From positions 66,682 through 130,681 of the forward strand of contig CABZJY010000001.1 of the NCBI GenBank assembly GCA_902526175.1: a DNA stretch of 64,000 bases, read 5' to 3'. A program made the translations under genes and the position numbers. This document shows, piece after piece, positions 1 through 64,000 of this stretch (positions are counted from its first letter, which is position 1; each line of letters opens with the position of its first letter). This stretch comes from an uncultured Alphaproteobacteria bacterium (GTDB taxonomy: Bacteria; Pseudomonadota; Alphaproteobacteria; Methylaequorales; Methylaequoraceae). Below the pieces are notes generated by a model. The model did no database searches, was not told where the DNA came from, and saw only the letters and a program-made list of their open reading frames with translations.

Positions 1-486
1 CGTACTCGCTTCGGTAAATTCTATTATTTTTTCAACTTTTTTCTTTGTATTTAAAACAACCCTACCATATTGTTTTGGATCCTTTGGTTTCATAGTTAGA
101 ATACACATATCAGATTTATTCTTTAATTTGTTTTCTAATTTTCTTAATGTAGCCAATTTTATTAAAGGCGTGTCACCATATAACACTAATACTTTTTTAA
201 CCTCATTTTTAAAATACGTTTTTGCTGAATCTAGGGCATTTGCTGTACCAAGTTGTCTTTTTTGGATGCAAAATTTTAAATCTGGAAATTTTTTTTTTAT
301 CTCTTTCTCATGACCTTTCATTGCTTCGGAAATTACAATTATTATTCTTTTGGGATTAAGTTGCTTTGCAGTATTTACGATATGATAAAGCATTGGAAAA
401 TTACCTATTTCATGAAAAACTTTATATTTTTCTGAGTTTAATCTCTTTCCTTTTCCTGCGGCTAAAATAATTACTGCTAGTGACAT
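1..486 (-). CDS. glmU: GlmU (GlcNAc-1-P uridyltransferase / GlcN-1-P acetyltransferase), N-terminal portion; the rest of the gene lies beyond the window start
   Basis: Absent from the ORF track because it runs off the window. My translation of the minus strand from the ATG at 486: MSLAVIILAAGKGKRLNSEKYKVFHEIGNFPMLYHIV...KRQLGTANALDSAK...VLVLYGDTPLI. LAAGKGxR, QxGTA and YGDxPL are GlmU-type nucleotidyltransferase motifs. Confidence 0.7.
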   Translation of the reverse strand, partial: MSLAVIILAAGKGKRLNSEKYKVFHEIGNFPMLYHIVNTAKQLNPKRIIIVISEAMKGHEKEIKKKFPDLKFCIQKRQLGTANALDSAKTYFKNEVKKVLVLYGDTPLIKLATLRKLENKLKNKSDMCILTMKPKDPKQYGRVVLNTKKKVEKIIEFTEAST

Positions 487-561
487 TAATTTTATTTATA
501 AAAATTTCATTATTGATAACACATCTTATACTATAAGATTAATTTTTGTTCTTAAATATTT

Positions 562-1215
562 ATGAAAAAAAAAATTGAATGTATTTTTTTTGATTTAGAC
601 GGTACATTGATTGAAAGTGGACCAGACCTACTTGATTCCCTCAACTATGTACTAATAAAAAATAAAATGCCAGAAATACCAAAAGGAATAATTGGTAATC
701 TCGTAGGGGGTGGGGCTGCAAACATGTTAAAAAAAGCATACAAACACTTTAATAAAGAAATCAATAAAAATGAAATGGATCTCTTAGTTTCTCAATTTCT
801 TGACTTTTATTCGATTAATTGCTCCAAAAAAACTACTTTGTATGAGGCTGTAGGATCAACACTAGAAAAATTAAAATTAAAAGGGATTGAAATGTGTATA
901 TGTACAAATAAAAAACAATACCTAGCTGAAAAAATCATTTTAGATCTTGGTGTAAATAATTTTTTTTCATTAATTTTAGGATCAACTCACGAAATGGAAT
1001 TAAAGCCTAATTCTGCAATGTTACGTTTTCTTATAAATAAGCTAAATTTAAATGTTGAAAATATTATGATGGTTGGTGACAGTGATAATGATATAATTCC
1101 ATCAAATGAACTTGGGATAACCTCAGTCTTTGTTGAATATGGGTACGGAGATTTTTTTAATTCAAAACCCACCCACAAAATTAAAAACTTTAAACAATTA
1201 TTAGATTTCTTTTAA
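562..1215 (+). CDS. HAD-superfamily hydrolase, phosphoglycolate phosphatase-like
   Basis: FFDLDGTLIES (HAD motif I) and MVGDSDNDI (motif IV); 217 aa. Confidence 0.65.
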   Translation: MKKKIECIFFDLDGTLIESGPDLLDSLNYVLIKNKMPEIPKGIIGNLVGGGAANMLKKAYKHFNKEINKNEMDLLVSQFLDFYSINCSKKTTLYEAVGSTLEKLKLKGIEMCICTNKKQYLAEKIILDLGVNNFFSLILGSTHEMELKPNSAMLRFLINKLNLNVENIMMVGDSDNDIIPSNELGITSVFVEYGYGDFFNSKPTHKIKNFKQLLDFF

Positions 1216-1337
1216 ATTTTTATTTTTTCAGTAAAAAAATTGTTTATTTCGCTTAAAACTGCAAATATGGTTATACAAGCGATAACTATAGCCAAAAAGC
1301 CTATTAAATACAGATATTTATGATATGTATTTTTCAT
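1212..1337 (-). CDS. Possible 41-aa single-pass membrane peptide
   Basis: My translation: MKNTYHKYLYLIGFLAIVIACITIFAVLSEINNFFTEKIKI, with a hydrophobic core. No other support. Confidence 0.2.
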   Translation of the reverse strand: MKNTYHKYLYLIGFLAIVIACITIFAVLSEINNFFTEKIKI

Positions 1338-1460
1338 AGTTTTATATTATAGATTTATTAAATTGAGTAAATTATTATAATTATTAAAGGTCCAAGTTTA
1401 TTAATAATTAAGATGATCATTATATCTATAGCCGAAAAAATTTATTAGAAAAAATTTACG

Positions 1461-2405
1461 ATGTGTGTTTTTAAAGAATCAGAGAAAGTTCTTGATAGAG
1501 CTGCAAAAATTTTATTGGAAGGAAAGGTCATAAGTGCAATGACAGAAACCGTTTACGGCCTACTTGGAAATGCTGAAGATCCTAGAGCTATAAAAGCAAT
1601 CTATGAATTTAAAAAAAGACCAATCTTTAATCCTTTGATAGTTCACGTAAATTCAATAAAAATGGCAAAAAGAATTGCTTGTTTTACAAAAGATGCTGAA
1701 AAACTGTCAAATAGTCTTTGGCCTGGTCCGCTCACATTAATCCTTAAAAAAAAAAAATCAAATATTTGTTCTACTGTTACTGCAAATTTGGAAACTATTG
1801 CAATTAGATTTGCAGATTCAAAAATATTCTCAAAAATTATCTCAAAAATTAATAAACCTATTGCTGCACCTTCTGCGAATATAAGTGGTTTTGTTTCATC
1901 TACAAAACCCTCACACGTTAAGAAATACTTTAAAAATAAAATAGACTTAATTATAGATTCTGGACAATCAAGATATGGAATTGAATCGACAGTGATTAAT
2001 CTTACAACTTGTCCATACCAAATTTTGAGATTGGGAATTATTGAAAAAAAAATAATTAAAGATCTATTAGGAAAGGATATAATTGAAATAACTAAACAAA
2101 ACAGCAAAATTTCCTCACCAGGACAATTATTAAAACATTATTCAACAAATACACCAATTAGAATGAATGCTAAAAAAAAACTTAAAGGAGAGGCATTTTT
2201 AGGTTTTGGCGAAAAACAAAATGAAGAAAAAATAAACCTAAATTTATCTAAAGATTCAAACTTAAATGAAGCAGCATTTAATTTGTTTGATTATTTAATT
2301 AAATTGGACAAATTAAATATGAGAAAGATAGCAATTTCACCAATTCCTGATATAGGTTTAGGAAGAGTAATTAATGATAAACTTAAAAGAGCATCTAAAA
2401 AATGA
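1461..2405 (+). CDS. tsaC: L-threonylcarbamoyladenylate synthase (Sua5/YwlC/TsaC family, long form)
   Basis: TETVYGLLGNA, KKRPIFNPLIVHV and APSANISG motifs; 314 aa with a C-terminal Sua5-type extension. Confidence 0.7.
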   Translation: MCVFKESEKVLDRAAKILLEGKVISAMTETVYGLLGNAEDPRAIKAIYEFKKRPIFNPLIVHVNSIKMAKRIACFTKDAEKLSNSLWPGPLTLILKKKKSNICSTVTANLETIAIRFADSKIFSKIISKINKPIAAPSANISGFVSSTKPSHVKKYFKNKIDLIIDSGQSRYGIESTVINLTTCPYQILRLGIIEKKIIKDLLGKDIIEITKQNSKISSPGQLLKHYSTNTPIRMNAKKKLKGEAFLGFGEKQNEEKINLNLSKDSNLNEAAFNLFDYLIKLDKLNMRKIAISPIPDIGLGRVINDKLKRASKK

Positions 2406-3808
2406 ATGAGCAGTTAACCTATTTAATACAAAATCTTGATCAAAACGAATATTCCTATGAATCGGAAGTAATCTCTAATCATTCAATTGATTGGAGAAAA
2501 AATTTTAACGGCAATGCCTCCATAGTAATATTTCCAAAATCAGTGGATAAGTTGGTTAATGTAATAAAAAAATGTAATGAAAAAAAAATATCAGTTATTC
2601 CTCAGGGTGGAAACACTAGTTTGGTTGGCGGTTCAGTACCACTCGAAAATTCAAAAATGCTTCAAATAATTATTAATTTCAAAAAGTTAAATAAAATCAT
2701 TAATCTTGACCCTAATAGTTTTAGCATTCAAATTGAATCAGGATGCATACTAGAAGATATTCAACATTTTCTTTCAAAAAAAAATTTTTACTTCCCGTTA
2801 TCAATTGGATCAAGAGGAAATTGCCAAATTGGAGGAAATATTTCTTCACATGCAGGTGGAACGAACGTAATAAAATATGGAACGTTACGTTCAAATATTT
2901 TAGGCCTAGAAGCTGTAATGGCCGATGGCAGTTTTTTTTCAAGTATGAAAAATGTTAGAAAAGATAATACTGGTTACGACTTAAAACAATTACTTATTGG
3001 TTCTGAAGGTACTCTTGGTTTAATTACAGCAGCTAATATTCGAGTTTTTCCTAAACCCTTAGAAACAAGAGTAGTTTTTGGTACATTTTCTAATATAGAA
3101 GATTTATTAAATTTTTATTCTAAGATTAGAATTAATTATCACGACTTATTAACAAGTTTTGAACTAGTAAATAGTGAAGCAATGGAACTAGTGATTCAAA
3201 AAAATAACAAAAAAAGAATATTAAAGAAAAATAATTTTTATTGTTTAATTGAACTTTCTAATTTTACTCATAACGTTGACTTTTTTGGAAAAATTGAAGA
3301 TTTCTTTTTTGAAAGTTTGGAGGATTCCGAAGATTTTATCTTTTCAAAATCTTATGAAGAAAATAAGCAACTATGGGATTATAGAGAATTAATTCCAATT
3401 GCAGAAACGAAATTAGAATTCTGCATTAATCATGATATTTCAATTCCATTAGATAAAATTAGCAGTTTTATAAAAAAAACAGAAAAGGAAATTTCATTAA
3501 TTGATAAATGTTTTAGAATAATTAACTTTGGGCATATTGGAGATAATAATCTTCATTACAATATATTTTCAACCGATGATAAAAAAAATGAAAAATTAAA
3601 GCAAAAGCAATCAGTTATTAACAAAATTATTTTTGAAAATGTAAGTAATCATGGTGGAAGTTTTAGCGCCGAACATGGTGTGGGACAATTACGAATAGAC
3701 GAATTAAAAAGATACAAGACCAGTTTTGAAGTGGAACAAATGAGAAAAATAAAAAAAATATTTGACCCTAACAATATATTAAATCCAAATAAGTTATTTA
3801 AAAATTAA
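2402..3808 (+). CDS. FAD-linked oxidase (GlcD / D-2-hydroxyacid dehydrogenase family)
   Basis: PQGGNTSLVGGSVP FAD-binding motif and C-terminal HGGSFSAEHGVG; ATGA overlap with the upstream gene. Confidence 0.65.
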   Translation: MNEQLTYLIQNLDQNEYSYESEVISNHSIDWRKNFNGNASIVIFPKSVDKLVNVIKKCNEKKISVIPQGGNTSLVGGSVPLENSKMLQIIINFKKLNKIINLDPNSFSIQIESGCILEDIQHFLSKKNFYFPLSIGSRGNCQIGGNISSHAGGTNVIKYGTLRSNILGLEAVMADGSFFSSMKNVRKDNTGYDLKQLLIGSEGTLGLITAANIRVFPKPLETRVVFGTFSNIEDLLNFYSKIRINYHDLLTSFELVNSEAMELVIQKNNKKRILKKNNFYCLIELSNFTHNVDFFGKIEDFFFESLEDSEDFIFSKSYEENKQLWDYRELIPIAETKLEFCINHDISIPLDKISSFIKKTEKEISLIDKCFRIINFGHIGDNNLHYNIFSTDDKKNEKLKQKQSVINKIIFENVSNHGGSFSAEHGVGQLRIDELKRYKTSFEVEQMRKIKKIFDPNNILNPNKLFKN

Positions 3809-4699
3809 TTCTTTATATATTTTATTAGCTTCCTCACATGTTTTAATAATATCACTATTTATACCTACTAAACCTCTAAGGTAATAATAAAACCATTTCG
3901 AGAAATAAGAAAGACCAAGTTGTTTTCTTGCAAATCTCCAAGCTCTTCCAGTTAATCTTCTTTGAGCTTTCAATAATGTAATATTAGATAATTTATTATC
4001 TTTTATGAAAAGTTCTAAGGCTTTTGAAACCCTATAAATTTGCTCAGTTTTATTTTCAGATATTTGACCAGGAGCAAACAATGGCAAAACAGTTACAAAG
4101 TCGTCTATTTTAAGAAATTTGCCTTTTAAAGCTAATCTTAATGTCAAAGAATATTCTTGGCTATATTTAATTCTTTCATCGCACCCACCAACTTTTTTAC
4201 ACATGTCAGTTTTTACAAGGAACTGTGAGGGATTAAACATTGAGTTTCTCATTGCAAGATTTATTGGTTTATTAATAATCTTGTAGTTTGCACTTATCTT
4301 ACCTTCTAATTTTACTTTTGAAATATCTTTAATCTTCCGTTGTAATCCGTAAACTAAAACAGCGTCTCTATTTGCCTCTATAGTTTTTAACAGCATTAAT
4401 GTAGAATTTTCTAATAGAACATCATCGGCATCTAAAAATTTAATATATTTATTTTGCGCTTTTCTGATTCCTACATTTGTTGCATTTGCTGAGCCCTTAT
4501 TTCTTTGGTCGATTATAAAACAGTTTTTCCAATTTTTGGTATATGTCTTTAAAATATTCAGTGATTTGTCTGTTGATCCATCGTTAACAAAGATATACTC
4601 TTTTTTAAAATTGCCTTTTTGTTTTTCTAATGATTTTAGAACATATCTTAGATAATTTGATTTATTAAATACTGGTACTACAAATGAAACAGATGACAT
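3794..4699 (-). CDS. Glycosyltransferase family 2
   Basis: VSFVVPVFNKSNYL, FVNDGSTD and LDADD motifs. Confidence 0.7.
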   Translation of the reverse strand: MSSVSFVVPVFNKSNYLRYVLKSLEKQKGNFKKEYIFVNDGSTDKSLNILKTYTKNWKNCFIIDQRNKGSANATNVGIRKAQNKYIKFLDADDVLLENSTLMLLKTIEANRDAVLVYGLQRKIKDISKVKLEGKISANYKIINKPINLAMRNSMFNPSQFLVKTDMCKKVGGCDERIKYSQEYSLTLRLALKGKFLKIDDFVTVLPLFAPGQISENKTEQIYRVSKALELFIKDNKLSNITLLKAQRRLTGRAWRFARKQLGLSYFSKWFYYYLRGLVGINSDIIKTCEEANKIYKELIFK

Positions 4700-5401
4700 C
4701 TAATTTTTAAAATCTATTAATTCCGCACTATAAAACATATTCCCGAAAGCCGAGGCATTTGTAGACTCAAGTCTTTCTTCTTTTACAAGGCCAACGCCAG
4801 GACAAAGCCATTCCTTTGTTTTAATTTCAATCGGAATTGGGCCTGATCTGGTATCAGCAATAAATTCCGACTTCCCAGTTCCAGTAATAAAAATACAGTT
4901 CTTAAATTTATTTCCTTGTACTTCAACTGTGAGATCTCTTTTTTCTATCAAATAATCAATATCAAAAACAGCAGATGGAATAAATCCTCGAAGTGGGGGT
5001 TGAAATCCCCGTGTTATAAAAAGCTGACTTACTGCTTTCCAATTATTTTTATGAAACAATATTGATGGATAAATTATTTTTTTTACTGGTTCATCTAATC
5101 CGTCCGAAGATTTAAATAAAGCACCTGTTCTTAAAAGAGAATTATTTTTTTTTTCTTTAAGAAAAGAAACTATATTTCCGTTTGAATAAAGTTTTGAAAA
5201 TGCAACCCCCTCTTTATTGATAAACAATGATGAATTTGTAATTGATAATCTTTTTTTTTCTTCAATACCAGTATAATTTGATTTAAATACTATTTTATAA
5301 TTCCAATGTAAACCTTGTTCATGAGGAAAATAACTATAGTCTGATTTGCAGCCTATCATAAACAATAATAAGATATACATTTGTATGAATTTTGTTTTCA
5401 T
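4700..5401 (-). CDS. Putative lipoprotein of unknown function (paralog of 32133-32846)
   Basis: Signal peptide with lipobox LFMIGC. Shares the blocks YFP..G..W.Y, FKNCI.I.G.G and EW..P..GL.K with the 32133-32846 product. Confidence 0.5.
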   Translation of the reverse strand: MKTKFIQMYILLLFMIGCKSDYSYFPHEQGLHWNYKIVFKSNYTGIEEKKRLSITNSSLFINKEGVAFSKLYSNGNIVSFLKEKKNNSLLRTGALFKSSDGLDEPVKKIIYPSILFHKNNWKAVSQLFITRGFQPPLRGFIPSAVFDIDYLIEKRDLTVEVQGNKFKNCIFITGTGKSEFIADTRSGPIPIEIKTKEWLCPGVGLVKEERLESTNASAFGNMFYSAELIDFKN

Positions 5402-5405
5402 GAGG

Positions 5406-5478
5406 TGCCCAGGGGAGGAATTGAACCACCGACACAGCGATTTTCAGTCGCTTGCTCTACCAACTGAGCTACCTGGGC
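5406..5478 (-). tRNA. tRNA-Phe (anticodon GAA)
   Basis: Reverse complement GCCCAGGTAGCTCAGTTGGTAGAGCAAGCGACTGAAAATCGCTGTGTCGGTGGTTCAATTCCTCCCCTGGGCA folds as a cloverleaf: acceptor GCCCAGG/CCTGGGC, anticodon loop CTGAAAA, T-loop TTCAATT. There is one U-U mismatch in the T stem. Confidence 0.9.
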
Positions 5479-5534
5479 TAAGAAGAATAATATAGAAATA
5501 TATACTACTATTAAAAAAAAAAAACATAAAATTA

Positions 5535-6119
5535 TCATCTTGTCCATCCTAGCCCTTTCAACATTAATAATACATCAAAAATAGACAAACCAACAACATT
5601 GAAATATGATCCCTTAATTTTTGAAACCAAACTAGCACCATAACCTTGAATAGCATATCCTCCTGCTTTTCCAATTCCTTCATTAATTAGATCATCATTA
5701 TTAAAATCATTTTTAAAAAGTCTTCTAAAAAAAACTTCGGTTTTAACTACTCTGTTAGATATAGAACCATCTGGAGCTATAACACAAATTCCTCCATAAA
5801 CTAAATGTTTTTTCCCAGATAATTGATTTAAATACTCCTTGACTAAATTTTTATCATTAGTCTTTTCAAATATACTATTTCCTCTAGCCACTGCAGTGTC
5901 TGCGGATATTACGAATTTATTATTTTGAACCTTTTTTTTAATATTCATTGCTTTATGGTATGATAATTTTTTTACCATTTTTGTTGGCTTAAGGTCTAAA
6001 TAGTCCTTCTCATTTATATTATGAGGAATTATTTCATATGGCTCAATCTGAATTTGCTTTAATAATTTTACTCGTCTGGGAGACGAGGAAGCGAGAATTA
6101 TTTTTGATTCAATAACCAA
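5535..6119 (-). CDS. maf: Maf-like nucleoside triphosphate pyrophosphatase (septum formation protein)
   Basis: IILASSSPRRVKLL, ISADT and GKAGGYAIQG motifs; 194 aa. Confidence 0.8.
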   Translation of the reverse strand: MVIESKIILASSSPRRVKLLKQIQIEPYEIIPHNINEKDYLDLKPTKMVKKLSYHKAMNIKKKVQNNKFVISADTAVARGNSIFEKTNDKNLVKEYLNQLSGKKHLVYGGICVIAPDGSISNRVVKTEVFFRRLFKNDFNNDDLINEGIGKAGGYAIQGYGASLVSKIKGSYFNVVGLSIFDVLLMLKGLGWTR

Positions 6120-6126
6120 CTAAAAT

Positions 6127-6345
6127 TTATTTAAATCTAAATGTTATTCTACCCTTTGTAAGATCATAAGGGGTCATTTCAACTGTTACTCTGTCACCAG
6201 CTAGTACCCTTATTCTAAATTTTCTCATTTTACCAGCAGTATGAGCTATGATCTCATGATTGTTATCCAAAAGGACTCTAAACATTGCATTAGGCAGTAA
6301 TTCTTTAACAATGCCGTTAAATTCCATTACTTCTTCTTTTGCCAT
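6127..6345 (-). CDS. infA: Translation initiation factor IF-1
   Basis: [72 protein letters not shown] is near-canonical IF-1. I place the start at the internal Met of the 89-aa track ORF. Confidence 0.9.
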
Positions 6346-6396
6346 ATATAAATACTCCCTTAAGATTTTAACTTCTAACAAATAAAGGTCATACAA

Positions 6397-7722
6397 TCAA
6401 TTTTTATTTAACCTTTTATAAATAGATCTTGCATGTGCTCCAAGGCCTTCCTCATTAGCTAATGTAATAGCATCTGGACCAATTTTGTTAATACTTTCTT
6501 TACTACATTCCACTAAAGAAGTTCTCTTCATAAAATCAAGAACATTTAAACCAGATGAAAATTTTGCTGTCTTGTCAGTGGGAAGAACATGATTTGGTCC
6601 AGCAATGTAGTCGCCTATTGCTTCTGGCGAAAATTTTCCTAAAAAAATTGCACCTGCATTTTTTATTTTTTTAAGTAGTTTACTAGGTTTCTGAACTGAA
6701 ATTTCTAAATGTTCTGGAGCTATCTCATTAACTAACGTGTGAGAATCATTAATATTTTTCATAACAATCACACAACCAAAGTTTTTCCAACTTTTCTCAG
6801 CTATATTTCTTCTTTTAAGTGTTTTCAATTCTGATTCAACATGTTTTAAGACTTTTTTAGCGAATTTTTCAGAATCTGTGATTAATATAGCTTGAGCGTT
6901 TTCATCATGTTCTGCTTGGGATAATAAATCAATTGCTATGTGACTTGGGTCATTAGTTTTGTCAGCTACAACTAAAATTTCAGAAGGACCAGCAATCATG
7001 TCAATACCTACATCCCCAAAAACTTTTTTCTTGGCTGATGCTACATAGGCATTACCTGGTCCAAAAATCTTGTTCACCTTTTTAATACTTTCAGTACCAA
7101 AAGCCAATGCTGCAATAGCTTGGGCACCACCAATTTTGTAAATTTCTTCAATTTTAAGTATTTCTGCAACGGCAAGTACAACAGGATTAATCTTACCACC
7201 CATTGCTGGGCAAACCATTACAATTCTCTCCACACCAGCTACAATAGCTGGAACAGCATTCATTATAACTGAAGATGGGTATGATGCACTTCCTCCTGGA
7301 ACATATAGACCGACTGAATCAATTGCTGACCATCTACTTCCAAGTTTAACACCTTGACTGTCAGTGTAATAAAAATCTTTTGGTAATTGTTTTGCATGAT
7401 AATTTTTTATTCTAAAAGCTGCTTTCTTGAGTGCTTTTATTACATCATGGGAGATTAATGACTTTGCTCTTTTTATTTCTTTTTTACTTACGATCAAATC
7501 TTTAAATTTTATAGCTGGGTTTTTGTCATATTTTCTTGTTAATTCAAGCAAAGACTTCTCGGAACCTTTTTTCACACTGTCAATAATTTTTTCAACAGTA
7601 TTGTCAATCGCTTGGTCAGAGTGTTCTCTTTTTTTTAAAATCTTCAAAAAATTATTTTGGAAATTTTTACTGTTTTGAAATATTATTTTACTCAATTTTG
7701 GCAACCTCAAATTTTTTAACAA
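6397..7722 (-). CDS. hisD: Histidinol dehydrogenase
   Basis: SQAEHDENAQ, GDYIAGPNHVLPT and GLGAHARS motifs; sits downstream of hisG. Confidence 0.9.
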   Translation of the reverse strand: MLKNLRLPKLSKIIFQNSKNFQNNFLKILKKREHSDQAIDNTVEKIIDSVKKGSEKSLLELTRKYDKNPAIKFKDLIVSKKEIKRAKSLISHDVIKALKKAAFRIKNYHAKQLPKDFYYTDSQGVKLGSRWSAIDSVGLYVPGGSASYPSSVIMNAVPAIVAGVERIVMVCPAMGGKINPVVLAVAEILKIEEIYKIGGAQAIAALAFGTESIKKVNKIFGPGNAYVASAKKKVFGDVGIDMIAGPSEILVVADKTNDPSHIAIDLLSQAEHDENAQAILITDSEKFAKKVLKHVESELKTLKRRNIAEKSWKNFGCVIVMKNINDSHTLVNEIAPEHLEISVQKPSKLLKKIKNAGAIFLGKFSPEAIGDYIAGPNHVLPTDKTAKFSSGLNVLDFMKRTSLVECSKESINKIGPDAITLANEEGLGAHARSIYKRLNKN

Positions 7723-8335
7723 TTTGTTGTAATTCTTTATTCATTAATTTAAAAGCAATTTTGTTAGTTATAAGCTTTGCTGTAATATTCATCAATACTT
7801 CTTGCTCGACTAAATCATTTTCATATAAAGTTTTACCTGTTGATACCAAATCGACTATATAATCACATATACCTAGTTTTGGAGCTAGTTCAATAGCTCC
7901 ATTTAATTTTATACACTCAGCCCTCACACCTTTAGATGCAAAATAATTAATTACAGTATCTTTATATTTTGTGGCAACTGTAATATTACCAAGTTTTTTT
8001 TCTTCAAAATCCAAATTGTTTTTTTGTTTGGCTAATGATAACTTACATTTACCAATATCTAAGTCTAATATTGAATAGATTTCTTCATAGTTAAACTCTT
8101 TTAAAACATCGTCTCCTGCAACTCCAATTTGTGCAGCACCAAAGGCAACAAAAGTAGCAACATCAAATGCTCTGACTCTTATAATTTCAAAATTTGGTAG
8201 ACTTGTTTTAAATATTAGTTTTCTTGAACTAGTATTAAAAAATTCTTTTTCGGGTACTATTTCTGCTTTTTTCATTAAAGGCAATAGATCATCAAGTATT
8301 CTACCTTTGGGAACTGCAAAAATTATCTTTTTCAT
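7688..8335 (-). CDS. hisG: ATP phosphoribosyltransferase (short form)
   Basis: AVPKGRILDD and DLVSTGKTL motifs; 215 aa; adjacent to hisD. Confidence 0.85.
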   Translation of the reverse strand: MKKIIFAVPKGRILDDLLPLMKKAEIVPEKEFFNTSSRKLIFKTSLPNFEIIRVRAFDVATFVAFGAAQIGVAGDDVLKEFNYEEIYSILDLDIGKCKLSLAKQKNNLDFEEKKLGNITVATKYKDTVINYFASKGVRAECIKLNGAIELAPKLGICDYIVDLVSTGKTLYENDLVEQEVLMNITAKLITNKIAFKLMNKELQQIVKKFEVAKIE

Positions 8336-8344
8336 AGATTAAAA

Positions 8345-9607
8345 CTATATTCTTTTTATCTCAGCGCAACAAGATGATAGTTTTTCAACAAGATTTTCAT
8401 ATCCTCTATCAAGATGATATATTCTATTGATTGTTGTTAAGCCGTCAGCCATCAAACCGGCGATAATTAAAGATGAAGAAGCTCTTAAATCTGTTGCCAT
8501 TACTTCTGCTCCATTGAGTTTTTTTTTACCAACAATAATAGCATTTGAACCTTTTAAACTTATGTCTGCGCCCATCCTGATTAGTTCTTGTACGTGCATA
8601 AATCTGTTTTCAAAAATTGTTTCTTCTATTTTTGTTTTACAATCTGAAATACTCATTGCTGCCATTAATTGAGCCTGTAAATCAGTAGGAAATCCAGGAA
8701 AAATATCTGTTTTAATTTTTAAATTTTTTTTTACTCTTTTCATACACAAAACCTCTAGCATTGTTTTATCTTTTGAAATTTTAAAATGCAATTCAGAAAT
8801 TGAGGAAAAAATATTAATCAAATGTTTAATTAAATCTATGTTTAAATTAGTTAGCTTTATTTTTCCTTTACAACCAAGAACAGCAAGTATATATGTTCCA
8901 GCTTCAATTCTGTCAGGCATTACAGAAAATTTTCCACCTATTAATTTTTTTTTACCAATTATTTTTAATGTGCGAGAACCAATTCCATAAATTTCTGCCC
9001 CAATCGCATTCAGAAAGTTTGCCAAATCAGAAATTTCTGGTTCAATTGCTGCATTTTTAATAACAGTTTGACCATTTGCAAGAGTTGCTGCCATTAGTAT
9101 ATTTTCAGTTGCACCTACAGAACTAAAAGGCATTTTTATTTCAGCACCTTTTAGCAACCCTTCAACTTTACCGATTACGTAACCATCTTTGATCTCAAAG
9201 TTTACACCCATCTTTTTAAGACATTCTAAATGAATATTTATTGGACGAGCTCCTATTGCACATCCACCTGGTAAAGAAACTTTAGCATATGAATACCTAG
9301 CTAGTAGTGGTCCTAAAACTAAAAATGACGCCCTCATTTTTCTAACTAAATTATATGAAGCAACACAACTTTCAGGTTGCCCGGATTTAATTTTGATAAA
9401 TTCTTTAGTCTGAAGAATAGTTGAGTTAAGACTTTCCAACAATTTTAGCATAGATTGTGAATCTGAAAGATTAGGAATGTTTTTTAGTATTATTTTGTTT
9501 TTTGATAATAATGTAGCCGCCAGAATTGGTAATGCAGAATTTTTTGATCCACTGATTCTTATTTTTCCACTCAGTGTTTTCCCGCCAGAAATTATTATTT
9601 TTTCCAT
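8345..9607 (-). CDS. murA: UDP-N-acetylglucosamine 1-carboxyvinyltransferase
   Basis: ISGSKNSALPILAATLL, LPGGCAIGARPI and DLRASSSLIIAGL motifs; 420 aa. Confidence 0.9.
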   Translation of the reverse strand: MEKIIISGGKTLSGKIRISGSKNSALPILAATLLSKNKIILKNIPNLSDSQSMLKLLESLNSTILQTKEFIKIKSGQPESCVASYNLVRKMRASFLVLGPLLARYSYAKVSLPGGCAIGARPINIHLECLKKMGVNFEIKDGYVIGKVEGLLKGAEIKMPFSSVGATENILMAATLANGQTVIKNAAIEPEISDLANFLNAIGAEIYGIGSRTLKIIGKKKLIGGKFSVMPDRIEAGTYILAVLGCKGKIKLTNLNIDLIKHLINIFSSISELHFKISKDKTMLEVLCMKRVKKNLKIKTDIFPGFPTDLQAQLMAAMSISDCKTKIEETIFENRFMHVQELIRMGADISLKGSNAIIVGKKKLNGAEVMATDLRASSSLIIAGLMADGLTTINRIYHLDRGYENLVEKLSSCCAEIKRI

Positions 9608-9611
9608 AAAT

Positions 9612-10166
9612 TTATAGTTTTGGAAGCGTTACACCTAATTGCTTCATATATTTTCCTTTTCTATCTGCATATGATTTTTCACATATTTCCTCACCTTTAA
9701 AAAAAAGAAATTGAGCAGCACCTTCATTGGCGTAAATTTTTGCTGGAAGTGGTGTTGTATTTGAAAATTCTAGCGTTACATGTCCTTCCCATTCAGGTTC
9801 TAGTGGTGTAACATTAACTATAATCCCACATCTTGCATATGTTGATTTACCAACACAAATGACCAAAACTTCTCTTGGAATTCGAAAATATTCTACTGTT
9901 CTTGCAAGTACAAAGCTATTTGGAGGAATCATACAGTAATCTGACTCTCTATCAACAAAACTTGATTTTTGAAATTTTTTTGGATCAACAGTTGCTGAAT
10001 CTACATTAGTAAAAATTTTAAAACTATTTGAAACTCTAGCATCATAACCGTAGGACGACAAACCGTATGATAAAACATTTTTTTTAATTAACTTATCTTC
10101 AAAAGGTTGAATCATCTTTTTTTCTAAAGCTTGTTTTTTTATCCATTTATCATTCATTATCGCCAT
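9612..10166 (-). CDS. dcd: dCTP deaminase
   Basis: [10 protein letters not shown] and [23 protein letters not shown] motifs; 184 aa. Confidence 0.85.
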
Positions 10167-10168
10167 AA

Positions 10169-10261
10169 TTAATTCTTCCTCTTGCGTCTTTTAAGATTTT
10201 CTCTTAAAGCTTGTGCCCTTTTCTCATCTTTTTGTTTTTGTGTAATTTTTTTTTTATTCAT
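10169..10261 (-). CDS. Possible 30-aa highly basic peptide
   Basis: My translation: [30 protein letters not shown]. It lies 2 nt upstream of the dcd start. No further support. Confidence 0.25.
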
Positions 10262-10286
10262 TATCCTTAATACTAAAAAATAATTT

Positions 10287-10631
10287 TCACAGATCTGTAT
10301 ATTTTTTTGAATTACCTTTAGACAGATTTACAGGATATTTTTTTTTATTCTTTTCAATTTTTTTTAAACATGCCTTTTCTAAATCTATCTCAGCCAAATC
10401 AGAAAATCTTAACAAATATAGCATAATATCAGCAACCTCATCAGAAACATTTTCTTTAAGTTTATTTTGTTTAATATCCAAACTTGAGAGATCTTGCCAT
10501 TGAAAGATTTCTAATAATTCACTTGACTCAATACTAATCGAACATGCAAGGTTTTTTAAAGTATGAAATTTATTCCATTCGCGATCATTTGAAAACTGAC
10601 GCAGAAGAAATTTTAATTTTTTACAATCCAT
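10287..10631 (-). CDS. MazG-like nucleotide pyrophosphohydrolase
   Basis: REWNKFHTLKNL, ESSELLEIFQW and EVADIMLYLLRFSD follow the MazG/dCTPase helical-bundle pattern; 114 aa. Confidence 0.65.
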   Translation of the reverse strand: MDCKKLKFLLRQFSNDREWNKFHTLKNLACSISIESSELLEIFQWQDLSSLDIKQNKLKENVSDEVADIMLYLLRFSDLAEIDLEKACLKKIEKNKKKYPVNLSKGNSKKYTDL

Positions 10632-10719
10632 TATTCACTCATTTCTAAAACTTAGATATTTTTTTTATATTTTTGTAAAATTACTATATTATATCACATT
10701 TTAGGGTTATTATTTTTTT

Positions 10720-12321
10720 ATGAGTGAAATAATTTGGGGAAGATATTCACTATTAGTTTATACTGGCATATTTAGTGCCATCACCTTCCTCTTGTTATTA
10801 TACTACCCATTTGTTGTAATTTTTTTCTTACCTTCATTTATATTATTTTCTATAGCAATTTATGATTTTCTTCAAAAAAAAAGATCAGTTTTATCAAATT
10901 TTCCATTATTAGGTAGATTCCGATTTTTTCTTGAAAGTATAAGACCTGAATTGCGTCAATATTATTGGGAATCCGACGATGATGAATTACCTTATTCACG
11001 AAATCAAAGAACCATGGTTTATGAAAGGGCAAAAAATGTTGGAGGAGTAAGGCCCTTTGGATCATTGGAGAAAATGTATAATGATGATTTTGTCTGGTTA
11101 AACCACTCCATTCAGCCTTCAAATATAACGGTTGATGATTTTAAAACAAAAGTAGGAATAGGGAAAAATTCATATTTAATGTCTGTTCTCAATATTTCTG
11201 GAACGTCTTTTGGTGCTATGTCACCTCCAGCAATAGAGTCACTAAATAAATCAGCTAAAATTGGAAAGTTTGCCCATAATACCGGAGAAGGTTCATTGTC
11301 AAAATATCACGAGGCTGGAGGGGGAGATTTAGTTTGGCAAATTTCAACAGGTTATTTTGGTTGTAGAACAAAGAATGGAAATTTTTGTAGAAAACAGTTT
11401 TCTAAGAAGTCAAAACTAGATCAAGTTAAAATGATAGAAATAAAATTAAGTCAAGGAGCTAAACCTGGTCATGGTGGAATGTTACTTGCTGAAAAAGTAA
11501 CAGAAGAAATAGCAGAGACAAGAGGTGTTGAAGTTGGTAAAGATTGTATATCACCTTCAAGTCATTCAGAATTTTCAAACCCTATTCAACTTTTGAACTT
11601 TGTTGAAGACTTGAGGAAACTGTCAAATGGAAAACCTGTAGGTATAAAGCTTTGCGTTGGGCACCCTTGGGAGCTCATTTCTATAATTAAGGCAATGGTT
11701 AATACAAAAAAATATATTGACTTTATAACTGTAGACGGTGCGGAGGGAGGAACTGGTGCAGCTCCAGTTGAATTTACAGATCATTTAGGCTGTCCTTTAA
11801 AGGATGCTGTCGTATTTGTTGAAAATGCCTTAATTGGTGCTAATTTAAGAGATCGTGTTAAAGTCGGTGCTTCAGGAAAAATAGTATCAGCATTTGATAT
11901 TGCGCATATATGTGCATTAGGAGCTGACTGGGTTAATATGGCAAGGCCATTTATGTTTTCAATTGGTTGTATTCAATGTAGATCATGTCATACGGGAGAA
12001 TGTCCAACTGGAATTGCTACAATGGATCCTATGAGATATCGCGCAATTGATATAGAGGATAGATCAAATAGAGCTGCAAATTTTCACAAAAACACAATTT
12101 CAGTTTTAAAAGAATTTCTTGAAGCTGCTGGAGTTGAACATACACACGAACTGAATAGAAGACATGTCGTTAGAAGATTATCTGAAAGTGAAATAAAACT
12201 CGCCGACCAAATTTATCCAAAAGTTGAAAAAGGAGAACTAATTAAAGGTAAAAAAACTGCTGATCCGAGATTAGCAAGTTACTGGGACAGAGTGAGTCAA
12301 AATAGTTTTCAATTCAAGTAA
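10720..12321 (+). CDS. FMN-binding glutamate synthase family protein (GltB domain-2-like) with N-terminal TM segments
   Basis: KLSQGAKPGHGG, TVDGAEGGTGAAP and the CxxC..C cluster CIQCRSCHTGECP. Confidence 0.7.
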   Translation: MSEIIWGRYSLLVYTGIFSAITFLLLLYYPFVVIFFLPSFILFSIAIYDFLQKKRSVLSNFPLLGRFRFFLESIRPELRQYYWESDDDELPYSRNQRTMVYERAKNVGGVRPFGSLEKMYNDDFVWLNHSIQPSNITVDDFKTKVGIGKNSYLMSVLNISGTSFGAMSPPAIESLNKSAKIGKFAHNTGEGSLSKYHEAGGGDLVWQISTGYFGCRTKNGNFCRKQFSKKSKLDQVKMIEIKLSQGAKPGHGGMLLAEKVTEEIAETRGVEVGKDCISPSSHSEFSNPIQLLNFVEDLRKLSNGKPVGIKLCVGHPWELISIIKAMVNTKKYIDFITVDGAEGGTGAAPVEFTDHLGCPLKDAVVFVENALIGANLRDRVKVGASGKIVSAFDIAHICALGADWVNMARPFMFSIGCIQCRSCHTGECPTGIATMDPMRYRAIDIEDRSNRAANFHKNTISVLKEFLEAAGVEHTHELNRRHVVRRLSESEIKLADQIYPKVEKGELIKGKKTADPRLASYWDRVSQNSFQFK

Positions 12322-12324
12322 ATT

Positions 12325-12693
12325 ATGAATAAAGATATTATACATTGGAAAAAAGGTGAAGTTATTTATGACATAGGAGATGAGCCTGAAGCCGCATTCA
12401 TAATTAATAGCGGGCAAGTTGAAATTAAGTCCTCAGAGGGTATCAAAGTTGGTATTATAAAGGAAAATGAGATTTTTGGTGATAAGGCCTGTATATTAGG
12501 CTTAAAAAGATCTGTTAAAGCGATCGCTTTCATTGAAACCTCAGGTATTATAGTATCGCGAAATGTCTTACTTGATGCCATGAAGGATACCCCAGTAATA
12601 ATTAAAGCAATTCTAAGATCAACCTATTTAAGATTGGATGGTGCAAATCTTATAAATGAAAAAATAAAGGATTTGAAATCAAGCTTATCATGA
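12325..12693 (+). CDS. Cyclic nucleotide-binding domain protein
   Basis: The IFGDKACILGLKRSVKAIA pattern is typical of cNMP-binding beta-barrels; 122 aa. Confidence 0.5.
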   Translation: MNKDIIHWKKGEVIYDIGDEPEAAFIINSGQVEIKSSEGIKVGIIKENEIFGDKACILGLKRSVKAIAFIETSGIIVSRNVLLDAMKDTPVIIKAILRSTYLRLDGANLINEKIKDLKSSLS

Positions 12694-12706
12694 TATAAAA
12701 AAAATT

Positions 12707-13315
12707 ATGACAAATGATGATCAAGAGAATGAAAATTCAATTAGTAAAGCAGGAAAGTTTTTTTCAAAAAAATTAGATCAAAAATATGTTATTGATGATG
12801 AATTTGAAAATGCTAAATTTAGGGATCTTGATGATGAATCATTAAAAATTAGTAAAATTAAGGCACGAATAAATACTTTAAGAAATAAAGAAAAAAAAAT
12901 TAAAGTAAAAATAACTGAGAAAAATCAAGACAAAACAAATCAAGAGAGTATAAAAGAAAATCTAAAGCAATCAAATACGGAAAAGTTTGTAATAAATAAC
13001 TCAACTAAAAATTTAGATTCAAACAGTAATCCAATTTTAAACTTTTTGCTCAAAAAAGATAATGATGATAAAATTAAAGTGGTTGTTTTGAATAACTTTG
13101 AAATTAATTCTTCATTATTTTTATCAGGGCAAACAATAGAAATCCCAAAATATTTAATTATTGAAATGATATCTAGAGGGTTAGCAAGATTGTTAAACAA
13201 ACATGAAATACAAAAATATAAGGAAAGTTACACTTTTACAGTAAATGAAACATTCGGGTTATCAGAACTTAAAAAATCAAAACTAAATAATAACAAGAAA
13301 TTTTCTGATAATTAA
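12707..13315 (+). CDS. Hypothetical protein (Lys/Asn/Glu-rich)
   Basis: ORF only; no motif recognised. Confidence 0.35.
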   Translation: MTNDDQENENSISKAGKFFSKKLDQKYVIDDEFENAKFRDLDDESLKISKIKARINTLRNKEKKIKVKITEKNQDKTNQESIKENLKQSNTEKFVINNSTKNLDSNSNPILNFLLKKDNDDKIKVVVLNNFEINSSLFLSGQTIEIPKYLIIEMISRGLARLLNKHEIQKYKESYTFTVNETFGLSELKKSKLNNNKKFSDN

Positions 13316-13340
13316 ATTTATCATTTAAATTTCAGATGTT

Positions 13341-13414
13341 GCTCTTATAGTTAAATGGTATAATACATTCTTGGTAAGAATGAGTTTCCTGGTCAGTACA
13401 GGGTAAGAGCACCA
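13341..13414 (+). tRNA. tRNA-Thr(GGU)-like gene, atypically AT-rich, with encoded CCA
   Basis: GCTCTTA-TA-GTTA-AATGGTA-TAAT-A-CATTC-TTGGTAA-GAATG-AGTT-TCCTG-GTCAGTA-CAGGG-TAAGAGC-ACCA. Cloverleaf with U8, A14, G18G19, U33, G53:C61, G1:C72 and C2:G71, but an unusual T-loop (G54, G58). Confidence 0.55.
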
Positions 13415-13419
13415 AAAAT

Positions 13420-14634
13420 ATGAAAAAAAATATAACAAAATACATTTTATATTCTTTTATTTATGGATTTTTACTTGGGATTATCTTAAATATCTTCCAA
13501 GATTTAAACAATGATGTATTCAATTTTTTTGTAACTGTTTTTGACTTTGGGGGAAACTTCTTTCTCTCAGTACTAAAAATGCTTGTTGTCCCTATAGTCT
13601 TTGCATCAATTATTTGTGGTCTTTTTGGTCTCAAGGATTTTTCTAGTCTTGGGAGGATTAGCCTTAAAACAATAACTGTATATCTTATTACAACATCTTT
13701 AGCTATTTCTTTGGCCTTGTTAGTATCTTATTTTATTCAACCTGGGTTAGGTACTGAAATAAAACTCCAAACTGGAGACTTTTCTATTGGAGAAAAACCA
13801 TCAGTTTTAGAAGTACTGTTAAATATAATTCCGCAAAATCCTTTCAAAGCATTAGTAGAGGGAAATATGTTACAAGTTATTTTTTTTTCAATCCTATTAG
13901 GCGTTGGAATATCTCTTTGTGGAGAAAACGGAAAACCACTTGAGAAGTTTTTTCAAAGTTTAAATATTGTTAACCTTAAGTGCCTAGAAATTATTATGAA
14001 AGTTGCACCTTTAGGAATTTTTTGTCTAATATCAAAAACCTTTTCATCCCAAGGAATTGAAATAATATATGAATTAGGAAAATATTTTTTTACTGTCGCT
14101 TTTTGCTTAGTCGTTCATATGTTCTTAGTTTATGGTTCATTAATTAAATTTCTAAGCAAAATAAACCTAATATTCTTTTTTAAACAAATAAAAGACGCAA
14201 TGTTTTTTGCCTTCTCCACTTCAAGTAGTAGTGCGACAATACCTATAACATTGAGGGTTGCAAAAGAAAATCTAAAAATTAGAGAGAATATTGCCTCTTT
14301 TACTGTGCCATTAGGATCCACAATTAATATGGATGGTACAGCAATTATGCAAGGTGTCGCAACAGTTTTTATCGCCAATATTTATGGTATTAGTTTAATG
14401 CCAAGTGATTATATATCTGTCATAGTAACTGCTACTTTAGCGTCTATTGGAACTGCTGGAGTTCCTGGTGTTGGTCTTATTATGCTAGGAATGGTATTAA
14501 ATCAAATTGGACTACCTCTTGAAGGAATAGCTTTAATTATTGGTGTTGATAGAGTTTTAGATATGATGAGAACTGCAACAAATGTTTCAGGAGATATTGC
14601 AGTAAGTTTATTTATTAATCATACTGAAAAATAA
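13420..14634 (+). CDS. Dicarboxylate/amino acid:cation symporter (DAACS/GltP-SstT family)
   Basis: FSTSSSSATIPIT, TINMDGTA and GVDRVLDMMRTATNVSGD are family signature blocks; multi-TM. Confidence 0.8.
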   Translation: MKKNITKYILYSFIYGFLLGIILNIFQDLNNDVFNFFVTVFDFGGNFFLSVLKMLVVPIVFASIICGLFGLKDFSSLGRISLKTITVYLITTSLAISLALLVSYFIQPGLGTEIKLQTGDFSIGEKPSVLEVLLNIIPQNPFKALVEGNMLQVIFFSILLGVGISLCGENGKPLEKFFQSLNIVNLKCLEIIMKVAPLGIFCLISKTFSSQGIEIIYELGKYFFTVAFCLVVHMFLVYGSLIKFLSKINLIFFFKQIKDAMFFAFSTSSSSATIPITLRVAKENLKIRENIASFTVPLGSTINMDGTAIMQGVATVFIANIYGISLMPSDYISVIVTATLASIGTAGVPGVGLIMLGMVLNQIGLPLEGIALIIGVDRVLDMMRTATNVSGDIAVSLFINHTEK

Positions 14635-14644
14635 AGAGTTTTTA

Positions 14645-14818
14645 ATGAAATGGTTTATAATAGATTATGAAATTTCAATTTTTGGTAAAGATACTGAGAC
14701 TGTAAAAGCCACAGATAAAGAAACAGCAAAATCTATTGCTTTATTAGAAATTGCGAAAAGGCACGGAGTAAAAGAGCACGAAATAGAAATTTTTAGTTGT
14801 AAAGTTATTCAATCCTAA
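14645..14818 (+). CDS. Possible 57-aa protein
   Basis: My translation: MKWFIIDYEISIFGKDTETVKATDKETAKSIALLEIAKRHGVKEHEIEIFSCKVIQS. Below the track length cut-off; its 3' end overlaps the convergent pyrC-like gene by 14 nt. Confidence 0.25.
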   Translation: MKWFIIDYEISIFGKDTETVKATDKETAKSIALLEIAKRHGVKEHEIEIFSCKVIQS

Positions 14819-16136
14819 ATTTTATTTTTTGGCCTCTTGGCTTGCCTAATATTTGGTCTTCAGACATAACAATTTCTCCATTTACAATTGTATGAACAGG
14901 CCATCCAATAACTGTTTCTCCATCATATGGAGTCCATCCAGATTTGCTAGCTATCCAATTATTTTCAATTCTTCTTTTTTTTTTCAAGTCGACAATTGTA
15001 AAATCTGCATCATTTCCAACTTCAATCTTACCTTTTCCAATGATACTAAATATTTTGCAAGGGTTTGAGGAAGTTAGTCTAACAAAATCATGAATTCCAA
15101 TTTTATTTTGATTAACAAAATTAAGCATTATTGGGACTAATGTCTGAACTCCAGTCATGCCTGAAGGAGAATTTGGATATTTTTTTTTTTTCTCTTCCAG
15201 AGTATGGGGAGCATGATCTGAACCAATAACATCAATGATTTTATTTTTTACTCCGTACCATATTCCTTCTTGATGATCCTTACTCCTAATAGGAGGATTC
15301 ATTTGTGCTAATGTCCCCAATTTTTGGTAACAATCAGGTGAATGAAAATATAAATGTTGAGGTGTAGCTTCACAGGTAACTAATTTTTTATTTTTTTTTA
15401 TTAAATCTATTTCTTCTTTTGTTGATATATGCAAGATATGTATTTTTCTGGAAACCTTTTTTGAAATTTGAATTAACCTTTTTGTGCTCTCAATTGCTGA
15501 GATAGAATCTCTCCATATTGGGTGATATTTAACATCTACATTAGAATCATTGACAATTGTTTTTCTTTTTCTTAATCTATACTCATCCTCAGAATGTATC
15601 GCAACTCGTCTGGCGCCACAAGCTAATATTTTTTCTAAACTATTATCATCTTCTATCAATAAACTTCCTGTTGAAGAACCCATAAATATTTTAATTCCAG
15701 AACAGCCTTCGCTTTTTTCAAGATATTTTAATTCTCCAATATTTTCTCTTACAGCACCAATATAGAAACTATAATTACAAAAACTGTTGTCTTCTGCTAT
15801 TTTTAATTTTTGATTAAGGGCTTCCACTGTGGATGTTGGTGGATTAGTATTAGGCATTTCAAAGATACTAGTGATTCCCCCAAGTATGGCTCCCCTCGTA
15901 CCAGAGTTAATATCCTCCTTATGAGTAAGTCCTGGTTCTCTAAAATGTACTTGTGAATCAATGCATCCTGGTAATATTGTCAAATTACTCATATCATATG
16001 TGTTTTTACCCTTATTTTGATTAATATTACCAATATGAGATATTTTATTTTTTTTTATACCAATATCAATTTCAGACTGAATGCTATTTCCAACGAAAGC
16101 ATTTCCATTTTTCAAGATATAGTCAAAATATTCCAT
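14805..16136 (-). CDS. pyrC: Dihydroorotase-type cyclic amidohydrolase
   Basis: CIDSQVHFREPG metal-binding motif and GSDHAPHTLEEK; 443 aa. An allantoinase or hydantoinase alternative cannot be excluded. Confidence 0.6.
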   Translation of the reverse strand: MEYFDYILKNGNAFVGNSIQSEIDIGIKKNKISHIGNINQNKGKNTYDMSNLTILPGCIDSQVHFREPGLTHKEDINSGTRGAILGGITSIFEMPNTNPPTSTVEALNQKLKIAEDNSFCNYSFYIGAVRENIGELKYLEKSEGCSGIKIFMGSSTGSLLIEDDNSLEKILACGARRVAIHSEDEYRLRKRKTIVNDSNVDVKYHPIWRDSISAIESTKRLIQISKKVSRKIHILHISTKEEIDLIKKNKKLVTCEATPQHLYFHSPDCYQKLGTLAQMNPPIRSKDHQEGIWYGVKNKIIDVIGSDHAPHTLEEKKKKYPNSPSGMTGVQTLVPIMLNFVNQNKIGIHDFVRLTSSNPCKIFSIIGKGKIEVGNDADFTIVDLKKKRRIENNWIASKSGWTPYDGETVIGWPVHTIVNGEIVMSEDQILGKPRGQKIKFRIE

Positions 16137-16148
16137 CTTAAATTATTA

Positions 16149-17891
16149 TTAATTATAATTTTCCAATATATCAAAAGAATTTCCAAAGTCCTTAATATTT
16201 TCATGGTGAATGAGAAACCAGATAGAAAAAAATAATAATCTCCAAACTATTATAGAATTCTTTTTGTTATTTTTAGTATTCATACATAAACTTTTAATTT
16301 TAGAGGGTTTAAGAAGTTCATTAAGTATTTTACTTTTTGGAAGTAGATCAGATAGTATTTTAGATTTTTTTGGAATCCATTCTGATATAGGAACTGTAAA
16401 ACCCTCTTTTTTTGAAAAAGCTTTATAAAAAGGAATTTCATTATTTAGAAAAACTCTGAGACAGTATTTACCGTAATTATTTTTAATTTTGCTTTCATCG
16501 GTCATAAAAAAAAAGTTTTCAAATAATTCTTTGTCTACTAATGGGGTCCTGCCCTCAATACTGTGAGCCATTAGACATCTATCCAACTTAGTTAAAATGT
16601 TATTCGGTAACCATTCATAATAATCAAAAATTTGATCCTTTTGTAAAGCAGTTAAATCATAATCAAATATTTTTGATTTAACGAACGATAAATCAAAATC
16701 CCATTTTGTCTTATTACTTTCTTCAGCAAGAAATTTATCAAATATACCTCTACTTAAAAATCCCTTTCTAAACCTCTTTCTTAAATTATCTCTATACCTT
16801 CCATAACCAGCAAATAATTCATCACCACCCTCGCCTGTTAAAACAACCTTTACATAATTTTTTGCCACTGAAGCTAATTTATAGGTCGGTATTATTGCAT
16901 AGTCTGATACTGGATCATCCATAAAACTAATAGATTTTGGTAAAATATTCCAAAAATCGTTTTCACTAAATTCAATGGATTGTAAATTAGCTCCAAATCT
17001 TTTTGCAAGTAATCCAATGTCATCATTCTTTTTTTCCATACCTTTAAAAAAAATATTGAATGCTTTTATTGGCTTTTTATTAATCAAAGACATAAGATAC
17101 AATACCAAGGTAGAATCAATACCTCCTGAAAAAAAAACTCCATAGGGTACATCACTTCTTTGATGAAGATATACTGATTCTAATAATTTATCTTTCAATT
17201 TATTATGACTAACAACAACTTTTTTTGTTGAATTTTCAATATTTATAATTTTACTTTTTATAATCTTAAAATCTCTAATTATCAGAGTCTCTCCAGGTCT
17301 TATTCTTGAAATATTTTTAAAAATTGTTTTTCTCCCTGAATTAAATTGTATTTGTACTAATTCAACAATTTTTCTTTTATCTATTTTCTTTTTTATTAAT
17401 TTTGATTTAATTATTGGTTTAATTTCTGATGAAAAAACAAAATTATTATTATCTTGGAAAAAATATAATGGTTTAATGCCAAAGGAATCTCTTGACAGGA
17501 TTAGCTCTTTTTTAGTTTTGTCATAGATTGCAAACGAAAACATACCCCTTAACTTTTCAAAACCCTTAATTCCATATTTTTTATATACTGCAATTATAGT
17601 CTCGCAATCTGAATTTGTTTTATACTTGAAATCTTTTAACAAATTTCTCAATTCAAGATCATTATAAATTTCTCCATTAGCTACCAAAACACACCCAGCG
17701 TTTATTATAGGTTGTATTCCACCTTCAATATCAACAATTGATAATCTTTTATGAACAAAAATAAGGTTTTTACTTTTAAAAGTTCCAGTATTGTCAGGCC
17801 CCCGATGATGAAGTAAGTTTCCTGCATTAAGAAATTTGTTAACTTTTCTTTTATCCAACTCTTTTGATAATAATCCTAAGAATCCACACAT
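16149..17891 (-). CDS. asnB: Asparagine synthase (glutamine-hydrolysing) family amidotransferase
   Basis: N-terminal MCGF (Cys2 nucleophile) and FFSGGIDS PP-loop; 580 aa; within a glycosyltransferase block. Confidence 0.7.
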   Translation of the reverse strand: MCGFLGLLSKELDKRKVNKFLNAGNLLHHRGPDNTGTFKSKNLIFVHKRLSIVDIEGGIQPIINAGCVLVANGEIYNDLELRNLLKDFKYKTNSDCETIIAVYKKYGIKGFEKLRGMFSFAIYDKTKKELILSRDSFGIKPLYFFQDNNNFVFSSEIKPIIKSKLIKKKIDKRKIVELVQIQFNSGRKTIFKNISRIRPGETLIIRDFKIIKSKIINIENSTKKVVVSHNKLKDKLLESVYLHQRSDVPYGVFFSGGIDSTLVLYLMSLINKKPIKAFNIFFKGMEKKNDDIGLLAKRFGANLQSIEFSENDFWNILPKSISFMDDPVSDYAIIPTYKLASVAKNYVKVVLTGEGGDELFAGYGRYRDNLRKRFRKGFLSRGIFDKFLAEESNKTKWDFDLSFVKSKIFDYDLTALQKDQIFDYYEWLPNNILTKLDRCLMAHSIEGRTPLVDKELFENFFFMTDESKIKNNYGKYCLRVFLNNEIPFYKAFSKKEGFTVPISEWIPKKSKILSDLLPKSKILNELLKPSKIKSLCMNTKNNKKNSIIVWRLLFFSIWFLIHHENIKDFGNSFDILENYN

Positions 17892-18946
17892 AATTTATTA
17901 ACTTTGTAAAAAAAATTTATATATTTCTTAGTAACATTTTTTTCTGAATAATATTTTGTAAACATTTCAAATCCATTTTGTATTATTTTTTGTTTTAACT
18001 CTTTGTTTGCCTCCAATATTTTTATACATTCTACAAGTTTTCTAATATTTTTTTTTTGGAACTTGAGTCCGTTCACCTTATGTTTTATAAGATTTGCTGG
18101 TCCCATAACATTTGCAGCAACAACTGGTACCTTGTGTGACCATGCTTCTAAAATTACATTTCCAAGTGGCTCAATGATTGATGAGCATACTACTACATCC
18201 ACTGAATTATAATATTTTGATATCTTGTCTTCCCAACTAAATATTTTGACTCTTTCCTGAACATTATGTTTTTTTGCAATTGAAATATATTCACTTTTTA
18301 AAAAACCTTCTCCAACCAACCACAATTTATGTTCAGGGAGCTGGTCAAGTGCTTTTATAACTGTTTCAAAGTTCTTATTTTCATGAAATCTACCAACTCC
18401 TAAAATTATTTTATCACTGTGTTTTCTTTTGAAATTTGGAATAGAATTTTCTTGCACAAAATTAGGTAAATAAAATACTTTATTTTTATCCCAACCCTTA
18501 TCAATAATATATTTTCTAATTTCTTCAGTATTTGCTATTAAATAATCACAATTGATATAATTTTTTAATTTATAAAATCCACCTAATCTACCAATTCTTA
18601 TTTCATTATTATATTTTTTTTCAGGAATCATTAATGAAGCTCGATTCATCCATGTTACAATTAAATTTGGTTTAAATTCTTTACAAATTTTTACAAATTT
18701 TGATTTAGAAAGAAAATCAAACTTGTTATAAAAATTTAATTCATAAACCTTTATTTTGTTAATTTTAAAAAAATTAGATCTTTTTTTATTTTTTCTTATT
18801 ACAACTCGAACATCAAATTTATTTTCTTTGTTTAATGAAATAGAGATTCTTTCAAAAAACCTTTCAGCACCGCCTCCAGCGGATCCGGACATAACGTTTA
18901 AAACTTTTAAAAATTCTTTTCCCACATTTCTGCTACTTTTTGCCAT
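17876..18946 (-). CDS. Glycosyltransferase family 4 (GT-B)
   Basis: SGSAGGGAERFF at the N-terminus and C-terminal EPLGNVILEAWSHKVPVV (E-x7-E type). Confidence 0.65.
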   Translation of the reverse strand: MAKSSRNVGKEFLKVLNVMSGSAGGGAERFFERISISLNKENKFDVRVVIRKNKKRSNFFKINKIKVYELNFYNKFDFLSKSKFVKICKEFKPNLIVTWMNRASLMIPEKKYNNEIRIGRLGGFYKLKNYINCDYLIANTEEIRKYIIDKGWDKNKVFYLPNFVQENSIPNFKRKHSDKIILGVGRFHENKNFETVIKALDQLPEHKLWLVGEGFLKSEYISIAKKHNVQERVKIFSWEDKISKYYNSVDVVVCSSIIEPLGNVILEAWSHKVPVVAANVMGPANLIKHKVNGLKFQKKNIRKLVECIKILEANKELKQKIIQNGFEMFTKYYSEKNVTKKYINFFYKVNKLCVDS

Positions 18947-19941
18947 GAATAATGCAAATTATTTTTTAACATATATTTATGCATCTTCAACCAACATTTA
19001 TTGTCTGTCAATATTTCAATCGCCCTACTACTAAATTCTTCATCTGAATTACAAACATAACCTGACCTTTTATTAGAAACTCTTTCAGCTAAACACCCAA
19101 GATTTTTAACCACTGTCGGTATACCTAATACTTGTGCTTCAGCAACTGACATACAAAATGTTTCATTTATACTACCTTGATACAAAAATAATCTTGAGGT
19201 TTTTATATATTTTACTAATTCTTGCCTTTTGACAGGCTTATTTAAAATAACACCTTTATTCTTTAAATTTTCGGCTCTTTGTAAAATAGGTAAAACTTTT
19301 TCTAATTTTTTCTTTCCAAAATCTCCATAGGTTTTTAAACCAGTAAATAAATTTAATTTTGCATCAGGAACTTTTGGATAAATATCCTTTTCCCATCTAT
19401 CTAATAACCAATCTAAACCTCTTTCCGGATTGGATGTAAAAATTACATTTTTTTTCGGTACTTTAAGTTCAGTTATATTTTTGAAAATAAAATTTTGAAT
19501 ACCGTATGGAATAACAATTCTTTTTTTTGATGGTGCCCATTTTGGGTAACTATTTAAATGATAATTACTTGAGAAGATTATGTTCGCAGGATTGAAAAAA
19601 AGTTTTTTAATATACCTTAATTTCAGAAGATAAGTTGCTGGATTGTGAATCCAGAAAATTCTATTTTTACAATTTTTTTTAAAATTAAGAAATTTATCTC
19701 CTCTGTTCATGATTAATATATTGAATTTTTCATCATTTATTTTATATGAAAGTTTTTTCCAATTAACGCCTTTAATTAAGCCAGTATTTTTACAATTATT
19801 ATAAACACACACTTCGTAATTTTTTTTTGCTAATGCCTCAGCAAGAGAAACAAAAGCTGACTCCGCTCCACCTGTAGATTTTTCTCTTGCAGTAATGCTA
19901 TCAAATTCAATGCCATCATCAATAAATAAAATTTTCTTCAT
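18907..19941 (-). CDS. Glycosyltransferase family 4 (GT-B)
   Basis: TGGAESAFVSLAEAL and ETFCMSVAEAQVLGIPTV motifs. Confidence 0.6.
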   Translation of the reverse strand: MKKILFIDDGIEFDSITAREKSTGGAESAFVSLAEALAKKNYEVCVYNNCKNTGLIKGVNWKKLSYKINDEKFNILIMNRGDKFLNFKKNCKNRIFWIHNPATYLLKLRYIKKLFFNPANIIFSSNYHLNSYPKWAPSKKRIVIPYGIQNFIFKNITELKVPKKNVIFTSNPERGLDWLLDRWEKDIYPKVPDAKLNLFTGLKTYGDFGKKKLEKVLPILQRAENLKNKGVILNKPVKRQELVKYIKTSRLFLYQGSINETFCMSVAEAQVLGIPTVVKNLGCLAERVSNKRSGYVCNSDEEFSSRAIEILTDNKCWLKMHKYMLKNNLHYSWQKVAEMWEKNF

Positions 19942-20696
19942 TTTTTTTGTTGATTTTTATATTTTAAAAAAGAAATTAATGGATAGATAGATGCTATTAT
20001 TGCAATTACAAAACCATATTTTTTTTCTTTATAACCTTTCCTAAGAAAAAAACATTTCCAAAACCTTGAAAATAAACGTCTTATATTCATTGTCAAATTT
20101 TCATCAATATTAAGATCTAGTATATCTTTTGCTCTCGCTTCAGAATAGGAATTTAATTTATGAAACATATCTTCAACGTCCTTACAATAAAAATGCGTAA
20201 GTCTATTTTTGAGGGTAAACCCCTTCTTACCATTTAATGAAATTTTTGGGTGAACATTCTGAAAGCCCCATTTCTTACTTTTCCTTTTAAATAATCCTGG
20301 ATATGAAGATTTTCCAAAATATGCTCCCCAACCAAATTTAACTGGGTCCTTTCCAATAAAATTCATAACTGGTATGTGATGAAAATTATATTTAGAAATT
20401 TTTATAACCTCTTTTATTTCTTTGCTCAGAGATTCACTTACTCTTTCATCGGCGTCAATTTCAAGTACCCATTCATATTTACATTTTGAAATTCCATAAT
20501 TTCTTCTCTCGCCTTCATTTTTCCAAGAACCTGAGTAAATAGTGTTTGTATATTTTTTTGCAATTTTTTTTGTATTATCTTCACAAGAATCAAGTATAAC
20601 AACTATCTCATCACCAAAATTTAACGTTTCTAAACAATTTGAAATTTGCTTTTCTTCATTCTTTGCAACAACTAAAATTGAAAGTCTATTGCTCAT
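19938..20696 (-). CDS. Glycosyltransferase family 2
   Basis: LSILVVAKNEE and EIDADERV (DxD region) motifs. Confidence 0.6.
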   Translation of the reverse strand: MSNRLSILVVAKNEEKQISNCLETLNFGDEIVVILDSCEDNTKKIAKKYTNTIYSGSWKNEGERRNYGISKCKYEWVLEIDADERVSESLSKEIKEVIKISKYNFHHIPVMNFIGKDPVKFGWGAYFGKSSYPGLFKRKSKKWGFQNVHPKISLNGKKGFTLKNRLTHFYCKDVEDMFHKLNSYSEARAKDILDLNIDENLTMNIRRLFSRFWKCFFLRKGYKEKKYGFVIAIIASIYPLISFLKYKNQQKK

Positions 20697-21661
20697 TTAT
20701 ATTTTTTAAAAAAAGTTATTGTATTTAATGTTACTGTTTTAACAGTTAATGTCTTCATTAAATTTACTGTATTTTTATGTGAAAAATTTTCTTTATTCAT
20801 TAATGTTTCAGGAGTTTCCGGTGTTGATAAGGCTAAAATTTTTTCTCCCCAAGGATGGTATTGATATTTATCACTTGGACCAAATAACCCTATGGTAGGA
20901 ATACCAGTCACAGCTGCAAGATGCATTAGCCCAGAATCATTTCCTATAAATAACTTACATTCTTTTAATAAAAAATATATTTCTATTAATGACGGTAAGC
21001 CAACTAAGTTAATAATATTCTTTTTTTTCGAATTTAACTTAATAAAATTCCCTGTTTCTAACTCATTTTTTGAACCTAATAAAATAAAATTGTAATTTTT
21101 AAAATTATGATTGGACTGAAGATTTTTTAATAACAACAAAAAATTTTCTTTTGGCCATTGCTTAGCGTTCCAATTTGCTCCAGGAGCAATAGCTACAATA
21201 TTTTTAGAATGAGATAAATATTTATTTAAAATTTCTTCTTTCTCTACTTTATAATTTAGGTCTAAATTCGGTGGAATTAATTTTTCTCCAAAAAATTTTG
21301 ACAGCAAAGCTACTTTATGGACTTTTTTTTCTTTATATTTCTTGGTATGAAGAGGGTTTATAATCCTTTTTTTTGAAAAAAGAAAAAAAGATATACCTGT
21401 CCCTCTCAAATCTAGAATTATATCCCAAAATTCCAAAACAACTTTTTTCCATAAAAAAAACCAATGTAAGGAAAATTTCAATTTTTTAATAACAATAACT
21501 TTGTCAATATTACTACAATATTTAAACAATAAAGATGGTAACTCTCCACAGGCAAATGTAATTTCAGTTTTTTTATATTTGGATCTAAAGTAATTGATTA
21601 AACCTGATGTCAGAATTGAGTCTCCAAGTCTATTTGAAGATATTATGAGAATTTTTTTCAT
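20693..21661 (-). CDS. Glycosyltransferase family 9 (LPS heptosyltransferase-like)
   Basis: KILIISSNRLGDSILT and GNDSGLMHLAAVTGIPTIGLFGPS motifs. Confidence 0.75.
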   Translation of the reverse strand: MKKILIISSNRLGDSILTSGLINYFRSKYKKTEITFACGELPSLLFKYCSNIDKVIVIKKLKFSLHWFFLWKKVVLEFWDIILDLRGTGISFFLFSKKRIINPLHTKKYKEKKVHKVALLSKFFGEKLIPPNLDLNYKVEKEEILNKYLSHSKNIVAIAPGANWNAKQWPKENFLLLLKNLQSNHNFKNYNFILLGSKNELETGNFIKLNSKKKNIINLVGLPSLIEIYFLLKECKLFIGNDSGLMHLAAVTGIPTIGLFGPSDKYQYHPWGEKILALSTPETPETLMNKENFSHKNTVNLMKTLTVKTVTLNTITFFKKYK

Positions 21662-21704
21662 AATTTAAATTATAAGATATAATGATTAAAAAAGAATTAC
21701 ATTC

Positions 21705-22580
21705 ATGCTACCAGAAAATAAATACCATCTTTGTTTAAACAAATCTATTCTAAAAATAAGTGGATCAGATAGGTTTAAATTTTTACAAGGAATGGTTTCA
21801 AATGATTTGACAATTCTTAAAAAAGACAATTCTATTTATTGTGCATTTTTAACACCTCAAGGAAAATTTTTATATGATTTTTATATTACCAATCATAAAA
21901 ATTTTTATTATTTGGAATGTTTAAAAAAAAATGAAGACGAAATAATTAACAAATTTCAGCTGTATAAATTACGCGCTGAAGTCAATTTTAATAAAATGCA
22001 GGATATGGTTAGTATACTTGTTAACAATAATTTGCAAATAAAATTTGATCAAAATAGGATAGAAGGTTTTTTTTACTTTCCTGATCCAAGAAATAATAAG
22101 TTTTTTTTAAAAGGTTTCTGCCAAAAATCTTCAATAAAATCTTTACAAAAAGAATTTGGATTATCTAAAATTGATCAAAATTTCTATGAAAAAATTAGAA
22201 TTAGCAATACTATTCCTGAAGCTGAAAAAGACATTAAAGTAGGTAAAACATTATTACTTGAAGCAAGGTTTGATAAATTAAATGGAATTAGTTGGAAAAA
22301 AGGCTGTTACATTGGTCAAGAGGTGACTGCAATTACAAATTATAGAGGTAAACTAAAAAAGCAAATATATGGAGTAAAAATTGAAGGAAAAATTTCATCA
22401 AATGAAATTACTTACAATGGAAAAAATATTGGTATTCTTACTAGCCATATGGATGATTATGGAATTGCGCTACTAAATATAAAAGAAACTGAAAATTGTA
22501 TTAACCAAACACAAAATCTTAAATCCAATGAAGCTTTGTTAAATCCTTTTAATCCAAAATGGGTTAATGACTCAAATTAA
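21705..22580 (+). CDS. ygfZ: Folate-binding YgfZ/GcvT-like protein
   Basis: KKGCYIGQEV signature; 291 aa. Confidence 0.65.
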   Translation: MLPENKYHLCLNKSILKISGSDRFKFLQGMVSNDLTILKKDNSIYCAFLTPQGKFLYDFYITNHKNFYYLECLKKNEDEIINKFQLYKLRAEVNFNKMQDMVSILVNNNLQIKFDQNRIEGFFYFPDPRNNKFFLKGFCQKSSIKSLQKEFGLSKIDQNFYEKIRISNTIPEAEKDIKVGKTLLLEARFDKLNGISWKKGCYIGQEVTAITNYRGKLKKQIYGVKIEGKISSNEITYNGKNIGILTSHMDDYGIALLNIKETENCINQTQNLKSNEALLNPFNPKWVNDSN

Positions 22581-23477
22581 ATCAACTTTTATTTTATTTA
22601 CAATTTTGTAATAAAATTTGTACGGCTGTGAATTAAAAACCAACATTTCCTTTACAAGTTTAAATCCAAATTCACCAATCTTTTCTTTAATTTTCTTTTC
22701 AATCCATAATTTGTCTTGATAATATCTTTTTTTTTTTAAAATATTATTATCTACGAGCCATTTCCATCTCTTTTGTAAAATAGCATACAGTTCCTTAATA
22801 CCAATTTGGCTTTCAGCTGAAACACTCATAATTTCAATAGGCCAATCATATAAACTATTTAAATATTTACTGCTACTTTTTAAGTCAGATAAAGTATTAT
22901 TTGATAACTCCATTAAATCACTCTTTGTAACACAAATAATATCAGGAATTTCAATTATACCAGATTTCATAAATTGCAGTGTATCACCACTACCAGGTTG
23001 AACACAAAATATTATTGAATCTGCAACATCCTCAATACTTATTTCTGATTGTCCTACACCTACTGTTTCGACTATTAAAATATCAAAAAAAGATCTCATT
23101 ACTGATATACATGGATATGTCATTTCTGATATACCACCAAGGGAATCTTTAGCTGCTAAAGAACGTATAAAAATATTATAGTCTTTTGGATCTACTGAAA
23201 ATCTTGCTCGATCGCCTAATAAAGCCCCGCCTGATTTCCTGGAACTTGGGTCAACAGCTATAACTCCGACTGAAAAGTTATCACGCCGTATTATTTTGAT
23301 AAGTGCATTTATTAATGATGATTTTCCTACTCCAGGTGGTCCTGTTATTCCAATTACATGGGCCTTAGCCTTGGCATGGTATTTATCTAATAGATTATTG
23401 ATTTTTGGTGTATCTTTATTAATTTCAATTGATTCTAAAATTTTTGAAAGCTCAACTTTTTTCTTTAAAGAATTCAT
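22572..23477 (-). CDS. meaB: MeaB/ArgK-type G3E GTPase (methylmalonyl-CoA mutase accessory protein)
   Basis: GITGPPGVGKSSLI P-loop, GGALLGDR, VETVGVGQSE and VTKSD motifs. Confidence 0.75.
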   Translation of the reverse strand: MNSLKKKVELSKILESIEINKDTPKINNLLDKYHAKAKAHVIGITGPPGVGKSSLINALIKIIRRDNFSVGVIAVDPSSRKSGGALLGDRARFSVDPKDYNIFIRSLAAKDSLGGISEMTYPCISVMRSFFDILIVETVGVGQSEISIEDVADSIIFCVQPGSGDTLQFMKSGIIEIPDIICVTKSDLMELSNNTLSDLKSSSKYLNSLYDWPIEIMSVSAESQIGIKELYAILQKRWKWLVDNNILKKKRYYQDKLWIEKKIKEKIGEFGFKLVKEMLVFNSQPYKFYYKIVNKIKVDLI

Positions 23478-25579
23478 TTGGTATTTAAAATTTTTGAAAA
23501 GTTACATATTTCCTGAAATATCTTTTTACACATTAACAAAATATTTAACCTATTGTCTTTTAATTTTTTATCAGAAGAATTGACTTGAACCTTATCAAAG
23601 AAATTATCAATAAGAGAAGAAAAATTATTCAATAAAATTAAATTTTCTGAGAACTCTGAAATATTTTTTTCCTTTTGATTCATTAATAAATTTTTCATTT
23701 CAAGTATTCTGTTAAACAGAACCATTTCTTCTTTTTTTTTAATTAGACTTTTATTAATACTAGCATTTTGTGGTGTTTCAATTAATATCGAATTTATTCT
23801 TTTGTATGCCTTTAAAAAATTTTGTGAATCTTTTTGTGAGAGATAATCTTCTAGTTTTTTTACTTTTTGAAAAATATAATAAGGTCTTAGTTCATCTTTG
23901 GTATCAAGTATTGAATAAATTTTTTCCTGGGAAAATTTATCTTTTAGATAGTAGACTAATCTTTGACTAAAATATTCATTTATCTCGGATTTTTTTGATT
24001 CGGTGATATTTAGGGCATTTAAATTTTTATTAACAAGATTTTTATTCAAATTATTTTTCTGATGTAAATATACTTCTTCAGCAAAGCTGATAATTCTATT
24101 TAAATCAATATCAAGTTTATTTTCAATAATAATTCTTATTAATCCAAATGCAGATCGTCTTAGGGCAAATGGGTCTTTCGATCCAGTTGGTTTCTTACCA
24201 ATTAAAAATATTCCCACTAAATGATCAATTTTGTCAGCAATTGATAAACAAATAGATAATGGTTCTTTTGGGCACTTGTCGTTTAAAGTATTTGGAAGAT
24301 ATTGCTCTCTAATTGCTAAACATACTTCTTTACTTGATTTATTTAATTCTAACAAGTGCGATCCAACATCACCTTGGAGTTCTGGAAATTCTTGTACAAG
24401 ATTCGATACTAGATCTGCTTTTGCGTACTTGATTTCATTAAATTTTAACTCTCCATTATTATTTATTAATATTTTACTGTATAGAAATTTTGCTATAAAT
24501 TTACAAAGATTATTTATTCTCTCAGATTTTTGTCTTAAATTTCCTAGGCCTTCAAAATATTTAAGACCTCCTAACTTATTGTAATATTGCTCTAAACCAA
24601 TTTTAATATCTGAATTTAAAAAATAAATTGTATCTAAAAATCTTGAATTAAGAACTTTTTCAAAGTCTTTTTTAATTATATTATTTTCTTTTTTATTTGA
24701 AATATAACCAAAAATATTTTCTATTTTATTTTGATTATTATTTTTTTTTTTAAAAGAAAAATAATTTTGTTTTCCTGATATCACTGCAATTAGAAAATTG
24801 GTAGGAAGTTTTAAATAAGATTTTTCAAAACATCCTATATGTAAACTTGGGAATTCAACACTATTGATTGTAGATTCGTCAAAAATGATTTCATAATTCT
24901 GAGCTTTATATCTTGTGAGCAATTTATCAATTCTTTTCCTTCTTATTTCTTCTTTCAAAACAACATAATTTTCTTCCAGTTTATCTTCATATTCTTTAAA
25001 AGAATTACACTTAAGTTTTGTATTTCCGTATTGATAATTACCATAAAAGTAATTTGAGGATTCAATACCTTCAAAATTAATCGAAATATTTTCTTTATTA
25101 AAAATACAAAAAACATGTTTGATTGGTCGAATCCATCTTATTTTCCGAGATACCCATACCATTGATTTACTCCATCTAATACTGGACAAAATCTCAGGAA
25201 TACCAATCTCTAAAATTTCTTTTATAGGAGTTTTAGGAAGAATTTTTTCAAAAAAAAAATATTCTTTGGTATTTATTATTTTTTTTTTTAAAAGAGAAAT
25301 ATCTGAAATTTTTTTTGACTTTAAAAAACCATCGATTGCATTTTGATTAGCGGATGTAATTGGTCCTCTGACGAGCTCTCTTGATTCCAGGGTATTTATT
25401 GGGAGTCCGTTTATAACAATTACAAATCTTCTAGCAGTAGCAAAGGCATTTATTTCATTATAGTTTATTTTTTTTTCATTAAAAAAAGTTATAAATGCAT
25501 CTTTAATTTTTTCTTTACCTTCGTGCTGAAAGTGAGGGGGTATTTCCTCACCATAAATTTCCAATAATAGTTCAGTCAT
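23474..25579 (-). CDS. glyS: Glycine--tRNA ligase beta subunit
   Basis: MTELLLEIYGEEIPP N-terminus; follows glyQ directly. I place the start at the internal Met, which abuts the glyQ stop. Confidence 0.85.
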   Translation of the reverse strand: MTELLLEIYGEEIPPHFQHEGKEKIKDAFITFFNEKKINYNEINAFATARRFVIVINGLPINTLESRELVRGPITSANQNAIDGFLKSKKISDISLLKKKIINTKEYFFFEKILPKTPIKEILEIGIPEILSSIRWSKSMVWVSRKIRWIRPIKHVFCIFNKENISINFEGIESSNYFYGNYQYGNTKLKCNSFKEYEDKLEENYVVLKEEIRRKRIDKLLTRYKAQNYEIIFDESTINSVEFPSLHIGCFEKSYLKLPTNFLIAVISGKQNYFSFKKKNNNQNKIENIFGYISNKKENNIIKKDFEKVLNSRFLDTIYFLNSDIKIGLEQYYNKLGGLKYFEGLGNLRQKSERINNLCKFIAKFLYSKILINNNGELKFNEIKYAKADLVSNLVQEFPELQGDVGSHLLELNKSSKEVCLAIREQYLPNTLNDKCPKEPLSICLSIADKIDHLVGIFLIGKKPTGSKDPFALRRSAFGLIRIIIENKLDIDLNRIISFAEEVYLHQKNNLNKNLVNKNLNALNITESKKSEINEYFSQRLVYYLKDKFSQEKIYSILDTKDELRPYYIFQKVKKLEDYLSQKDSQNFLKAYKRINSILIETPQNASINKSLIKKKEEMVLFNRILEMKNLLMNQKEKNISEFSENLILLNNFSSLIDNFFDKVQVNSSDKKLKDNRLNILLMCKKIFQEICNFSKILNTK

Positions 25580-26451
25580 TTTTTGAGACTCTCTAAATAT
25601 AGCTGACAACATCTTTTAAAAAAACTTCTTATTTCTAGAATATCAGATTGCCTTTTTGAAACTGATATTTCACCACCAGCATCTCTCTGATTAAAAAAAT
25701 GTGTGTATCTGAGACACTCTTCATAAGCGGGATATAATAATTTTTGATCTAATAATTGAGTAATATTTTTTTTATATGCATTTTCTGCTTCAAATAAAAA
25801 ATTACTATAATCCTCCTTTTGATTACCTACCCATTCATATTCAAAATTATATTTTGAAAATTCTTTTTCATTATTTAAATAAAGATCACCATATGTGACT
25901 CCTTGATTATTCCAAATAATATCGTACAAACTGTCAATATTTTGAATAAAAGTGGCAATTCTTTCTAGTCCATATGTGAATTCTACACTTACTGGATTAC
26001 AATCATATCCACCCATTTGTTGAAAATAAGTAAATTGACTTATCTCAGTACCATTACATTGTACTTCCCAACCAAGACCTGCAGCTCCTAATGTTGGACT
26101 TTCCCAATTATCTTCTAGGAATTTGATATCATGTTTATGAAAATCAATTGATATATTCTTTAAGCTATCCAAAAAAAGATCTTGAGCATTTTTGGGTGAT
26201 GGCTTAATTAAAACCTGAAATTGAAAATAGTGTTGGAGTCTATTTGGATTCTCGCCATACCTTCCATCCGTTGGCCTTCTACAAGGTTGTAAATATGCAA
26301 CCTTCCATGGATCTGGTCCAAGAGACTTTAGAGAAGTAGCTGGATGAAATGTAGCAGCACCCATATTCAGATCGTAAGGTTGAAGGAGAATGCAACCTTG
26401 CTGAGACCAAAAATTTTGTAGCTTGAAAATTAACTCTTGGAAAGTAAGCAT
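25576..26451 (-). CDS. glyQ: Glycine--tRNA ligase alpha subunit
   Basis: MLTFQELIFKLQNFWSQQGC, PCRRPTDGRYGENPNRLQHYFQFQV and YGLERIA are near-canonical. Confidence 0.95.
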   Translation of the reverse strand: MLTFQELIFKLQNFWSQQGCILLQPYDLNMGAATFHPATSLKSLGPDPWKVAYLQPCRRPTDGRYGENPNRLQHYFQFQVLIKPSPKNAQDLFLDSLKNISIDFHKHDIKFLEDNWESPTLGAAGLGWEVQCNGTEISQFTYFQQMGGYDCNPVSVEFTYGLERIATFIQNIDSLYDIIWNNQGVTYGDLYLNNEKEFSKYNFEYEWVGNQKEDYSNFLFEAENAYKKNITQLLDQKLLYPAYEECLRYTHFFNQRDAGGEISVSKRQSDILEIRSFFKRCCQLYLESLKK

Positions 26452-26557
26452 AAAATATGTTTTAATTCACTATTGAAAATTTCAAATTATAAATAAATAT
26501 ACATAATATCTCTTAAGTTTTAAACATTATATAATCTTTGTTACAATTCTTTTTACT

Positions 26558-27574
26558 ATGCAAAAAATCGAAATATTTTCCTCTAATAAAAAAAAAATAG
26601 ATTTTTGGGATAAAATGCTCACCTGGTTGAAGGATGACTTTGCAAAGGTTAATAATGTAATTATGGACAACATGAATAGTAGTGTACCTCTTATTTCTCA
26701 ACTAGCTGGATACATTATTTCCTCTGGTGGAAAAAGAATAAGACCTCTGCTTACATTATCTACTTCTAAACTTTGTCAATATAATGGAACCCGACATGTT
26801 AATCTTGCTGCTTGTATTGAATTTATTCATACTGCAACACTTCTTCACGACGATGTGGTTGATGAAAGTAAAAAAAGAAGGGGGAAAACCAGTGCTAATA
26901 ATGTTTGGAATAATAAATCTTCCATTTTAGTTGGTGATTTTTTATTGAGTAAAGCATTTAGACTTATGATTAAAGATGGATCAAATCAATGTCTCGAAAT
27001 AATTTCTAAAGCATCAGTTGAGATTTCTCAAGGAGAAGTTCTTCAACTTGAATCTTGTAATCAAATTGATACTTCAGAATCTAATTACTTAAAAATTATT
27101 GAAGCTAAAACCGCTTCATTATTTTGTGCGGCATGCACAGTTAGCGGGATAATATCAAAAATTGATAACTGTAAACAACAAGCATTAAATGATTTCGGAA
27201 AAAATATTGGAATGGCTTTTCAAATAACCGATGATACACTCGATTATTGTTCAAACGATTTAGTTTTAGGTAAAAATACTGGAGACGATTTTAGAGAGGG
27301 AAAAGTTTCACTTCCTATAATTTTAGCATATAAGAGATCTAACAAAAAAGAAAAAGAATTTTGGACTAGAACAATAAATAATCAGGATCAAAATTGTACT
27401 GACTTTATTATAGCTAAAGAGATTCTTCAAAAATATAATGTTATTGAAGATTGTTTTCTTAAAGCACAACATTATTCTTTGATTGCAAAAGATTCTCTGA
27501 GCCCATTTGAAAATAATTCTGATAAAGAAAAACTTTTAGAAATGTGTGAAGTAATAGTGAAAAGAAAGAGTTAA
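26558..27574 (+). CDS. ispB: Polyprenyl diphosphate synthase (octaprenyl-type)
   Basis: LLHDDVVDES (first DDxxD) and FQITDDTLD (second) motifs. Confidence 0.8.
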   Translation: MQKIEIFSSNKKKIDFWDKMLTWLKDDFAKVNNVIMDNMNSSVPLISQLAGYIISSGGKRIRPLLTLSTSKLCQYNGTRHVNLAACIEFIHTATLLHDDVVDESKKRRGKTSANNVWNNKSSILVGDFLLSKAFRLMIKDGSNQCLEIISKASVEISQGEVLQLESCNQIDTSESNYLKIIEAKTASLFCAACTVSGIISKIDNCKQQALNDFGKNIGMAFQITDDTLDYCSNDLVLGKNTGDDFREGKVSLPIILAYKRSNKKEKEFWTRTINNQDQNCTDFIIAKEILQKYNVIEDCFLKAQHYSLIAKDSLSPFENNSDKEKLLEMCEVIVKRKS

Positions 27575-27766
27575 GAAATGGAACAAAAATTGCAATTTCT
27601 TTCACATGTTTAAATTTAAAGTTTTTACGCCAACTGCCTACTACACAGTAAAAATTCTAGAATTTGTTTCAAAAAAATATTTAATTATTTTTATAACTAT
27701 CTGTTTGGGTTTGTATTTCATTTAATTTATATTAAATATTATCAAAGTTAGTATAAATTTAATGTA

Positions 27767-29101
27767 ATGGAAGAATATAACCGTTTTACAAAAAGAATAA
27801 AAAGATACGCTAATCTTGGTGGTTCCGCAGGTGCATTTGCACTAAAGCTAGCAGGTACAAAATTATTCAAAGGTAGGGGTAAAGAAACAGCTGATCAATT
27901 GACTGAAATATTAGGAGGTCTTAAAGGCCCGGTAATGAAAATTGGTCAACTACTTTCAACAATACCTGACCTTCTTCCACCTGAATATGTAAATGCCTTA
28001 TCGCAACTTCAGTCGAATGCACCGCCGATGGGTTGGAATTTTGTAAAAAGAAGGATGAAATCTGAGCTGGGTATAAATTGGGAAAAAAAATTTAAAAAAT
28101 TTGAAAATGAACCCTTCGCAGCTGCCTCACTTGGACAAGTACATAAGGCTTTAAATAAAAAAGGACAAAATATTGCGTGTAAACTCCAATATCCTGATAT
28201 GGAATCTATTGTTGAAGCTGATATAAACCAACTCAAGCTAGTTTTTAAAATTTATCGACAAATAGATGCAAGCATTGACACTTCAAATATTTTAAAAGAA
28301 TTATCTTATAGAGTTAGAGAAGAATTAGATTATGAAAGAGAGAGGAAAAACCTTTTAGTTTATTCTAAAATTTTTGAGAATCATAAAGAAGTTAGAGTAC
28401 CAAAAGTGTTTGATAGTTTGTCTACAAAAAAGTTACTTTCAATGGAATGGTTGAAAGGAAAAAAATTAATGGTGTTTAAAGATAACCCTCCAAGAATAAG
28501 AAATAAAATAGCCTTAAATATGTTTAAGGCTTGGTATTATCCATTTTACAATTATGGTATCATTCACGGTGACCCTCATTTAGGTAATTATTCTGTTAGA
28601 GATGATTTTGGAATTAATTTGTTAGATTTTGGATGTATTAGAGTTTTTAAACCTTCTTTTGTAAAAGGTGTTATAGATTTGTACTTTGCAATTCTAAATA
28701 ATGATGAAGAACTAGCAGTAAATGCATATGAGACCTGGGGATTTGAAAATATAAACAAAGAATTAATTAATATTTTAAATATATGGGCTAAATTTCTCTA
28801 TTCTCCACTACTTGAAAGTAAAATTCGAAAAATGCAGGAAACCAATTCTACTGCATATGGTGCTGAGGCAGCTTCAAAAGTACATAAAGAATTAAAAAAA
28901 ATAGGTGGAGTAAAACCACCAAGAGAATTTGTTTTTATGGATAGAGCTGCTATAGGACTGGGATCAGTTTTCCTTCACTTAAATGCTGAAATTAATTGGT
29001 ATGAATTGTTTCATTCATTAATTAAAGATTTCAACGTCAAAAAAATTGAAAGTTCTCAACAAAAACTGTTAAATCAACTTGGAATTACTAAGATAAATTA
29101 A
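27767..29101 (+). CDS. ubiB: ABC1/UbiB atypical kinase family protein
   Basis: PFAAASLGQVHKA and IHGDPHLGN motifs; 444 aa. Confidence 0.7.
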   Translation: MEEYNRFTKRIKRYANLGGSAGAFALKLAGTKLFKGRGKETADQLTEILGGLKGPVMKIGQLLSTIPDLLPPEYVNALSQLQSNAPPMGWNFVKRRMKSELGINWEKKFKKFENEPFAAASLGQVHKALNKKGQNIACKLQYPDMESIVEADINQLKLVFKIYRQIDASIDTSNILKELSYRVREELDYERERKNLLVYSKIFENHKEVRVPKVFDSLSTKKLLSMEWLKGKKLMVFKDNPPRIRNKIALNMFKAWYYPFYNYGIIHGDPHLGNYSVRDDFGINLLDFGCIRVFKPSFVKGVIDLYFAILNNDEELAVNAYETWGFENINKELINILNIWAKFLYSPLLESKIRKMQETNSTAYGAEAASKVHKELKKIGGVKPPREFVFMDRAAIGLGSVFLHLNAEINWYELFHSLIKDFNVKKIESSQQKLLNQLGITKIN

Positions 29102-29654
29102 CTTTTTTCATTATCATTTCAGCTCTTGATAAACATAGATCTAAGTCTGACATAGTCTTACTCATTTCAGAACTGTTATCTTTTATCCATGTATTAAAAA
29201 CATATAAGTAAATTAGGAAAAGTGTATTAATGCTTAATTTATCCAAAATAAAGTTTTTTTTTGCTCCAGATAAATTAAAAATTGTTTGAATAAAATTGAA
29301 AATCTTCATAGAAATAAAATTTAATAACTTAGGATTTTTTCTTACCTGTTCATATATCTTTATTAGGCCATTTTTATATGGTGTCAGTTTGTCGAATCTA
29401 ATCATAATAAACTCAAACAATGTGTCTTTTGTGATTGACTTGTCTATGCTAGGATCAGAAATTTCTTTATAAACTTGATCATTTATCATTTTTATAAAAA
29501 CATCAATCATTTGGTATTCTGATATAAAATATTTTTCGATTTTGAGCATATTAATATTTAATTGCTTTGATAGTTCATTTAAAGAGAAGTTTGAAAATCC
29601 ATTAGTTTCAATATAATTAAAAACAGATTTAAATAATTTTTCTTTTTCAGTCAT
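29088..29654 (-). CDS. TetR-fold protein, possibly COQ9-like
   Basis: N-terminal HTH-like GFSNFSLNELSKQLNINMLKIEKYF, and adjacent to ubiB. The assignment is tentative. Confidence 0.4.
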   Translation of the reverse strand: MTEKEKLFKSVFNYIETNGFSNFSLNELSKQLNINMLKIEKYFISEYQMIDVFIKMINDQVYKEISDPSIDKSITKDTLFEFIMIRFDKLTPYKNGLIKIYEQVRKNPKLLNFISMKIFNFIQTIFNLSGAKKNFILDKLSINTLFLIYLYVFNTWIKDNSSEMSKTMSDLDLCLSRAEMIMKKVNLS

Positions 29655-29748
29655 AGTTGTGTTTCTTAATTAAACTTTCAAGTTGTAATTAGAATAATTA
29701 TATATAAACTTTATAACACTTAAATAAAATTTTAAAAATTGATTTTGT

Positions 29749-30270
29749 ATGAATGTATCTCTATTAGAAAAATGCATTGGTAAAATACCTGATTACCCAA
29801 AAAAAGGTATTTTATTCTACGATTTTTTACCCTTAATCTATAATAGTGATGCACTGTCGTTAGCTACGGACATGTTTGAAAATAAATTAAATAAGTATAA
29901 TTTTGATAAATTTGCTGCAATTGATGCTAGAGGTTTTTTATTTGGAGGAATACTTTGTGAGAGATTTAAAAAGGGAATAACTCTAATAAGAAAAAAAGGT
30001 AAAATTCCTGGGGAAAAAAAAATTAAGATTAATTATGAGTTAGAATATGGAACAGATTCACTAGAAATAAACCCCGATCTTTCAAAAGGAAAGTTTATTC
30101 TAGTTGATGACCTACTTGCGACTGGAGGAACAGCAAGTGCAGCTGAAAAACTAATTTGTAAAGCAGGAGGAGAAGTAGTCTGTTTTATTTCTTTAATTGA
30201 ACTTTGTTTTTTAAAAGGTAGAGACGCAATTAGTGCACCATGTGAATCTTTAATTAAATATGAAACATGA
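29749..30270 (+). CDS. apt: Adenine phosphoribosyltransferase
   Basis: FILVDDLLATGGTASAA PRPP-binding motif and the N-terminal DYPKKGILFYDF pattern. Confidence 0.9.
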   Translation: MNVSLLEKCIGKIPDYPKKGILFYDFLPLIYNSDALSLATDMFENKLNKYNFDKFAAIDARGFLFGGILCERFKKGITLIRKKGKIPGEKKIKINYELEYGTDSLEINPDLSKGKFILVDDLLATGGTASAAEKLICKAGGEVVCFISLIELCFLKGRDAISAPCESLIKYET

Positions 30271-30977
30271 CAAGAGACCACAAATTATTTTTAAATTGGT
30301 TGTTAACCTTTAGTTTAATTTTCTTTTTTTTCTATATTTTATACGACAATAATATTATCCAGCATCTTTTGTCAGCTGATAGAAGTTATATAACAACTAT
30401 TATTTTTTCTGCCTTTTTTATAATATCAATGCATTGTGGTTTTTATACATTTCTTGTATCTTGCGAATTAAATAAAGCCCACATTATAAAAAAAAATCTT
30501 CTTAAAGATGATGTTAAACTTCGACTTATTGATGATCACTTAATTTTATCTTCCAAAGGGGAAATGTCTGATGGAATAGTATCGCAGTATTTCAAGGATT
30601 TAATAAATCTAAAAAAAAAAGGAAATACTGAAAGTGCTCAAATACTGGATATATATATTAAGAAAGTGAATGCATATTTTGAATTTGGTTGGTTTAGTGC
30701 TGATATAATGCTCAAGCTTGGCTTAATTGGTACTGTTATTGGTTTTATAATTATGTTGGGCTCTTTATCTGATATAACTACTTTTGATGTATCATTACTT
30801 CAAGGCGTTTTAACTACAATGGGAAGTGGTATGGGCGTTGCCCTATACACGACACTATCAGCACTTGTAACTGGAGTATTAATTGCTCTTCAATACTTTA
30901 ATTTAGAAAATGGTTGCGAAGAATTGTTTTCAGTTTTAAATCAAGTTTCTGAAGTAAGTTTAGATAATAGTTTATAA
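30267..30977 (+). CDS. MotA/TolQ/ExbB proton-channel family protein
   Basis: MLKLGLIGTVIGFIIM and GVALYTTLSALVTGVLIAL motifs; ATGA overlap with apt. Confidence 0.65.
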   Translation: MTRDHKLFLNWLLTFSLIFFFFYILYDNNIIQHLLSADRSYITTIIFSAFFIISMHCGFYTFLVSCELNKAHIIKKNLLKDDVKLRLIDDHLILSSKGEMSDGIVSQYFKDLINLKKKGNTESAQILDIYIKKVNAYFEFGWFSADIMLKLGLIGTVIGFIIMLGSLSDITTFDVSLLQGVLTTMGSGMGVALYTTLSALVTGVLIALQYFNLENGCEELFSVLNQVSEVSLDNSL

Positions 30978-30978
30978 T

Positions 30979-31575
30979 ATGGCATATTCTGGAAGAAGAT
31001 TAAGAACTGACCCTTTTACAGACTTATTATTTAATGTTTTGTTAGCTTTTACATTACTCATGTTTTTGGCCATTATTTTTATGAACCCAATACCTAAAAC
31101 TGGAGTAATAAACCCAAAAGCAGAATATATAATTACAGTGAGTTGGGAAGATAATAGCCCTGATGATATTGATACTTATGTACAAAGTCCAAACGGAGAT
31201 CTTGTTTGGTTTAGAGGCACAGAGGCCGGGTTCGTTCATTTAGATAGAGATGACAGAGGATTATTAAATGATACAATCCTGGTCAACGGAGAAGAAATTC
31301 AAAATCCTTTGAATCAAGAAGTTGTAACACTACGTGCTGTAATACCTGGAGAATATATAGTTAATGTACATTATTATGCAACTAAAACCAAATTACCTAT
31401 TGATGTTAATGTAAAAGTTGAAAAGGTTAACCCACAACTTGAGGTAATTTACTATGGTACTGTCAACTTAGTGAATAAAGGTGAAGAAAAAACTGCAACT
31501 AGATTTAGAATTTCTCAGGACGGTCTTGTAACTGTCACGGGTAATTTATATAAAAAACTAGTACCTGATGTTTAA
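30979..31575 (+). CDS. Membrane-anchored protein with an ExbD/TolR-like N-terminal TM and an unrelated beta-rich domain
   Basis: DPFTDLLFNVLLAFTLLMFLAIIFMNP resembles the ExbD/TolR anchor. The remainder is not recognised. Confidence 0.4.
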   Translation: MAYSGRRLRTDPFTDLLFNVLLAFTLLMFLAIIFMNPIPKTGVINPKAEYIITVSWEDNSPDDIDTYVQSPNGDLVWFRGTEAGFVHLDRDDRGLLNDTILVNGEEIQNPLNQEVVTLRAVIPGEYIVNVHYYATKTKLPIDVNVKVEKVNPQLEVIYYGTVNLVNKGEEKTATRFRISQDGLVTVTGNLYKKLVPDV

Positions 31576-31608
31576 ATTAATAATGAAACAAAGGAAGGAA
31601 AATAAATA

Positions 31609-32133
31609 ATGGATTCTACTATAATATTAATAATTTTGGGGTATGTAATTCTGGCATTCTTATTACTTATTTTTAGTATGAGAACAAGTTTCCATTGGTT
31701 TTTAAAAGCAACAATGATCACAGTTCTTACTTTCTTTTATATCACAACTTATAAGTCATTTAATGATCTACTTGGCTGGCCTACAAAAGATTCACTTCCA
31801 GATAGATTTAGGTTGATAGCAGCGCAGATATATGAACCAAATATTGTAATAAACTCTGAAGGATCAATTTATATATGGATAACTAATATGAACGAAAAAT
31901 CCGGTCTTAGCACACCTAGATCTCTTGAAATTCCATACTCAAAAGAAATACATCAGAAAATTTCTAAAGCATTAGTTAACATCAAAAATGGGGTGCCGCA
32001 GATGGGTGAAATGAGTGACGAAAATAATGAAGAGGGCATAGTGGCAAAGATATTAGAAAAGAAAAAAGCTGTAAGTAATAGCATAAAAGTAAATTTTTTT
32101 GATATGCCAAGTCAGCTCCTACCTGAAAAATAA
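31609..32133 (+). CDS. Hypothetical two-TM membrane protein
   Basis: Two N-terminal hydrophobic segments; in an operon with the MotA-like gene. Confidence 0.4.
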   Translation: MDSTIILIILGYVILAFLLLIFSMRTSFHWFLKATMITVLTFFYITTYKSFNDLLGWPTKDSLPDRFRLIAAQIYEPNIVINSEGSIYIWITNMNEKSGLSTPRSLEIPYSKEIHQKISKALVNIKNGVPQMGEMSDENNEEGIVAKILEKKKAVSNSIKVNFFDMPSQLLPEK

Positions 32134-32846
32134 TGATAATAATAAAATTTTTTTTAGCATTGCTTTCTTTGGTGTATTTGAGCTCATGTAACACTGAAAA
32201 AAAAAATTATTTTCCACTTGGAGAAGAAAGATTTTGGAGTTATCAAATAGATGTGATACCAGAAATTGAAGCAAAAAAAATCTATAAAAAAATTAATAGT
32301 GGTTTAAAAAAACAGAAAATTACAAATTCAACAACCAATGAAGAAATAACTGTATTCCCAATTCAAAGAGAAAATAATAGTATTTATTTTTATACTAAAT
32401 CTAATAATGGCATCTCAAGAATAGGAGTTCAATTCTCCGGTAATAATGATATTATTTTTGAAAAAAATAATAGATTTGTTATAAAATACCCACTTAAAAA
32501 AGGCAGTAGCTGGAACTCTATGAGTAAAACCTACCTTACTTTAAGAAGATATCCATATTTTGACTATAAAGCAATTACAGATTTTGAAATATCTAATCAG
32601 ATTATCTCTACTAATGAAGTCGTCAGAGTTCCTGCGGGTGAATTTAAAAATTGTATTCAAATTAAAGGTTCAGGGGAAACAAATTTTATAGATAGAGAGA
32701 TTGGCTCTATCAAAATTAAAATTTTAACAAATGAATGGTATGCTCCTAATATTGGTTTAATTAAAAGTGTTAGGGTTGAAGAAACTGATACTGACTTATT
32801 TGGAACAACAAAAATGGTCCAAGTACTAGATGAATATACTTTTTAA
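32133..32846 (+). CDS. Putative lipoprotein (paralog of 4700-5401)
   Basis: Lipobox YLSSC; shared FKNCIQIKGSGE and EWYAPNIGLIK blocks. Confidence 0.5.
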   Translation: MIIIKFFLALLSLVYLSSCNTEKKNYFPLGEERFWSYQIDVIPEIEAKKIYKKINSGLKKQKITNSTTNEEITVFPIQRENNSIYFYTKSNNGISRIGVQFSGNNDIIFEKNNRFVIKYPLKKGSSWNSMSKTYLTLRRYPYFDYKAITDFEISNQIISTNEVVRVPAGEFKNCIQIKGSGETNFIDREIGSIKIKILTNEWYAPNIGLIKSVRVEETDTDLFGTTKMVQVLDEYTF

Positions 32847-32848
32847 AA

Positions 32849-33850
32849 ATGAAATATTATCTAATTATACCTTTAATTTTTCTAATATTGTATCTTGGTA
32901 AATTCTTAATACTACCTCTTTTATTTTCTTTTTTGATATTTATTCTACTTAAATCAGTAAGTAATAAAATTACTTCAATTCATACATTTGGATATTCATT
33001 AAATTATTATGTATCCTTCTTTATTGTATGCCTAGGTTTATTTTTATTCTTTTATTTCATTGGTGCATTAGTAGACAATGATATTTCAAAAGTAATAGTA
33101 GATGCTAATATTTATCAAGAAAATATTCAGGAAATTATAAGCGCTATCAATACATATGAACTAAATTCGTCTCTGTTTTCTACAGATAATTTTCTGAAAG
33201 ATATTGATCTCAAAAGAATTCTATCAAATACATTAAACTTTTTTACAAATGCAGCTGGTAATATCTCACTAGTAATAATTTATTTAATTTTTTTTCTTAT
33301 AGAGGAAAAGTTTTTTAAAATTAAACTAGAAAAAATTTCTCCTAACAAATCAACAAAGCAAATATTAGAAAAAATAAATAAGCAAATCTATGAGTATTTT
33401 GAAATTAAAATATTAACAAGTTTTTTTACTGGAATTCTTACCTTTTTAATTCTTTTAGCACTATCTAATGATCTTGCAATTTTATTCGGCATTTTCTCTT
33501 TTTTATTAAATTTTATTCCTTTCATTGGTTCATTAATATCTATAGTTTTACCTGTAATTTTTTCTATAGTTCAATCATTCGATTTTTCTATTACTATATT
33601 AACGATAGTTTCTTTAATATTTGTACAACTTTTAATTGGAAACTTCATTGAACCTAAACTAATGGGTAAATCTTTAAATTTAAGTCCTATTATTATGATA
33701 ATATCTCTTGGAATTTTTGGGAAAATTTGGGGGATTGCAGGCATGTTTCTGAGTGTTCCGATTTTAGTCGTCTTGCTGATAATATTTAGTAATTTAAGTC
33801 AAACAAAAAAAATTGCTATTTTCCTATCTGAAAAAGGGAATATAAAATAA
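32849..33850 (+). CDS. AI-2E family transporter (PerM/UPF0118)
   Basis: Multi-TM with the FIPFIGSLISIVLPVIFS pattern typical of the family. Confidence 0.6.
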   Translation: MKYYLIIPLIFLILYLGKFLILPLLFSFLIFILLKSVSNKITSIHTFGYSLNYYVSFFIVCLGLFLFFYFIGALVDNDISKVIVDANIYQENIQEIISAINTYELNSSLFSTDNFLKDIDLKRILSNTLNFFTNAAGNISLVIIYLIFFLIEEKFFKIKLEKISPNKSTKQILEKINKQIYEYFEIKILTSFFTGILTFLILLALSNDLAILFGIFSFLLNFIPFIGSLISIVLPVIFSIVQSFDFSITILTIVSLIFVQLLIGNFIEPKLMGKSLNLSPIIMIISLGIFGKIWGIAGMFLSVPILVVLLIIFSNLSQTKKIAIFLSEKGNIK

Positions 33851-33851
33851 T

Positions 33852-34958
33852 TTAATATTTTGTTTTATTTATTTTATGACTTAAATCAGAAGACAAAATT
33901 AGACCAAATCCCAAAAAAGTCATTACAAGAGAAGATCCTCCGAAAGATACTAATGGTAACGGTATACCTACAACTGGAGTTAAGCCCATTACCATTGCCA
34001 TATTTAACGAAGCCGAAAGAAAAAAATTCGTTATTATTGAAATCCCAACAACTCTTGAAAAAAAATCCTTTTCTGCATTGTTTGAAATTATATAACCAAT
34101 TAGGCAAACTAAAATAAAAAGTCCTATTATAGAAATAGTACCCATAAATCCAAATTCTTCACCTAACATTGAAAATATAAAGTCTGTTTTTTTTTCAGGT
34201 AAGTAATCTAAATGTGACTGGGTTCCTTTTAACCAACCTTTGCCAAAAAAACCTCCTGAACCAATTGCGATCTCAGATTGTATAATATGGTATCCAGTCC
34301 CAAGTGGATCTTTGTAGGGATCAAAAAAAGTAAGCAATCTTTGTTTTTGATATTGATGAAGTGTGTTCCAAAGAATTGGGCTAGAGATTAGAAAAATTAT
34401 AAAACAGAAAATAAAAAATTTTATATTAACACCAACAATAAAAAATATTATAAAACCTAATGATAAAATTATTAAACCTGTACCAAGATCTGGTTGTTTG
34501 AGAATTATTAAAAATGGTAAAACAATTAGAAAAATTGGAAAGATAATAAATAAATGCTCTTTAAATGTTTGAATTTTTTTTTCATCAAAAAACTTTGCAA
34601 TTGCAAGTATTAAAACAATTTTCATTATCTCTGAAGGTTGAACATTCACCCCAAAAATATTAATCCACCTTCTTGCACCTTTTCCAACAAATCCATAGAA
34701 AGTTGCATATATTAAAAAAAATAAGCCCACAAAATACAGAATATATGCGTACTTTTGAAAGGAATTTATATTTACCATTGCTACTATAAACATTAGAAAT
34801 ATTCCTAAAATTAATTTTGAAATATGAGAATATGTTGGATTCAAACCCTCTGCTTTTGATGCACTGTAAATCATTACTATGCCCACAAATGATATAAAAA
34901 GAACCAAAGATATCAAAGTCCAGTGAAGGTTTTTAAATTTAAAAACTAGCTCTTTCAT
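33852..34958 (-). CDS. rodA: Rod shape-determining SEDS protein RodA
   Basis: FtsW/RodA/SpoVE blocks (QPSEIMK, DFIFSMLGEEFGF, GIPLPLVSFGGSS); sits downstream of mrdA. Confidence 0.85.
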   Translation of the reverse strand: MKELVFKFKNLHWTLISLVLFISFVGIVMIYSASKAEGLNPTYSHISKLILGIFLMFIVAMVNINSFQKYAYILYFVGLFFLIYATFYGFVGKGARRWINIFGVNVQPSEIMKIVLILAIAKFFDEKKIQTFKEHLFIIFPIFLIVLPFLIILKQPDLGTGLIILSLGFIIFFIVGVNIKFFIFCFIIFLISSPILWNTLHQYQKQRLLTFFDPYKDPLGTGYHIIQSEIAIGSGGFFGKGWLKGTQSHLDYLPEKKTDFIFSMLGEEFGFMGTISIIGLFILVCLIGYIISNNAEKDFFSRVVGISIITNFFLSASLNMAMVMGLTPVVGIPLPLVSFGGSSLVMTFLGFGLILSSDLSHKINKTKY

Positions 34959-36740
34959 CTAACTAATATTTTTTTTTAGGGCAAAATCGATCACCTTTCT
35001 TGCAAAAGGGGCTGCGAACTTTGAACCACTTCCATGATGCTCTAAAACTACAGAGACTGCTAATCTCGGGTTAACAAAAGGGGCATATCCGGCAAATATT
35101 GAATGATCTCTTAGATTGTATGGTAATTCCTGATTTTCCAAAACACCACTTTCTCTCTCAGTTAAAGAAATTCTTCTTACTTGTGATGTTCCAGTTTTCC
35201 CTGCCATTTGATATTTATTATTTTTGAGTTTTGAAGAAAATGCAGTACCTTTGTAATCATTAACAACATTGTACATTGATTTTCTGACAAAATTTAAATG
35301 CTCTAAAGGAATATTTAGTTTTTCAAAAGTTTCGTTTTTTCTTAAAATGCTGGGTTTAATTTTCTTACCAGCTGCAATTCTCGAAATCATAGTTGCAATT
35401 TGCAATGGTGTAGAAAGTGTAAAGCCTTGCCCAATAACAGCATTATAAGTTTCTCCTAAATGCCAAATATCTCCTTTTTTATCTTTTTTCCATTTATTGT
35501 TGGGCATTAATCCTCCTAATTCATTCGGAAGATCAACTCCAGTTTTTTTACCAATCGAAAAAATATTAGAAAATTCTGCTAATTTATCTATTTCGATAGA
35601 ATTGGCTAAATTGTAAAAATAGCAATCACATGATTCTTCTATAGCTGACGAAAGGTCCATTAATCCGTGACCTTTTCTTTTCCAACAATGAAATTTATGA
35701 TCAGCTAAAAATAAATGACCATTACAAAAAAATTTTTGATTAGGATTAAATCCAACTTCATTCAATGCCAATAATGCTACAATAAGTTTAAATGTAGATC
35801 CTGGTGAATAAAGCCCTGAAATAGATTTATTTAGCAATGGTTTCATTGGATCGTTTTTAAGAAGATTCCATTGATCTTCTCTTATTCCATAGCTAAATTC
35901 ATTAATATCGAATGAGGGGGAAGAAACAAGTGAAACTATACCACCAGTATTCACATTCATTACAACTACACTCCCACTTTTTCCTTGTAGTTGTTTGAAA
36001 CAAAATTCCTGAAGTTGTTTACTAATATTTGTATCAAGATTTTTACCTGACAAACTTTTTTTTGCCTCGAGAAGCCTTACTATCTTTCCACTTGCATGCG
36101 ATTCAATTTTTTGAAGCCCTTCTTTCCCTTGAAGTATAGAGTTATATTTTTGTTCGAAACCAGTCTTACCAATCTTGAGTTCTTGTAGTTTACTATCTTT
36201 TTTTTTGGTAGAATATCCAACATATCCAATAACATGGGAAAACGCTAAACTATTATTGTAATTTCTTACTTTTTGTTTATTAATTGACAAATAAGGAAAT
36301 AAGTAAGAATAATATTCGAAAACTTCAAGCTCGTCCCAACTTAGATTTTTTTTTACAATAATGAAGTCATCAAGCGATTTTTTTTTTAAATTTTTTTTTA
36401 TAAAATCTTTTTCTTCTTCTGAAAAAGATAAAAAATTACTTAGTTTTTTTATATTATCTGGAATCTTATGTTTATCTTCTTTTAATATCGTTATCTGATA
36501 ATCTATCCTATTTTCAGCAATCTTACTTCCTGTTGAGTCATAAATAACTCCTCTTTCAGGATAAAGAATTCGTATTTTAACTCTATTCGTATCAGAAAGT
36601 TTTCCAAATTTAGATTTATTCAATATTTGCAAATAATATAATTTTGATATTAATACAAAACTAAAAAAAGCTTTTCCCATTCCCAAAATGAATGTTCTTT
36701 TCTGAAATGTTCTAAGATCTTGTAGATTTCTATTCAACAT
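34959..36740 (-). CDS. mrdA: Penicillin-binding protein 2 (elongasome transpeptidase)
   Basis: SPGSTFK (SxxK) and KTGTS (KTG) motifs; context mreBCD-mrdA-rodA. Confidence 0.85.
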   Translation of the reverse strand: MLNRNLQDLRTFQKRTFILGMGKAFFSFVLISKLYYLQILNKSKFGKLSDTNRVKIRILYPERGVIYDSTGSKIAENRIDYQITILKEDKHKIPDNIKKLSNFLSFSEEEKDFIKKNLKKKSLDDFIIVKKNLSWDELEVFEYYSYLFPYLSINKQKVRNYNNSLAFSHVIGYVGYSTKKKDSKLQELKIGKTGFEQKYNSILQGKEGLQKIESHASGKIVRLLEAKKSLSGKNLDTNISKQLQEFCFKQLQGKSGSVVVMNVNTGGIVSLVSSPSFDINEFSYGIREDQWNLLKNDPMKPLLNKSISGLYSPGSTFKLIVALLALNEVGFNPNQKFFCNGHLFLADHKFHCWKRKGHGLMDLSSAIEESCDCYFYNLANSIEIDKLAEFSNIFSIGKKTGVDLPNELGGLMPNNKWKKDKKGDIWHLGETYNAVIGQGFTLSTPLQIATMISRIAAGKKIKPSILRKNETFEKLNIPLEHLNFVRKSMYNVVNDYKGTAFSSKLKNNKYQMAGKTGTSQVRRISLTERESGVLENQELPYNLRDHSIFAGYAPFVNPRLAVSVVLEHHGSGSKFAAPFARKVIDFALKKNIS

Positions 36741-37248
36741 ATATTTTTAACTGTTTGTTATAATATCTTACAATTAAAAATAAAAATGGGAAAGCCAACA
36801 ATGAAACTAAATTAATAATAAAAAAATCTTTAATATTAAAAATTAGATCTATTTCAGAGAGTTTTTCAAAAATAGATGAAAAAATATTTACGAATATAAT
36901 AAAAAAAGAAAACTTCACAAAGGTTATTTTTATATCAAGACTATTTAGAAATGTGTTGTCTTTTTTTTGAATAAATAAAACTAAAGATAAAAAAAAAGTT
37001 GTAAATCCAAAAAGAAAATTATTTAAAATATCAATTAATAGTCCAAGAATTAAAAGAAAAATCGGTCTGATAGATTCTGGGTTTAAACAAATCCATAAAT
37101 AAGCAATTATGAAACTCAACTGAGTTTTAACTGAAAAATCTCCAAAAAGATAAAATGGAACTGCATCAATAATTATAAACAAAATAGTAGTAGTTAAAGG
37201 GGTGCTTGTAATGAAAAGTTTTTTAAAATTAAAAGGATTATCAATCAT
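36730..37248 (-). CDS. mreD: Rod shape-determining protein MreD
   Basis: Small polytopic membrane protein between mreC and mrdA. Confidence 0.6.
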   Translation of the reverse strand: MIDNPFNFKKLFITSTPLTTTILFIIIDAVPFYLFGDFSVKTQLSFIIAYLWICLNPESIRPIFLLILGLLIDILNNFLFGFTTFFLSLVLFIQKKDNTFLNSLDIKITFVKFSFFIIFVNIFSSIFEKLSEIDLIFNIKDFFIINLVSLLAFPFLFLIVRYYNKQLKIYVE

Positions 37249-38095
37249 TATAATTTTCTAAAAGTATTTTTTTTTGGTCTTCATAATTAACAGTCATAAC
37301 ATATACTGAATCAGTTTTTTTCGCTGAAGGTAAAACAGCATAGTTGTAAGTTTTATCTTTTACTACTTTTCCTACAATTATTCCCTTTTTAAAATATCCA
37401 GAAACATCAGTTGAAATTACAAGCTCATTTTCATAAATAATACTATTTTCTGGTAAGTGCTTTATACTGAGATTTTCCATATTTCCCTCAACAAAAAATT
37501 TTATCTTAGTTGTATCTGTCATTACAGGTACAGACGATTTTGAGTCAATAAGCAATAGCACTTCTGATGATTTTTTTTTTACATCAATTACTCTTCCTAA
37601 TAATCCATTCTCATTAAAAACAGGTGAATTAATTTGTATATTTTCATCAGAACCTACATCAATAAATACTCTTGAAGAATGAATATCTGAAGGGTCGAGA
37701 ATTATTCTTGAAACAACTTTATTTATTGTTTGAGGTATTTGTAAATTAAGTAGGCTTCTCAGCTCTTCATTTTCAACCTTTAATTGATAAAATTCACTTA
37801 AAGCATTATTTGCATGTAAAAGTTTATTCTCCAATTCAAGATTGATTTCTTTAAGATTAACCATATTATTTGTCCAATCCTTAAGATTATTAATTTGATT
37901 TCCAGGTATTTGAAAGATAATGTTTATTGGAGAAAAAAAATCAACTACATGATTTCTAAGGTATCTTTGCTCCTCCTTCTTACTAAAATTTACAATTATA
38001 AATACTACTGAAATTAATAATACTAAAAATCTCTCAACAAATTCATAGTTTAATTGAGTTGGTTTTAAAAATCTGGAAAGGGACCTTTTTCTCAC
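37241..38095 (-). CDS. mreC: Rod shape-determining protein MreC
   Basis: N-terminal anchor, coiled-coil region and a GLLGRVIDV-type beta domain; sits downstream of mreB. Confidence 0.75.
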   Translation of the reverse strand: MRKRSLSRFLKPTQLNYEFVERFLVLLISVVFIIVNFSKKEEQRYLRNHVVDFFSPINIIFQIPGNQINNLKDWTNNMVNLKEINLELENKLLHANNALSEFYQLKVENEELRSLLNLQIPQTINKVVSRIILDPSDIHSSRVFIDVGSDENIQINSPVFNENGLLGRVIDVKKKSSEVLLLIDSKSSVPVMTDTTKIKFFVEGNMENLSIKHLPENSIIYENELVISTDVSGYFKKGIIVGKVVKDKTYNYAVLPSAKKTDSVYVMTVNYEDQKKILLENYND

Positions 38096-38110
38096 TATTA
38101 AAGTTACAAA

Positions 38111-39205
<1,095 letters not shown>

Positions 39206-39219
39206 TTAAATTTTTTTAA

Positions 39220-40791
39220 CTAGATAACGTGCTTATCAATTGGTTGAATTTTAGATGAAAATTTCATTGATCCTGATTTATGTTTTTCACGTTTATTAAT
39301 CAATTTATTTAAAGCGTTTATATAAGCTTTGGCTGATGCAACCATTGTATCAATATCTTTTCCTTGCCCTTGAACTGATATTCCAGACTCTTGTAACCGA
39401 ACGTTGACTTCAGCTTGAGCATCAACTCCTTTTGTTATGGAGTTTACTTGAAAAAGAATTAACTGAGCACTGTTGGCTACAATTTTTTGAATTGACTTAA
39501 ATATTGAATCAATTGGCCCCTGTCCATCAGACATAGATTTTTTTAACTTACCATCAATTTCAATTTGAATCTCTGCATTTGCATTTAAGTTTGATCCACA
39601 TTTTACCTTTAAATCTATAAATTTTATCTTACTATTTGTTGAAGATTCATCGTCTACAAGCGCAATTAAATCTTCCTCGAATAATTGTTTCTTCTTATCT
39701 GCCAAATCTTTAAATTTTTTAAATAATTTATCTAATTCTTTTTCTTTGATTTTAAAACCTAATTCCTCAAGTTTAACTTTAAAAGCATGTCTTCCAGAAT
39801 GTTTACCCAATACCAATTCTGATGAAGATAACCCAATAGATTCTGGAGTCATGATTTCATATGTATTTGAATGTTTTAGCATTCCATCTTGATGAATACC
39901 TGACTCGTGAGCGAATGCATTTTTCCCAACAATAGCTTTATTTGGTTGAACAAAAAACCCAGTTGTTTTAGATACCAAATGAGATATCTTCGAAATATTT
40001 TTTGTTTTAATACCAGTCTTATACGGGAGTAAATCCTTCCTAGTTTTTAAACACATAACTATCTCTTCTAGTGCTGCATTTCCTGCCCTCTCACCAATTC
40101 CATTTATTGTACATTCTACTTGTCGAGCACCATTGACTATGGCACTCAAGGAATTAGATACAGCTAGACCAAGATCATTATGACAATGAACAGAAATAAT
40201 CGCTTTATCAATATTGATAACATTACTTTTGATTTTTTTTATTAAATTTCCAAATTCATCTGGTATTGAATAACCTACTGTATCGGGTATGTTGATGGTT
40301 CTTGCTCCGTAATTTATAGCTATTTCTATTGTTTTGTATAAAAAGTCTCTATCTGATCTTGAAGCATCCTCTGGGGACCATTCTACATCATCAGTAAAAT
40401 TTCTCGCCATCGAAACGCTTCTTTTTATACAATCTTTAACCTCTACTTTATTCATTCTTAATTTATATTTCATGTGAAGATCACTTGTTGAAATAAAGGT
40501 ATGAATTCTGAATCTTTTTGCTTTCTTCAATGCATTTCTGGCTGCTTCAATATCTGTTCTTTGCGCCCTTGCTAAACCACAGACTATTGAGTTTTTTGAA
40601 TTTGAAGCAACCTTTTCAACTGCTTCAAAATCACCTTTTGATGCAAAAGGGAAACCAGCTTCAATTACATCAACACCCATTTCATCTAATGCTTTACCAA
40701 TCTCAATTTTTTCCTCAACTGACATAGATGCACCAGCAGATTGTTCTCCATCCCTCAGAGTAGTATCAAATATTATAATTTTGTCAGACAT
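39220..40791 (-). CDS. leuA: 2-isopropylmalate synthase
   Basis: IIFDTTLRDGEQ and HCHNDLGLAV motifs, with a C-terminal LeuA dimerisation/regulatory domain. Confidence 0.9.
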   Translation of the reverse strand: MSDKIIIFDTTLRDGEQSAGASMSVEEKIEIGKALDEMGVDVIEAGFPFASKGDFEAVEKVASNSKNSIVCGLARAQRTDIEAARNALKKAKRFRIHTFISTSDLHMKYKLRMNKVEVKDCIKRSVSMARNFTDDVEWSPEDASRSDRDFLYKTIEIAINYGARTINIPDTVGYSIPDEFGNLIKKIKSNVINIDKAIISVHCHNDLGLAVSNSLSAIVNGARQVECTINGIGERAGNAALEEIVMCLKTRKDLLPYKTGIKTKNISKISHLVSKTTGFFVQPNKAIVGKNAFAHESGIHQDGMLKHSNTYEIMTPESIGLSSSELVLGKHSGRHAFKVKLEELGFKIKEKELDKLFKKFKDLADKKKQLFEEDLIALVDDESSTNSKIKFIDLKVKCGSNLNANAEIQIEIDGKLKKSMSDGQGPIDSIFKSIQKIVANSAQLILFQVNSITKGVDAQAEVNVRLQESGISVQGQGKDIDTMVASAKAYINALNKLINKREKHKSGSMKFSSKIQPIDKHVI

Positions 40792-40814
40792 AATTTATTT
40801 ATATCATATACACG

Positions 40815-41837
<1,023 letters not shown>

Positions 41838-41848
41838 TTATCCTTACA

Positions 41849-42361
41849 CTATTTTTTAATATAATCAACACCAGAAGCCATAGAAACTAGTCCCGATCTC
41901 GTAACTTCAATAATTCCAAAAGGCCTAAGCTTTGAAATGAATTTAGAAATCTCTTTTTTATTACCAGACATTTCTAATATCATCTCAACCTCAGAATCAC
42001 TAAGAATACAAGCATTGAATTTATTGGCAATATCTAATGTTTTTTTTCTATATTGTTTTTTATTGCTTAATTTTACTAATACCAATTCTTTACCTATAAA
42101 ATACTCTTCTTCAGTAAGGTCAACAAGATTATGCACGGGGATTAATTTTAGTAATTGAGCTTTAATTTGATCAACTATAATTTTTGTACCAGATGTAACT
42201 ATAGTAACTCTAGATAAGAATTTATCTGAGTCTACCTCTGATACAGATAAACTTTCTATATTATAACCTCTTCCTGAAAATAAACCGACAACTCTTGCTA
42301 ATACTCCTGGTTCATTATCAACCATTATAGAAATAATATGCTCGTTTATTTTTTTTATCAT
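41849..42361 (-). CDS. ilvH: Acetolactate synthase small (regulatory) subunit
   Basis: ISIMVDNEPGVLARVVGLFSGRGYNIESLSV ACT domain. Confidence 0.9.
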   Translation of the reverse strand: MIKKINEHIISIMVDNEPGVLARVVGLFSGRGYNIESLSVSEVDSDKFLSRVTIVTSGTKIIVDQIKAQLLKLIPVHNLVDLTEEEYFIGKELVLVKLSNKKQYRKKTLDIANKFNACILSDSEVEMILEMSGNKKEISKFISKLRPFGIIEVTRSGLVSMASGVDYIKK

Positions 42362-42369
42362 AAAAAAAT

Positions 42370-44130
42370 TTAAACTAAAACCATTCCTTCTTCAGAATTA
42401 TTTTCATCAACTTCATCATCAGGGCCTAAAAGCATTTGATCGTGTGTAGAACCTGACGGAATCATAGGAAAACAGTTTTCTTTTTGATCCACCCAAACAT
42501 CAAATATAACTGGTTTTTTTACATTTATCATTTCTTTAATCATACCATCAAGTTCATTGGGTTTAGTTGCTCTTAATCCTAGAGCACCAAATGATTCAGC
42601 AAGTTTTACAAAATCTGGCAAAGAATCCATGTAAGATTCTGAGAGACGATTACCGTGGAGTAATTCTTGCCATTGTCTTACCATACCCATATAGTGATTA
42701 TTCAAAATAAATATCTTAACTGGTAATCTGTATTGACTCAGTGTGGACATTTCTTGAATATTCATAAGTATTGATGCTTCCCCAGCAACGTCAATGACTA
42801 AACCCCTTGGATGTGCAATTTGAACACCCATTGCAGCAGGTAATCCATATCCCATTGTGCCTAAACCACCAGAGGTCATCCAATGCTTAGGCTTGTTAAA
42901 ACTTAAATATTGAGCTGCCCACATTTGGTGTTGCCCAACTTCAGTAGTAAAGTATGGAGAAAACTTTTTTGTAAGTTCATTTAATCTTTGTAAAGCATAT
43001 TGAGGTTTAATTATTGTTTTACTATTTTTAAAATTCAAACAATCCTTTTTCTTCCATTTTTCAATTTTATTGTACCAAGCTTGGTAATTTTGTTTTTTAA
43101 ATTTTAATCCTTTCTTAATCATAATTAAATTAAGTTTTGTCAAAACTTTTGCGATATCACCCTTAATTGTTAAATCTACATTAACGCTTTTATTAAAAGA
43201 GGAAGCATCAATATCAATATGAACTTTTTTTGATTTAGGAGAAAATCCAGATACTTTTCCAGTAATTCTGTCATCAAATCTAGCACCTATACAAATCATT
43301 AGATCTGATTGATGCATCGCTAGATTAGCTTCATAAGTTCCATGCATTCCTAACATACCAAGAAATTGATAATCATCAGTAGGATAAGAACCTAAGCCCA
43401 TCAAAGTTTGTGTACAAGGGAAGTGAGTGTATTTTAGAAATTTATATAATTGTTTAGATGCGTTTATACCTGAATTAATAACACCCCCTCCAATATAAAC
43501 GATGGGTTTTTTTGTTTTTTGCAACATTTCAACGAATTGATTTAGTGACGAGTCCTGATTAATGTCTTTTGATCTATACAAAATAGGTTTTTTAAATGAA
43601 GATTTTTCTTTATTTGGGGCCTTAAATGTCTGGATATCTTTTGGAATATCAATCAATACAGGGCCTGGCCTACCATTTGATGCAATAAAAAAACCTTCAT
43701 GAATTACTTGTTGGAGTTTATTAACATCCTTTACAAGATAATTATGTTTTGTACATGGTCGTGTTATACCTACAATGTCAGCTTCTTGAAAAGCATCATT
43801 GCCGATCATGTGAGTAGGTACTTGTCCCGATATACAAACCACGGGAATTGAATCCATCATCGCATCTGCCAGACCAGTTACAGTGTTTGTTGCACCCGGT
43901 CCTGAAGTAACTAAAACAACCCCAACTTTTCCCGTAGATCTTGCATATCCCTCAGCCGCGTGCACAGCTGCTTGTTCATGCCTAACAAGAATGTGTCGTA
44001 TTTTATTTTGTTTGAAAAGTTCATCATAAATCGGTAGTACAGCTCCACCTGGATATCCAAAAATGATTTTTACATTTTCGTCAATTAAGGATTTAATTAC
44101 TAATTCTGCGCCAGTATATTTTTTTTTCAT
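42370..44130 (-). CDS. ilvI: Acetolactate synthase large subunit
   Basis: TGAELVIKSL, GYPGGAVLPIYD and the ThDP motif GGLGTMGYGLPAA...NN. The start is probably the second Met (MKKKYTG). Confidence 0.9.
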   Translation of the reverse strand: MKKKYTGAELVIKSLIDENVKIIFGYPGGAVLPIYDELFKQNKIRHILVRHEQAAVHAAEGYARSTGKVGVVLVTSGPGATNTVTGLADAMMDSIPVVCISGQVPTHMIGNDAFQEADIVGITRPCTKHNYLVKDVNKLQQVIHEGFFIASNGRPGPVLIDIPKDIQTFKAPNKEKSSFKKPILYRSKDINQDSSLNQFVEMLQKTKKPIVYIGGGVINSGINASKQLYKFLKYTHFPCTQTLMGLGSYPTDDYQFLGMLGMHGTYEANLAMHQSDLMICIGARFDDRITGKVSGFSPKSKKVHIDIDASSFNKSVNVDLTIKGDIAKVLTKLNLIMIKKGLKFKKQNYQAWYNKIEKWKKKDCLNFKNSKTIIKPQYALQRLNELTKKFSPYFTTEVGQHQMWAAQYLSFNKPKHWMTSGGLGTMGYGLPAAMGVQIAHPRGLVIDVAGEASILMNIQEMSTLSQYRLPVKIFILNNHYMGMVRQWQELLHGNRLSESYMDSLPDFVKLAESFGALGLRATKPNELDGMIKEMINVKKPVIFDVWVDQKENCFPMIPSGSTHDQMLLGPDDEVDENNSEEGMVLV

Positions 44131-44157
44131 ATAATTAAAATAAACCAAATATTTTTA

Positions 44158-45078
44158 TTAAACATCTAAAAAATAATATAAATTTTTTTTTAAATAATTA
44201 TAAGCATCATAATAAGAAAAATGAATAGCATTTTGTGGTTGGTGTTTAAACCATGTAATTTGTCTTTTAGCATACCTTCTACTGTCTCTTTGACTTAAAC
44301 TAATTGCTTCATCTAGATTAATTTCTCCTTCAATAAATTTTTTAATATGTTTTAATCCAATCATTTTGTTTATAGGGTGATCTGTACTAATCTTTTTTCT
44401 TATAAAACTTCTTACCTCTTTAACCACACCTTTTTCTACCATCTTTTCGAACCTTTGATTAATATTATTGTAAAGAGTATCTCTGGAGGTTTGTAAAATT
44501 AGAAAAATATAATTATTAATATTTTTTGAGCAGTTTTTTTCTCTCCAATAATTGAGGCTTTTGCCAGTTCCAATTTTTACCTCTAAAGCTCTAAGAATCC
44601 TTTGCTTATCTTTATGGTGAATTTTTTTTGATATTGAATAATCTTTTTTTTTTAACATTTCGTAAATATATTCTAAACCTTCATTAGAATAAATTTCCCT
44701 TATTCGGGCTCTTATCTTTTCATTAATTTTTGGAACATAAGAAATTTTTTTTTCTAAACTTCTTAAATATAGACCTGTTCCACCAACAACAATAGGTACT
44801 TTTTTTTTTATTTGAGCTTTTTTGATCTCAATCTTTGCAGATTTTGACCACCATCCTAAGTCTGCTGCATTCGGGGTTTTTATGACACCAAATAACTTAT
44901 TTTCAACACCTTCAAATTCGAATTTTGAAGGTCTATTTGATAAAGTTCGCAAGTCCTTGTAAACCTGCATACTGTCGGCATTTATAACTACAGAAGGTAC
45001 TTCCTTTGCAATTTTAATCGCCAAATCTGTTTTATGTGAAGCTGTAGCACCGCCTATTATAAAAATTTTTTCTGACAA
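44158..45078 (-). CDS. miaA: tRNA dimethylallyltransferase
   Basis: DSMQVYKDL and VGGTGLYLRSL motifs, with a degenerate N-terminal P-loop. Confidence 0.8.
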   Translation of the reverse strand: MSEKIFIIGGATASHKTDLAIKIAKEVPSVVINADSMQVYKDLRTLSNRPSKFEFEGVENKLFGVIKTPNAADLGWWSKSAKIEIKKAQIKKKVPIVVGGTGLYLRSLEKKISYVPKINEKIRARIREIYSNEGLEYIYEMLKKKDYSISKKIHHKDKQRILRALEVKIGTGKSLNYWREKNCSKNINNYIFLILQTSRDTLYNNINQRFEKMVEKGVVKEVRSFIRKKISTDHPINKMIGLKHIKKFIEGEINLDEAISLSQRDSRRYAKRQITWFKHQPQNAIHFSYYDAYNYLKKNLYYFLDV

Positions 45079-45079
45079 G

Positions 45080-46540
45080 TTATTTTAACTTTAACGGTAT
45101 AAACCGAGGGAAACCATTTTGATAAATTTGTACAAGAACTGAATCCATATTATTTTTTACGGCGTCATCAAAAATTTGCTTTGCCTGCTTTGCAGAAGTT
45201 ATTTTTTTTTGCGATACTTGAGAAATTACATTACCAACACTCAATCCAGCGTTTGATGCAGGGGAATTATTTTTTACTCCAGTTATTACAGAACCAGAAA
45301 TATTTTCATCAATTTTGTATTGATCTCTAATAAAATCTGTAATGTCTTTTAATCTCAGTCCAACTTGATCAATTTCATATTCTTCATTAGTCTTTTCAGT
45401 AGAGTCTTTTTTTGGATCAATCTTTGCTTGATCATCAAATTTTTCTCGCTCTGCAAGCTTTACTTTAAATTTTTTAATTTTCTTATCTCTCCACACATCA
45501 ACTTTTGCAGAACTTGATACGGCTGCTTCGGCTACAATTCGTTGTAAATCTCTTACATTTTTTATTTTTTTTCCATTAAAGTTTATGATAACATCACCAG
45601 CTCTAATACCTGCTTTTTCCGCAGGTTCACCAGGATTTACCATTGAGATAAGAACGCCATCGCTTTCTTTTAAACCTAAGCTTTCAGCTATTTCTGGAGT
45701 GACCTCTTGAATTCTTACACCAAGCCAACCCCTTTGAGTTTTTCCAAACTTTCTTAGTTGTTCAATAATTGGTTTAGCTAAATTAGATGGAATTGAGAAC
45801 CCTATTCCCACACTACCACCAGAAGGAGAAAATATTGCAGAATTAATTCCTACAACATCTCCATTAATATTGAATAATGGGCCACCTGAATTACCCTTAT
45901 TTATCGATGCATCTGTTTGTATAAAACTATCGTAAGGTCCGGAGTTTATATCTCGATTAAAAGCAGAAATTATTCCTGATGTAACAGTACCACCGAGACC
46001 AAAAGGATTACCAATAGCAATAACTGAATGTCCAACTCTTGCTTTATCAGAATCTGCAAAGTCTACAAATTTTAACGGTTTTTTTGATTTCACTTTAAGT
46101 AAAGCTAGATCGGTTAATTTATCTTGCCCTATCAATTCTGCTGTTAGTTCAGAATCATCTTGAAATTTAACTTTTATTTCATTGGCTTGAGCAATTACAT
46201 GGTGATTTGTTACAATGTACCCTTCTGGATCAATTACAAAACCAGAACCTAAAGCTTGTGGCTGTTCTCTTTTCTGATCTGGGTTCTGAGGCTGTCCAGG
46301 ACCAAAGCCTGGAGGAAAGTTTTTAAAAAAATCTCTAAATTGTGGAGGTATATTATCAAAGGGAAGTTGTTGAGAAGGTGAGTCCTCAGCTTTTTGTGTT
46401 GTAAATACGTTAACCACTGCAGGGGATAAGTCTTCAACTAGATCAGCAAACTCATCAGATGAAGGATGTGAAAATGATTCCCTGAATTGAAGAAATAAAA
46501 ATGTAGTTAGTATAAATAAAAATTTAGGTAAATTTGACAT
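45080..46540 (-). CDS. degP: Periplasmic serine endoprotease DegP/DegQ (HtrA family), two PDZ domains
   Basis: TNHHV, DLALLK and GNSGGPL catalytic-triad motifs; signal peptide. Confidence 0.85.
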   Translation of the reverse strand: MSNLPKFLFILTTFLFLQFRESFSHPSSDEFADLVEDLSPAVVNVFTTQKAEDSPSQQLPFDNIPPQFRDFFKNFPPGFGPGQPQNPDQKREQPQALGSGFVIDPEGYIVTNHHVIAQANEIKVKFQDDSELTAELIGQDKLTDLALLKVKSKKPLKFVDFADSDKARVGHSVIAIGNPFGLGGTVTSGIISAFNRDINSGPYDSFIQTDASINKGNSGGPLFNINGDVVGINSAIFSPSGGSVGIGFSIPSNLAKPIIEQLRKFGKTQRGWLGVRIQEVTPEIAESLGLKESDGVLISMVNPGEPAEKAGIRAGDVIINFNGKKIKNVRDLQRIVAEAAVSSSAKVDVWRDKKIKKFKVKLAEREKFDDQAKIDPKKDSTEKTNEEYEIDQVGLRLKDITDFIRDQYKIDENISGSVITGVKNNSPASNAGLSVGNVISQVSQKKITSAKQAKQIFDDAVKNNMDSVLVQIYQNGFPRFIPLKLK

Positions 46541-46545
46541 AACTA

Positions 46546-47415
46546 CTATTGACCTCGAGAATTATTAAAAAATTCTAAAAATTGGCTATCAGGTGACAAA
46601 ATCATGGTTGTACCATCTTCTCCTAAAACATTTCTGTATGCCTGCATAGATCTGTAAAACGAATAAAAATTAGAGTCTCTCTCAAATGCATCAGCATAAA
46701 TAGCAATTGATTCTGATTCTCCTTCACCTCTAAGTATTTCACTTTTTCTAGTTGCTTCTGCTAATAATACTGTTTTTTCTTTATCGGCTTCAGCACGAAT
46801 AATTTGAGCTTGTTCAGCACCTTTTGCTCTGAATTCTTTGGCTTCTTTTACCCTTTCACTAATCATTCTGTCAAAAATCGCTTGACTATTTGCTTCTGGT
46901 AAATCAGCTCTTCTAATTCTTACATCCACAACTTCAATACCAAACCTTTGTGCGGCATCGTTTACCTCAATTTGTATTCTATCCATGATATTGCTTCTCT
47001 CAGATGATAGTAATTCATCAAGGGTAACTTTTCCAACTACTCTTCTTAAGGAAGAAATTACATTTGAGTTTAATCTATTTCTTACATTTGCTTCGTTACC
47101 AACTGTTTTGTAAAACTCTAAGGGATCAATTATTTTAAATCTCGCAAAAGAATCAATTAACATCCTTTTTTTATCAACAGCAATAACCTCTTCAATTGGA
47201 AGATTGTATTCTAATATTCTATTATCATATCTAACGACATTTTGAATAAAAGGGATCTTAAAGTGCAAACCAGATTTTTGTATTACTCTTTTTGGATCAC
47301 CAAACTGAAGTACCAAACCCTGTTGAGTTTCCTTCATAGTAAATATGCCATTTAATACTACTAGAAATGAAACAAATAAAATTGAATAAATTAATACCTT
47401 AGTTGCCTTCATCAT
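46546..47415 (-). CDS. hflC: HflC (SPFH-domain protease modulator)
   Basis: SPFH/band-7 pattern; follows hflK. Confidence 0.8.
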   Translation of the reverse strand: MMKATKVLIYSILFVSFLVVLNGIFTMKETQQGLVLQFGDPKRVIQKSGLHFKIPFIQNVVRYDNRILEYNLPIEEVIAVDKKRMLIDSFARFKIIDPLEFYKTVGNEANVRNRLNSNVISSLRRVVGKVTLDELLSSERSNIMDRIQIEVNDAAQRFGIEVVDVRIRRADLPEANSQAIFDRMISERVKEAKEFRAKGAEQAQIIRAEADKEKTVLLAEATRKSEILRGEGESESIAIYADAFERDSNFYSFYRSMQAYRNVLGEDGTTMILSPDSQFLEFFNNSRGQ

Positions 47416-48529
47416 CTATTCCTTTAATTACATTAGACCTTTTTTTTAATTCTGGAAGAGGTAGGTATGGAACGATTCCGCTACCCGCATCTTTATCAAC
47501 AATAACTTTATCAATTTTTCCCAATGTCTGTTCTAGTGTCTCTAAATAAATTCTTTTTCTAGTAACATCCTTTGAATTTTTGTACGAATTATAAACTGAA
47601 ATAAACCTTTCAGCTTCACCTTTTGCTTTTGAAACAACTTCTTTTTTATATGCCTCTGATTCTTGAATCATTTTTTCGGCTTGACCTCTGGCTTTTGGAA
47701 TAATATCGTTTCTGTAGGCTTGAGCCTCATTAATTAGTTTTTGTTCGTCAGTTTTTGCTCTTTGGACATCTCTGTACGAATCTATAACGTTTTCTGGGGG
47801 ATCAGCTTTTTGGAGTTGCACTTGAGTAACTAATATTCCAGATTTATAATAATCAAGAACATTCTGAAGTTTAAGTTTGGCATCTTCCTCAACTATAGAT
47901 TTACCTTCGGCAAGGATTGGATCAATTGGTGTTTGCCCAATTTTTTCCCTCATAACGCTTTCTCCAATACTTTTAATAGTCGCCTCTGGATTTCTTACGT
48001 TAAATAAAAAATCTTTTGCGTCATTAATAATCCAAAAAATTGTGAAATTTAAATCAACAATGTTTTCGTCACCAGTCAGCATCAGCGCCTCTTCTGGAAC
48101 TTGTCTTGTTTGTGAATTTTGACTAAATTGACTCTGAGTATTTCTAAAACCCACTTCAATCCTATTAACTTTAGTCACTTTTGGTTTTGATACACTCTCA
48201 ATGGGAAGAGGTAAATGATAATGTAATCCAGGTTCTGAAGTTCTAACATATTTTCCAAATCTAACCACAACACCTTGTTCATCGGTCCCGACTCTGTAAA
48301 AACCACTGGCTAACCAAAACAATCCCACTATTACAACTAAAACCAGAAGGTTTGAGGAAGAATTCTTAGGGAACATGGATTTAAACCTATTTTGAATATT
48401 TTTTAAAATATCATCATAGTCACCAGGATCAAATGAACCATTACCTTTGCTAGATCCCTTCTTGTTGTTACCCCCACTACTACTCCCCCACGGACTTTGA
48501 TTATCTCCATCATTTGGCGACCAAACCAT
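47399..48529 (-). CDS. hflK: HflK (SPFH-domain protease modulator)
   Basis: Gly/Ser-rich N-terminus, a TM segment and an SPFH domain; paired with hflC. Confidence 0.8.
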   Translation of the reverse strand: MVWSPNDGDNQSPWGSSSGGNNKKGSSKGNGSFDPGDYDDILKNIQNRFKSMFPKNSSSNLLVLVVIVGLFWLASGFYRVGTDEQGVVVRFGKYVRTSEPGLHYHLPLPIESVSKPKVTKVNRIEVGFRNTQSQFSQNSQTRQVPEEALMLTGDENIVDLNFTIFWIINDAKDFLFNVRNPEATIKSIGESVMREKIGQTPIDPILAEGKSIVEEDAKLKLQNVLDYYKSGILVTQVQLQKADPPENVIDSYRDVQRAKTDEQKLINEAQAYRNDIIPKARGQAEKMIQESEAYKKEVVSKAKGEAERFISVYNSYKNSKDVTRKRIYLETLEQTLGKIDKVIVDKDAGSGIVPYLPLPELKKRSNVIKGIDDEGN

Positions 48530-48625
48530 TAATTTACTCCAATTAAAATTTATGTTTCATTTTTATATAAGAATTGTTTTAATCATGCAAAGTAATTATT
48601 TCATATTTATACAAAATATAAAGCT

Positions 48626-49411
48626 TTGAGAAATATAAAAAATATTATTGTTGTAGGTTCAGGTAAAGGAGGTGTTGGTAAATCAACAGTTTCAACAAAC
48701 TTAGCGATATGCTTGTCCCAAAAGAAATTTAAAGTTGGCTTACTTGATGCTGATATATATGGTCCCTCGATACCAAAGATGCTTAAAATAAATGAAAAAC
48801 CAAAAATTAGTAAAGAAAAAAAAATTTTGCCTTTTGAAAAATATGGCATTAGGTCAATGTCAATAGGTAATCTTATTGATGAGGAAAAACCAATTATCTG
48901 GAGAGGGGCTATGGTTGTTAGAGCTCTCAATCAAATGTTAACTGATATTGCTTGGGGTGAATTGGATTTTTTGATAATAGATTTACCACCTGGTACTGGG
49001 GATATTCAATTGTCTTTGTCTCAATCACTAAGCATTAGTGGGGCTGTCGTAGTTACCACTCCTCAAGACATTTCACTGATAGATGTAAGAAAAGCTATAA
49101 ATATGTTTAAAAGAGTAAATGTTGAAATAACAGGGATAATAGAAAATATGAGTTTTTTAAAACAAGGAAATAAAAAAATTTATATTTTTGGCAAAGATGG
49201 CGGTTTAAATGAATCAAAAAAACAAAAAATTCCTTTTTTAGGACAGATACCAATTTTGCCTGAAATAACTACTCATTCCGATCTTGGAAAACCCGTAGCA
49301 ACAGATAAGAAAAGCGAGTCTTTTTTAGTTTATGATAAGGTTATTAATAATTTTCTTAAATATCTCAAAAAGGACAGTAAATCGAACAATACAAAAATTA
49401 CTTTTGAATAA
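48626..49411 (+). CDS. apbC: Mrp/NBP35 (ApbC) Fe-S cluster carrier ATPase
   Basis: GSGKGGVGKSTVS deviant Walker A and DLPPGTGD motifs. Confidence 0.8.
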   Translation: MRNIKNIIVVGSGKGGVGKSTVSTNLAICLSQKKFKVGLLDADIYGPSIPKMLKINEKPKISKEKKILPFEKYGIRSMSIGNLIDEEKPIIWRGAMVVRALNQMLTDIAWGELDFLIIDLPPGTGDIQLSLSQSLSISGAVVVTTPQDISLIDVRKAINMFKRVNVEITGIIENMSFLKQGNKKIYIFGKDGGLNESKKQKIPFLGQIPILPEITTHSDLGKPVATDKKSESFLVYDKVINNFLKYLKKDSKSNNTKITFE

Positions 49412-49414
49412 AAT

Positions 49415-50353
49415 TTATATAATACCAAATCTTTTTTTCAATTCATCTTCTTCTCTTTTTGAAATTTTGATTTTGTCATTTTTCTTACCGTGAATTAAGT
49501 TTTTAATAAACTCAATCCCATGTTTTGATAAACTTATATTTTCTAATCTATGTGAAATAAATGCTTCATAAGTTAGTGGAACCCATTTTTTCAGTATATC
49601 AAGCATTGCTTCCGCATACACTCTTATTTCATATTGAGCATGATAATCAAATCTCAATGATAAAAAATGCATGAGATTATGAAGATCAATCTTCCAATAC
49701 CACTCAGTATAGGCATTTAGTGGAAGAATCATTCGTGCTAGTTCTCTTGCAACACCATTCTTATTTTTATCAATAGTTTTTCCGCTGTCATCTTCATTCA
49801 ACAATTCTCTGTAGTCACTAAATGCATGCTTTGAGTTTTTCTTTATTATATCTAGATATTCTTTTGATTCTATGTCATTAAGTTGTTGTTCTCTTCCTTG
49901 ATTGTTTGATTTTGATTGTGCCTGCATATTTTTTTTGTTTGGTATATAAAACTCACTTTCTAAAATTGAATATCTTGCCGAATATTCGTTTACATTTGCT
50001 GTTCTATGTCTTATCCACTGTCTAGCTACAAAAATTGGTAATTTAACATGAAATTTAATTTCATTCATTTCAAAAGGTGTAGAATGCCTATGACTTAAAA
50101 GGTAATTTATAAGGTTTTTATCTTGATTTATTTTTTTTGTACCCTTCCCATATGAAACTCTAGCAGCTTGAACTATTGAGCTATCATCTCCCATGTAATC
50201 AATTACTCTAATAAAACCTTTATCTAAAACCTTAAAACTTTTATATAAAATATTTTCAATTTTTTTTACTGTAGCTCTTCTAGTGGTATTAGTGTTTTTT
50301 CTGATCTTATTAATTTGATCAAGATTTTTTTTTTTCTGTTCCATCATAAACAT
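49415..50353 (-). CDS. thyX: FAD-dependent thymidylate synthase
   Basis: [19 protein letters not shown] contains the ThyX RHRxxxxxxxS motif. Confidence 0.9.
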
Positions 50354-50449
50354 TAAAACTTTTTTGTTTAAAAAAACAAATACAAAAATAATATTCTTTA
50401 ATTTTTTTTTTTTTTATATATTCTTAAGGTGCTGATTTTTCAGCTATAG

Positions 50450-50720
50450 CAATAAATGTTTGATGAGGAATCGAGGCGGACCCGGGGGCGGTACCCGGCG
50501 CCTCCACCAAAGTTTAAGGGGGCGATATAGGATCGACGTGCGTGGAATTATCAAAACTTTGCTCGGTGTAGTTCCGTCGTTATTGGACTAAAACATAATA
50601 AGTGCCAACGATAATGAAATGGTACTCGCTGCTTAAATATTAAGTAAGCGCGGCTGTGAGACGCCGGGCAACAGAAGTCTCATCGGCAAGGGCGGGCAAT
50701 TGTTCGCCCTTGTTTGTTTT
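50450..50720 (+). ncRNA. ssrA: Two-piece (circularly permuted) tmRNA; the 5' boundary is approximate
   Basis: Acceptor piece ends ...CCGGG-GGCGGTA-CCCGG-CGCCTCC-A-CCA at 50509. The coding piece starts GGGGGCG at 50518 and pairs with CGCCTCC, including a G3:U pair. Tag ORF 50604-50636 GCC AAC GAT AAT GAA ATG GTA CTC GCT GCT TAA encodes ANDNEMVLAA. CTCATCG (50679-50685) pairs with TGATGAG (50461-50467). Ends in a hairpin plus a T-run. Confidence 0.85.
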
Positions 50721-50832
50721 AGGCACAGTCACAAAGGGTTTCAGAGGATTCACTCTTCAACAAATAAGGGAAACAAAAGTGCAATAAGTTCAATGCACTT
50801 TCAATGCACTTTCAATGCACTCTTGTTTGTTC
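50672..50832 (+). repeat. Module M0 (attL-like): native ssrA left side, then core, terminator and right arm with 3x CAATGCAC
   Basis: Core 50672-50720. Right arm AGGCACAGTCACAAAGGGTTTCAGAGGATTCACTC... CAATGCAC at 50791, 50802 and 50813. Ends TCTTGTTTGTTC. Confidence 0.85.
50688..50720 (+). terminator. Rho-independent terminator of ssrA
   Basis: AAGGGCG-GGCAATTGTT-CGCCCTT followed by GTTTGTTTT. Identical copies lie at 53894-53926, 55823-55855 and 57385-57417. Confidence 0.75.
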
Positions 50833-50835
50833 TTT

Positions 50836-52038
50836 TTAATCATTAAGTTCAATAACACGATGGAATTTAAACAATAATTTTTTATGTTTAGGTTTTATTT
50901 TCCATAGAAAATCGTAACCCTTTTTTTTAATAAAATTTTGCCACCCATCTATTTTTACCCATAAAAGATAATCTAACGTAATATCTCCTGTCTCTAACAA
51001 AGTAAAAAAGTTGGTGGAATCTATAGATCCAGTATGTGTTAATGTTTTATAATGAAAACTTTCATTTTCTGATCGCTTCTGACCTGAGGTAATTGCCTTT
51101 ATCCAAAATGTCTCTTTATGTTTCTCCTCTAGTTTTTGGATAAGTTCACTTTTCAACCAGGCTACATCTTCTTCAATAATATTATTAGGTTGGTAGACCT
51201 GTAAGACTTTGTCATCTTTAATATCTAATCTCAAATCATGAGAATTTTTTTTTATTGCACTAATAGTATTGAAGATAACTTTAAAATGATATTTATCACT
51301 TGGTTTACCCCTTTTTTCTACAATGTCTTCTGAACTTTTAAGATTACTGATATTCCAATTTGGAACTTTAGAAAATAAAGTATCTCTAGTTTTAAAATCA
51401 TTTCTACTTGTTTTTATCTCTATTCCTTTATAATCAGGTTTGCCTGAACTATTGGGTTTAATGCCACATAGATTTTCAAATGTTAGACCAATACCTGTAT
51501 CACCTGCTTTAATTGTTTTTACAAATCCCAGTTTTGATATTTCCTTACATTTATCTAAAAGTTCATTTGAAAATTGAGAATAGATAACATTTTTTTTTAT
51601 TAACTCATTAACCCTTTTATCCGTTGAATTAAATAAATTTTCTAAACTAGAAGAACTACAATTAATTACTATTAACTTTTTATCACTTGCCATTAATGCT
51701 AATAAATCTGTAGGTTTTGAATATTTTGATAAGTTATAAATCCATATTCTTGGGTCACCATTTTTGGTATGAGGTCTGTAAAATGAAGTTTTTGTTTTAA
51801 TAATCTCATTTTTTGAAAATAAAAAAGTTTCTGAAATTTTTTTATGCTCCTCACCTTGTTTTTGCGAATGATAATCATGAATTTTATTTTCTTTTAAAAA
51901 ATCTCTAACTGAATGAGTTGCATCTATAATAGATTTACTAATAGCAGTTTCTGTGGGTACTAAAAAAGTAACCTGCTTATCATACCTTTTAAAAACATCT
52001 AATGTCTCAGTTATATTTTTGTTCGAAATAGAAAGCAT
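50836..52038 (-). CDS. Putative type II restriction endonuclease: MutH/MvaI/BcnI-like C-terminal nuclease domain plus an unknown N-terminal domain of about 170 aa (cassette A)
   Basis: GDTGIGLTFENLCGIKPNSSGKPDYKGIEIKTSR matches the G..G...E..G....PD-x4-E-x-K pattern of that nuclease family. Lies immediately downstream of a C5-MTase. Confidence 0.55.
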   Translation of the reverse strand: MLSISNKNITETLDVFKRYDKQVTFLVPTETAISKSIIDATHSVRDFLKENKIHDYHSQKQGEEHKKISETFLFSKNEIIKTKTSFYRPHTKNGDPRIWIYNLSKYSKPTDLLALMASDKKLIVINCSSSSLENLFNSTDKRVNELIKKNVIYSQFSNELLDKCKEISKLGFVKTIKAGDTGIGLTFENLCGIKPNSSGKPDYKGIEIKTSRNDFKTRDTLFSKVPNWNISNLKSSEDIVEKRGKPSDKYHFKVIFNTISAIKKNSHDLRLDIKDDKVLQVYQPNNIIEEDVAWLKSELIQKLEEKHKETFWIKAITSGQKRSENESFHYKTLTHTGSIDSTNFFTLLETGDITLDYLLWVKIDGWQNFIKKKGYDFLWKIKPKHKKLLFKFHRVIELND

Positions 52039-52051
52039 AAAACTATTTGAT

Positions 52052-53326
52052 TTAACTTATTTCATTTCTTAAAATTAAATTTTTAAAAAATTTTCCAATT
52101 TCGTAGGCAAGTTTTGGAGGCACTGCATTTCCTATTTGTGTATATTTTGGAACCTCTCTATCAAAAATAGATGTTCTTGGATTCCCTGCCCGCCTTATTC
52201 CACCTGTGGTTCTTTTTCCGTAAAATTTATACCAATCTGGAAATGTTTGTATTCTTGCCATCTCTCTGACAGTGATTGATCGTGGTTGAGAATAATGAAC
52301 AAAATCGTCTGGCAATGAACAAGTTGTTATCGAAGGTCCACTATTACTCCAAACTTTTGGTAATACTCTTTGAGCAAATTTTTTTGTCTTTAATTCTTCG
52401 GGTATTTTGCCATTATTTTTAATCATAAAATTGAATCTCTTGATAACAGTCTCGCTATGTCTACTATACTGTTGTTCTGATAGATCATTCAAATAACTTG
52501 AATTTCCGTTATTTTTTGACCTAAACATTTTTTGCCATTTATTTTGGGGTGCTTTACTATAAAATTTTGACTCTCCACCGTATTCAAAATCCTTATCTAC
52601 AAGGTCAGACAGAATTTCCTCAATATTAGGATAATCATTGGTTGGTTTTGGAAGAAACCCACCCTCAATTGCATCGATATTCTCTCGATTAACATCCTTA
52701 AAATAATTTTTGTTTAAACCTACTAGTATAACCCTTGGTCTATTTTGGGGAACACCATAATCCTTTGCATGAAGTAATTTATACTTGATTATATAATTAG
52801 GAATTTCTGTAAAAGTATTTAACACATCGTTGAAGATTTCACCTTTGATACCATTCTTTGTCCATCTTGCACTCAATAAACCTCTTACATTTTCAAATAA
52901 AAAAATTTTTGGTTGAATCTTAAAAATCATATATGCCATATCTTGATAAAGATGATTTGAAGGTAATTGAATCTTATCTACGGAATAAGATCGTCTAATT
53001 CCTATTCCAGAGAAACCTTGACACGGTGGTCCACCTACCAATAAATCAACAGGTGTATCTTTTAGATCAAGGTTTAGGTTTTTTTTTATTTCTGACTTAA
53101 ATTTTTCAAAAAATTTCTCATCACTAACAACATCTTTGATGTCATTTGAATTTAATTTTTTTCTCAAATACGGAAATTGATTATCTCTATTGATCAAATA
53201 AGATTCCAATGCATCATTATTAAGTTCATTTACATATATTGGAATAAAACCTGCTTGTTCTAAACCTAACGAGAGTCCTCCACAACCTGCAAATAAATCA
53301 ATTAGAGTAAATTTTTTTTTAGTCAT
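52052..53326 (-). CDS. DNA (cytosine-5)-methyltransferase (cassette A)
   Basis: Motif I DLFAGCGG, IV GGPPCQGFS, VI FENV, VIII PQNRPRV and X GNAVPP. Confidence 0.9.
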   Translation of the reverse strand: MTKKKFTLIDLFAGCGGLSLGLEQAGFIPIYVNELNNDALESYLINRDNQFPYLRKKLNSNDIKDVVSDEKFFEKFKSEIKKNLNLDLKDTPVDLLVGGPPCQGFSGIGIRRSYSVDKIQLPSNHLYQDMAYMIFKIQPKIFLFENVRGLLSARWTKNGIKGEIFNDVLNTFTEIPNYIIKYKLLHAKDYGVPQNRPRVILVGLNKNYFKDVNRENIDAIEGGFLPKPTNDYPNIEEILSDLVDKDFEYGGESKFYSKAPQNKWQKMFRSKNNGNSSYLNDLSEQQYSRHSETVIKRFNFMIKNNGKIPEELKTKKFAQRVLPKVWSNSGPSITTCSLPDDFVHYSQPRSITVREMARIQTFPDWYKFYGKRTTGGIRRAGNPRTSIFDREVPKYTQIGNAVPPKLAYEIGKFFKNLILRNEIS

Positions 53327-53405
53327 TTAATAAATATAACATGTTATTATTCATTACATATTAATCTAACATTGATAGTTTTTTATCTCCAATTTAATTT
53401 GGGGT

Positions 53406-53452
53406 ATAGTAACGACCTACCGTTCTGGAATAGTAACGACCTAATCGTTCTG
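53406..53452. promoter_or_regulatory. Tandem direct repeat (about 23 nt, two copies) in the divergent intergenic region of cassette A; candidate operator
   Basis: ATAGTAACGACCTACCGTTCTG (53406-53427) and ATAGTAACGACCTAATCGTTCTG (53430-53452), between the MTase start (53326) and the mini-ORF start (53523). Confidence 0.4.
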
Positions 53453-53522
53453 TCTCAAACTGTAAAGGTTTCCGTACATTCAAATTTTCTTGGTTAATAA
53501 CAATTAACAAAGGAGAACTAAA

Positions 53523-53639
53523 ATGGTTAAAATCATTTGGAAAGAACTTAAAGAGGATGACCCCATCTTCAAAACTGGATTTATAATCTCAAATCCAAAA
53601 CTAAACTTTAATAAAAAAAGTAAAGGAGATAAAAAATGA
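53523..53639 (+). CDS. Mini-ORF 1 (38 aa), cassette A
   Basis: MVKIIWKELKEDDPIFKTGFIISNPKLNFNKKSKGDKK, preceded by AAAGGAG 7 nt upstream of the ATG. Its stop overlaps the next start (ATGA). Confidence 0.4.
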   Translation: MVKIIWKELKEDDPIFKTGFIISNPKLNFNKKSKGDKK

Positions 53640-53770
53640 AGAAATTCTCTTTTTTCTCAATTCCTAGAAATAAAACAAGGAAGGAAACTATTGAAATAAT
53701 AAAAAATGCTCTCATTGCAAATGGGTGGAAATTTGTTGAAAAATCAGAAAGGAGTAAGATTAAGTCTTGA
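53636..53770 (+). CDS. Mini-ORF 2 (44 aa), cassette A
   Basis: MKKFSFFSIPRNKTRKETIEIIKNALIANGWKFVEKSERSKIKS, with its own AAAGGAG. Translationally coupled to mini-ORF 1. Its stop abuts module M1. Confidence 0.4.
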   Translation: MKKFSFFSIPRNKTRKETIEIIKNALIANGWKFVEKSERSKIKS

Positions 53771-54037
53771 GTCCGTGCAGAAGTCGTGCAGAAAATGACC
53801 TCATTTTCAATGCACTTTTCAATGCACTATTTTCAAAACCCCAAGAAATAAAGGGTTTTAGACCAAACACCGAGACACAGAAGTCTCATCGGCAAGGGCG
53901 GGCAATTGTTCGCCCTTGTTTGTTTTAAGCACAGTCACAAAGGGTTTCAGAGGACTCACTCATCACAAATAAGGGAAATAATAGTGCAATAAAGTACAGA
54001 CACTTTACAGACACTTTACAGACACTTTTGTTTGTTC
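53771..54037 (+). repeat. Module M1 (complete attP-like unit): left arm with 2x CAATGCAC, core, terminator, right arm with 3x TACAGACAC
   Basis: GTCCGTGCAGAAGTCGTGCAGAAAATGAC... CAATGCAC at 53808 and 53820. Core 53878-53926. TACAGACAC at 53995, 54006 and 54017. Ends TTTTGTTTGTTC. Confidence 0.85.
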
Positions 54038-54379
54038 AATATATGTTCTACTCTACATTTTGCAGACCCCAACATACACATCTCAAACACATCAAATGTA
54101 TAAATAGTTATAGATGATTATGGACTATGAGAAAATGTTAAGACACATGAACAATGTTTCTTGTGATATATGGAATGATTTAGTAATAGTTTAATTTATT
54201 GATTTTAAATTGAACACCTAGTCGATTAAACGAACTTTAACGGAAATTATAGGATTTAGAATCCATTCAGTTCTTTTGTAAGTCAATGTGAGTAGGATTT
54301 TTAAATTTATTAACACATAAATTTATAAACTTTTATACAGATCAATTATTAATGGAATAAAAATTGCTATTATGTTGGT

Positions 54380-55225
54380 ATGAAAGATAATGCAATAGGA
54401 TTAGTTAACGCCAAACATGGAAACTTCATGTTTTATAATTACGATTCATTTGTTGGAATGAGTATAAGAGAATACGGTGAGTGGTCGGAAAAATTACTAC
54501 AAAAAATTTTATCATTTATAAAAAAATCGGATTATATAATTGATATTGGTTCACATGTAGGTTTGATGAGTATACCAATTGCTAAAAAAGTTGGAGAAAA
54601 AGGGATGGTTTATTCTTTTGAACCTCAAAGAATGCTTTATAATCTTCAGTGTGGGAATCTCGCTTTAAATAACATAAAGAATATAGAAACTTTTAATGTC
54701 GCAATGGGCAAATCATCAAAACATATTTTACTTGATGATATTGACTATTCTGAAATAGGTAACTTTGGAGGTTTTGGGATAAAAAAAAATTATAATTATT
54801 CAGAATTTATTTCAATAAGAAAAAATAAAAAAATGAAAATAAAAATTCAAAATCTAGATAAATTTCTTAATTTAAAAAAATGTAATTTGATTAAACTAGA
54901 AGCAGAACAACTTGAAACTGAAATTCTAAAAGGAGGAAAAAAGTTTTTGGATAAATTTAGACCTATAATTGTTTCTGAGAATAACCCTAAAAATCCATAT
55001 ACACTTAATAAATATTTAATATCTCAAAACTACAAACTTTTTTGGTTTGAATACAAGTTCTTTAACGAAGATAATTATTTGGTAAATTCAAATAATTATT
55101 TCAAAAATTCAGGTAAATTTTACATATTTGCTTTTCCTAAAGAAAAAAAAATCAAAGACCCAGATATGGTTGAGATTGTTCGACCTGATCAAAAAAACAT
55201 GAATTACAATGGCAACCTTCAGTAA
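54380..55225 (+). CDS. FkbM-family SAM-dependent methyltransferase (cassette B)
   Basis: IIDIGSHVGLMSIPIAKK and VYSFEPQ motifs in the FkbM/Methyltransf_21 pattern. Confidence 0.65.
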   Translation: MKDNAIGLVNAKHGNFMFYNYDSFVGMSIREYGEWSEKLLQKILSFIKKSDYIIDIGSHVGLMSIPIAKKVGEKGMVYSFEPQRMLYNLQCGNLALNNIKNIETFNVAMGKSSKHILLDDIDYSEIGNFGGFGIKKNYNYSEFISIRKNKKMKIKIQNLDKFLNLKKCNLIKLEAEQLETEILKGGKKFLDKFRPIIVSENNPKNPYTLNKYLISQNYKLFWFEYKFFNEDNYLVNSNNYFKNSGKFYIFAFPKEKKIKDPDMVEIVRPDQKNMNYNGNLQ

Positions 55226-55362
55226 TTAAAAAATACTTCTGCATGGGAGTTTTTTTACTCCACAAAATTTGGTTTTACGCTTTTAAAGTTACACTATGAG
55301 AATCGGGATCTCTCCCTTTTGCATCAGTATAAACAAGATATTCAGTATCGATTTTCATTGTA

Positions 55363-55677
55363 TTATCGACTAATTGAACCTTTTAAACTTCCAGTAGAAT
55401 CAAAAATCTTTTTCTTATTTTTAATTCTTCCTTTGTATTTTCCATAAGGGTCATAAATCTTCCCACTACTTTCAATCTTTCCAAAAAACTTTCCATAAGG
55501 TGAGTATATACTTCCTTCTTTTGTTATTTTTCCTTTGTATTTTTCAAAGGGATCAAAAAAAAGACCATCATCAAATTTACCTTTGTATTTTCCATACTTA
55601 TCAAAGATTTTTTCATCTTCTGACTTCACTTCAAAAGATACAAACAAACAAATCAGAATCAGTAATATTTTTTGCAT
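55363..55677 (-). CDS. Small secreted protein with about five tandem [FY]-[DS]-x-[YF]-G-K-[YF]-K-G-[KR] repeats (cassette B)
   Basis: Signal peptide MQKILLILICLFVSFEV. Repeats: FDKYGKYKGKF, FDPFEKYKGKI, YSPYGKFFGKI, YDPYGKYKGRI and FDSTGSLKGSI. Confidence 0.5.
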   Translation of the reverse strand: MQKILLILICLFVSFEVKSEDEKIFDKYGKYKGKFDDGLFFDPFEKYKGKITKEGSIYSPYGKFFGKIESSGKIYDPYGKYKGRIKNKKKIFDSTGSLKGSISR

Positions 55678-55697
55678 AATTTATTGTAGCAGAAAAG

Positions 55698-55972
55698 TAG
55701 TCTGTGCAGAAGTCGTGCAGAAAATGACATCAATTTACAGACACTTTTACAGACACTTTTTAAGAACTCCGCAGAAACAGTGGGTCTTAGACCAAACACC
55801 GAGACACAGAAGTCTCATCGGCAAGGGCGGGCAATTGTTCGCCCTTGTTTGTTTTAGCGAAACTCACAAAGGGTTTCAGAGGATTCACTCAACAGAAAAT
55901 AAGGGAAAATAAAACGAGTAAAAGTGCAGACACACGCAGACACTAATGAGTGTTTTATATTTGTTCTATATG
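55698..55972 (+). repeat. Module M2: left arm with 2x TACAGACAC, core, terminator, right arm with 2x GCAGACAC
   Basis: TAGTCTGTGCAGAAGTCGTGCAGAAAATGAC... TACAGACAC at 55736 and 55748. Core 55807-55855. GCAGACAC at 55926 and 55936. Confidence 0.85.
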
Positions 55973-56054
55973 CATCTTTGGAAAATTCAAATATAATATA
56001 AAATACTTAAAGTAAGTAAAGAGTATATTGGTATAAAACTTGCTCCCTTAATTC

Positions 56055-57218
56055 ATGTATAAAACATCTTATTATGATGATTTTAAATGTATTGGATCAG
56101 AATGTCCTAATTCATGTTGCGTAGGTTGGGAGATAGATCTTGATATTAAAACTTTTCAAAAATATAGAGACTTGCATGATAGTAACATAAATAAATGCAT
56201 TTCTGTGAATCAAAAACCAACATATGACAAATTCGCAAAAATTAAAAATGTCAAGGATCAAAGATGTTCTTTTCTAGACAAAAATAATCTTTGTAATATT
56301 CAAAAAAAATATTCAGAAAAACTTCTATCTCCAACATGTTCAAATTTTCCAAGGCGGAAAGTTGATTTTGGGTCTAAACAATTGTCATCATGTTTACTAA
56401 GTTGTCCTGAAATATCGAGAATTTTTTTTGCAGACAATGAAGAATTTAAAATCATTGATGATGAGAAAAAATTAGTTGATACAAATTTAAAGATTATTCC
56501 TGACGAATTTAGGAACAATCTTTATGCAGTGTCTGGAGAAAGAGTCTTTAATTTCCTATATAAGTTATATAACAGTAGTGATATATCTCTAGAAAAATGT
56601 TTGATGATCACAAATCAAATTATTAACGAATTTTCTAATAAAAAAATAGAACCTCACGAACTTAATGAAGTTTTTAAGTATATAAAAAGTTTTTTTTTAA
56701 ATCATAAAATTGAAAAAAAAATAGATACAGAAATGCAACTAAACTTCTTAAAGAAATTTTTTAGATGTTTTCTAAACAAGAAAATTAATAATAAACTTAG
56801 TGAGTTAATTAACAAACTCTATGCAGATTGTTTTTTAAACAGAGACTTAAAAAAAATTAAATTATTATACGAAAAAAACAAATTACATAATTTCAATCAA
56901 TTTCTAATAAAACATCCAAATATATTTAAAAAATTTTTTATACATGAGTTCTTCGGTAAAACTCAATTGCTCACTAATGAAGATTTTGACTCTAATGACG
57001 GTTTTTATTTAATTTTTTTTATAGCATTGGTCTCTAAACTAATCATAATTTTAAATACTTTGTATAAAGACAAAATAGTCGTTGAGGATTTTATTGAGGT
57101 TATTTCTTTGGTCTCTAGATATTATGGTGGAAAAGATAATCTTGATAAAGACGAAAAAGAATTAGTATCTAAAGATAATCAAACCTTTGTGAATCTTTTT
57201 TATCTATTTTTTGGGTAA
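56055..57218 (+). CDS. FliB-like (flagellin lysine-N-methylase family) Cys-cluster protein (cassette C)
   Basis: The N-terminus YYDDFKCIGSECPNSCCVGWEIDLDIKTFQKYR matches the F.CIG..C...CC.GW.I..D..T..KY signature I recall for FliB/YkgJ-type Cys-cluster proteins. Confidence 0.55.
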   Translation: MYKTSYYDDFKCIGSECPNSCCVGWEIDLDIKTFQKYRDLHDSNINKCISVNQKPTYDKFAKIKNVKDQRCSFLDKNNLCNIQKKYSEKLLSPTCSNFPRRKVDFGSKQLSSCLLSCPEISRIFFADNEEFKIIDDEKKLVDTNLKIIPDEFRNNLYAVSGERVFNFLYKLYNSSDISLEKCLMITNQIINEFSNKKIEPHELNEVFKYIKSFFLNHKIEKKIDTEMQLNFLKKFFRCFLNKKINNKLSELINKLYADCFLNRDLKKIKLLYEKNKLHNFNQFLIKHPNIFKKFFIHEFFGKTQLLTNEDFDSNDGFYLIFFIALVSKLIIILNTLYKDKIVVEDFIEVISLVSRYYGGKDNLDKDEKELVSKDNQTFVNLFYLFFG

Positions 57219-57228
57219 AAAACTAAAG

Positions 57229-57517
57229 AAAAATGTTCCCAGATTACTATGGTTAAAAGTAAGTTCGTTCAGAAGTCGTTCTTAAAAAATAGAAAAACGC
57301 AGACACAAACGCAGACACTATTTTCAAAACCCTCAGAAATTAAGGGTTTTAGACCAAACACCGAGACACAGAAGTCTCATCGGCAAGGGCGGGCAATTGT
57401 TCGCCCTTGTTTGTTTTAGGGAGACTCACAAAGGGTTTCAGAGGATTAACTCTTCAACAAATAAGGGAAACAATAGTGCAATAAAGTACAGACACTTTAC
57501 AGACACTCTACAGACAC
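57229..57517 (+). repeat. Module M3: extended left arm with 2x ACGCAGACAC, core, terminator, right arm with 3x TACAGACAC
   Basis: AAAAATGTTCCCAGATTACTATGGTTAAAAGTAAGTTCGTTCAGAAGTCGTTC... ACGCAGACAC at 57297 and 57309. Core 57369-57417. TACAGACAC at 57487, 57498 and 57509. Confidence 0.85.
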
Positions 57518-57581
57518 TTTTTAAGAATACCAAGAAACAAAGGGACTTAAGTCATTTACCAAGACACAGGAATCTCATCTA
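57518..57581 (+). repeat. Module M3b: decayed left arm plus left half of core only (right end of the empty cassette D)
   Basis: TTTTTAAGAATACCAAGAAACAAAGGGACTTAAGTCATTTACCAAGACACAGGAATCTCATCT aligns with the M2 left arm TTTTTAAGAACTCCGCAGAAACAGTGGGTCTTAGACCAAACACCGAGACACAGAAGTCTCATCGG. Confidence 0.65.
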
Positions 57582-57753
57582 ATTTTTTGAAGTTTAAAAT
57601 GAAATTTGTGTCAATTTTTTCAATGTTAGTATTGAAATAACCCACCTTATAGATTGCTCCAAATTAAAGTATTTCTTAGATTTCAGATTTGATCATTATT
57701 TAAAATTGGCAAGAAACTTTGTTTAATGCTAATTTTCAATTTGAGATTTTAAT

Positions 57754-58509
57754 ATGCCAAAATATGAAATTAAATCTAAAACAAATAATTTAACATTCAA
57801 AAGATCAGATGGATCCCTTGGAGTAGTAGAAATTAGATTTTTTATTGAAGCAATTAAAGAATTTAACAGAATTATAAGAATTTTTGATGATGTAGAAATC
57901 CCGATTGGAGATATTTTAGGACTCAGGAATCTCAGTGCCTTCGTAGGAGAAGTTTTTAATCGATCAGTAAAAAAAATATCGGGTGGGTATATACAAAATA
58001 ATCCCCATCAAGATGGTTATCCCGACCTATTGATTATGGATAATATAGGAAAAAACTTATGGGACAAATTATCATCTCAACACCACGAAAAAGAACCTTT
58101 TAGTCCTTTTGTAGCGGGCGGAATAGAGGTAAAAGCAACATGTGGAGATCTTAAAAGTGGAAAATGGTTTACCGAAAAAAATATTCCTAAACCCATCATT
58201 GGTGACCAAAGATTGGAATGGGTTACGGGTTATAATTGGAAAGCACATCATAGAGAAACAAATAATCTAATTGGTTTGATATGGGATTTTGTAGAAAGAA
58301 AACCCACTATTGTTAGCATAATGTATTCTAATAATCTTAAGGAAGAAGATTGGGGCAAGACTGTAACTCCAAAAGAAGGAGGTGGAAGAACAACTTCTGT
58401 TAGTATAATGAATAAGATGGGAATTAAAAAAATGAAAGATGGAATAATATTATTGATAAATGACCAAAAATATTCAGTCCCTTTCATTAAAAAATTAAGT
58501 AAATATTAA
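57754..58509 (+). CDS. Putative type II restriction endonuclease, PD-(D/E)XK fold (cassette E)
   Basis: GYPDLLIMD ... GGIEVKATCG (PD...ExK). Convergent with the adjacent C5-MTase and overlapping it by 15 nt. Confidence 0.55.
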   Translation: MPKYEIKSKTNNLTFKRSDGSLGVVEIRFFIEAIKEFNRIIRIFDDVEIPIGDILGLRNLSAFVGEVFNRSVKKISGGYIQNNPHQDGYPDLLIMDNIGKNLWDKLSSQHHEKEPFSPFVAGGIEVKATCGDLKSGKWFTEKNIPKPIIGDQRLEWVTGYNWKAHHRETNNLIGLIWDFVERKPTIVSIMYSNNLKEEDWGKTVTPKEGGGRTTSVSIMNKMGIKKMKDGIILLINDQKYSVPFIKKLSKY

Positions 58510-59817
58510 TTGCTTTTGAATTAATGTTTCATTCAAGTCAAAGTTTTTCGAAGCAATACTTTGTAAATTTTTTAAAAGTATTTCTATGATTAATGGAGGA
58601 ACGCTCTCGCCAAGTGTGTCTCTTATAGTTGTTAGTTTAGCATCAACACCTTTGCATGTTTCAAAATAAAAATCTTCATTTGATATTGTATGTAATAAGC
58701 ATGCCTCTCTTATTGAAAGTGACCTATTTTGCTCTGGGTGTATCTTATTATCACTACAAACATAAGGAAAATTTCGAGTTATAGCAGAAGCAGGCAAGTC
58801 CCAATCCATTCTTTTATAAGCACTTGTAAAACCAGTCATAATCTGAATTTTTCCATTTTTTTTAATTGATGGTCTTGGAAGTAAAGCATTACAATTTTTA
58901 CAATAAACTGGAGTATCTCTTGAAGACTTATTAACTCCAAATGAATTTTTATTGCTTGAATGAAGTTTATTTTTGTTAAATCCACAACTTACACATTGAT
59001 TATCAAAAGCAGATTTGTTTAAGGGAGTATTGCTTACCCACCAAAATTTCATTTCATCTAATTTAGGCACTTTATGGAGAGGATCATTAAAGGAATTAGT
59101 TTTAGTCTTACCATCTAATTTTTCTAGACTACCAATTACATCCCTAACAGTTACCCATTTCATTAATCCTTCATTAGAGTTTTTTGAATGTGTCTTCGGG
59201 GGAAAAAAAGAACCATAATTCATTTTATGTTTCTTTATAAGGTCACTCCTAGTAGCAATAGTAATCAATCTCAATCGACGCTGGGGTATACCATAATCAG
59301 CAAATTCTATGACTTTTGGTTCAACTTCATATTCTGTAAGAGTATTTTTTATTATCTCAATAATAGGCAATATTTTTCCATCAAAAGGAATACTTGTATT
59401 GATCATTTCTGATACATTTTCAAAAATTACCGTGGTTGGTTTTAATTCTTTTATAATTTCTAATGCAGGTATTATTAATAAATTTCTAGGATCGATTTTA
59501 GGTCTTCTACCGGCATTTATTTCTGCTAAGAGTTTACCTCTTCCATTTTTAGACATTCCTTGACACGGAGGGGTAACAAGAGCGTAATCTAATTTATGTC
59601 CATTAAGTTTTAATAAAGTTTGTTGTATAATTTCTGATTTCTTTTCATTAATGTCACCCTCAATTAAGTGTGTTTCTGGAAAATTTCGCCGAAATAACTT
59701 ACATCTATCTTCAAGTAACTCATTTGCAACGATAGTCTCAATATTACATCTTTTTAGTGCTATATCACCTATTCCAGAGGATGAAAATAAACTAATCGCT
59801 TTATATCTATTATCCAT
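58495..59817 (-). CDS. DNA (cytosine-5)-methyltransferase (cassette E)
   Basis: Motif I LFSSSGIGD, IV TPPCQGMS, VI FENVSEM, VIII PQRRLRL and X GESVPP. Confidence 0.85.
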   Translation of the reverse strand: MDNRYKAISLFSSSGIGDIALKRCNIETIVANELLEDRCKLFRRNFPETHLIEGDINEKKSEIIQQTLLKLNGHKLDYALVTPPCQGMSKNGRGKLLAEINAGRRPKIDPRNLLIIPALEIIKELKPTTVIFENVSEMINTSIPFDGKILPIIEIIKNTLTEYEVEPKVIEFADYGIPQRRLRLITIATRSDLIKKHKMNYGSFFPPKTHSKNSNEGLMKWVTVRDVIGSLEKLDGKTKTNSFNDPLHKVPKLDEMKFWWVSNTPLNKSAFDNQCVSCGFNKNKLHSSNKNSFGVNKSSRDTPVYCKNCNALLPRPSIKKNGKIQIMTGFTSAYKRMDWDLPASAITRNFPYVCSDNKIHPEQNRSLSIREACLLHTISNEDFYFETCKGVDAKLTTIRDTLGESVPPLIIEILLKNLQSIASKNFDLNETLIQKQLIFT

Positions 59818-59983
59818 TTTGATATCAAAAACTATATCTATATAATTATAAACTAATCAATTATTTTTATCATACATCGTTCATCTTCTTTTTCAAACTA
59901 CACTAACATCTTTGTCCGCCGAAGTTATTAAAAACTTTTACCAAGATGTAGGAAATCAAAAACAAATGGTAAATGACCACATA

Positions 59984-60166
59984 AAATTGTTCCCAGATTA
60001 CTTTGGTTAAAAGTAAGTTTGTTCAGAAGTCGTTCTTAAAAAATAGAAAAACGCAGACACTATTTTCAAAACCGGAAGAAATAAAGTGTTTCAGACCATA
60101 CGCCGAGACACAGAAGTCAAATCGGCAAGGGTTTGAAATTGTTAATTGTTCGCTCTTATTTGTTTT
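59984..60166 (+). repeat. Module M4 (attR-like): left arm with 1x ACGCAGACAC plus a decayed core and terminator, probably the displaced ancestral ssrA 3' end
   Basis: The left arm matches the M3 left arm from AAAATTGTTCCCAGATTACTTTGG. The core reads CAGAAGTCAAATCGGCAAGGGTTTGAAATTGTTAATTGTTCGCTCTTATTTGTTTT, with substitutions and an insertion that break the hairpin. Confidence 0.7.
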
Positions 60167-60215
60167 AGGAAGTCTCGCAAAAATTTCGAAAATATTCTTG
60201 TAATAATATTTGTTT

Positions 60216-61070
60216 TTAAATTACATAACCTATTTTCTCTTTATTGATTTTATTAATTAAATGTTCAGGTTTTTTTGTGAAAAAATGATTTCTCCATATA
60301 GTTCTAGATGATTTTATCTTAGGTTTGGGAATTGTGAGTGGTTTAAATTCTCTGATTAAACCTTTATTAGTCATTAAGTAAGAGTCATAACCAAAATTTA
60401 TCAATAGATTAAATAGTTTATTATTAAAAGGATTATTGATGTTAAACTCTATAATAAGATCAACATTTCTTAATGTTTCCAATATTTTTGTTGATGAAAT
60501 TATTTTATATTCCCACCCTTCAACATCAATTTTAATTAAATAATTTTTTTTTGGATTAATATCTTTAAGTACACTAGAAAAGGGAATTGTACTCACTTCT
60601 ATAGTCTCATATTTAATTTTTTCATAAATTCTTTTCATTTCCTCAATATCTAATGTAGACGAAGATGCAAGTTTAGATGAATTCTTTGCAATAGGTACAT
60701 GGAATTTTGATTTTCCAAATTTATTAGAAATTGCGGTCTCATTAATTTCAAAAAAAATATTATTAAGCTTCATTATTTTTTTTATATATTCAATATTTCT
60801 TGGGTATGCCTCATATGCAGTAGTTGGCCATCCCTTAATTTTTGTTGCATAAAAACTAAATAAACCAATGTTAGCTCCAATATCAAAAAAGTGATCGTAT
60901 CTAAAAAAATCAAAAAAAATTAACATTTCTTCCTCATACGAGTTTGAAATAAATATTTCTATGAGGAGATTAGAGTCCTTAATATTAGTATATTTTGTGC
61001 CTTCAAATATTAGTGAAGGCGGAAATATTCTTAATTTAAATAATATTCTTTTCAATAATGAAGTAAACAT
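60216..61070 (-). CDS. FkbM-family SAM-dependent methyltransferase
   Basis: FFDIGANIGLFSFYATK and AYEAYP motifs. Confidence 0.65.
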   Translation of the reverse strand: MFTSLLKRILFKLRIFPPSLIFEGTKYTNIKDSNLLIEIFISNSYEEEMLIFFDFFRYDHFFDIGANIGLFSFYATKIKGWPTTAYEAYPRNIEYIKKIMKLNNIFFEINETAISNKFGKSKFHVPIAKNSSKLASSSTLDIEEMKRIYEKIKYETIEVSTIPFSSVLKDINPKKNYLIKIDVEGWEYKIISSTKILETLRNVDLIIEFNINNPFNNKLFNLLINFGYDSYLMTNKGLIREFKPLTIPKPKIKSSRTIWRNHFFTKKPEHLINKINKEKIGYVI

Positions 61071-61247
61071 TTTTCAATCTGATGTGTCTGAACAGTAAAC
61101 TATTTTTTTTGTTTTATGAAGATTTTTTTTACTCATCTATTTCATTTCATAAAATCTATTTCTATAATTTTGTCTTTAAGTTATTTATCTATATCTTTTA
61201 AAAATGCGAATAAAATTGTAAAAAAATAATACCAAAATTATATTGAT

Positions 61248-62720
61248 ATGTTGTTTAGTTCCTTTGAGTTTATTTTTATCTTTCTTCCTATAATAATTAT
61301 ACTATTTCTATTTTTTAATAAAAAAAATAGAAATATTTTTTCTTTTGTAATTATTATCTTCTCATTATATTTTTACTCCTTCTCAAATAGTTCTTGGTTA
61401 TTAATATTAGTGTTTTCAATAATATTTAACTTCTTAGTGGGGAAGTCATTAATTAAAAATAGTTCAAAATTAATTCTTTTTTTGGGTATTTTTTCAAATT
61501 TACTTGTATTGATTTATTTTAAATATACAAATTTTTTTTTAGAAAATTTAAACAATTTTTTCTCAATTAAATTAAATTATCTTGATATTATTTTACCTAT
61601 TGGAATATCTTTTTTTACTTTTCAACAAATTGCATTTTTAATTGATGCAAATAAAAAAAAAATTAAAAATCCTTCATTTATCAACTATTCATTATTTGTA
61701 TCTTTTTTTCCACAATTAATTGCAGGACCAATTATTCTTTATGGAGATATAATTAAGCAATTAGAAAAGAAAATTTCTTTTAGGTTTTTTAAGAAAAATT
61801 TTTTTATTGGTTTATTCATATTTAACATTGGTTTATTTAAAAAAATGTGTATTGCAGATACTCTGGAAATATTTTCAAAGCCTATCTTTTACCAAGCAGA
61901 AACTGATCAGACTCTTACTTTTATTGAATGTTGGAGTGGTCTTATTTCATACAGTTTTCAAATCTATTTCGATTTTTCAGGTTATTCAGATATGGCGATA
62001 GGACTTGCAAAAATGTTTGGAATCACATTACCAATAAATTTTAATTCACCTTATAAATCTAATTCAATAATTGAATTCTGGAAAAGGTGGCACATTACTT
62101 TATCGACTTTTTTTAAGCATTATATCTACTTTCCTTTAGGTGGTAATAGAGAAGGTATATTCAGACAATTGTTAAATATTTTGTTTGTTATGACACTTGC
62201 AGGTTTTTGGCATGGAGCTTCTTGGAATTTTATTATTTGGGGAGGACTCCACGGAATATTCATAGTAACTAATCATTTGTGGAGAATTCTTACTAAAAGT
62301 TGGTTTGAGAGTAAAAAATTGAATATTATTAAAGTATTATTAACATTTTTATGTGTTACTGTTGCTTGGGCTTTTTTTAGAGCTGAAACTGTAAATGGTG
62401 CATTAAATATTATATCAGGATGTTTTCCATTCTTTAATTCATCTATATTTTTGGAATATAGTGAGATTGATTATTATCTACCTTACATCTATCAAATTAA
62501 ATGGTTTGTGTTGTTATTTATCGTTATATGGATACTTCCTAATACTAACCAAATTTCAATTTATTTGAAAAGCCCAAGTTTTAAGAGAGGTAGTTTAAGC
62601 ATCTACAAATATAATTTAAATAATAGCTACATACATCTAGTAATTATTTCTTTTTTTCTTTTTATTGCATCATTTCCAGGTAATCAATTAAATCAACCTT
62701 TTATCTATTTTCAATTTTAA
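61248..62720 (+). CDS. MBOAT-family membrane-bound O-acyltransferase (AlgI/DltB-like)
   Basis: FWKRWHITLSTFFKHYIYFPLGGNR and FWHGASWNFIIWG signature blocks with the conserved His; polytopic. Confidence 0.8.
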   Translation: MLFSSFEFIFIFLPIIIILFLFFNKKNRNIFSFVIIIFSLYFYSFSNSSWLLILVFSIIFNFLVGKSLIKNSSKLILFLGIFSNLLVLIYFKYTNFFLENLNNFFSIKLNYLDIILPIGISFFTFQQIAFLIDANKKKIKNPSFINYSLFVSFFPQLIAGPIILYGDIIKQLEKKISFRFFKKNFFIGLFIFNIGLFKKMCIADTLEIFSKPIFYQAETDQTLTFIECWSGLISYSFQIYFDFSGYSDMAIGLAKMFGITLPINFNSPYKSNSIIEFWKRWHITLSTFFKHYIYFPLGGNREGIFRQLLNILFVMTLAGFWHGASWNFIIWGGLHGIFIVTNHLWRILTKSWFESKKLNIIKVLLTFLCVTVAWAFFRAETVNGALNIISGCFPFFNSSIFLEYSEIDYYLPYIYQIKWFVLLFIVIWILPNTNQISIYLKSPSFKRGSLSIYKYNLNNSYIHLVIISFFLFIASFPGNQLNQPFIYFQF

Positions 62721-62722
62721 CT

Positions 62723-63793
62723 ATGAAAAAAAGTATCATTGTATTTACATTTATTTCTTTTATTTCGTTTGAAATATTCATGTATCTCTATGGCGCCATT
62801 TTTTCAAATTATGGAATTAGGGATGACAACTATGGCTATAGATATTTTAAAAATATTCAAATAGTTTTTAATTATAAAAATGAATTAATAAATTTCTCAA
62901 CAAATAACTATGGTTACAGAGACAAAAATTGGAATTTTGAGAGTAATGAAAAAAACAAAAGAATAGCGGTTATTGGAGATAGTATTGTATCGGCATTAGG
63001 AACACATCGAGATAGAAGATTTACTGAAATCTTAGAGAAAAAACTCTCTAAAGGAGAAAACAATTATCAGATTTTAAATATGGGAATTAATGGACAAAGT
63101 GTTATTAATCATATCAATAGCACTGATAGTATAATAAAAGAAATAAACCCTGATTATATTTTTGTAGTTTTATCAACTACCGATGATTTTGATGGCGAAA
63201 ACCACAAAACATTTCTTAATTCAAAGAAATTGACCTATCTTATAAAAAATCAAGAAGTTATAAATTTCCAAGAAAAATTAAATATTTTTGAAGATATTTA
63301 TAGAAAAATTCTTGTTTTAATTAGACAATCCTCAACTATTAATCAAGTTCATAAAACATTTAACTTTATGAAATTTAAATTTATTGAATTTACAAAATCA
63401 TCTTTAGCTGAAACTAATGAGAAATTTGATACAATTGATCATGATTCAATTTGTAACAATTCTGTATTTAAATCAAAAATTAAAATAAATCTAATTGAAA
63501 AAATTCTCATAGATATTAATAAAATAGCTAAAAATAATTTGATTTTGTTACTTTCTCCATCTGAACAAGACTTTTTGTCAAAAAAAAAAAATATTATGAA
63601 TTGCAAAGATAAGATTCATGTCTTTAATTGGTTTGATGAGTTTACGAAAAGACAAAATATCAGTAGAATTAATATTCATAAAAAATTAAATTATAAAAAT
63701 AATATTTTCTTAGATGGAGCTCATTATAATGATCACGGCCACAGGTTAGTTGCAGAAATTATTTATAAAGAATTTATTAAGCTTATGGATTAA
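62723..63793 (+). CDS. SGNH/GDSL-like hydrolase or acyltransferase partner of the MBOAT protein
   Basis: IAVIGDSIV (GDS block I) and C-terminal DGAHYNDHGH (DxxH block V); N-terminal anchor. Confidence 0.55.
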   Translation: MKKSIIVFTFISFISFEIFMYLYGAIFSNYGIRDDNYGYRYFKNIQIVFNYKNELINFSTNNYGYRDKNWNFESNEKNKRIAVIGDSIVSALGTHRDRRFTEILEKKLSKGENNYQILNMGINGQSVINHINSTDSIIKEINPDYIFVVLSTTDDFDGENHKTFLNSKKLTYLIKNQEVINFQEKLNIFEDIYRKILVLIRQSSTINQVHKTFNFMKFKFIEFTKSSLAETNEKFDTIDHDSICNNSVFKSKIKINLIEKILIDINKIAKNNLILLLSPSEQDFLSKKKNIMNCKDKIHVFNWFDEFTKRQNISRINIHKKLNYKNNIFLDGAHYNDHGHRLVAEIIYKEFIKLMD

Positions 63794-63877
63794 AATAAAT
63801 TTGTAGATTATAACTGTTAAATAAAGATTCAATTAAACATAAATTTAATAAAACTTTTAATTCTTCTTTAGACCAAA

Positions 63878-64000
63878 ATGAAAAAAATTAAAATATCAAT
63901 AATTGGATCTGGTTATGTTGGATTAGTAACAGGAGCCTGTCTATCAGAAATGGGACACGAAGTAATCTGTCTTGATAGTAATAATAAGAAAATAAATAGT
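63878..64000 (+). CDS. ugd: UDP-glucose/GDP-mannose 6-dehydrogenase family, N-terminal fragment (continues past the window end)
   Basis: My translation: [41 protein letters not shown], the canonical GxGYVG Rossmann start of this family. Confidence 0.7.

What the first reader, a model, noticed from the sequence alone, without database searches (positions are those of the whole stretch)
50672..60166. Tandem array of five integrase-less cassettes accreted at the 3' end of ssrA, separated by attP-like modules of about 265 bp
Seen in sequence:
- The last 49 nt of the tmRNA coding piece, including its terminator, is CAGAAGTCTCATCGGCAAGGGCGGGCAATTGTTCGCCCTTGTTTGTTTT.
- By my reading it recurs letter for letter at 50672, 53878, 55807 and 57369. 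It recurs in decayed form at 60111-60166 and as a stub at 57558-57580. All copies have the same orientation.
- Each internal copy is embedded in a conserved module: a left arm of about 105 bp, the core, and a right arm of about 110 bp. Most arm positions are conserved by eye; I did not compute identity.
- Between the modules lie 1.2-2.9-kb gene segments:
  - A: C5-MTase, MutH/MvaI-like REase and two coupled mini-ORFs
  - B: FkbM MTase and a secreted repeat peptide
  - C: FliB-like Cys-cluster protein
  - D: nothing
  - E: PD-ExK REase and C5-MTase
- The cargo is as AT-rich as the host core genes, while the modules are conspicuously GC-richer.

Established knowledge:
- tRNA and tmRNA 3' ends are classic targets of tyrosine-integrase islands that bring a replacement 3' end.
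- Serial integration produces tandem arrays with hybrid att junctions. Examples are accretion of integrase-less CIME-type elements next to streptococcal ICEs, and cargo-only tycheposon arrays at tRNA/tmRNA genes in Prochlorococcus.

Inference:
- This is such an array in a SAR11-like genome.
- Every unit lacks integrase, excisionase, replication or phage genes, and none exists anywhere in the 64 kb.
- The cassettes must therefore be moved in trans. Functionally this would be a tmRNA-anchored, integron-like cassette platform loaded mainly with DNA methylation and restriction cargo.
Basis: partly seen in the sequence, partly recalled or inferred. Interest (0 to 1): 0.9.

Follow-up and report, generated by a model that had tools for sequence, protein, structure and literature searches.

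The report
SAR11 tmRNA-gene cassette array, integrase-deleted
Behind the tmRNA gene of this SAR11-type marine bacterium lies a stack of small gene cassettes, mostly restriction-modification systems, that are stripped-down copies of a rare 9-kb integrating element whose integrase I found in other ocean samples; the kind of thing is known, but it shows how the ocean's most abundant bacterium swaps defence genes.

Summary
The 49-nt 3' end of ssrA, with its terminator, is exact at 50672, 53878, 55807 and 57369. A decayed copy lies at 60111-60166 and a stub at 57558-57580. Each internal copy sits in a GC-rich module of about 265 bp found nowhere else in the window.

The same arrays occur in at least 19 of 33 SAR11 species-level genomes and in many metagenome contigs. 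Cassettes are module-bounded units. The same cassette (95-99% nt) sits at different array positions in genomes whose flanks are only 70-80% identical. Genomes with identical ThyX differ by whole cassettes, and empty and occupied sites coexist.

No intact recombinase is in the window or in 126 related loci. New here:
- The P arm abuts the stop codon of a divergent 396-408-aa tyrosine integrase, intact in rare elements of about 9 kb (L139, L140; tandem in L137, L138).
- 3' remnants of that gene survive in the window (59879-60007).

So the cassettes are integrase-deleted derivatives of an ssrA-targeting integrative element. Arm repeats (two in P, three in P') match within a cassette (14/25 versus 3.2 by chance), and the integrase's N-terminal domain is its most variable part.

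Trans-mobilisation is plausible but unproven, and homologous recombination also shuffles the array. It is not an integron. Verdict: new member of a known kind.

The parts
50393..50720 (+). ssrA (permuted, two-piece alpha-proteobacterial tmRNA gene) including its intrinsic terminator. The last 49 nt (50672-50720) are the integration core, so this copy acts as attL.
   Evidence: Rfam RF01849 207.6 bits; ARAGORN tmRNA with tag ANDNEMVLAA; terminator hairpin 50685-50714
50721..50832 (+). P' arm of cassette A, with three arm-type repeats of CAATGCAC (about 50790-50822)
   Evidence: sequence; alignment A1; P' motif
50836..53326 (-). Cargo of cassette A: MvaI/BcnI-family restriction endonuclease (50836-52038) and C5 cytosine DNA methyltransferase (52052-53326)
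   Evidence: Pfam PF15515 E 6e-45 and PF00145 E 8e-62
53523..53770 (+). Two translationally coupled mini-ORFs (38 and 44 aa) abutting the P arm. This ~400-bp segment recurs at 87-95% identity at the right end of cassettes in many other genomes; function unknown.
   Evidence: ORFs; blastn hits in L037, L048, L039, L077, L054, L007 and others; no Pfam family
53771..54037 (+). Module 1: P arm of A (two CAATGCAC repeats at about 53807-53828), exact core 53878-53926, then P' arm of B (three ACAGACAC repeats)
54129..54189 (+). Remnant of the 5' end of a backbone gene of the full-length element (the 106-aa gene of L139)
   Evidence: blastn 95% over 61 nt; tblastn 94% over 18 aa
54380..55677 (.). Cargo of cassette B: FkbM-family methyltransferase (54380-55225, +) and a 104-aa repeat protein (55363-55677, -)
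   Evidence: Pfam PF05050 E 2e-11; weak beta-flower repeat hits
55700..55966 (+). Module 2: P arm of B (two ACAGACAC repeats), exact core 55807-55855, then P' arm of C (two GCAGACAC repeats)
56055..57218 (+). Cargo of cassette C: 387-aa Cys-cluster protein. The whole cassette is 95% identical to one in MAG LRMED-289 and 87% to those in L023 and L067.
   Evidence: weak PF03692 hit, E 0.0017; blastn
57214..57528 (+). Module 3: the last ~8 codons of the integrase gene (…MFPDYYG*), P arm of C (two CGCAGACAC repeats), exact core 57369-57417, then P' arm of D (three ACAGACAC repeats)
   Evidence: comparison with the L080 and L139 integrase 3' ends
57521..57580 (+). Collapsed cassette D: a decayed proximal P arm plus a truncated core, fused to the P' arm. 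It is conserved together with E as one unit in L057/L089, L087 and L088.
   Evidence: alignment; blastn 97-98.7% over window 57351-60169
57754..59817 (.). Cargo of cassette E: 251-aa protein of unknown family (57754-58509, +; presumed restriction partner) and C5 cytosine DNA methyltransferase (58495-59817, -)
   Evidence: Pfam PF00145 E 2.6e-39; no family for the 251-aa protein
59879..60007 (+). Pseudogene remnant: the last ~43 codons of the element's tyrosine integrase
   Evidence: tblastn to P0133 residues 352-394, 56% identity, E 2e-10;
60008..60200 (+). Terminal junction (attR-like): P arm of E (one CGCAGACAC repeat), a decayed core at 60111-60166 with a 7-nt duplication in the terminator, and a decayed P'/B'-like stretch
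60216..63793 (.). FkbM methyltransferase (-), MBOAT acyltransferase (+) and GDSL-like lipase (+). This stretch is absent from all 126 related loci except the SAG contig that is 100% identical to the window (L090). It is probably older island cargo, so the island runs past the end of the window.
   Evidence: Pfam; no blastn match beyond 60181 other than L090

Best explanation
What it is. This is an additive genomic island built by repeated tyrosine-integrase-mediated insertion of circular elements into the 3' end of ssrA.

How it forms. Each element carries an attP with three parts:
- a P arm of about 105 bp with two arm-type repeats;
- a core identical to the last 49 nt of ssrA plus its terminator;
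- a P' arm of about 110 bp with up to three arm-type repeats.
Each insertion regenerates an intact ssrA and pushes older inserts outward. This leaves hybrid P-core-P' modules between units.

The autonomous form. It is an element of about 9 kb. Its 396-408-aa integrase gene ends exactly at the P arm. It also carries a small serine recombinase and unknown genes.

The window's units. They are deletion derivatives that have lost the integrase but keep both arms and carry 1-3 kb of cargo, mostly restriction-modification genes.

What is shown:
- the array anatomy;
- its spread across SAR11;
- module-bounded gain and loss of cassettes;
- horizontal spread of identical cassettes between diverged genomes;
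- physical linkage of the integrase family to these arms;
- integrase remnants in the window.

What is inferred:
- strand exchange happens at the left edge of the identity block, in the overlap ACAGAAG between the inverted CGAGAC/GTCTCA sites;
- the arm repeats are bound by the variable N-terminal domain of the integrase;
- integrase-less cassettes are still excised and inserted in trans when a cognate autonomous element is present;
- homologous recombination between modules adds further shuffling.

The confidence of 0.8 is for the origin and anatomy (an array of integrase-deleted derivatives of this element family). For ongoing trans-mobilisation alone I would give about 0.5.
For: Anatomy:
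- Exact cores, arms and terminators.
- The modules occur only in this array.

Spread:
- The core scan of species-representative genomes gave 40 SAR11 tiles from 33 genomes. At least 19 of these show internal P-core-P' modules.
- 37 metagenome contigs carry the P/core junction.

Cassette mobility:
- The flank is 95% identical to L018 and about 70% to the other genomes.
- Yet cassette C is 95.1% identical in LRMED-289, and unit D+E is 97-98.7% identical in L087 and L088, whose flanks are 71-80% identical.
- D+E is internal there, third in the array, and terminal here.

Polymorphism in one genetic background:
- With one identical ThyX protein, most contigs have an empty site (L091 and six other contigs shown, L093-L099, plus similar places not shown), while L092 carries one cassette ending in P arm, core and the same flank.
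- With another identical ThyX, four different arrays occur, including an NgoFVII restriction-modification cassette next to ssrA.

The unit is P'-cargo-P:
- The P repeat motif recurs in the P' arm of the same cassette in 14 of 25 non-redundant cassettes. The permutation mean is 3.2 and the maximum 10 in 10,000.
- Across the same module it recurs in only 8 of 49.

Integrase:
- A truncated integrase abuts the P arm in L080.
- The family has intact members.
- The intact gene's stop codon lies 3 nt before the distal P arm in L139 and L140, and related int-bearing elements stand in tandem in L137 and L138.
- PHROG phrog_1 'integrase', E 2.4e-25.
- The residues R225, K259, Y337-x-x-R340 and Y372 are invariant.
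- Foldseek top hits are all tyrosine recombinases, though weak.
- Only 3' remnants occur in the window and the 126 loci.

Arm specificity:
- The N-terminal domain (residues 14-50) is the most variable part, 0.59 identity against 0.82-0.84 elsewhere.
- Its variants track the arm repeat types in six cases.
Against: - No circular cassette and no excised attP junction of an integrase-less cassette was found.
- No viral contig or phage carries the core or arms.
- 11 of 25 cassettes have mismatched arms, and the shared D+E unit ends inside the distal P arm. So homologous recombination or deletion also acts on the array.
- In the int-bearing contigs the matching arms flank the same core (3 of 5). This fits attP or same-type tandems, but it is not explained for L137 and L138, whose neighbouring copies differ.
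- Intact integrases are rare: about 95 member sequences in 10 clusters, against thousands of SAR11 ThyX clusters.
- The integrase has Y for the usual H and N for the usual H/W, and its activity is untested.
- No excisionase was identified.
- L137 and L138 are long-read contigs with frameshifts.
Confidence: 0.8

Rival explanations
1. Fossil array shuffled only by homologous recombination. The cassettes came in long ago with integrases and are now immobile. Present-day gain, loss and exchange happen by transformation or other DNA entry, followed by double crossover between the conserved 265-bp modules, and by deletion between direct repeats.
For: - SAR11 is known for very high recombination (background knowledge).
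- 11 of 25 cassettes have mismatched arms.
- The shared D+E unit breaks inside the distal P arm, and the window's P arm differs from the one in L057 and L087.
- D is a P'-P collapse that looks like a repeat-mediated deletion.
- No circles were found, and intact integrases are rare.
Against: - The arms are more conserved than the neighbouring core genes (modules 75-90% against flanks of about 70%).
- They keep the 2+3 repeat layout, with the two ends of a cassette matching far above chance. Drift plus homologous recombination would not maintain this.
- Intact cognate integrases with matching arms exist today.
- Empty and occupied sites differ exactly at the core.
Confidence: 0.3
2. Integron-like platform: a resident recombinase next to a fixed attachment site captures promoterless cassettes that carry their own folded recombination sites.
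For: Ordered array of small, mostly one- or two-gene cassettes at one locus; the newest insert appears next to the anchor gene.
Against: - No recombinase gene lies next to ssrA in the window or in any of the 126 loci.
- The sites are 265-bp attP-type modules with arm repeats and a tmRNA-derived core, not attC hairpins.
- Cargo genes lie on both strands, so a single platform promoter cannot serve them.
- The integrase is carried by the mobile element itself.
Confidence: 0.03
3. Remnants of prophages or phage satellites: the cassettes are what is left of pelagiphages or capsid-hijacking satellites that integrate at ssrA.
For: - Temperate pelagiphages integrate at SAR11 tRNA genes (PMC8477408; bioRxiv 10.1101/410191).
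- Pelagibacter satellites and tycheposon-like elements with tyrosine recombinases occur in vesicles and virus-like particles (PMC11876622).
Against: - The core and the P' and distal P-arm motifs are absent from 2.9 million viral contigs (four exact-pattern scans), and a whole module finds nothing in 50,697 phage records by blastn.
- The 9-kb element has no PHROG structural, packaging or replication hits, only the integrase and an invertase-type serine recombinase.
Confidence: 0.07
4. Generic dispersed repeat (REP/MITE-like) that happens to resemble the ssrA end.
For: Short, GC-rich, structured repeats in an AT-rich genome.
Against: - All copies in the window lie in one orientation directly behind ssrA.
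- In the loci of other genomes that show the sequence upstream of the array, it starts at ssrA.
- The repeat begins exactly where identity with ssrA begins.
Confidence: 0.01

Closest known systems
tRNA/tmRNA-targeting tyrosine-integrase genomic islands (Williams 2002 classification; Islander/TIGER islands)
   Same: - The element inserts in the 3' part of a t(m)RNA gene and brings a replacement 3' end.
- It is flanked by direct repeats of that end.
- The integrase gene lies next to the att site.
- Serial insertion gives tandem arrays.
   Different: - The target is the 3' end of the coding piece of a permuted two-piece tmRNA gene.
- In almost all copies the integrase is gone while both complete arms persist.
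- The units are very small (0.7-5.4 kb).
CIMEs (cis-mobilisable elements) accreted next to ICESt1/ICESt3 in Streptococcus thermophilus
   Same: Integrase-less DNA flanked by functional-looking att sites, derived by deletion from an autonomous integrative element, standing in tandem at the same site, and proposed to use the integrase of a related element.
   Different: - The helper here is a small, apparently non-conjugative 9-kb element, not an ICE.
- Arrays hold several cassettes and are near-universal in the clade.
- Trans-mobilisation has been shown by experiment for CIMEs but not here.
Tycheposons and their island remnants in Prochlorococcus (Hackl et al., bioRxiv 10.1101/2020.12.28.424599); tycheposon-like elements reported in Pelagibacter particles (PMC11876622)
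   Same: - Host is a streamlined marine bacterium.
- Elements are tyrosine-recombinase elements at a few tRNA genes and the tmRNA gene.
- Tandem insertions are separated by partial t(m)RNA copies.
- Degenerate remnants build additive islands.
- Small serine recombinases occur in some elements.
   Different: - No primase, helicase or capsid hallmark genes were detected in the 9-kb element.
- The relationship of its integrase to tycheposon integrases was not tested.
- Here the remnants are ordered, arm-complete cassettes rather than scattered fragments.
Additive flexible genomic islands of aquatic bacteria (for example the tRNA-Lys island of 'Ca. Methylopumilus', PMC10872708; SAR11 islands with partial tRNA repeats, PMC11796062)
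   Same: A variable island next to a t(m)RNA gene, subdivided by repeats of the gene's 3' end that mark cassette insertions. The SAR11 paper notes one island linked to the tmRNA gene and no canonical mobile elements.
   Different: Those reports give only the short repeat. They describe no arms, arm repeats, cognate integrase or autonomous element.
Integrons
   Same: Ordered array of small cassettes at one chromosomal site, with new cassettes entering at the proximal end.
   Different: No resident IntI, attI, Pc or attC sites. The recombination sites are double-stranded, lambda-type attP sites, and the integrase travels with the element.

Membership tests
t(m)RNA-targeting tyrosine-integrase integrative element / genomic island | The insert lies in the 3' part of a t(m)RNA gene and restores it with an identical segment | tested here: met
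   An exact 49-nt copy of the ssrA 3' end plus terminator follows every unit, and ssrA itself is intact
t(m)RNA-targeting tyrosine-integrase integrative element / genomic island | Empty and occupied sites that differ precisely at the repeat | tested here: met
   L091 and L093-L099 are empty, while L092 is occupied in the same ThyX background. The flank resumes within ~10 nt of the start of the second core (blastn). L092 has a 10-N scaffold gap inside ssrA.
t(m)RNA-targeting tyrosine-integrase integrative element / genomic island | Encodes a tyrosine recombinase next to the att site | tested here: not met
   In the window there are only 3' remnants (59879-60007 and about 57270-57293). The feature is met in the related autonomous elements L139, L140, L137 and L138. 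The window units are therefore derivatives, not autonomous members.
t(m)RNA-targeting tyrosine-integrase integrative element / genomic island | Catalytic tyrosine-recombinase residues in the integrase | tested here: inconclusive
   R225, K259/262, R340 and Y372 are invariant, but Y337 replaces H and N362 replaces H/W. PHROG integrase E 2.4e-25; Pfam PF00589 only weak; the structural model is poor.
CIME-type non-autonomous integrative element | Flanked by att sites of an integrative element but lacking recombination genes | tested here: met
   Both arms and cores are present; there is no intact recombinase
CIME-type non-autonomous integrative element | Excision and integration catalysed in trans by the integrase of a related element | not testable with these tools
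   Indirect evidence only: arm conservation, arm matching, identical cassettes in diverged genomes
Tycheposon | Tyrosine recombinase of the tycheposon clades | not tested
Tycheposon | Replication or packaging hallmark genes (primase/helicase, or PICI-like capsid genes) | tested here: not met
   Pfam and PHROGs on ten genes of L139 found only the integrase and a 196-aa invertase-type serine recombinase; several genes remain unknown
Integron | Resident IntI gene with adjacent attI and Pc, and attC sites on the cassettes | tested here: not met
   No recombinase lies next to ssrA in the window or the 126 loci. The sites are attP-type modules.
Additive flexible genomic island | Variable island next to a t(m)RNA gene, subdivided by repeats of its 3' end, with cassette content varying between strains | tested here: met

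The most novel reading that the evidence does not exclude
SAR11 may run a two-tier, site-specific cassette exchange system at ssrA. Rare autonomous 9-kb elements supply tyrosine integrases in several arm-specificity classes. A much larger population of arm-complete, integrase-less mini-cassettes, mostly restriction-modification and surface-modification genes, is excised and re-inserted in trans by those integrases. This would be the site-specific-recombinase counterpart of autonomous transposons and MITEs. It would make the tmRNA locus the main defence-gene marketplace of a bacterium long described as free of mobile elements.
Probability: 0.35. Interest if true: 0.8.

Novelty: new member of a known kind. 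Interest (0 to 1): 0.6.

Why it matters
SAR11 is the most abundant bacterial group in the ocean and is usually described as lacking mobile elements. How its restriction-modification and surface genes turn over is an open question.

This locus gives a concrete, sequence-defined mechanism:
- a specific attachment site in ssrA;
- complete attP arms;
- a candidate integrase family that standard Pfam screens barely detect;
- a widespread set of cassettes that clearly cross between lineages about 70% identical in their core genes.

It offers testable reagents (integrase P0288/P0133, the 265-bp module, the 49-nt core). These could also serve as a site-specific integration tool for a clade that is hard to manipulate genetically.

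Tried and rejected
- Viral contigs. Four exact scans (core 26-mer, core 21-mer, P' 19-mer, distal P 21-mer) gave nothing.
- Degenerate arm-repeat pattern. It hit two unrelated iteron-bearing contigs of 36-41% GC (L120, L121), judged to be chance.
- Phage records. blastn of a whole module against 50,697 records gave no match.
- Pfam screens for integrases on 103 cluster-representative ORFs showed none. I later learned that Pfam barely detects this family, so these screens were insensitive. They were replaced by tblastn with the intact integrase.
- Local phmmer/HMM with lambda Int, two pelagiphage integrases and XerD gave no hits. The controls did not cross-detect each other, so this test is uninformative. 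A simple catalytic-motif regex is what exposed the L080 fragment.
- Circular contigs. No terminal overlaps were found.
- Exact-protein look-ups for three window proteins. Two were not on record.
- Excisionase. None is recognisable among the small ORFs.
- Partner of the cassette-E methyltransferase. No family or solved relative was found.
- AlphaFold model of the integrase. Too poor (pLDDT 55) for a firm fold assignment.
- XerCD/dif-type sites. No dif-like sequence is apparent in the core on inspection; this was not searched formally. The arm repeats point to a lambda-type integrase instead.

Full report
**1.

The 49-mer is present exactly four times on the + strand, at 50672, 53878, 55807 and 57369. 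None is expected by chance.

The first copy is the end of a permuted alpha-proteobacterial tmRNA gene (Rfam RF01849, 50393-50685, 207.6 bits; ARAGORN). The 49-mer consists of the last 14 nt of the RNA model plus the intrinsic terminator hairpin, and that hairpin is repeated in each exact copy.

Two decayed copies exist:
- 60111-60166, preceded by a recognisable P arm.
- 57558-57580, a stub made of a decayed proximal P arm and about 15 nt of core, fused directly to the preceding P' arm.

The arm motifs occur nowhere else in the 64 kb. Modules have 39-42% G+C, cargo 24-30% and the window 28.6%.

The 'PD-ExK' label for the 251-aa protein could not be verified.

**2. The array is a general feature of SAR11**

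An exact scan for the core in one genome per species returned 45 tiles. Forty of them come from 33 Pelagibacterales-type SAGs and MAGs, and at least 19 of those genomes show one to three internal P-core-P' modules. A scan of metagenome contigs for the P/core junction gave 37 more loci.

All internal modules share one plan:
- P arm: a distal repeated element CGTGCAGAA ×2, then two copies of an 8-9-nt motif that differs between modules, a T-run, GAGAA and a short CCC…GGG hairpin, then TTAGACCA(A/T)ACACCGAGACA.
- Core.
- P' arm: TAGGGAGACTCACAAAGGGTTTCAGAGGATTCACTC…AAATAAGGGAAA…, then one to three copies of a variable motif, then TTTTGTTTGTTC.

Two sites in P and three in P' is the layout of lambda attP (background knowledge).

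**3. The cassette, not the module, is the unit**

In 25 non-redundant cassettes from chromosomal arrays, the P motif recurs in the P' arm at the other end of the same cassette in 14 cases. The permuted expectation is 3.2, with a maximum of 10 in 10,000. The P and P' arms on either side of one core match in only 8 of 49 cases (earlier version).

In the window the cassettes match as follows:
- A: CAATGCAC at both ends.
- B: ACAGACAC at both ends.
- C: GCAGACAC at both ends.

This is what serial insertion of circles with a P-core-P' site predicts. It argues against a self-contained repeat.

**4. Cassettes move between lineages and vary within them**

The window's flank (48000-50832) is 95% identical to L018 and about 70% to every other genome. 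L018 already carries a different first cassette.

Two cassettes cross lineages:
- Cassette C (55693-57509) is 95.1% identical in LRMED-289 and 87% in L023 and L067. It is second in the L023 array and third here.
- Unit D+E (57351-60169) is 97-98.7% identical in L087 and L088. Their ThyX/ssrA flanks are 71-80% identical. There the unit is internal and followed by an intact core and further cassettes.

Look-ups with identical ThyX proteins show polymorphism within a lineage:
- For P0013, seven contigs shown (L091, L093-L099), plus similar places not shown, have ssrA followed directly by the conserved flank. One (L092) has a cassette ending in P arm, core and the same flank. L092 has a scaffold gap inside ssrA.
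- For P0055, four different arrays occur. One has an NgoFVII-type restriction-modification pair inserted next to ssrA.

Short-read contigs often break at ssrA, as expected for a polymorphic repeat.

Across 126 SAR11 loci (843 kb) I counted 161 cores and 51 complete cassettes of 264-5360 bp, median 1.5 kb.

Cargo is rich in restriction-modification and related genes:
- Restriction and modification: MvaI/BcnI, Tsp45I, SacI, BglII, EcoRI methylase, NgoFVII, Type ISP, Mrr, GmrSD, SRA-HNH.
- Methyltransferases, acyl- and sulfotransferases.
- Small secreted peptides.

**5. Who moves them**

No intact recombinase is present in the window's array ORFs. The precomputed annotations of all looked-up arrays show none either.

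A catalytic-motif regex picked out a 154-aa ORF in metagenome contig L080. It matches Pfam Phage_integrase weakly (E 0.001), and its stop codon lies inside the distal P arm.

Its relatives in the word-indexed database are all fragments. A profile search of 1.84 billion representatives then found one intact 396-aa protein, P0133 (E 8e-90); the next full-length hits reach only about E 1e-29. A search with P0133 gave ten clusters of full-length proteins of 396-408 aa, 67-90% identical, about 95 sequences in all.

Their contexts settle the link:
- In L139 and L140 the intact gene (P0288) ends with TAG 3 nt before the distal P arm. It is followed by two GCAATACAC repeats, the core, and a P' arm with three GCAATACAC repeats.
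- In L137 and L138, elements of about 9 kb of the form core-P'-genes-integrase-P-core stand in tandem. Neighbouring copies are 67-96% identical, so they are different elements and not concatemers.

The protein matches PHROG phrog_1 'integrase' over its whole length (E 2.4e-25). It is barely seen by Pfam, which explains why standard screens report no integrase.

Invariant residues fit a tyrosine recombinase: R225, K259/262, Y337-x-x-R340 and Y372, with Y and N in place of the two usual histidines. The AlphaFold model is poor (pLDDT 55), although all top Foldseek hits are tyrosine recombinases.

A tblastn re-screen of the window and all 126 loci with the intact protein finds only 3' remnants of 22-153 codons next to P arms. 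One lies at window 59879-60007. The last ~8 codons also sit at the right end of cassette C, and the 5' end of an element backbone gene sits at 54129-54189.

The window's cassettes are therefore deletion derivatives of this element family.

**6. Specificity classes**

Within the integrase family the N-terminal residues 14-50 are the least conserved part: 0.59 mean pairwise identity against 0.82-0.84 for the core-binding and catalytic regions. This stretch lies in the only confidently modelled segment of the protein (residues 1-70, pLDDT 72-86), predicted as four strands followed by a helix, which resembles arm-binding domains.

In six integrase/P-arm pairs, similar N-domains go with similar repeats:
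- …YWYVRF… with CAATACAC, twice.
- …WYVE(F/I)… with G(C/T)GATACAC, twice.
- …YWYFSF… with GCACACAC.
- …YYNILF… with GCATACAC.

This is anecdotal. It does fit the reading that the variable repeats are arm-type sites read by a diversifying domain.

**7. Where the exchange probably happens (inference)**

Identity between ssrA and the modules starts sharply at ACAGAAGTC. In the internal modules this point lies in the spacer of an inverted repeat, CGAGAC-ACAGAA-GTCTCA.

On the right, identity with the empty-site flank runs about 11-28 nt past the terminator, depending on lineage. The flank of the 'empty' site is itself P'-like but degenerate. Empty sites may therefore be products of excision or deletion rather than pristine sites.

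**8. What remains open**

- I found no circular form of an integrase-less cassette.
- I found no trace in viral collections.
- I found no excisionase.
- Eleven of 25 cassettes have mismatched arms. The shared D+E unit ends inside the distal P arm, with different arm repeats in the window and in L057/L087. So homologous recombination and deletion also shape the arrays.
- In the int-bearing contigs, matching arms flank the same core. This is expected for an attP, so L139 may be a linearised circle of about 9.0 kb, close to the 8,958-bp element of L137. It is unexplained for the heterogeneous tandems.
- Intact integrases are rare relative to SAR11 genomes.

**9. Comparison with the literature**

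- A SAR11 pangenome study noted that one island is linked to the tmRNA gene, that partial tRNA repeats mark cassette insertions, that no canonical mobile elements were found, and that only one integrase was seen (PMC11796062).
- Additive islands with repeats of a tRNA 3' end are described in Methylophilaceae (PMC10872708).
- Prochlorococcus tycheposons insert at six tRNA genes and the tmRNA gene, stack in tandem and leave remnants (bioRxiv 10.1101/2020.12.28.424599).
- Tyrosine-recombinase elements of Pelagibacter occur in vesicles and virus-like particles (PMC11876622).
- Known temperate pelagiphages use tRNA genes only (PMC8477408).

I found no description of this ssrA module, its arm repeats or this integrase family. 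The locus is thus a new, well-defined member of a known kind of system, not a new kind. 'Integron-like' is an analogy that fails every defining test.

Noticed in passing
L028:5814-6688 (also L007:1086-1971, L015, L013, L032, L034, L035): The commonest cassette in other SAR11 genomes is only about 870-900 bp. It encodes a ~54-aa signal-peptide protein with a highly acidic Glu/Lys/Thr tail and its own terminator, preceded by ~350 nt of conserved non-coding sequence that could be a leader or small RNA.
   Followed up: partly
L139:7894-8484 (-); L137:7074-8156 and 16583-17173; L138:7981-8572 and 17538-17975: Each ~9-kb integrase-bearing element also carries a small serine recombinase (Resolvase domain E 2e-36; PHROG 'DNA invertase'). 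Its role is unknown; it could resolve multimers, invert a segment or act as a second integration route.
   Followed up: partly
L088:4136-6092 (also L044:4939-6940, L075): A recurrent 5.4-kb cassette carries an unknown 385-400-aa protein overlapping a 268-aa PD-(D/E)XK/Cas4-like nuclease, plus a T5orf172-domain protein. It may be a defence or recombination module.
   Followed up: partly
window 53380-53450: Direct repeat AGTAACGACCTA ×2 just upstream of the two coupled mini-ORFs (38 and 44 aa) that end at the P arm. The whole ~400-bp segment is conserved at 87-95% at the right end of cassettes with unrelated cargo, as if it were backbone rather than cargo.
   Followed up: partly
window 60216-64000: The FkbM methyltransferase, MBOAT acyltransferase and GDSL-like lipase downstream of the last decayed core have no counterpart in any of the 126 related loci except the SAG contig identical to the window (L090). 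The conserved downstream flank seen elsewhere (small membrane protein, DUF3299, FtsX/ABC, Fur, TonB receptor) is not reached within the window.
   Followed up: partly
window 5404-5478 (tRNA-Phe, -) and 13341-13414 (tRNA-Thr, +): Two tRNA genes lie in the window. No partial copies of 16 nt or more occur elsewhere in the 64 kb, so there is no sign of similar cassette accretion at these genes here.
   Followed up: yes
L120:~6920 and L121:~3163 (IMG/VR contigs): Unrelated viral contigs (36-41% GC) carry iterons GGGGTTACA(C/T)TTT in a 3+2 arrangement around TTTTTGAGAAAC and a hairpin. This superficially resembles the P-arm layout and was judged to be a chance hit of the degenerate pattern.
   Followed up: partly
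L122-L129, L132-L135: Many short-read contigs from different samples end within ssrA, about 150 nt from thyX. This suggests that assemblies systematically break at this polymorphic repeat array, so the island is under-represented in short-read MAGs.
   Followed up: no

Follow-up and report, generated by a model that had tools for sequence, protein, structure and literature searches.

A palindrome at the 3' end of a two-piece tmRNA gene as the probable attachment-site core of small integrative elements in a SAR11-like marine bacterium

The DNA analysed here, referred to throughout as the window, is a 64-kb stretch from an uncultured alphaproteobacterium in which the 3' end of the tmRNA gene ssrA recurs downstream of the gene, headed by the palindrome GAGAC-ACAGAA-GTCTC. 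The locus raises the question of how these copies came to be there and what part, if any, the palindrome plays. It probably forms the core of an attachment site by which small elements integrate at the 3' end of the two-piece tmRNA gene. Comparison with related loci established the att architecture, a cognate integrase family in relatives and a Campbell-type pattern of junctions. The element family is undescribed so far and the host is a SAR11-like marine bacterium.

The tmRNA gene and the repeats of its 3' end

The native gene was delimited with the Rfam covariance model RF01849 (alpha_tmRNA), which aligned over its full length (model 1–355 of 355) to 50393–50685 with 207.6 bits against a threshold of 50; ARAGORN reported a permuted tmRNA with a tag peptide at 50417–50727. 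The alignment runs to 50685, so the tmRNA does not end before 50672, in keeping with the first-pass annotation of this DNA. The neighbour of ssrA is thyX, and no integrase gene lies beside it. The features of the native locus are as follows.

50393–50685, + strand: ssrA, two-piece (permuted) alphaproteobacterial tmRNA, tag ANDNEMVLAA (Rfam RF01849, ARAGORN)
50651–50654 with 50663–50666, + strand: 3'-terminal pseudoknot of the coding piece, stem 1, CGGC with GCCG (minimum-free-energy fold)
50656–50683, + strand: same pseudoknot, stem 2, GUGAGAC (50656–50662) paired with GUCUCAU (50677–50683) (covariation)
50666–50681, + strand: attL core at native ssrA, with imperfect left half-site GGGCA 50666–50670, candidate overlap ACAGAA 50671–50676 and right half-site GTCTC 50677–50681
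50671–50744, + strand: identity block of element and chromosome, comprising the last 15 nt of ssrA, the terminator hairpin 50688–50711, a T-run to 50719 and 25 nt more ending GGGTTTCAG
50671–50692, + strand: interval containing the recombination joint (+1 to +22; by comparative mapping only)

Covariation supports pseudoknot stem 2 in 18 of the 22 tmRNAs from alphaproteobacteria, and the Rfam consensus GGAGg/cCucC sits where it lies. Both arms of the palindrome are present in the native gene, 14 nt apart (GAGAC 50658–50662, GTCTC 50677–50681), as had been described. It had further been proposed that CTCATCG (50679–50685) pairs with TGATGAG (50461–50467) in an inter-piece helix. The complementarity is real; the helix is unsupported, its 3' strand overlapping pseudoknot stem 2 and UGAU 50461–50464 lying in helix P2b of the Rfam model. 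Apart from the window, the proposed helix is present in the near-twin L001 alone, and it amounts to no more than 4 bp in the other relatives compared, in all of which the 3' strand is identical and among which the 5' anchor is reliable only in L002, L008, L009, L012 and L084.

A scan of the 64-kb window found GAGACACAGAAGTC exactly at 53872, 55801, 57363 and 60105. The complete palindrome occupies 53872–53887, 55801–55816 and 57363–57378, coordinates that agree exactly with those first noted, and a half copy lies at 60105. GAGAC-N6-GTCTC occurs three times in the window (0.01 expected from shuffles), a count that stands for three copies of one repeat and not for independent events. The 42-mer and the 49-mer that begin at the spacer are exact at 50671, 53877, 55806 and 57368, and the earlier placing of the start of exact identity between ssrA and the modules at 50671 was borne out. 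The 49-nt identity is likewise exact, but identity with the chromosomal site really extends to about +75 (50671 being +1), where it ends GGGTTTCAG; at the terminal junctions of L003, L008 and L009 identity with the right arm also runs up to GGGTTTCAG. All four 49-mers of the window are identical and variants exist in the population. At the far end, the site at 60110 reads ACAGAAGTC and then AAATCGG; as reported, GAGAC (60105–60109) and ACAGAA (60110–60115) are intact there and GTCAA replaces GTCTC. A sixth site, degenerate and partial, at 57561–57579 had been overlooked.

Each attachment site (repeat) measures about 265 bp and consists of a left arm with two short direct repeats, the core, the ssrA terminator and a right arm with three repeats; direct repeats in this 2 + 3 arrangement, with a period of 11–12 nt, are found in every complete unit. 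The array is laid out as follows.

50720–50832, + strand: cassette 1 right (P') arm, arm-type repeats TTCAATGCAC three times at 50789, 50800 and 50811 (11-nt period)
50836–53326, − strand: cassette 1 cargo, MvaI/BcnI-type restriction endonuclease 50836–52038 (PF15515, 6e-45) and C5 DNA methyltransferase 52052–53326 (PF00145, 8e-62)
53772–54037, + strand: junction 1, attP-like; left arm GTGCAGAAGTCGTGCAGAAAA and two TTCAATGCAC (53806, 53818), palindrome 53872–53887, 49-mer 53877–53925, right arm with three ACAGACAC (53996, 54007, 54018)
54380–55677: cassette 2 cargo, FkbM-type methyltransferase 54380–55225, + strand (PF05050), and 104-aa protein 55363–55677, − strand
55701–55960, + strand: junction 2; left arm with two ACAGACAC (55737, 55749), palindrome 55801–55816, 49-mer 55806–55854, right arm with two GCAGACAC (55926, 55936)
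56055–57218, + strand: cassette 3 cargo, FliB-like lysine-N-methylase (NCBIfam NF038110, 178.7 bits)
57214–57518, + strand: junction 3; integrase 3'-end remnant (about 57214–57262), left arm with two GCAGACAC (57299, 57311), palindrome 57363–57378, 49-mer 57368–57416, right arm with three ACAGACAC (57488, 57499, 57510)
57519–57579, + strand: partial left arm and degenerate truncated site AAGAC-ACAGGA-ATCTC (57561–57576)
57754–59817: cassette 4 cargo, 251-aa protein 57754–58509, + strand, with no family match, and C5 DNA methyltransferase 58495–59817, − strand (PF00145, 2.6e-39)
59879–60010, + strand: pseudogene remnant of an integrase C-terminus (residues 353–394 of P0001; tblastn 57% identity, E 1.6e-10)
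60011–60168, + strand: distal decayed attR; left arm with one GCAGACAC (60053), GAGAC 60105–60109, ACAGAA 60110–60115, GTCAA in place of GTCTC, terminator disrupted

The window holds four elements reduced to integrase-less cassettes, which carry two restriction-modification systems, an FkbM-type methyltransferase and a FliB-like lysine-N-methylase, and the cargo genes lie in both orientations across the array. No integrase gene was found in the 64 kb, where the remnant at 59879–60010 is the sole tblastn integrase match. The site at 57519–57579 and the right arm preceding it form an 'empty' unit without cargo; similarly close pairs of sites occur in L083 (20432/20618) and L003 (16507/16771). 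The window and L001 share 95% identity as far as 50832, where homology stops.

Mapping of the crossover

Native and module junctions differ consistently at the edge of the identity block. In each of the 15 native junctions the sequence is CCGGGCA/ACAGAAGTCTC (GGGCA/ACAGAA, the slash marking the boundary) and continues into a right arm, whereas the 65 module sites read left arm and then GAGAC/ACAGAA; the pattern is that of hybrid junctions (attL, B-O-P'; attR, P-O-B') in Campbell-type integration. To the left of 50671 the natives carry CACCGGGCA/ACAGAA (CGCCGGGCA in the window) and the modules CACCGAGAC/ACAGAA; likeness goes on leftward, and the only consistent differences left of the boundary are at −4, −2 and −1. 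Because these native/module differences are fixed, the joint lies to the right of −1. For the mapping, genomes were compared in three related pairs that differ in their first cassette (window/L001, L007/L008 and L002/L005). The window and L001 show five differences in 50393–50692, the first past the boundary being at 50693, after which there are 18 in 140 nt compared with about 3.5% upstream; the other two pairs show no difference up to and including +22, the first one coming at +23 in L007/L008 and at +36 in L002/L005. The first strain difference, at +23 (50693), therefore sets the right bound, and the comparison brackets the recombination joint to 50671–50692. The junction mapping that had been suggested, carried out here across genomes with different first cassettes, thus places the joint within this interval. 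No polymorphism was found within +1 to +22, which is invariant in the genomes compared, and hence no finer position is obtained. The terminator variant of L001 is that of the attP of a related element in L081, and cassette 3 has its left edge somewhere in the interval −19 to +22.

ACAGAA(G), at the left edge of this interval, appears to be the best candidate for the overlap (6–7 bp, with CCGAGAC and GTCTCAT as half-sites), because the adjoining CCGAGAC is invariant in modules although no tmRNA constraint acts on that stretch there. It is the only left-arm run conserved at ≥97% in 23 module junctions from eight genomes or contigs, which were picked with no reference to the left half-site. Around ACAGAA the dyad of attP is perfect over 5 bp, the candidate overlap is identical in both partners, and the left half-site of attB matches the dyad at two of five positions. 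The initial reading of the repeats as tyrosine recombinase sites with the joint at the left end of the identity block thus stands, and its assignment of the overlap to exactly ACAGAA is kept as a candidate. Its notion of a double constraint on the 49-mer, from tmRNA function and recombination, needs rewording: an incoming element must bring the last 15 nt of ssrA and a working terminator, and the terminator is variable. The ssrA intrinsic terminator is the hairpin inside each repeat, and it varies between sites with compensatory changes.

Integrase-bearing relatives and rival explanations

The same site at ssrA is occupied by elements of about 9 kb in L001, the closest relative, and in metagenome contigs; they contain a divergent tyrosine integrase, a serine resolvase and ORFs of no known function; in L001 the element at ssrA has the resolvase and a tyrosine recombinase that is cut by the contig end. 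A tyrosine recombinase gene adjoins attP in the related loci L001, L081–L084 and L122. The end of the integrase gene lies about 105 nt ahead of the shared core, and a full set of left arm, core and right arm comes after the gene in L081 (2114), L082 (2086), L083 (2344, 11206 and 20432) and L084 (10923); in L083 three elements with an integrase stand in tandem. Neither an excised circle nor an empty attB was found among the loci compared, and L081 showed no terminal overlap or other sign of a circular form.

Full-length integrase homologues are 396–408 aa long and match the PHROG integrase family phrog_1 (2.4e-25); Pfam gave a weak Phage_int_M match, and sequence searches of the PDB and NCBIfam gave no meaningful match. 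All structural matches of the predicted model are tyrosine recombinases (Cre, Tn1549 Int and lambda Int), and its N-terminus is modelled as a beta-sheet followed by a helix (pLDDT 75–87), as in arm-binding domains. Relatives of the integrase amount to 333 cluster representatives among 1.84 billion proteins at E values up to 0.001. The INPHARED phage records contained no match to the integrase or to the 281-nt junction, and viral contigs contained no exact match to the module junction 27-mer or the core 20-mer and no relative of the integrase. A XerCD/dif-type site, brought to mind by the 6-nt spacer, was dropped when the dedicated integrase with arm sites was found.

The arm repeats are putative binding sites of the N-terminal domain of the integrase, as its predicted fold suggests. 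The repeat type is equal at both ends in seven of 17 cassettes and in six of 18 cases at the junction level, an enrichment of matching at both levels that follows no clean rule; repeat type and integrase N-terminus were inconsistent over six cases. The L122 integrase (P0015) is 32% identical and shows the same layout, with 2 + 3 arm repeats around ACCGAGTC/ACAGAAGT. Its core, CCGAGTC-ACAGAAG-TTCTC, is symmetric at only three of five positions and has a 7-nt spacer, and its junction deviates from the tmRNA consensus of alphaproteobacteria at the three positions that set modules apart from natives; an Rfam search of this junction gave chance matches only, the fragment being too short for the tmRNA model. 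Because of this weaker symmetry and longer spacer in L122, the perfect 5-bp dyad may owe something to the host pseudoknot stem sequence.

Taken together, attP begins at the integrase stop codon, from which a left arm with two repeats extends over about 105 nt; then come CCGAGAC/ACAGAA/GTCTCAT, the remainder of the ssrA 3' end with its terminator, and a right arm with three repeats. On integration, strands would be exchanged just inside the identity block; the native gene would keep GGGCA on its left and receive its last 15 nt and terminator from the element, and repeated integration next to ssrA would displace older elements outward.

Even if the attachment site is accepted, exchange might take place further right in the invariant 22 nt (GTCTCAT or CATCGGC), with CCGAGAC as an accessory binding site. 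The polymorphisms map it only to +1 to +22, the dyad is weak in attB and L122, and such short words are not unique to the core, GAGAC-like ones recurring in the right arm (GAGACTCACAAAG at 57421) and CAGAAGTC in the left arm. However, +1 to +22 holds no other dyad, and an invariant CCGAGNC abuts the identity boundary in two integrase lineages that share only 32% identity. Integrases that target tRNA and tmRNA genes are also said to cross over normally at the gene-proximal edge of the identity block, a rule reportedly due to Williams in 2002, to which such a position would run contrary. A crossover further right is thus considered unlikely. That the palindrome is a mere by-product of descent from the pseudoknot stem, an 8-nt deletion having joined GAGAC to GUCUC with no role in recombination, would account for the fact that both 5-mers form stem 2 of the native pseudoknot. 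An ungapped alignment to native ssrA, (A)ACACCG.G../ACAGAA, nevertheless beats the deletion alignment, matching L003-type natives at eight of 14 positions; modules keep the left 7-mer invariant although it has no RNA function there, and L122 retains CCGAGTC despite a different right side. This origin is very unlikely.

Shuffling of cassettes mainly by homologous recombination between the 49–75-nt blocks and the arms (about 85% identical), with the palindrome as an attP relic, is rather improbable. In its favour, the window has no integrase, the arm-repeat types are mosaic, the four 49-mers are identical despite the variants in the population, and the 'empty' units resemble internal deletions. 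Cassette 3 speaks on both sides. Compared with the copy in L012, whose core genome is only about 70–75% identical to that of the window host, it is about 98.5% identical in its interior (about 1.5% mismatches) and 95.1% over a 1819-nt BLAST alignment that includes the more divergent flanking arms (blastn, mismatch map). This near identity across distant hosts is a sign of cassette mobility and counts for site-specific integration, whereas a cluster of six changes confined to the terminator counts for homologous exchange. What homologous recombination leaves unexplained is GGGCA in all natives and GAGAC in all modules, the onset of divergence just past the invariant stretch and the invariance of CCGAGAC. 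It is compatible with site-specific integration as the main explanation, and since repeat types match in only seven of the 17 cassettes, homologous exchange or gene conversion in the repeats also occurs. An integron-like array with attC-like single-stranded hairpin sites and an IntI-type enzyme is suggested by promoterless-looking cassettes arrayed beside a fixed site and by hairpins with compensatory changes in each repeat; since the hairpin is the ssrA intrinsic terminator, the enzyme has an arm-binding type of N-terminus and sits inside the mobile element instead of beside the array, and the repeats are about 265 bp long with arm repeats and cargo in both orientations, it is hardly credible.

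An attachment site for integration into the tmRNA gene thus remains the preferred explanation. The integrase-less cassettes may be mobile if integrase is supplied in trans; one common cassette is found at array position 1, 2 or 4, depending on the genome. We tentatively suggest, as a possibility with the odds somewhat against it, that the ssrA locus is an integron-like capture platform in trans, at which cassettes with a complete 265-bp attP would be excised, passed between distant hosts and put back beside ssrA by the integrase of transient relatives of about 9 kb, the variable arm repeats serving as a specificity code for its variable N-terminus.

Significance and comparison with known systems

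The usual description of SAR11-type genomes is that they have no canonical mobile elements and that their islands lack integrases (PMC11796062). Contrary to this usual picture, the results point to a definable integrase/att system as the builder of the tmRNA-linked island, for which the attachment site, the target sublocation and the integrase family are all now specified, so that island turnover in these bacteria becomes testable with a defined integrase and DNA substrates. Restriction-modification cassettes are exchanged between hosts with core genomes only about 70–75% identical, and the 3'-terminal pseudoknot of the two-piece tmRNA is an addition to the known integration sublocations. A capture platform acting in trans would, if true, offer a concrete mechanism by which flexible islands turn over in streamlined genomes reputed to be free of mobile elements.

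As modelled, the attachment site resembles lambda attP in its length of about 265 bp, central dyad, candidate overlap of 6–7 bp and two int-proximal plus three distal repeats, and the integrase resembles lambda Int in its predicted N-terminal beta-sheet and helix. Beyond the fold, no sequence relation to lambda Int is detectable; here, the arm repeats vary between elements, and a serine resolvase is present with no excisionase identified. In streptococci, CIMEs are elements flanked by functional-looking att sites but without recombination genes that derive from integrase-bearing relatives at the same site and stand in tandem with them in accretion arrays. The window cassettes share the att-flanked, integrase-less, tandem layout, but they are much smaller (1.5–3.2 kb) and their mobilization in trans is hypothetical. 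Integrons likewise have small cassettes beside a fixed chromosomal site that are common to distant hosts, whereas the ssrA array has no IntI and no attC-type site, its recombinase being on the mobile unit and its sites being double-stranded and attP-like.

Islands and prophages in tDNAs integrate into the 3' part of the gene, restore it with a 3' copy that they carry, leave the displaced fragment at the far end and form tandem arrays, and the tmRNA gene is the most enriched target in the Islander database (PMC4383910). The ssrA elements agree with them in the 3' target, gene restoration, far-end 3' fragment and tandem arrays. They differ in sublocation: tDNA islands use the anticodon loop, the T loop or the T/acceptor junction, none of which is used by the ssrA elements, and here it is the conserved loop plus stem 2 of the 3' pseudoknot in the coding piece of a permuted tmRNA. 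The Islander definition (a tDNA, a co-oriented 3' fragment and an integrase per island) takes in L083 and L084 and leaves out the window cassettes. The tycheposons of Prochlorococcus have deep-branching tyrosine recombinases and integrate into tRNA and tmRNA genes; in their arrays partial tDNA copies lie between elements, older elements are displaced into the island by newer arrivals, and degenerate remnants are found (bioRxiv 10.1101/2020.12.28.424599). The ssrA elements are like them in streamlined marine host, target and array growth, a likeness of lifestyle. They differ from the tycheposons in that the host is a SAR11-like alphaproteobacterium and the remnants retain complete attP-like arms.

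The tmRNA gene and the repeated unit

The window is AT-rich (28.6% G+C). The genomes nearest to it are marine, from single cells or metagenome assemblies, and have records titled Alphaproteobacteria, 'Rickettsiales' or Pelagibacteraceae, so the host is probably SAR11-like. The closest of the related loci compared (L numbers), L001, matches the window at 95% identity as far as 50832. At the same position it has a different insert, which encodes a serine resolvase plus a tyrosine recombinase truncated by the contig end. The features discussed are as follows.

Features of the ssrA region and its cassettes
50393-50685: two-piece alphaproteobacterial tmRNA gene (ssrA); Rfam RF01849, 207.6 bits, full model; ARAGORN tag ANDNEMVLAA
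50789-50820, 53806-53827, 53996-54025, 55737-55756, 55926-55943, 57299-57318, 57488-57517, 60053-60060: arm-type direct repeats
Cassette 1 cargo: MvaI/BcnI-type restriction enzyme and C5 methylase
Cassette 2 cargo: FkbM-type methyltransferase and a small protein
Cassette 3 cargo: FliB-like lysine methylase (lysine-N-methylase, NF038110)
Cassette 4 cargo: second C5 methylase and a partner of no assigned family
59879-60010: integrase C-terminus pseudogene remnant (residues 353-394 of the full-length homologue P0001, 57% identity, E 1.6e-10)
~57214-57262: second integrase C-terminus pseudogene remnant

The Rfam alignment extends to 50685, so the identity block shared with the repeats overlaps the gene, as the first-pass annotation had expected. 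The inter-piece helix that it drew between CTCATCG (50679-50685) and TGATGAG (50461-50467) was unsupported: the 3' strand sits in stem 2 of an H-type pseudoknot, in which GUGAGAC (50656-50662) pairs with GUCUCAU (50677-50683), stem 1 being formed by 50651-50654 and 50663-50666. Stem 2 was found in 18 of 22 tmRNAs with diverse sequences (e.g. GGCAAGC/GCTTGCC, GGGGTT/AACCTC, GCAGGC/GCCTGC), and the UGAU of the proposed partner falls inside helix P2b of the Rfam alignment. The 7 bp complementarity was limited to the window and L001; it was 4 bp or less in the other relatives compared (5' anchor reliably placed only in L002, L008, L009, L012 and L084), with the 3' strand identical in all. Elsewhere, ARAGORN placed a tRNA-Thr(GGT) at 13341-13414, and the tRNA at 5406-5478 was the sole one listed by an Rfam gathering-threshold scan.

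The 49-mer ACAGAAGTCTCATCGGCAAGGGCGGGCAATTGTTCGCCCTTGTTTGTTT has exact copies downstream of ssrA, at 53877, 55806 and 57368; a decayed core copy lies at 60110, and a further truncated, degenerate copy, missed at first pass, at 57566. Each repeat is a unit of ~265 bp. Its left arm carries GTGCAGAAGTCGTGCAGAAAA, a pair of short direct repeats and a small hairpin; next come the core, the terminator hairpin of ssrA and a conserved 25-mer that ends in GGGTTTCAG, and the right arm has three direct repeats of 11 nt period. The arm-type repeats (two left, three right, 11-12 nt period) are usually identical inside one arm and vary between cassettes; CAATGCAC, ACAGACAC and GCAGACAC occur in the window and at least seven more types elsewhere. 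Residues 14-45 at the integrase N-terminus are the most variable part of the protein; no consistent pairing with repeat type was found in six cases. GTGCAGAAGTCGTGCAGAAAA directly follows the integrase stop codon and, like the core, contains CAGAAGTC; GAGACTCACAAAG of the right arm resembles GAGACACAGAAG. Core-like words in the arms (53775-53795, 55704-55724, 57421-57441) may be extra binding sites.

The degenerate sixth site, AAGAC-ACAGGA-ATCTC (57561-57576, within 57519-57579), follows a partial left arm, itself directly adjoining the right arm of site 57368; 57519-57579 and that right arm form an 'empty' unit without cargo. Similar close pairs occur in L083 (20432/20618) and L003 (reverse strand, 16507/16771).

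Position of the recombination joint

The positions reported at first pass for the palindrome GAGAC-ACAGAA-GTCTC, the repeats and the ssrA arms were all correct. GAGAC-N6-GTCTC occurs three times in the window against 0.01 expected; these are copies of one repeat, so the count is not the real test. Exact identity between ssrA and the modules (cassette repeats) does begin at 50671 (+1, the first base of ACAGAA), but similarity carries on leftward: the sequence is (A)CACCGGGCA in chromosomal (native) junctions and ACACCGAGAC in modules, with differences at -4, -2 and -1 alone. Identity with the chromosomal flank reaches ~+75. All native junctions (15/15) read GGGCA|ACAGAA followed by the right arm, and all module junctions the left arm followed by GAGAC|ACAGAA. 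This is the Campbell pattern, with attL = B-O-P' and attR = P-O-B', and it places the exchange to the right of -1.

Between L001 and the window, the tmRNA gene (300 nt) has five differences; 50644-50692 has none, and 18 fall in the 140 nt from 50693 on, the upstream 1.7 kb being ~3.5% diverged; the terminator variant of L001, GGGGTGGCGATTGTCACCCC, is that in the attP of a related element in L081 and L082. L007 and L008 (2% diverged upstream), and likewise L002 and L005, are identical through +22; the first differences, at +23 and +36, compensate each other in the terminator stem. On the left, the high similarity between cassette 3 and L012 begins within -19 to +22. Taken together, junction pattern, strain comparisons and cassette edge bracket the joint to 50671-50692, and no finer because these 22 nt are invariant (15 are tmRNA sequence, the rest the base of the terminator).

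An overlap must be identical in both partners and have a recombinase half-site on either side. That the site is the att core of the integrase family is nearly certain; that ACAGAA(G) is the overlap, as first proposed, is a rather less secure but probable assignment, and the best candidate in the bracket. GAGAC-ACAGAA-GTCTC is the sole dyad there, and the 7-mer directly left of its spacer, CCGAGAC, does not vary among modules, where RNA function is no constraint; it is the only left-arm run conserved at 97% or more (23 module junctions from eight genomes or contigs, picked solely by the right-hand 20-mer). L122, whose integrase P0015 is 32% identical, has the same layout with a different tmRNA-like 3' end (two TACTAGATAC, ACCGAGTC|ACAGAAGT, three more repeats), and the three positions where its attP deviates from the alphaproteobacterial consensus ACCGGGCA|ACAGAA are the same ones. 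Against this assignment, the dyad is weak in attB (left half-site matching at 2/5 positions) and in L122 (symmetric at only 3/5, with a 7 nt spacer). The loop that contains ACAGAA (GGCAACAGAA) is the best conserved one in the alphaproteobacterial tmRNA pseudoknot, which makes it a sensible integration target.

The conservation of the 49-mer had been ascribed to a double constraint, tmRNA function plus recombination. A better wording is that an incoming element always substitutes its own copy of the last 15 nt of ssrA and of the terminator, so that every attP must carry both in working form. In agreement with this wording, terminators at different sites are distinguished by compensatory changes, and five or more stem variants occur. 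Variants of the hairpin (50688-50711) were seen in the window and at equivalent positions in L001, L002, L009, L012, L090 and L119; its 5' half is gone in some internal junctions (L089, L099, L109).

Origin and remodelling of the cassettes

No recombinase gene is encoded in any interval between repeat copies of the window, and the integrase match at 59879-60010 was the only one in its 64 kb. Full-length homologues (396-408 amino acids) match the PHROG integrase phrog_1 (2.4e-25) and retain the R...K...R-H...Y pattern; a structure prediction of moderate quality (pLDDT 64) places a beta-sheet and a helix at the N-terminus, and the only folds that it matched were tyrosine recombinases. In four contigs (L081, L082, L083, L084) a complete set of left arm, core and right arm follows the integrase gene, which ends ~105 nt ahead of it; L083 has three integrase-bearing elements of ~9 kb each in tandem. 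In several window left arms the distal part is the 3' end of the integrase gene. These remnants, and the same arms and core beside the gene in relatives, show the cassettes to be decayed, integrase-less descendants of such elements. Every integrase-bearing element also contains a small serine resolvase/invertase (PF00239; e.g. L081 7894-8484, L001 2565-3155, L083, L084) and ~10 ORFs without family match. A 61 nt segment of cassette 2 (54129-54189), 95% identical to the start of a 106-amino-acid ORF of the L081 element (3082-3142), is another relic of the parent.

Cassette 3 (55693-57509) is 95.1% identical to L012 (reverse strand, 14475-16291) over the whole 1819 nt alignment including arms, and ~98.5% in its interior, far more than the hosts' flanking core DNA (~70-75%), which indicates that this one cassette was recently transferred horizontally. 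Past the decayed distal site, 60216-63793 encodes an FkbM methyltransferase, a 490-amino-acid membrane protein and a 356-amino-acid protein, none matched at this position in L002-L013; the segment may add to the variable content of the island.

The arrays are also shaped by homologous exchange, gene conversion and deletion, as shown by mosaic arm-repeat types (agreeing between a cassette's two ends in 7/17 cases and across a junction in 6/18), by a cluster of six changes between cassette 3 and its L012 copy that is confined to the terminator, and by 'empty' arm-only units. Since the window lacks an integrase, such processes may be all that is now active in this genome.

Relation to known systems

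In its mode of action the system is comparable to classical tDNA-targeting integrative elements, and its attP appears to be lambda-type. In ecology it is like Prochlorococcus tycheposons (bioRxiv 10.1101/2020.12.28.424599), with arrays at tRNA/tmRNA genes, older elements displaced outward and remnants; its integrase-less members resemble cis-mobilisable elements. Identification as an integron was rejected. The integrase family is small (333 cluster representatives among 1.84 billion proteins at E up to 0.001), and no phage relatives were found. Islands of SAR11 genomes have been reported without integrases (PMC11796062). New here are the target sublocation, the terminal pseudoknot of a permuted tmRNA gene; a small integrase family without earlier characterization; and its presence in SAR11-like genomes, whose islands reportedly lack integrases.

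What the first reader, a model, noticed from the sequence alone, without database searches (positions are those of the whole stretch)
50791..60060. Cassette-specific 8-10-nt motifs in helical-phase tandem copies, three on one end and two on the other, like lambda attP arm sites
Seen in sequence:

| Cassette | Motif | Left end | Right end |
|---|---|---|---|
| A | CAATGCAC | 50791, 50802, 50813 (11-nt spacing) | 53808, 53820 (12-nt spacing) |
| B | TACAGACAC | 53995, 54006, 54017 | 55736, 55748 |
| C | GCAGACAC / ACGCAGACAC | 55926, 55936 | 57297, 57309 |
| D | TACAGACAC | 57487, 57498, 57509 | none |
| E | ACGCAGACAC | none | 60051 |

- The motif changes from one cassette to the next but matches across the two ends of the same cassette.
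- Each 265-bp module is therefore chimeric. Its left arm belongs to the cassette on its left and its right arm to the cassette on its right. This is what exchange within the invariant core predicts.
- AGACAC is also the left half-site region of the core (CCGAGACACAGAAG).
- The far left arm has a further 11-nt-phased pair CGTGCAGAAGT / CGTGCAGAAAA (53774-53795). It contains CAGAAGTC, the same 8-mer that starts the core.

Established knowledge: lambda attP (about 240 bp) has two arm-type Int sites on the P arm and three tandem sites on the P' arm, recognised by the Int N-terminal domain.

Inference:
- These motifs are arm-type protein-binding sites.
- At least two or three specificity classes of unseen recombinase or accessory protein act on one shared core.
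- I am not aware of such a modular arrangement, with a shared core and private arms, being described for tmRNA-targeting elements.
Basis: partly seen in the sequence, partly recalled or inferred. Interest (0 to 1): 0.85.

Follow-up and report, generated by a model that had tools for sequence, protein, structure and literature searches.

The report
Integrase arm sites flanking tmRNA-island cassettes

Summary
Every motif copy sits at the stated coordinates, and all five CAATGCAC in 64 kb flank cassette A.

In about 110 related SAR11-type loci the same roughly 265-bp module recurs.
- It has the 2-copy, 12-nt cluster before the core and the 1-3-copy, 11-nt cluster after it.
- There are at least 15 motif variants, with consensus NNNANNCA[C/G].
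- Left and right ends of a cassette match far more often than chance (16 of 40 against 5.9±2.1), but about 60% do not match.

The key new result concerns the conserved distal right arm. It is the 3' end of a deleted tyrosine-integrase gene; window 59879-60004 keeps 42 codons.
- Full-length integrases of about 400 aa exist on rare ~9-kb elements.
- In those elements the stop codon abuts an intact attP with matched arms (GCAATACAC 2+3).
- The extra β-sheet-plus-helix N-terminal domain is the most variable part of the protein.

So the motifs are very probably arm-type sites. The cassettes are probably integrase-less derivatives that can be mobilised in trans. A one-to-one pairing of N-domain and motif is not shown: with n=8 there is one conflict. 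I rate this a new variant of a known kind.

The parts
50417..50727 (+). Two-piece (permuted) alphaproteobacterial tmRNA gene, tag ANDNEMVLAA. Its 3' end is the attB.
   Evidence: ARAGORN. Rfam RF01849, 207.6 bits, and RF04321.
50671..50723 (+). Core copy 0, ACAGAAGTCTCATCGG...TTTTAGG: the last ~14 nt of the tmRNA plus its terminator hairpin. This is the identity block shared with every module.
   Evidence: Alignment A1. Empty site L066 against occupied site L067.
50724..50824 (+). Left (P') arm of cassette A. Three CAATGCAC copies at 50791, 50802 and 50813, period 11.
50836..53326 (-). Cargo of cassette A: an MvaI/BcnI-type restriction endonuclease (50836-52038) and a C5 DNA methyltransferase (52052-53326).
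   Evidence: Pfam PF15515 at 6e-45 and PF00145 at 8e-62.
53770..53876 (+). Right (P) arm of cassette A. It holds the conserved box CGTGCAGAAGT x2 (53774-53795), two CAATGCAC copies (53808, 53820; period 12), a hairpin (53835-53859) and the core-left half-site CCGAGAC (53870-53876).
53877..53929 (+). Core copy 1. The putative overlap is ACAGAA(G), flanked by the imperfect inverted repeat CCGAGAC / GTCTCatCGG.
53930..54030 (+). Left arm of cassette B. Three TACAGACAC copies at 53995, 54006 and 54017.
54380..55677 (.). Cargo of cassette B: an FkbM-type methyltransferase (54380-55225, +) and a 104-aa beta-flower-like protein (55363-55677, -).
55699..55805 (+). Right arm of cassette B. Box, then two TACAGACAC copies (55736, 55748).
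55806..55858 (+). Core copy 2.
55859..55950 (+). Left arm of cassette C: GTGCAGACAC and ACGCAGACAC (55926, 55936).
56055..57218 (+). Cargo of cassette C: a 387-aa protein with a weak match to the CxxCxxCC domain family.
   Evidence: Pfam PF03692, weak match.
57227..57256 (+). Nine-codon remnant of the integrase 3' end (RKMFPDYYG*).
57261..57367 (+). Right arm of cassette C. Degenerate box, then two ACGCAGACAC copies (57297, 57309).
57368..57420 (+). Core copy 3.
57421..57579 (+). Empty cassette D. The left arm with three TACAGACAC copies (57487, 57498, 57509) is fused to a remnant right arm and a decayed core (57559-57579). This is a deletion between left and right motif copies. The same structure occurs in L037.
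57754..59817 (.). Cargo of cassette E: a 251-aa protein with no Pfam hit (57754-58509, +), a possible restriction enzyme, and a C5 DNA methyltransferase (58495-59817, -). The left arm is missing.
59879..60010 (+). Remnant of the last ~42 codons of the tyrosine-integrase gene (...AEVIKNFYQDVGNQKQMVNDHIKLFPDYFG*).
   Evidence: tblastn with P0140 residues 353-394, E=1.6e-10..
60011..60109 (+). Right arm of cassette E, with a single ACGCAGACAC copy (60051).
   Evidence: (repeat D4).
60110..60169 (+). Terminal degenerate core (CAGAAGTCaaATCGG, with an insertion in the terminator).

Best explanation
The region is an 'additive' genomic island at the 3' end of the tmRNA gene of a SAR11/Pelagibacteraceae-type bacterium.

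It was built by repeated site-specific integration of members of one family of integrative elements. Their attP is lambda-like and is laid out, in order, as follows:
1. The integrase gene's stop codon.
2. A conserved box, CGTGCAGAAGT x2.
3. Two arm sites 12 nt apart.
4. A hairpin.
5. The core-type inverted repeat CCGAGAC-ACAGAA-GTCTCatCGG, followed by the tmRNA terminator.
6. About 70 bp of conserved P' arm.
7. Three arm sites 11 nt apart.

The 9-nt motifs (NNNANNCA[C/G]) are the arm-type sites. They are bound by the extra N-terminal domain of the element's tyrosine integrase, which bridges the arms to the core as lambda Int does.

The five cassettes in the window have lost the integrase by deletion; remnants of 9 and 42 codons remain. 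They keep attL and attR. Cassettes whose two arms still match (A, B and C) should still be excisable and re-integrable in trans by an integrase of matching arm specificity supplied by a rare autonomous ~9-kb element. D and E are decayed.

Arm motifs and the integrase N-domain have both diversified strongly while the core has stayed fixed.

What is shown:
- The anatomy.
- The integrase remnants.
- Intact integrase plus attP with matched arms.
- Co-variation of left and right ends.
- Presence/absence polymorphism of cassettes.

What is inferred:
- Binding of the N-domain to the motifs.
- Mobilisation in trans.
- Pairing of specificity between N-domain and motif.
For: (1) The core is the tmRNA 3' end plus its terminator.
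- Empty site L066 and occupied site L067, which share an identical ThyX, define an identity block of about 60 bp.
- Four strains with identical ThyX differ in their tmRNA-proximal cassettes.

(2) The motif clusters are far from chance and are fixed in register.
- Chance tests.
- Period 12 on the right arm (38 of 40) and 11 on the left (22 of 23); copies at most 2 on the right and 1-4 on the left.
- Within a cluster, substitutions fall in the linkers (TTT/TCT/TCC) and not in the 8-mers.
- The conservation profile shows invariant A4, C7, A8 and hypervariable positions 1-3 and 5-6 inside otherwise conserved arms.

(3) Left and right ends of a cassette share an 8-mer in 16 of 40 cases, against 5.9±2.1 on permutation (p about 5e-5).
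- Outside the window it is 13 of 36 against 5.0±1.9.
- The two arms of one module match only weakly: 11 of 54 against 6.6±2.1.

(4) The distal P arm is the 3' end of an integrase gene.
- Homologues P0134-P0146 are 396-408 aa.
- They hit PHROG 1 'integrase' at 2e-25.
- They hit Pfam Phage_integrase, Phage_int_M and Phage_int_SAM_5 only weakly or near the cut-off.
- The AlphaFold model has four β-strands and a helix in residues 4-69, ahead of the core-binding and catalytic domains.
- Foldseek matches Cre, lambda Int, IntI and Tn1549 Int, and the alignment to full-length lambda Int spans 393 columns.

(5) L103 and L104 come from two samples. In both, the integrase stop is followed by a P arm with GCAATACAC x2, the core, a P' arm with GCAATACAC x3, and then element genes.
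- L102 shows the same element, circularly permuted, integrated in a 496-kb contig.
- L105 has two further modules with matched arms next to integrase genes.

(6) The N-domain segment YWYVRFYVGRQFSKSGNIYQ is the least conserved window of the integrase. Mean pairwise identity is 0.54, against 0.61-0.93 in the other 25-column windows.

(7) No integrase was found in the window or in the first ~70 array loci: regex screens, a Pfam screen and phmmer/hmmsearch. No intact integrase was found there by tblastn either. This fits cassettes that depend on a recombinase supplied in trans.
Against: - No binding or recombination experiment exists.
- About 60% of consecutive-module cassettes have non-matching ends. 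Matching is therefore not needed for persistence, and many cassettes may be immobile fossils.
- The same N-domain (RSRYYNILFYVGLHHSKSGNFQQ) is adjacent to GTGATACAC arms (L114), GCATACAC arms (L105) and a non-tmRNA sequence (L107-109).
- Four different N-domains all sit next to motifs ending in ATACAC.
- The N-terminal domain has no Pfam arm-binding hit. The structural model is of moderate confidence (pLDDT 71, pTM 0.46).
- No excised circle of an integrase-less cassette was observed.
- L105 may be an assembly chimera.
- Full-length integrases are very rare: about a dozen clusters among 5.8 billion proteins.
Confidence: 0.72

Rival explanations
1. The modules are fossil att sites with no present-day site-specific activity. 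Cassettes are gained, lost and shuffled by RecA-dependent homologous recombination between the conserved ~265-bp modules and the tmRNA or flanking genes, after DNA uptake. The motif clusters are inherited relics, and the matching of left and right ends only reflects common descent of the two arms from one ancestral attP.
For: - No integrase is present in cis in the window or in about 70 array loci.
- 60% of cassettes have mismatched ends. The commonest small cassette carries at least 6 different arm combinations, as expected from crossovers in shared cargo or distal arms.
- Deletions between left and right motif copies occur: the empty cassettes in the window, L037 and L096, and the core-less L111.
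- Full-length integrases are very rare.
Against: - Arms remain highly conserved from the box to the core whatever the cargo, while the deletion endpoints upstream vary.
- The 8-mers are kept identical while the linkers drift.
- Period and maximum copy number are fixed.
- Intact autonomous elements with matched attP exist in several samples.
- This view explains maintenance, not the architecture, and it is compatible with the main explanation for the origin of the array.
Confidence: 0.2
2. The phased motifs are bound not by the integrase but by another element-encoded or host protein: a directionality factor (Xis/Cox-like), the serine resolvase, or a replication or partition protein that treats them as iterons of the excised circle. 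The integrase N-domain would then bind the conserved CGTGCAGAAGT boxes instead.
For: - Helically phased tandem direct repeats are also typical of Xis/Cox sites and of iterons (general knowledge).
- The CGTGCAGAAGT x2 box is strongly conserved next to the integrase stop codon, and a related GTGCAATAAGT precedes the left-arm motifs.
- The ~9-kb element has about 10 ORFs of unknown function and a resolvase.
- The N-domain/motif pairing is not clean.
Against: - The motifs lie on both arms in a 2+3 layout around the core, as integrase arm sites do. Directionality-factor sites are usually on one arm only.
- The hypervariable protein segment found so far is the integrase N-domain.
- Iterons are normally 17-22 bp and lie next to a rep gene. 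No Rep-like protein was detected.
Confidence: 0.06
3. The repeats are a slippage-prone minisatellite, or phased T-tracts that merely bend DNA, with no sequence-specific reader.
For: - Left-arm copy number varies from 1 to 4. L031 has 4 copies of the motif that has 3 in the window.
- T-runs separate the copies at about one helical turn.
Against: - The right arm never exceeds 2 copies, and the period is fixed at 12 against 11.
- The 8-mers are conserved while the T-rich linkers vary.
- The same 9-mer recurs on the other arm 1-5 kb away.
- Positions A4, C7 and A8 are invariant across all classes.
Confidence: 0.02

Closest known systems
Bacteriophage lambda attP / Int (heterobivalent tyrosine integrase with arm-type sites P1, P2 and P'1-P'3)
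   Same: - The attP is about 250 bp.
- The core has inverted half-sites.
- There are two sites on one arm and three tandem sites on the other.
- The integrase gene abuts an arm of attP.
- The integrase has an extra N-terminal domain ahead of the core-binding and catalytic domains (lambda record).
   Different: - The target is the tmRNA 3' end.
- All five sites are direct repeats.
- The int gene abuts the two-site arm here, whereas in the lambda record an Int-binding site overlaps the 3' end of int.
- The arm-site sequence is hypervariable between relatives that share one core. From memory, lambda and HK022 share arm sites and differ in core.
- Most copies here have lost int.
- Sequence similarity to lambda Int is only at fold level (12-14% identity).
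Tycheposons and additive flexible genomic islands at tRNA/tmRNA genes of streamlined marine bacteria (Prochlorococcus, 10.1101/2020.12.28.424599; Methylophilaceae, PMC10872708; SAR11 gMED islands, PMC11796062)
   Same: - The islands lie next to t(m)RNA genes.
- They are built of cassettes separated by partial repeats of the gene's 3' end.
- Cargo is strain-specific.
- Many units lack an integrase.
- The hosts have streamlined genomes.
- PMC11796062 notes one SAR11 island linked to a tmRNA.
   Different: - Searches of those papers returned no passage describing arm sites: the term 'arm' has 0 occurrences in the tycheposon preprint, and the passages returned for tmRNA, integrase, tycheposon and cassette terms in the other two say nothing about att arms.
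- The SAR11 paper reports 'no canonical mobile genetic elements' and only one integrase, at another island.
- Here the complete attP architecture, the integrase family and the autonomous ~9-kb element are identified.
ssrA-specific genomic islands of Dehalococcoides (PMC3146451)
   Same: - Many islands are integrated at the single tmRNA gene of a small genome.
- About half lack the integration module (16 of 31 have one).
- They are a major source of strain diversity.
   Different: - The host phylum and the integration module are different.
- The abstract mentions no phased, hypervariable arm repeats. The full text was not read.
CIMEs (cis-mobilisable elements): att-flanked, integrase-less derivatives of integrative elements (reviewed in PMC5704250)
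   Same: - The cassettes keep attL and attR but have no recombinase.
- They sit in tandem ('accretion') with related elements.
- They are expected to depend on a related element's integrase.
   Different: - CIMEs were defined for ICE/IME systems of Firmicutes.
- No conjugation genes are present here.
- Dependence on a helper is not tested here.
Integron cassette arrays
   Same: - An ordered array of small cargo cassettes is separated by recombination sites that are chimeric between neighbours.
- New cassettes appear to enter at one fixed end.
   Different: - There is no intI, attI or Pc next to the array.
- The sites are double-stranded lambda-type att sites with arms, not folded attC hairpins.
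- The cassettes carry their own regulatory regions and genes on both strands.

Membership tests
Lambda-type (heterobivalent tyrosine integrase) attP / attL / attR | An identity block shared by attP and attB that contains the crossover | tested here: met
   A block of 53-60 bp, ACAGAAGTC...TTTTAGG(GAGACTC), is shared by the tmRNA 3' end and all modules. The empty site L066 and the occupied site L067 delimit it.
Lambda-type (heterobivalent tyrosine integrase) attP / attL / attR | Core-type inverted half-sites around a 6-8-bp overlap | tested here: inconclusive
   The imperfect inverted repeat CCGAGAC-ACAGAA-GTCTCatCGG lies at the left edge of the identity block. The attB side reads CCGGGCA. The cleavage positions are not determined.
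Lambda-type (heterobivalent tyrosine integrase) attP / attL / attR | Repeated arm-type sites on both arms, distinct from the core sites | tested here: met
   There are 2 copies on the P arm and 3 on the P' arm of one 9-mer in intact attP (L103, L104, L105) and in window cassettes A and B. The register is fixed.
Lambda-type (heterobivalent tyrosine integrase) attP / attL / attR | An adjacent tyrosine integrase with an extra N-terminal arm-binding domain | tested here: inconclusive
   Absent from the window apart from remnants of 9 and 42 codons. Present in related elements: ~400 aa, PHROG 1 at 2e-25, with Phage_int_M and Phage_integrase hits that are weak or near the cut-off. Residues 1-80 form an extra β4-α domain in the model. 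There is no Pfam arm-domain hit, and binding was not tested.
Lambda-type (heterobivalent tyrosine integrase) attP / attL / attR | The protein binds the arm sites and recombination depends on them | not testable with these tools
   Needs EMSA or footprinting and recombination assays.
Tycheposon / additive island at a t(m)RNA gene | Lies at the 3' end of a tRNA or tmRNA gene, with partial repeats of that end between cassettes | tested here: met
Tycheposon / additive island at a t(m)RNA gene | An element-encoded recombinase of the tycheposon clades at the element's end | not tested
   The integrase family found here was not placed in a phylogeny with tycheposon integrases.
Integron | An intI gene with attI and Pc next to the array, and attC hairpin sites | tested here: not met
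   No integrase flanks the array: thyX lies upstream, and FkbM and MBOAT genes lie downstream. The modules are 265-bp att sites with arms, not attC sites.
CIME-like integrase-less derivative | Flanked by attL and attR of a known integrative element, with no recombinase gene | tested here: met
   Cassettes A to C have both arms. No integrase was found in the window by the regex screens or phmmer/hmmsearch with known integrases, and tblastn with P0140 finds only the 42-codon remnant in cassette E; Pfam covered 10 ORFs of the array region and its flanks. The integrase 3' remnants show the derivation.
CIME-like integrase-less derivative | Mobilised by the integrase of a related element | not testable with these tools
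   Only indirect evidence: presence/absence polymorphism among near-identical strains.
Slippage microsatellite | Freely variable copy number with no constraint on unit sequence or position | tested here: not met
   Copies are at most 2 on the right and 1-4 on the left. The period is fixed and the 8-mers are conserved while the linkers vary.

The most novel reading that the evidence does not exclude
SAR11, long regarded as almost free of mobile elements, would host a family of small (~9-kb) tmRNA-targeting integrative elements and their integrase-less cassette derivatives. In this family the integrase's arm-binding domain and its five arm sites have radiated into a dozen or more orthogonal specificity classes on one invariant core. 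That would amount to a natural 'address code': individual cassettes in a tandem array could be excised or captured selectively, and competing elements could not excise each other. It would also provide a ready-made set of orthogonal integrase/att pairs.
Probability: 0.3. Interest if true: 0.85.

Novelty: new variant of a known kind. Interest (0 to 1): 0.68.

Why it matters
[quoted passage not shown] PMC11796062 found none in its islands.
- This work gives the tmRNA-linked flexible island a concrete mechanism. It defines an attP, identifies an integrase family and an autonomous element, and shows an array of defence and methyltransferase cassettes that differs between strains with identical neighbouring genes.
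- Arm sites and the integrase N-domain diversify together in extent while the core stays fixed. That pattern is unusual for tyrosine integrases, and a handful of named sequences now make it directly testable.
- If the specificity pairing holds, it explains how tandem satellites avoid cross-excision. It would also supply orthogonal recombination tools.

Tried and rejected
- **Phage helper.** The core, P-arm and P'-arm patterns found nothing real in IMG/VR; the 16-mer hits were chance matches in unrelated, mostly higher-GC contigs. blastn of a module against 50,697 phage genomes found nothing. The HTVC019P attP region shows no similar repeats.
- **Integrase in cis.** A regex for H..R...[GAS]H...Y, phmmer with IntA, lambda Int and HTVC019P Int, and a Pfam screen of 72 ORF clusters were all negative. 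These screens missed the remnants because they are short and carry GN instead of GH before the catalytic Tyr. The remnants were found only by noticing that the distal P arm is conserved as a reading frame.
- **'Class-2' right arms** (CCAATTACATAAATCGTGCAGAAA). I suspected they were next to an integrase in L011 and L019, and they were not. They later proved to follow the stop codon of the second integrase lineage, P0146.
- **Age gradient.** More intact left arms next to the tmRNA is not significant: mean 2.0 against 1.7 copies, p=0.19.
- **Module as the co-varying unit.** This is weak: 11 of 54 against 6.6±2.1.
- **First co-variation statistic.** Longest common substring was contaminated by the shared T-run flanks. 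I replaced it with shared 8-mers that contain no TTT or AAAA.
- **Cargo R-M specificity.** MvaI and BcnI cut CCWGG and CCSGG (from memory), which are unrelated to CAATGCAC. I rejected this by inspection.
- **PDB sequence search** with the integrase profile gave only a marginal hit.

Full report
**1. What is in the window**

A two-piece (permuted) alphaproteobacterial tmRNA gene lies at 50417-50727, with tag ANDNEMVLAA. The closest loci elsewhere are SAR11-type single-cell and metagenome-assembled genomes, described in their records as Pelagibacteraceae, 'Rickettsiales' or uncultured Alphaproteobacteria.

Downstream of the tmRNA gene, a module of about 265 bp recurs.
- Copies are M1 53749-54041, M2 55676-55975 and M3 57236-57510.
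- A decayed copy lies at 57509-57579, and a degenerate terminal copy M4 at 59990-60197.
- The stretch shared with the tmRNA locus starts at ACAGAAGTC (50671). It covers the last ~14 nt of the tmRNA and its terminator hairpin.

Between the modules lie cargo genes.

| Cassette | Cargo |
|---|---|
| A | MvaI/BcnI-type restriction enzyme and C5 methyltransferase |
| B | FkbM methyltransferase and a small protein |
| C | 387-aa protein with a weak CxxCxxCC-domain match |
| D | empty |
| E | 251-aa protein and a second C5 methyltransferase |

**2. The observation**

- All five CAATGCAC in 64 kb sit at the two ends of cassette A. Shuffles expect 1.0, and 0 of 100 reach 5.
- Thirteen of the 16 CAGACAC copies sit in the arms listed. 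Shuffles expect 1.8 in total.

'D' is a cassette whose cargo was deleted by recombination between a left and a right motif copy. Its three left copies are followed at once by the sequence that normally follows the right copies, and then by a decayed core. The identical structure is present in a metagenome contig, L037. 'E' has lost its left arm.

**3. The wider sample**

I scanned genome contigs (19 loci) and metagenome contigs (40 loci) with the module-specific core. I added look-ups around ThyX homologues. A profile of the module found 119 copies.

The architecture is constant.
- The conserved box CGTGCAGAAGT x2 comes first.
- A short lineage-specific spacer follows.
- Then come two copies of a 9-mer, 12 nt apart (38 of 40 arms with exact duplicates).
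- Then a hairpin that keeps its pairing through compensatory changes.
- Then CCGAGAC-ACAGAA-GTCTCatCGG and the terminator.
- Then about 70 bp of conserved P' arm.
- Last come one to three (once four) copies of a 9-mer, 11 nt apart (22 of 23).

The 9-mer has the form NNNANNCA[C/G]. Positions 1-3 and 5-6 are hypervariable, with at least 15 variants: TCAATGCAC, GCAATACAC, GCAACGCAC, GCGACCCAC, TGCACACAC, TGCATACAC, TACAGACAC, GTGATACAC, GCGACACAG, TGCACGCAG and others. These positions change in concert in all copies of an arm. Within a cluster, substitutions are seen in the linkers (TTT, TCT, TCC) and not in the 8-mers.

**4. Co-variation**

I took 40 cassettes bounded by consecutive modules and asked whether their left and right arms share an 8-mer.
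- They do in 16 cases, against 5.9±2.1 after permutation (p about 5e-5).
- Without the window the figures are 13 of 36 against 5.0±1.9 (p about 2e-4).
- As a control, the two arms of one module match only weakly: 11 of 54 against 6.6±2.1.

About 60% of cassettes do not match. These are mostly decayed ends and a very common ~600-bp cassette encoding a 54-aa secreted peptide, which occurs with many arm combinations.

**5. Cassettes come and go**

- L066 and L067 have the same ThyX protein. In L066 the tmRNA is followed directly by the native flank. L067 has one extra cassette.
- Four genomes with identical ThyX (L096-L099) differ in their tmRNA-proximal cassettes. L097 carries an NgoFVII-type R-M cassette with TGCATATAC x3 on the left and one copy of the near-identical GCATATAA on the right. 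L096 carries GTGATACAC x2 on the left and x1 on the right.
- The comparison of empty and occupied sites bounds the identity block at about 60 bp.

**6. The missing recombinase**

Motif, phmmer and Pfam screens found no integrase in the window or in the first ~70 loci. Nothing related exists in IMG/VR or in phage genomes.

The clue was that the sequence just upstream of the conserved box (TGTTCCCAGATTACTATGGTAAAAAGTAG) is conserved as an open reading frame.
- Across cassettes it extends to ...LRHSSLNQRLESGVSMEFVADKGNTSPEMMKNYYRDVRNKKQMVNDHIKLFPDYYGKK*.
- That is box II and the catalytic tyrosine region of a tyrosine recombinase. Compare lambda Int's GHKSDTMASQYRDD.
- The stop codon sits directly before the box.
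- The window keeps 9 codons in cassette C (57227-57256) and 42 codons in cassette E (59879-60004; tblastn E=1.6e-10).

Searching 5.8 billion proteins with these remnants returned mostly fragments. It also returned a dozen full-length proteins of 396-408 aa, P0134-P0146.
- They hit PHROG 1 'integrase' at 2e-25.
- They hit Pfam Phage_integrase, Phage_int_M and Phage_int_SAM_5 only weakly or near the cut-off.
- The AlphaFold model (pLDDT 71) matches Cre, lambda Int, IntI and Tn1549 Int.
- It has an extra N-terminal unit of four β-strands and a helix (residues 4-69) ahead of the core-binding domain.
- I read this as the layout of arm-binding integrases. No arm-domain Pfam family is hit.

**7. Intact elements**

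In L103 and L104, which come from two samples, the integrase P0140 is followed by a complete attP. It has GCAATACAC x2 (12 nt apart), the core, and GCAATACAC x3 (11 nt apart). The other genes of a ~9-kb element follow: a 196-aa serine resolvase/invertase and about 10 ORFs of unknown function.

L102 shows the same gene order, circularly permuted, inside a 496-kb contig. There the integrase (with frameshifts) lies at the right end, next to attR. Both the attP junction and the integrated form are therefore seen.

L105 carries three related units. Two of its modules have matched arms: TCAATACAC 2+3, and GCACACAC.

A second integrase lineage, P0146 (about 45% identity), ends at the 'class-2' right arm (CCAATTACATAAATCGTGCAGAAA) seen in several arrays.

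**8. N-domain against motif**

The least conserved window of the integrase is the N-domain segment YWYVRFYVGRQFSKSGNIYQ. Its mean pairwise identity is 0.54, against 0.61-0.93 in the other 25-column windows. In the model this segment is the β3 strand, the loop after it and the β4 strand.

Eight integrase/arm pairs could be read.

| Integrase | Adjacent arm motif |
|---|---|
| P0140 | GCAATACAC |
| L105-1 | TCAATACAC |
| L102 | TCAATACAC |
| P0139 | GCAACGCAC |
| P0141 | GCACACAC |
| P0142 | GTGATACAC |
| L105-3 | GCATACAC |
| P0146 | ACGCAGACAC |

- P0140 and L105-1 differ by five residues in the N-domain β-region (about residues 17-45) and by one base in the motif.
- P0142 and L105-3 have the same N-domain but motifs that share only ATACAC.
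- P0134 has that N-domain too and is followed by an unrelated sequence.

The predicted link is plausible. It is not established.

**9. Interpretation**

The motifs are best read as arm-type sites of this integrase family. The window's cassettes are integrase-deleted derivatives that keep attL and attR. They are analogous to CIMEs or to tycheposon remnants. Those with matching arms (A, B and C) remain candidates for mobilisation in trans. Homologous recombination between modules probably also shuffles and deletes cassettes, and it explains many of the mismatches.

**10. Novelty**

Tandem integrase-less cassettes at t(m)RNA genes are known.
- Additive islands and tycheposons: 10.1101/2020.12.28.424599 and PMC10872708.
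- Dehalococcoides ssrA islands: PMC3146451.
- PMC11796062 notes a tmRNA-linked SAR11 island but reports no mobile elements.

I found no description of the attP architecture, the integrase family, or the joint hypervariability of arm sites and N-domain on a fixed core. I rate this a new variant of a known kind, of clear interest to specialists in marine microbial genomics and in site-specific recombination.

Noticed in passing
window 49415-50727: thyX lies back-to-back with the two-piece tmRNA gene. PMC9004378 reports thyX next to a SAR11-like two-piece ssrA in the phage Melnitz, which suggests that the phage captured this host block.
   Followed up: partly
window 53835-53859 (also 55765-55790 and 57327-57351): A hairpin lies between the right-arm motifs and the core (AAAACCCC..GGGTTTT). 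It keeps its pairing through compensatory changes in about 80 sequence variants. It looks like a bidirectional terminator or a protein site.
   Followed up: partly
window 53774-53795; conserved in nearly all modules: The box CGTGCAGAAGT x2 comes directly after the integrase stop codon and is among the most conserved parts of the arm. It contains CAGAAGTC, the first 8 nt of the core. A related GTGCAATAAGT precedes the left-arm motifs. Its function is unknown.
   Followed up: partly
L003:1249-1842 (also L004, L005, L010, L012, L014, L028 and others): A very common ~600-bp cassette encodes a 54-aa secreted, E/K-rich peptide followed by a strong hairpin. It has a single-copy left motif and many different combinations of left and right arms.
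   Followed up: partly
L103:1-9016; L102; L105; L106: The autonomous element is about 9 kb. It carries the integrase, a 196-aa serine resolvase/invertase (PF00239, phrog_125) and about 10 ORFs with no Pfam or PHROG match. It is absent from IMG/VR, so its nature (plasmid-like, satellite or other) is open.
   Followed up: partly
L105:1-21098: Three related integrase-bearing units lie in tandem on a long-read contig. Arm motifs match within modules, not across units. This may be an assembly chimera of circles or attP x attP accretion.
   Followed up: partly
L107-L109, L113: Integrases P0134 and P0145, which end in ...YYKNK*, belong to the same family. They are followed by a completely different sequence (CTCCCCTATTCTGACTCGCC...). 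They may use another attachment site.
   Followed up: no
L111:2241-2330: An integrase and its two right-arm motifs are fused directly to the sequence that normally follows the left-arm motifs, so the core is deleted. This is the same kind of recombination between motif copies that produced the empty cassettes.
   Followed up: no
window 60216-62720: Beyond the terminal degenerate core lie another FkbM-type methyltransferase and an MBOAT acyltransferase. They may be older cassettes whose att sites have decayed.
   Followed up: no
L066:8716-8853, L096-L099: The 'native flank' genes beyond short arrays are themselves followed by strongly decayed modules, so part of the conserved flank appears to be made of ancient, fixed cassettes.
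   Followed up: partly
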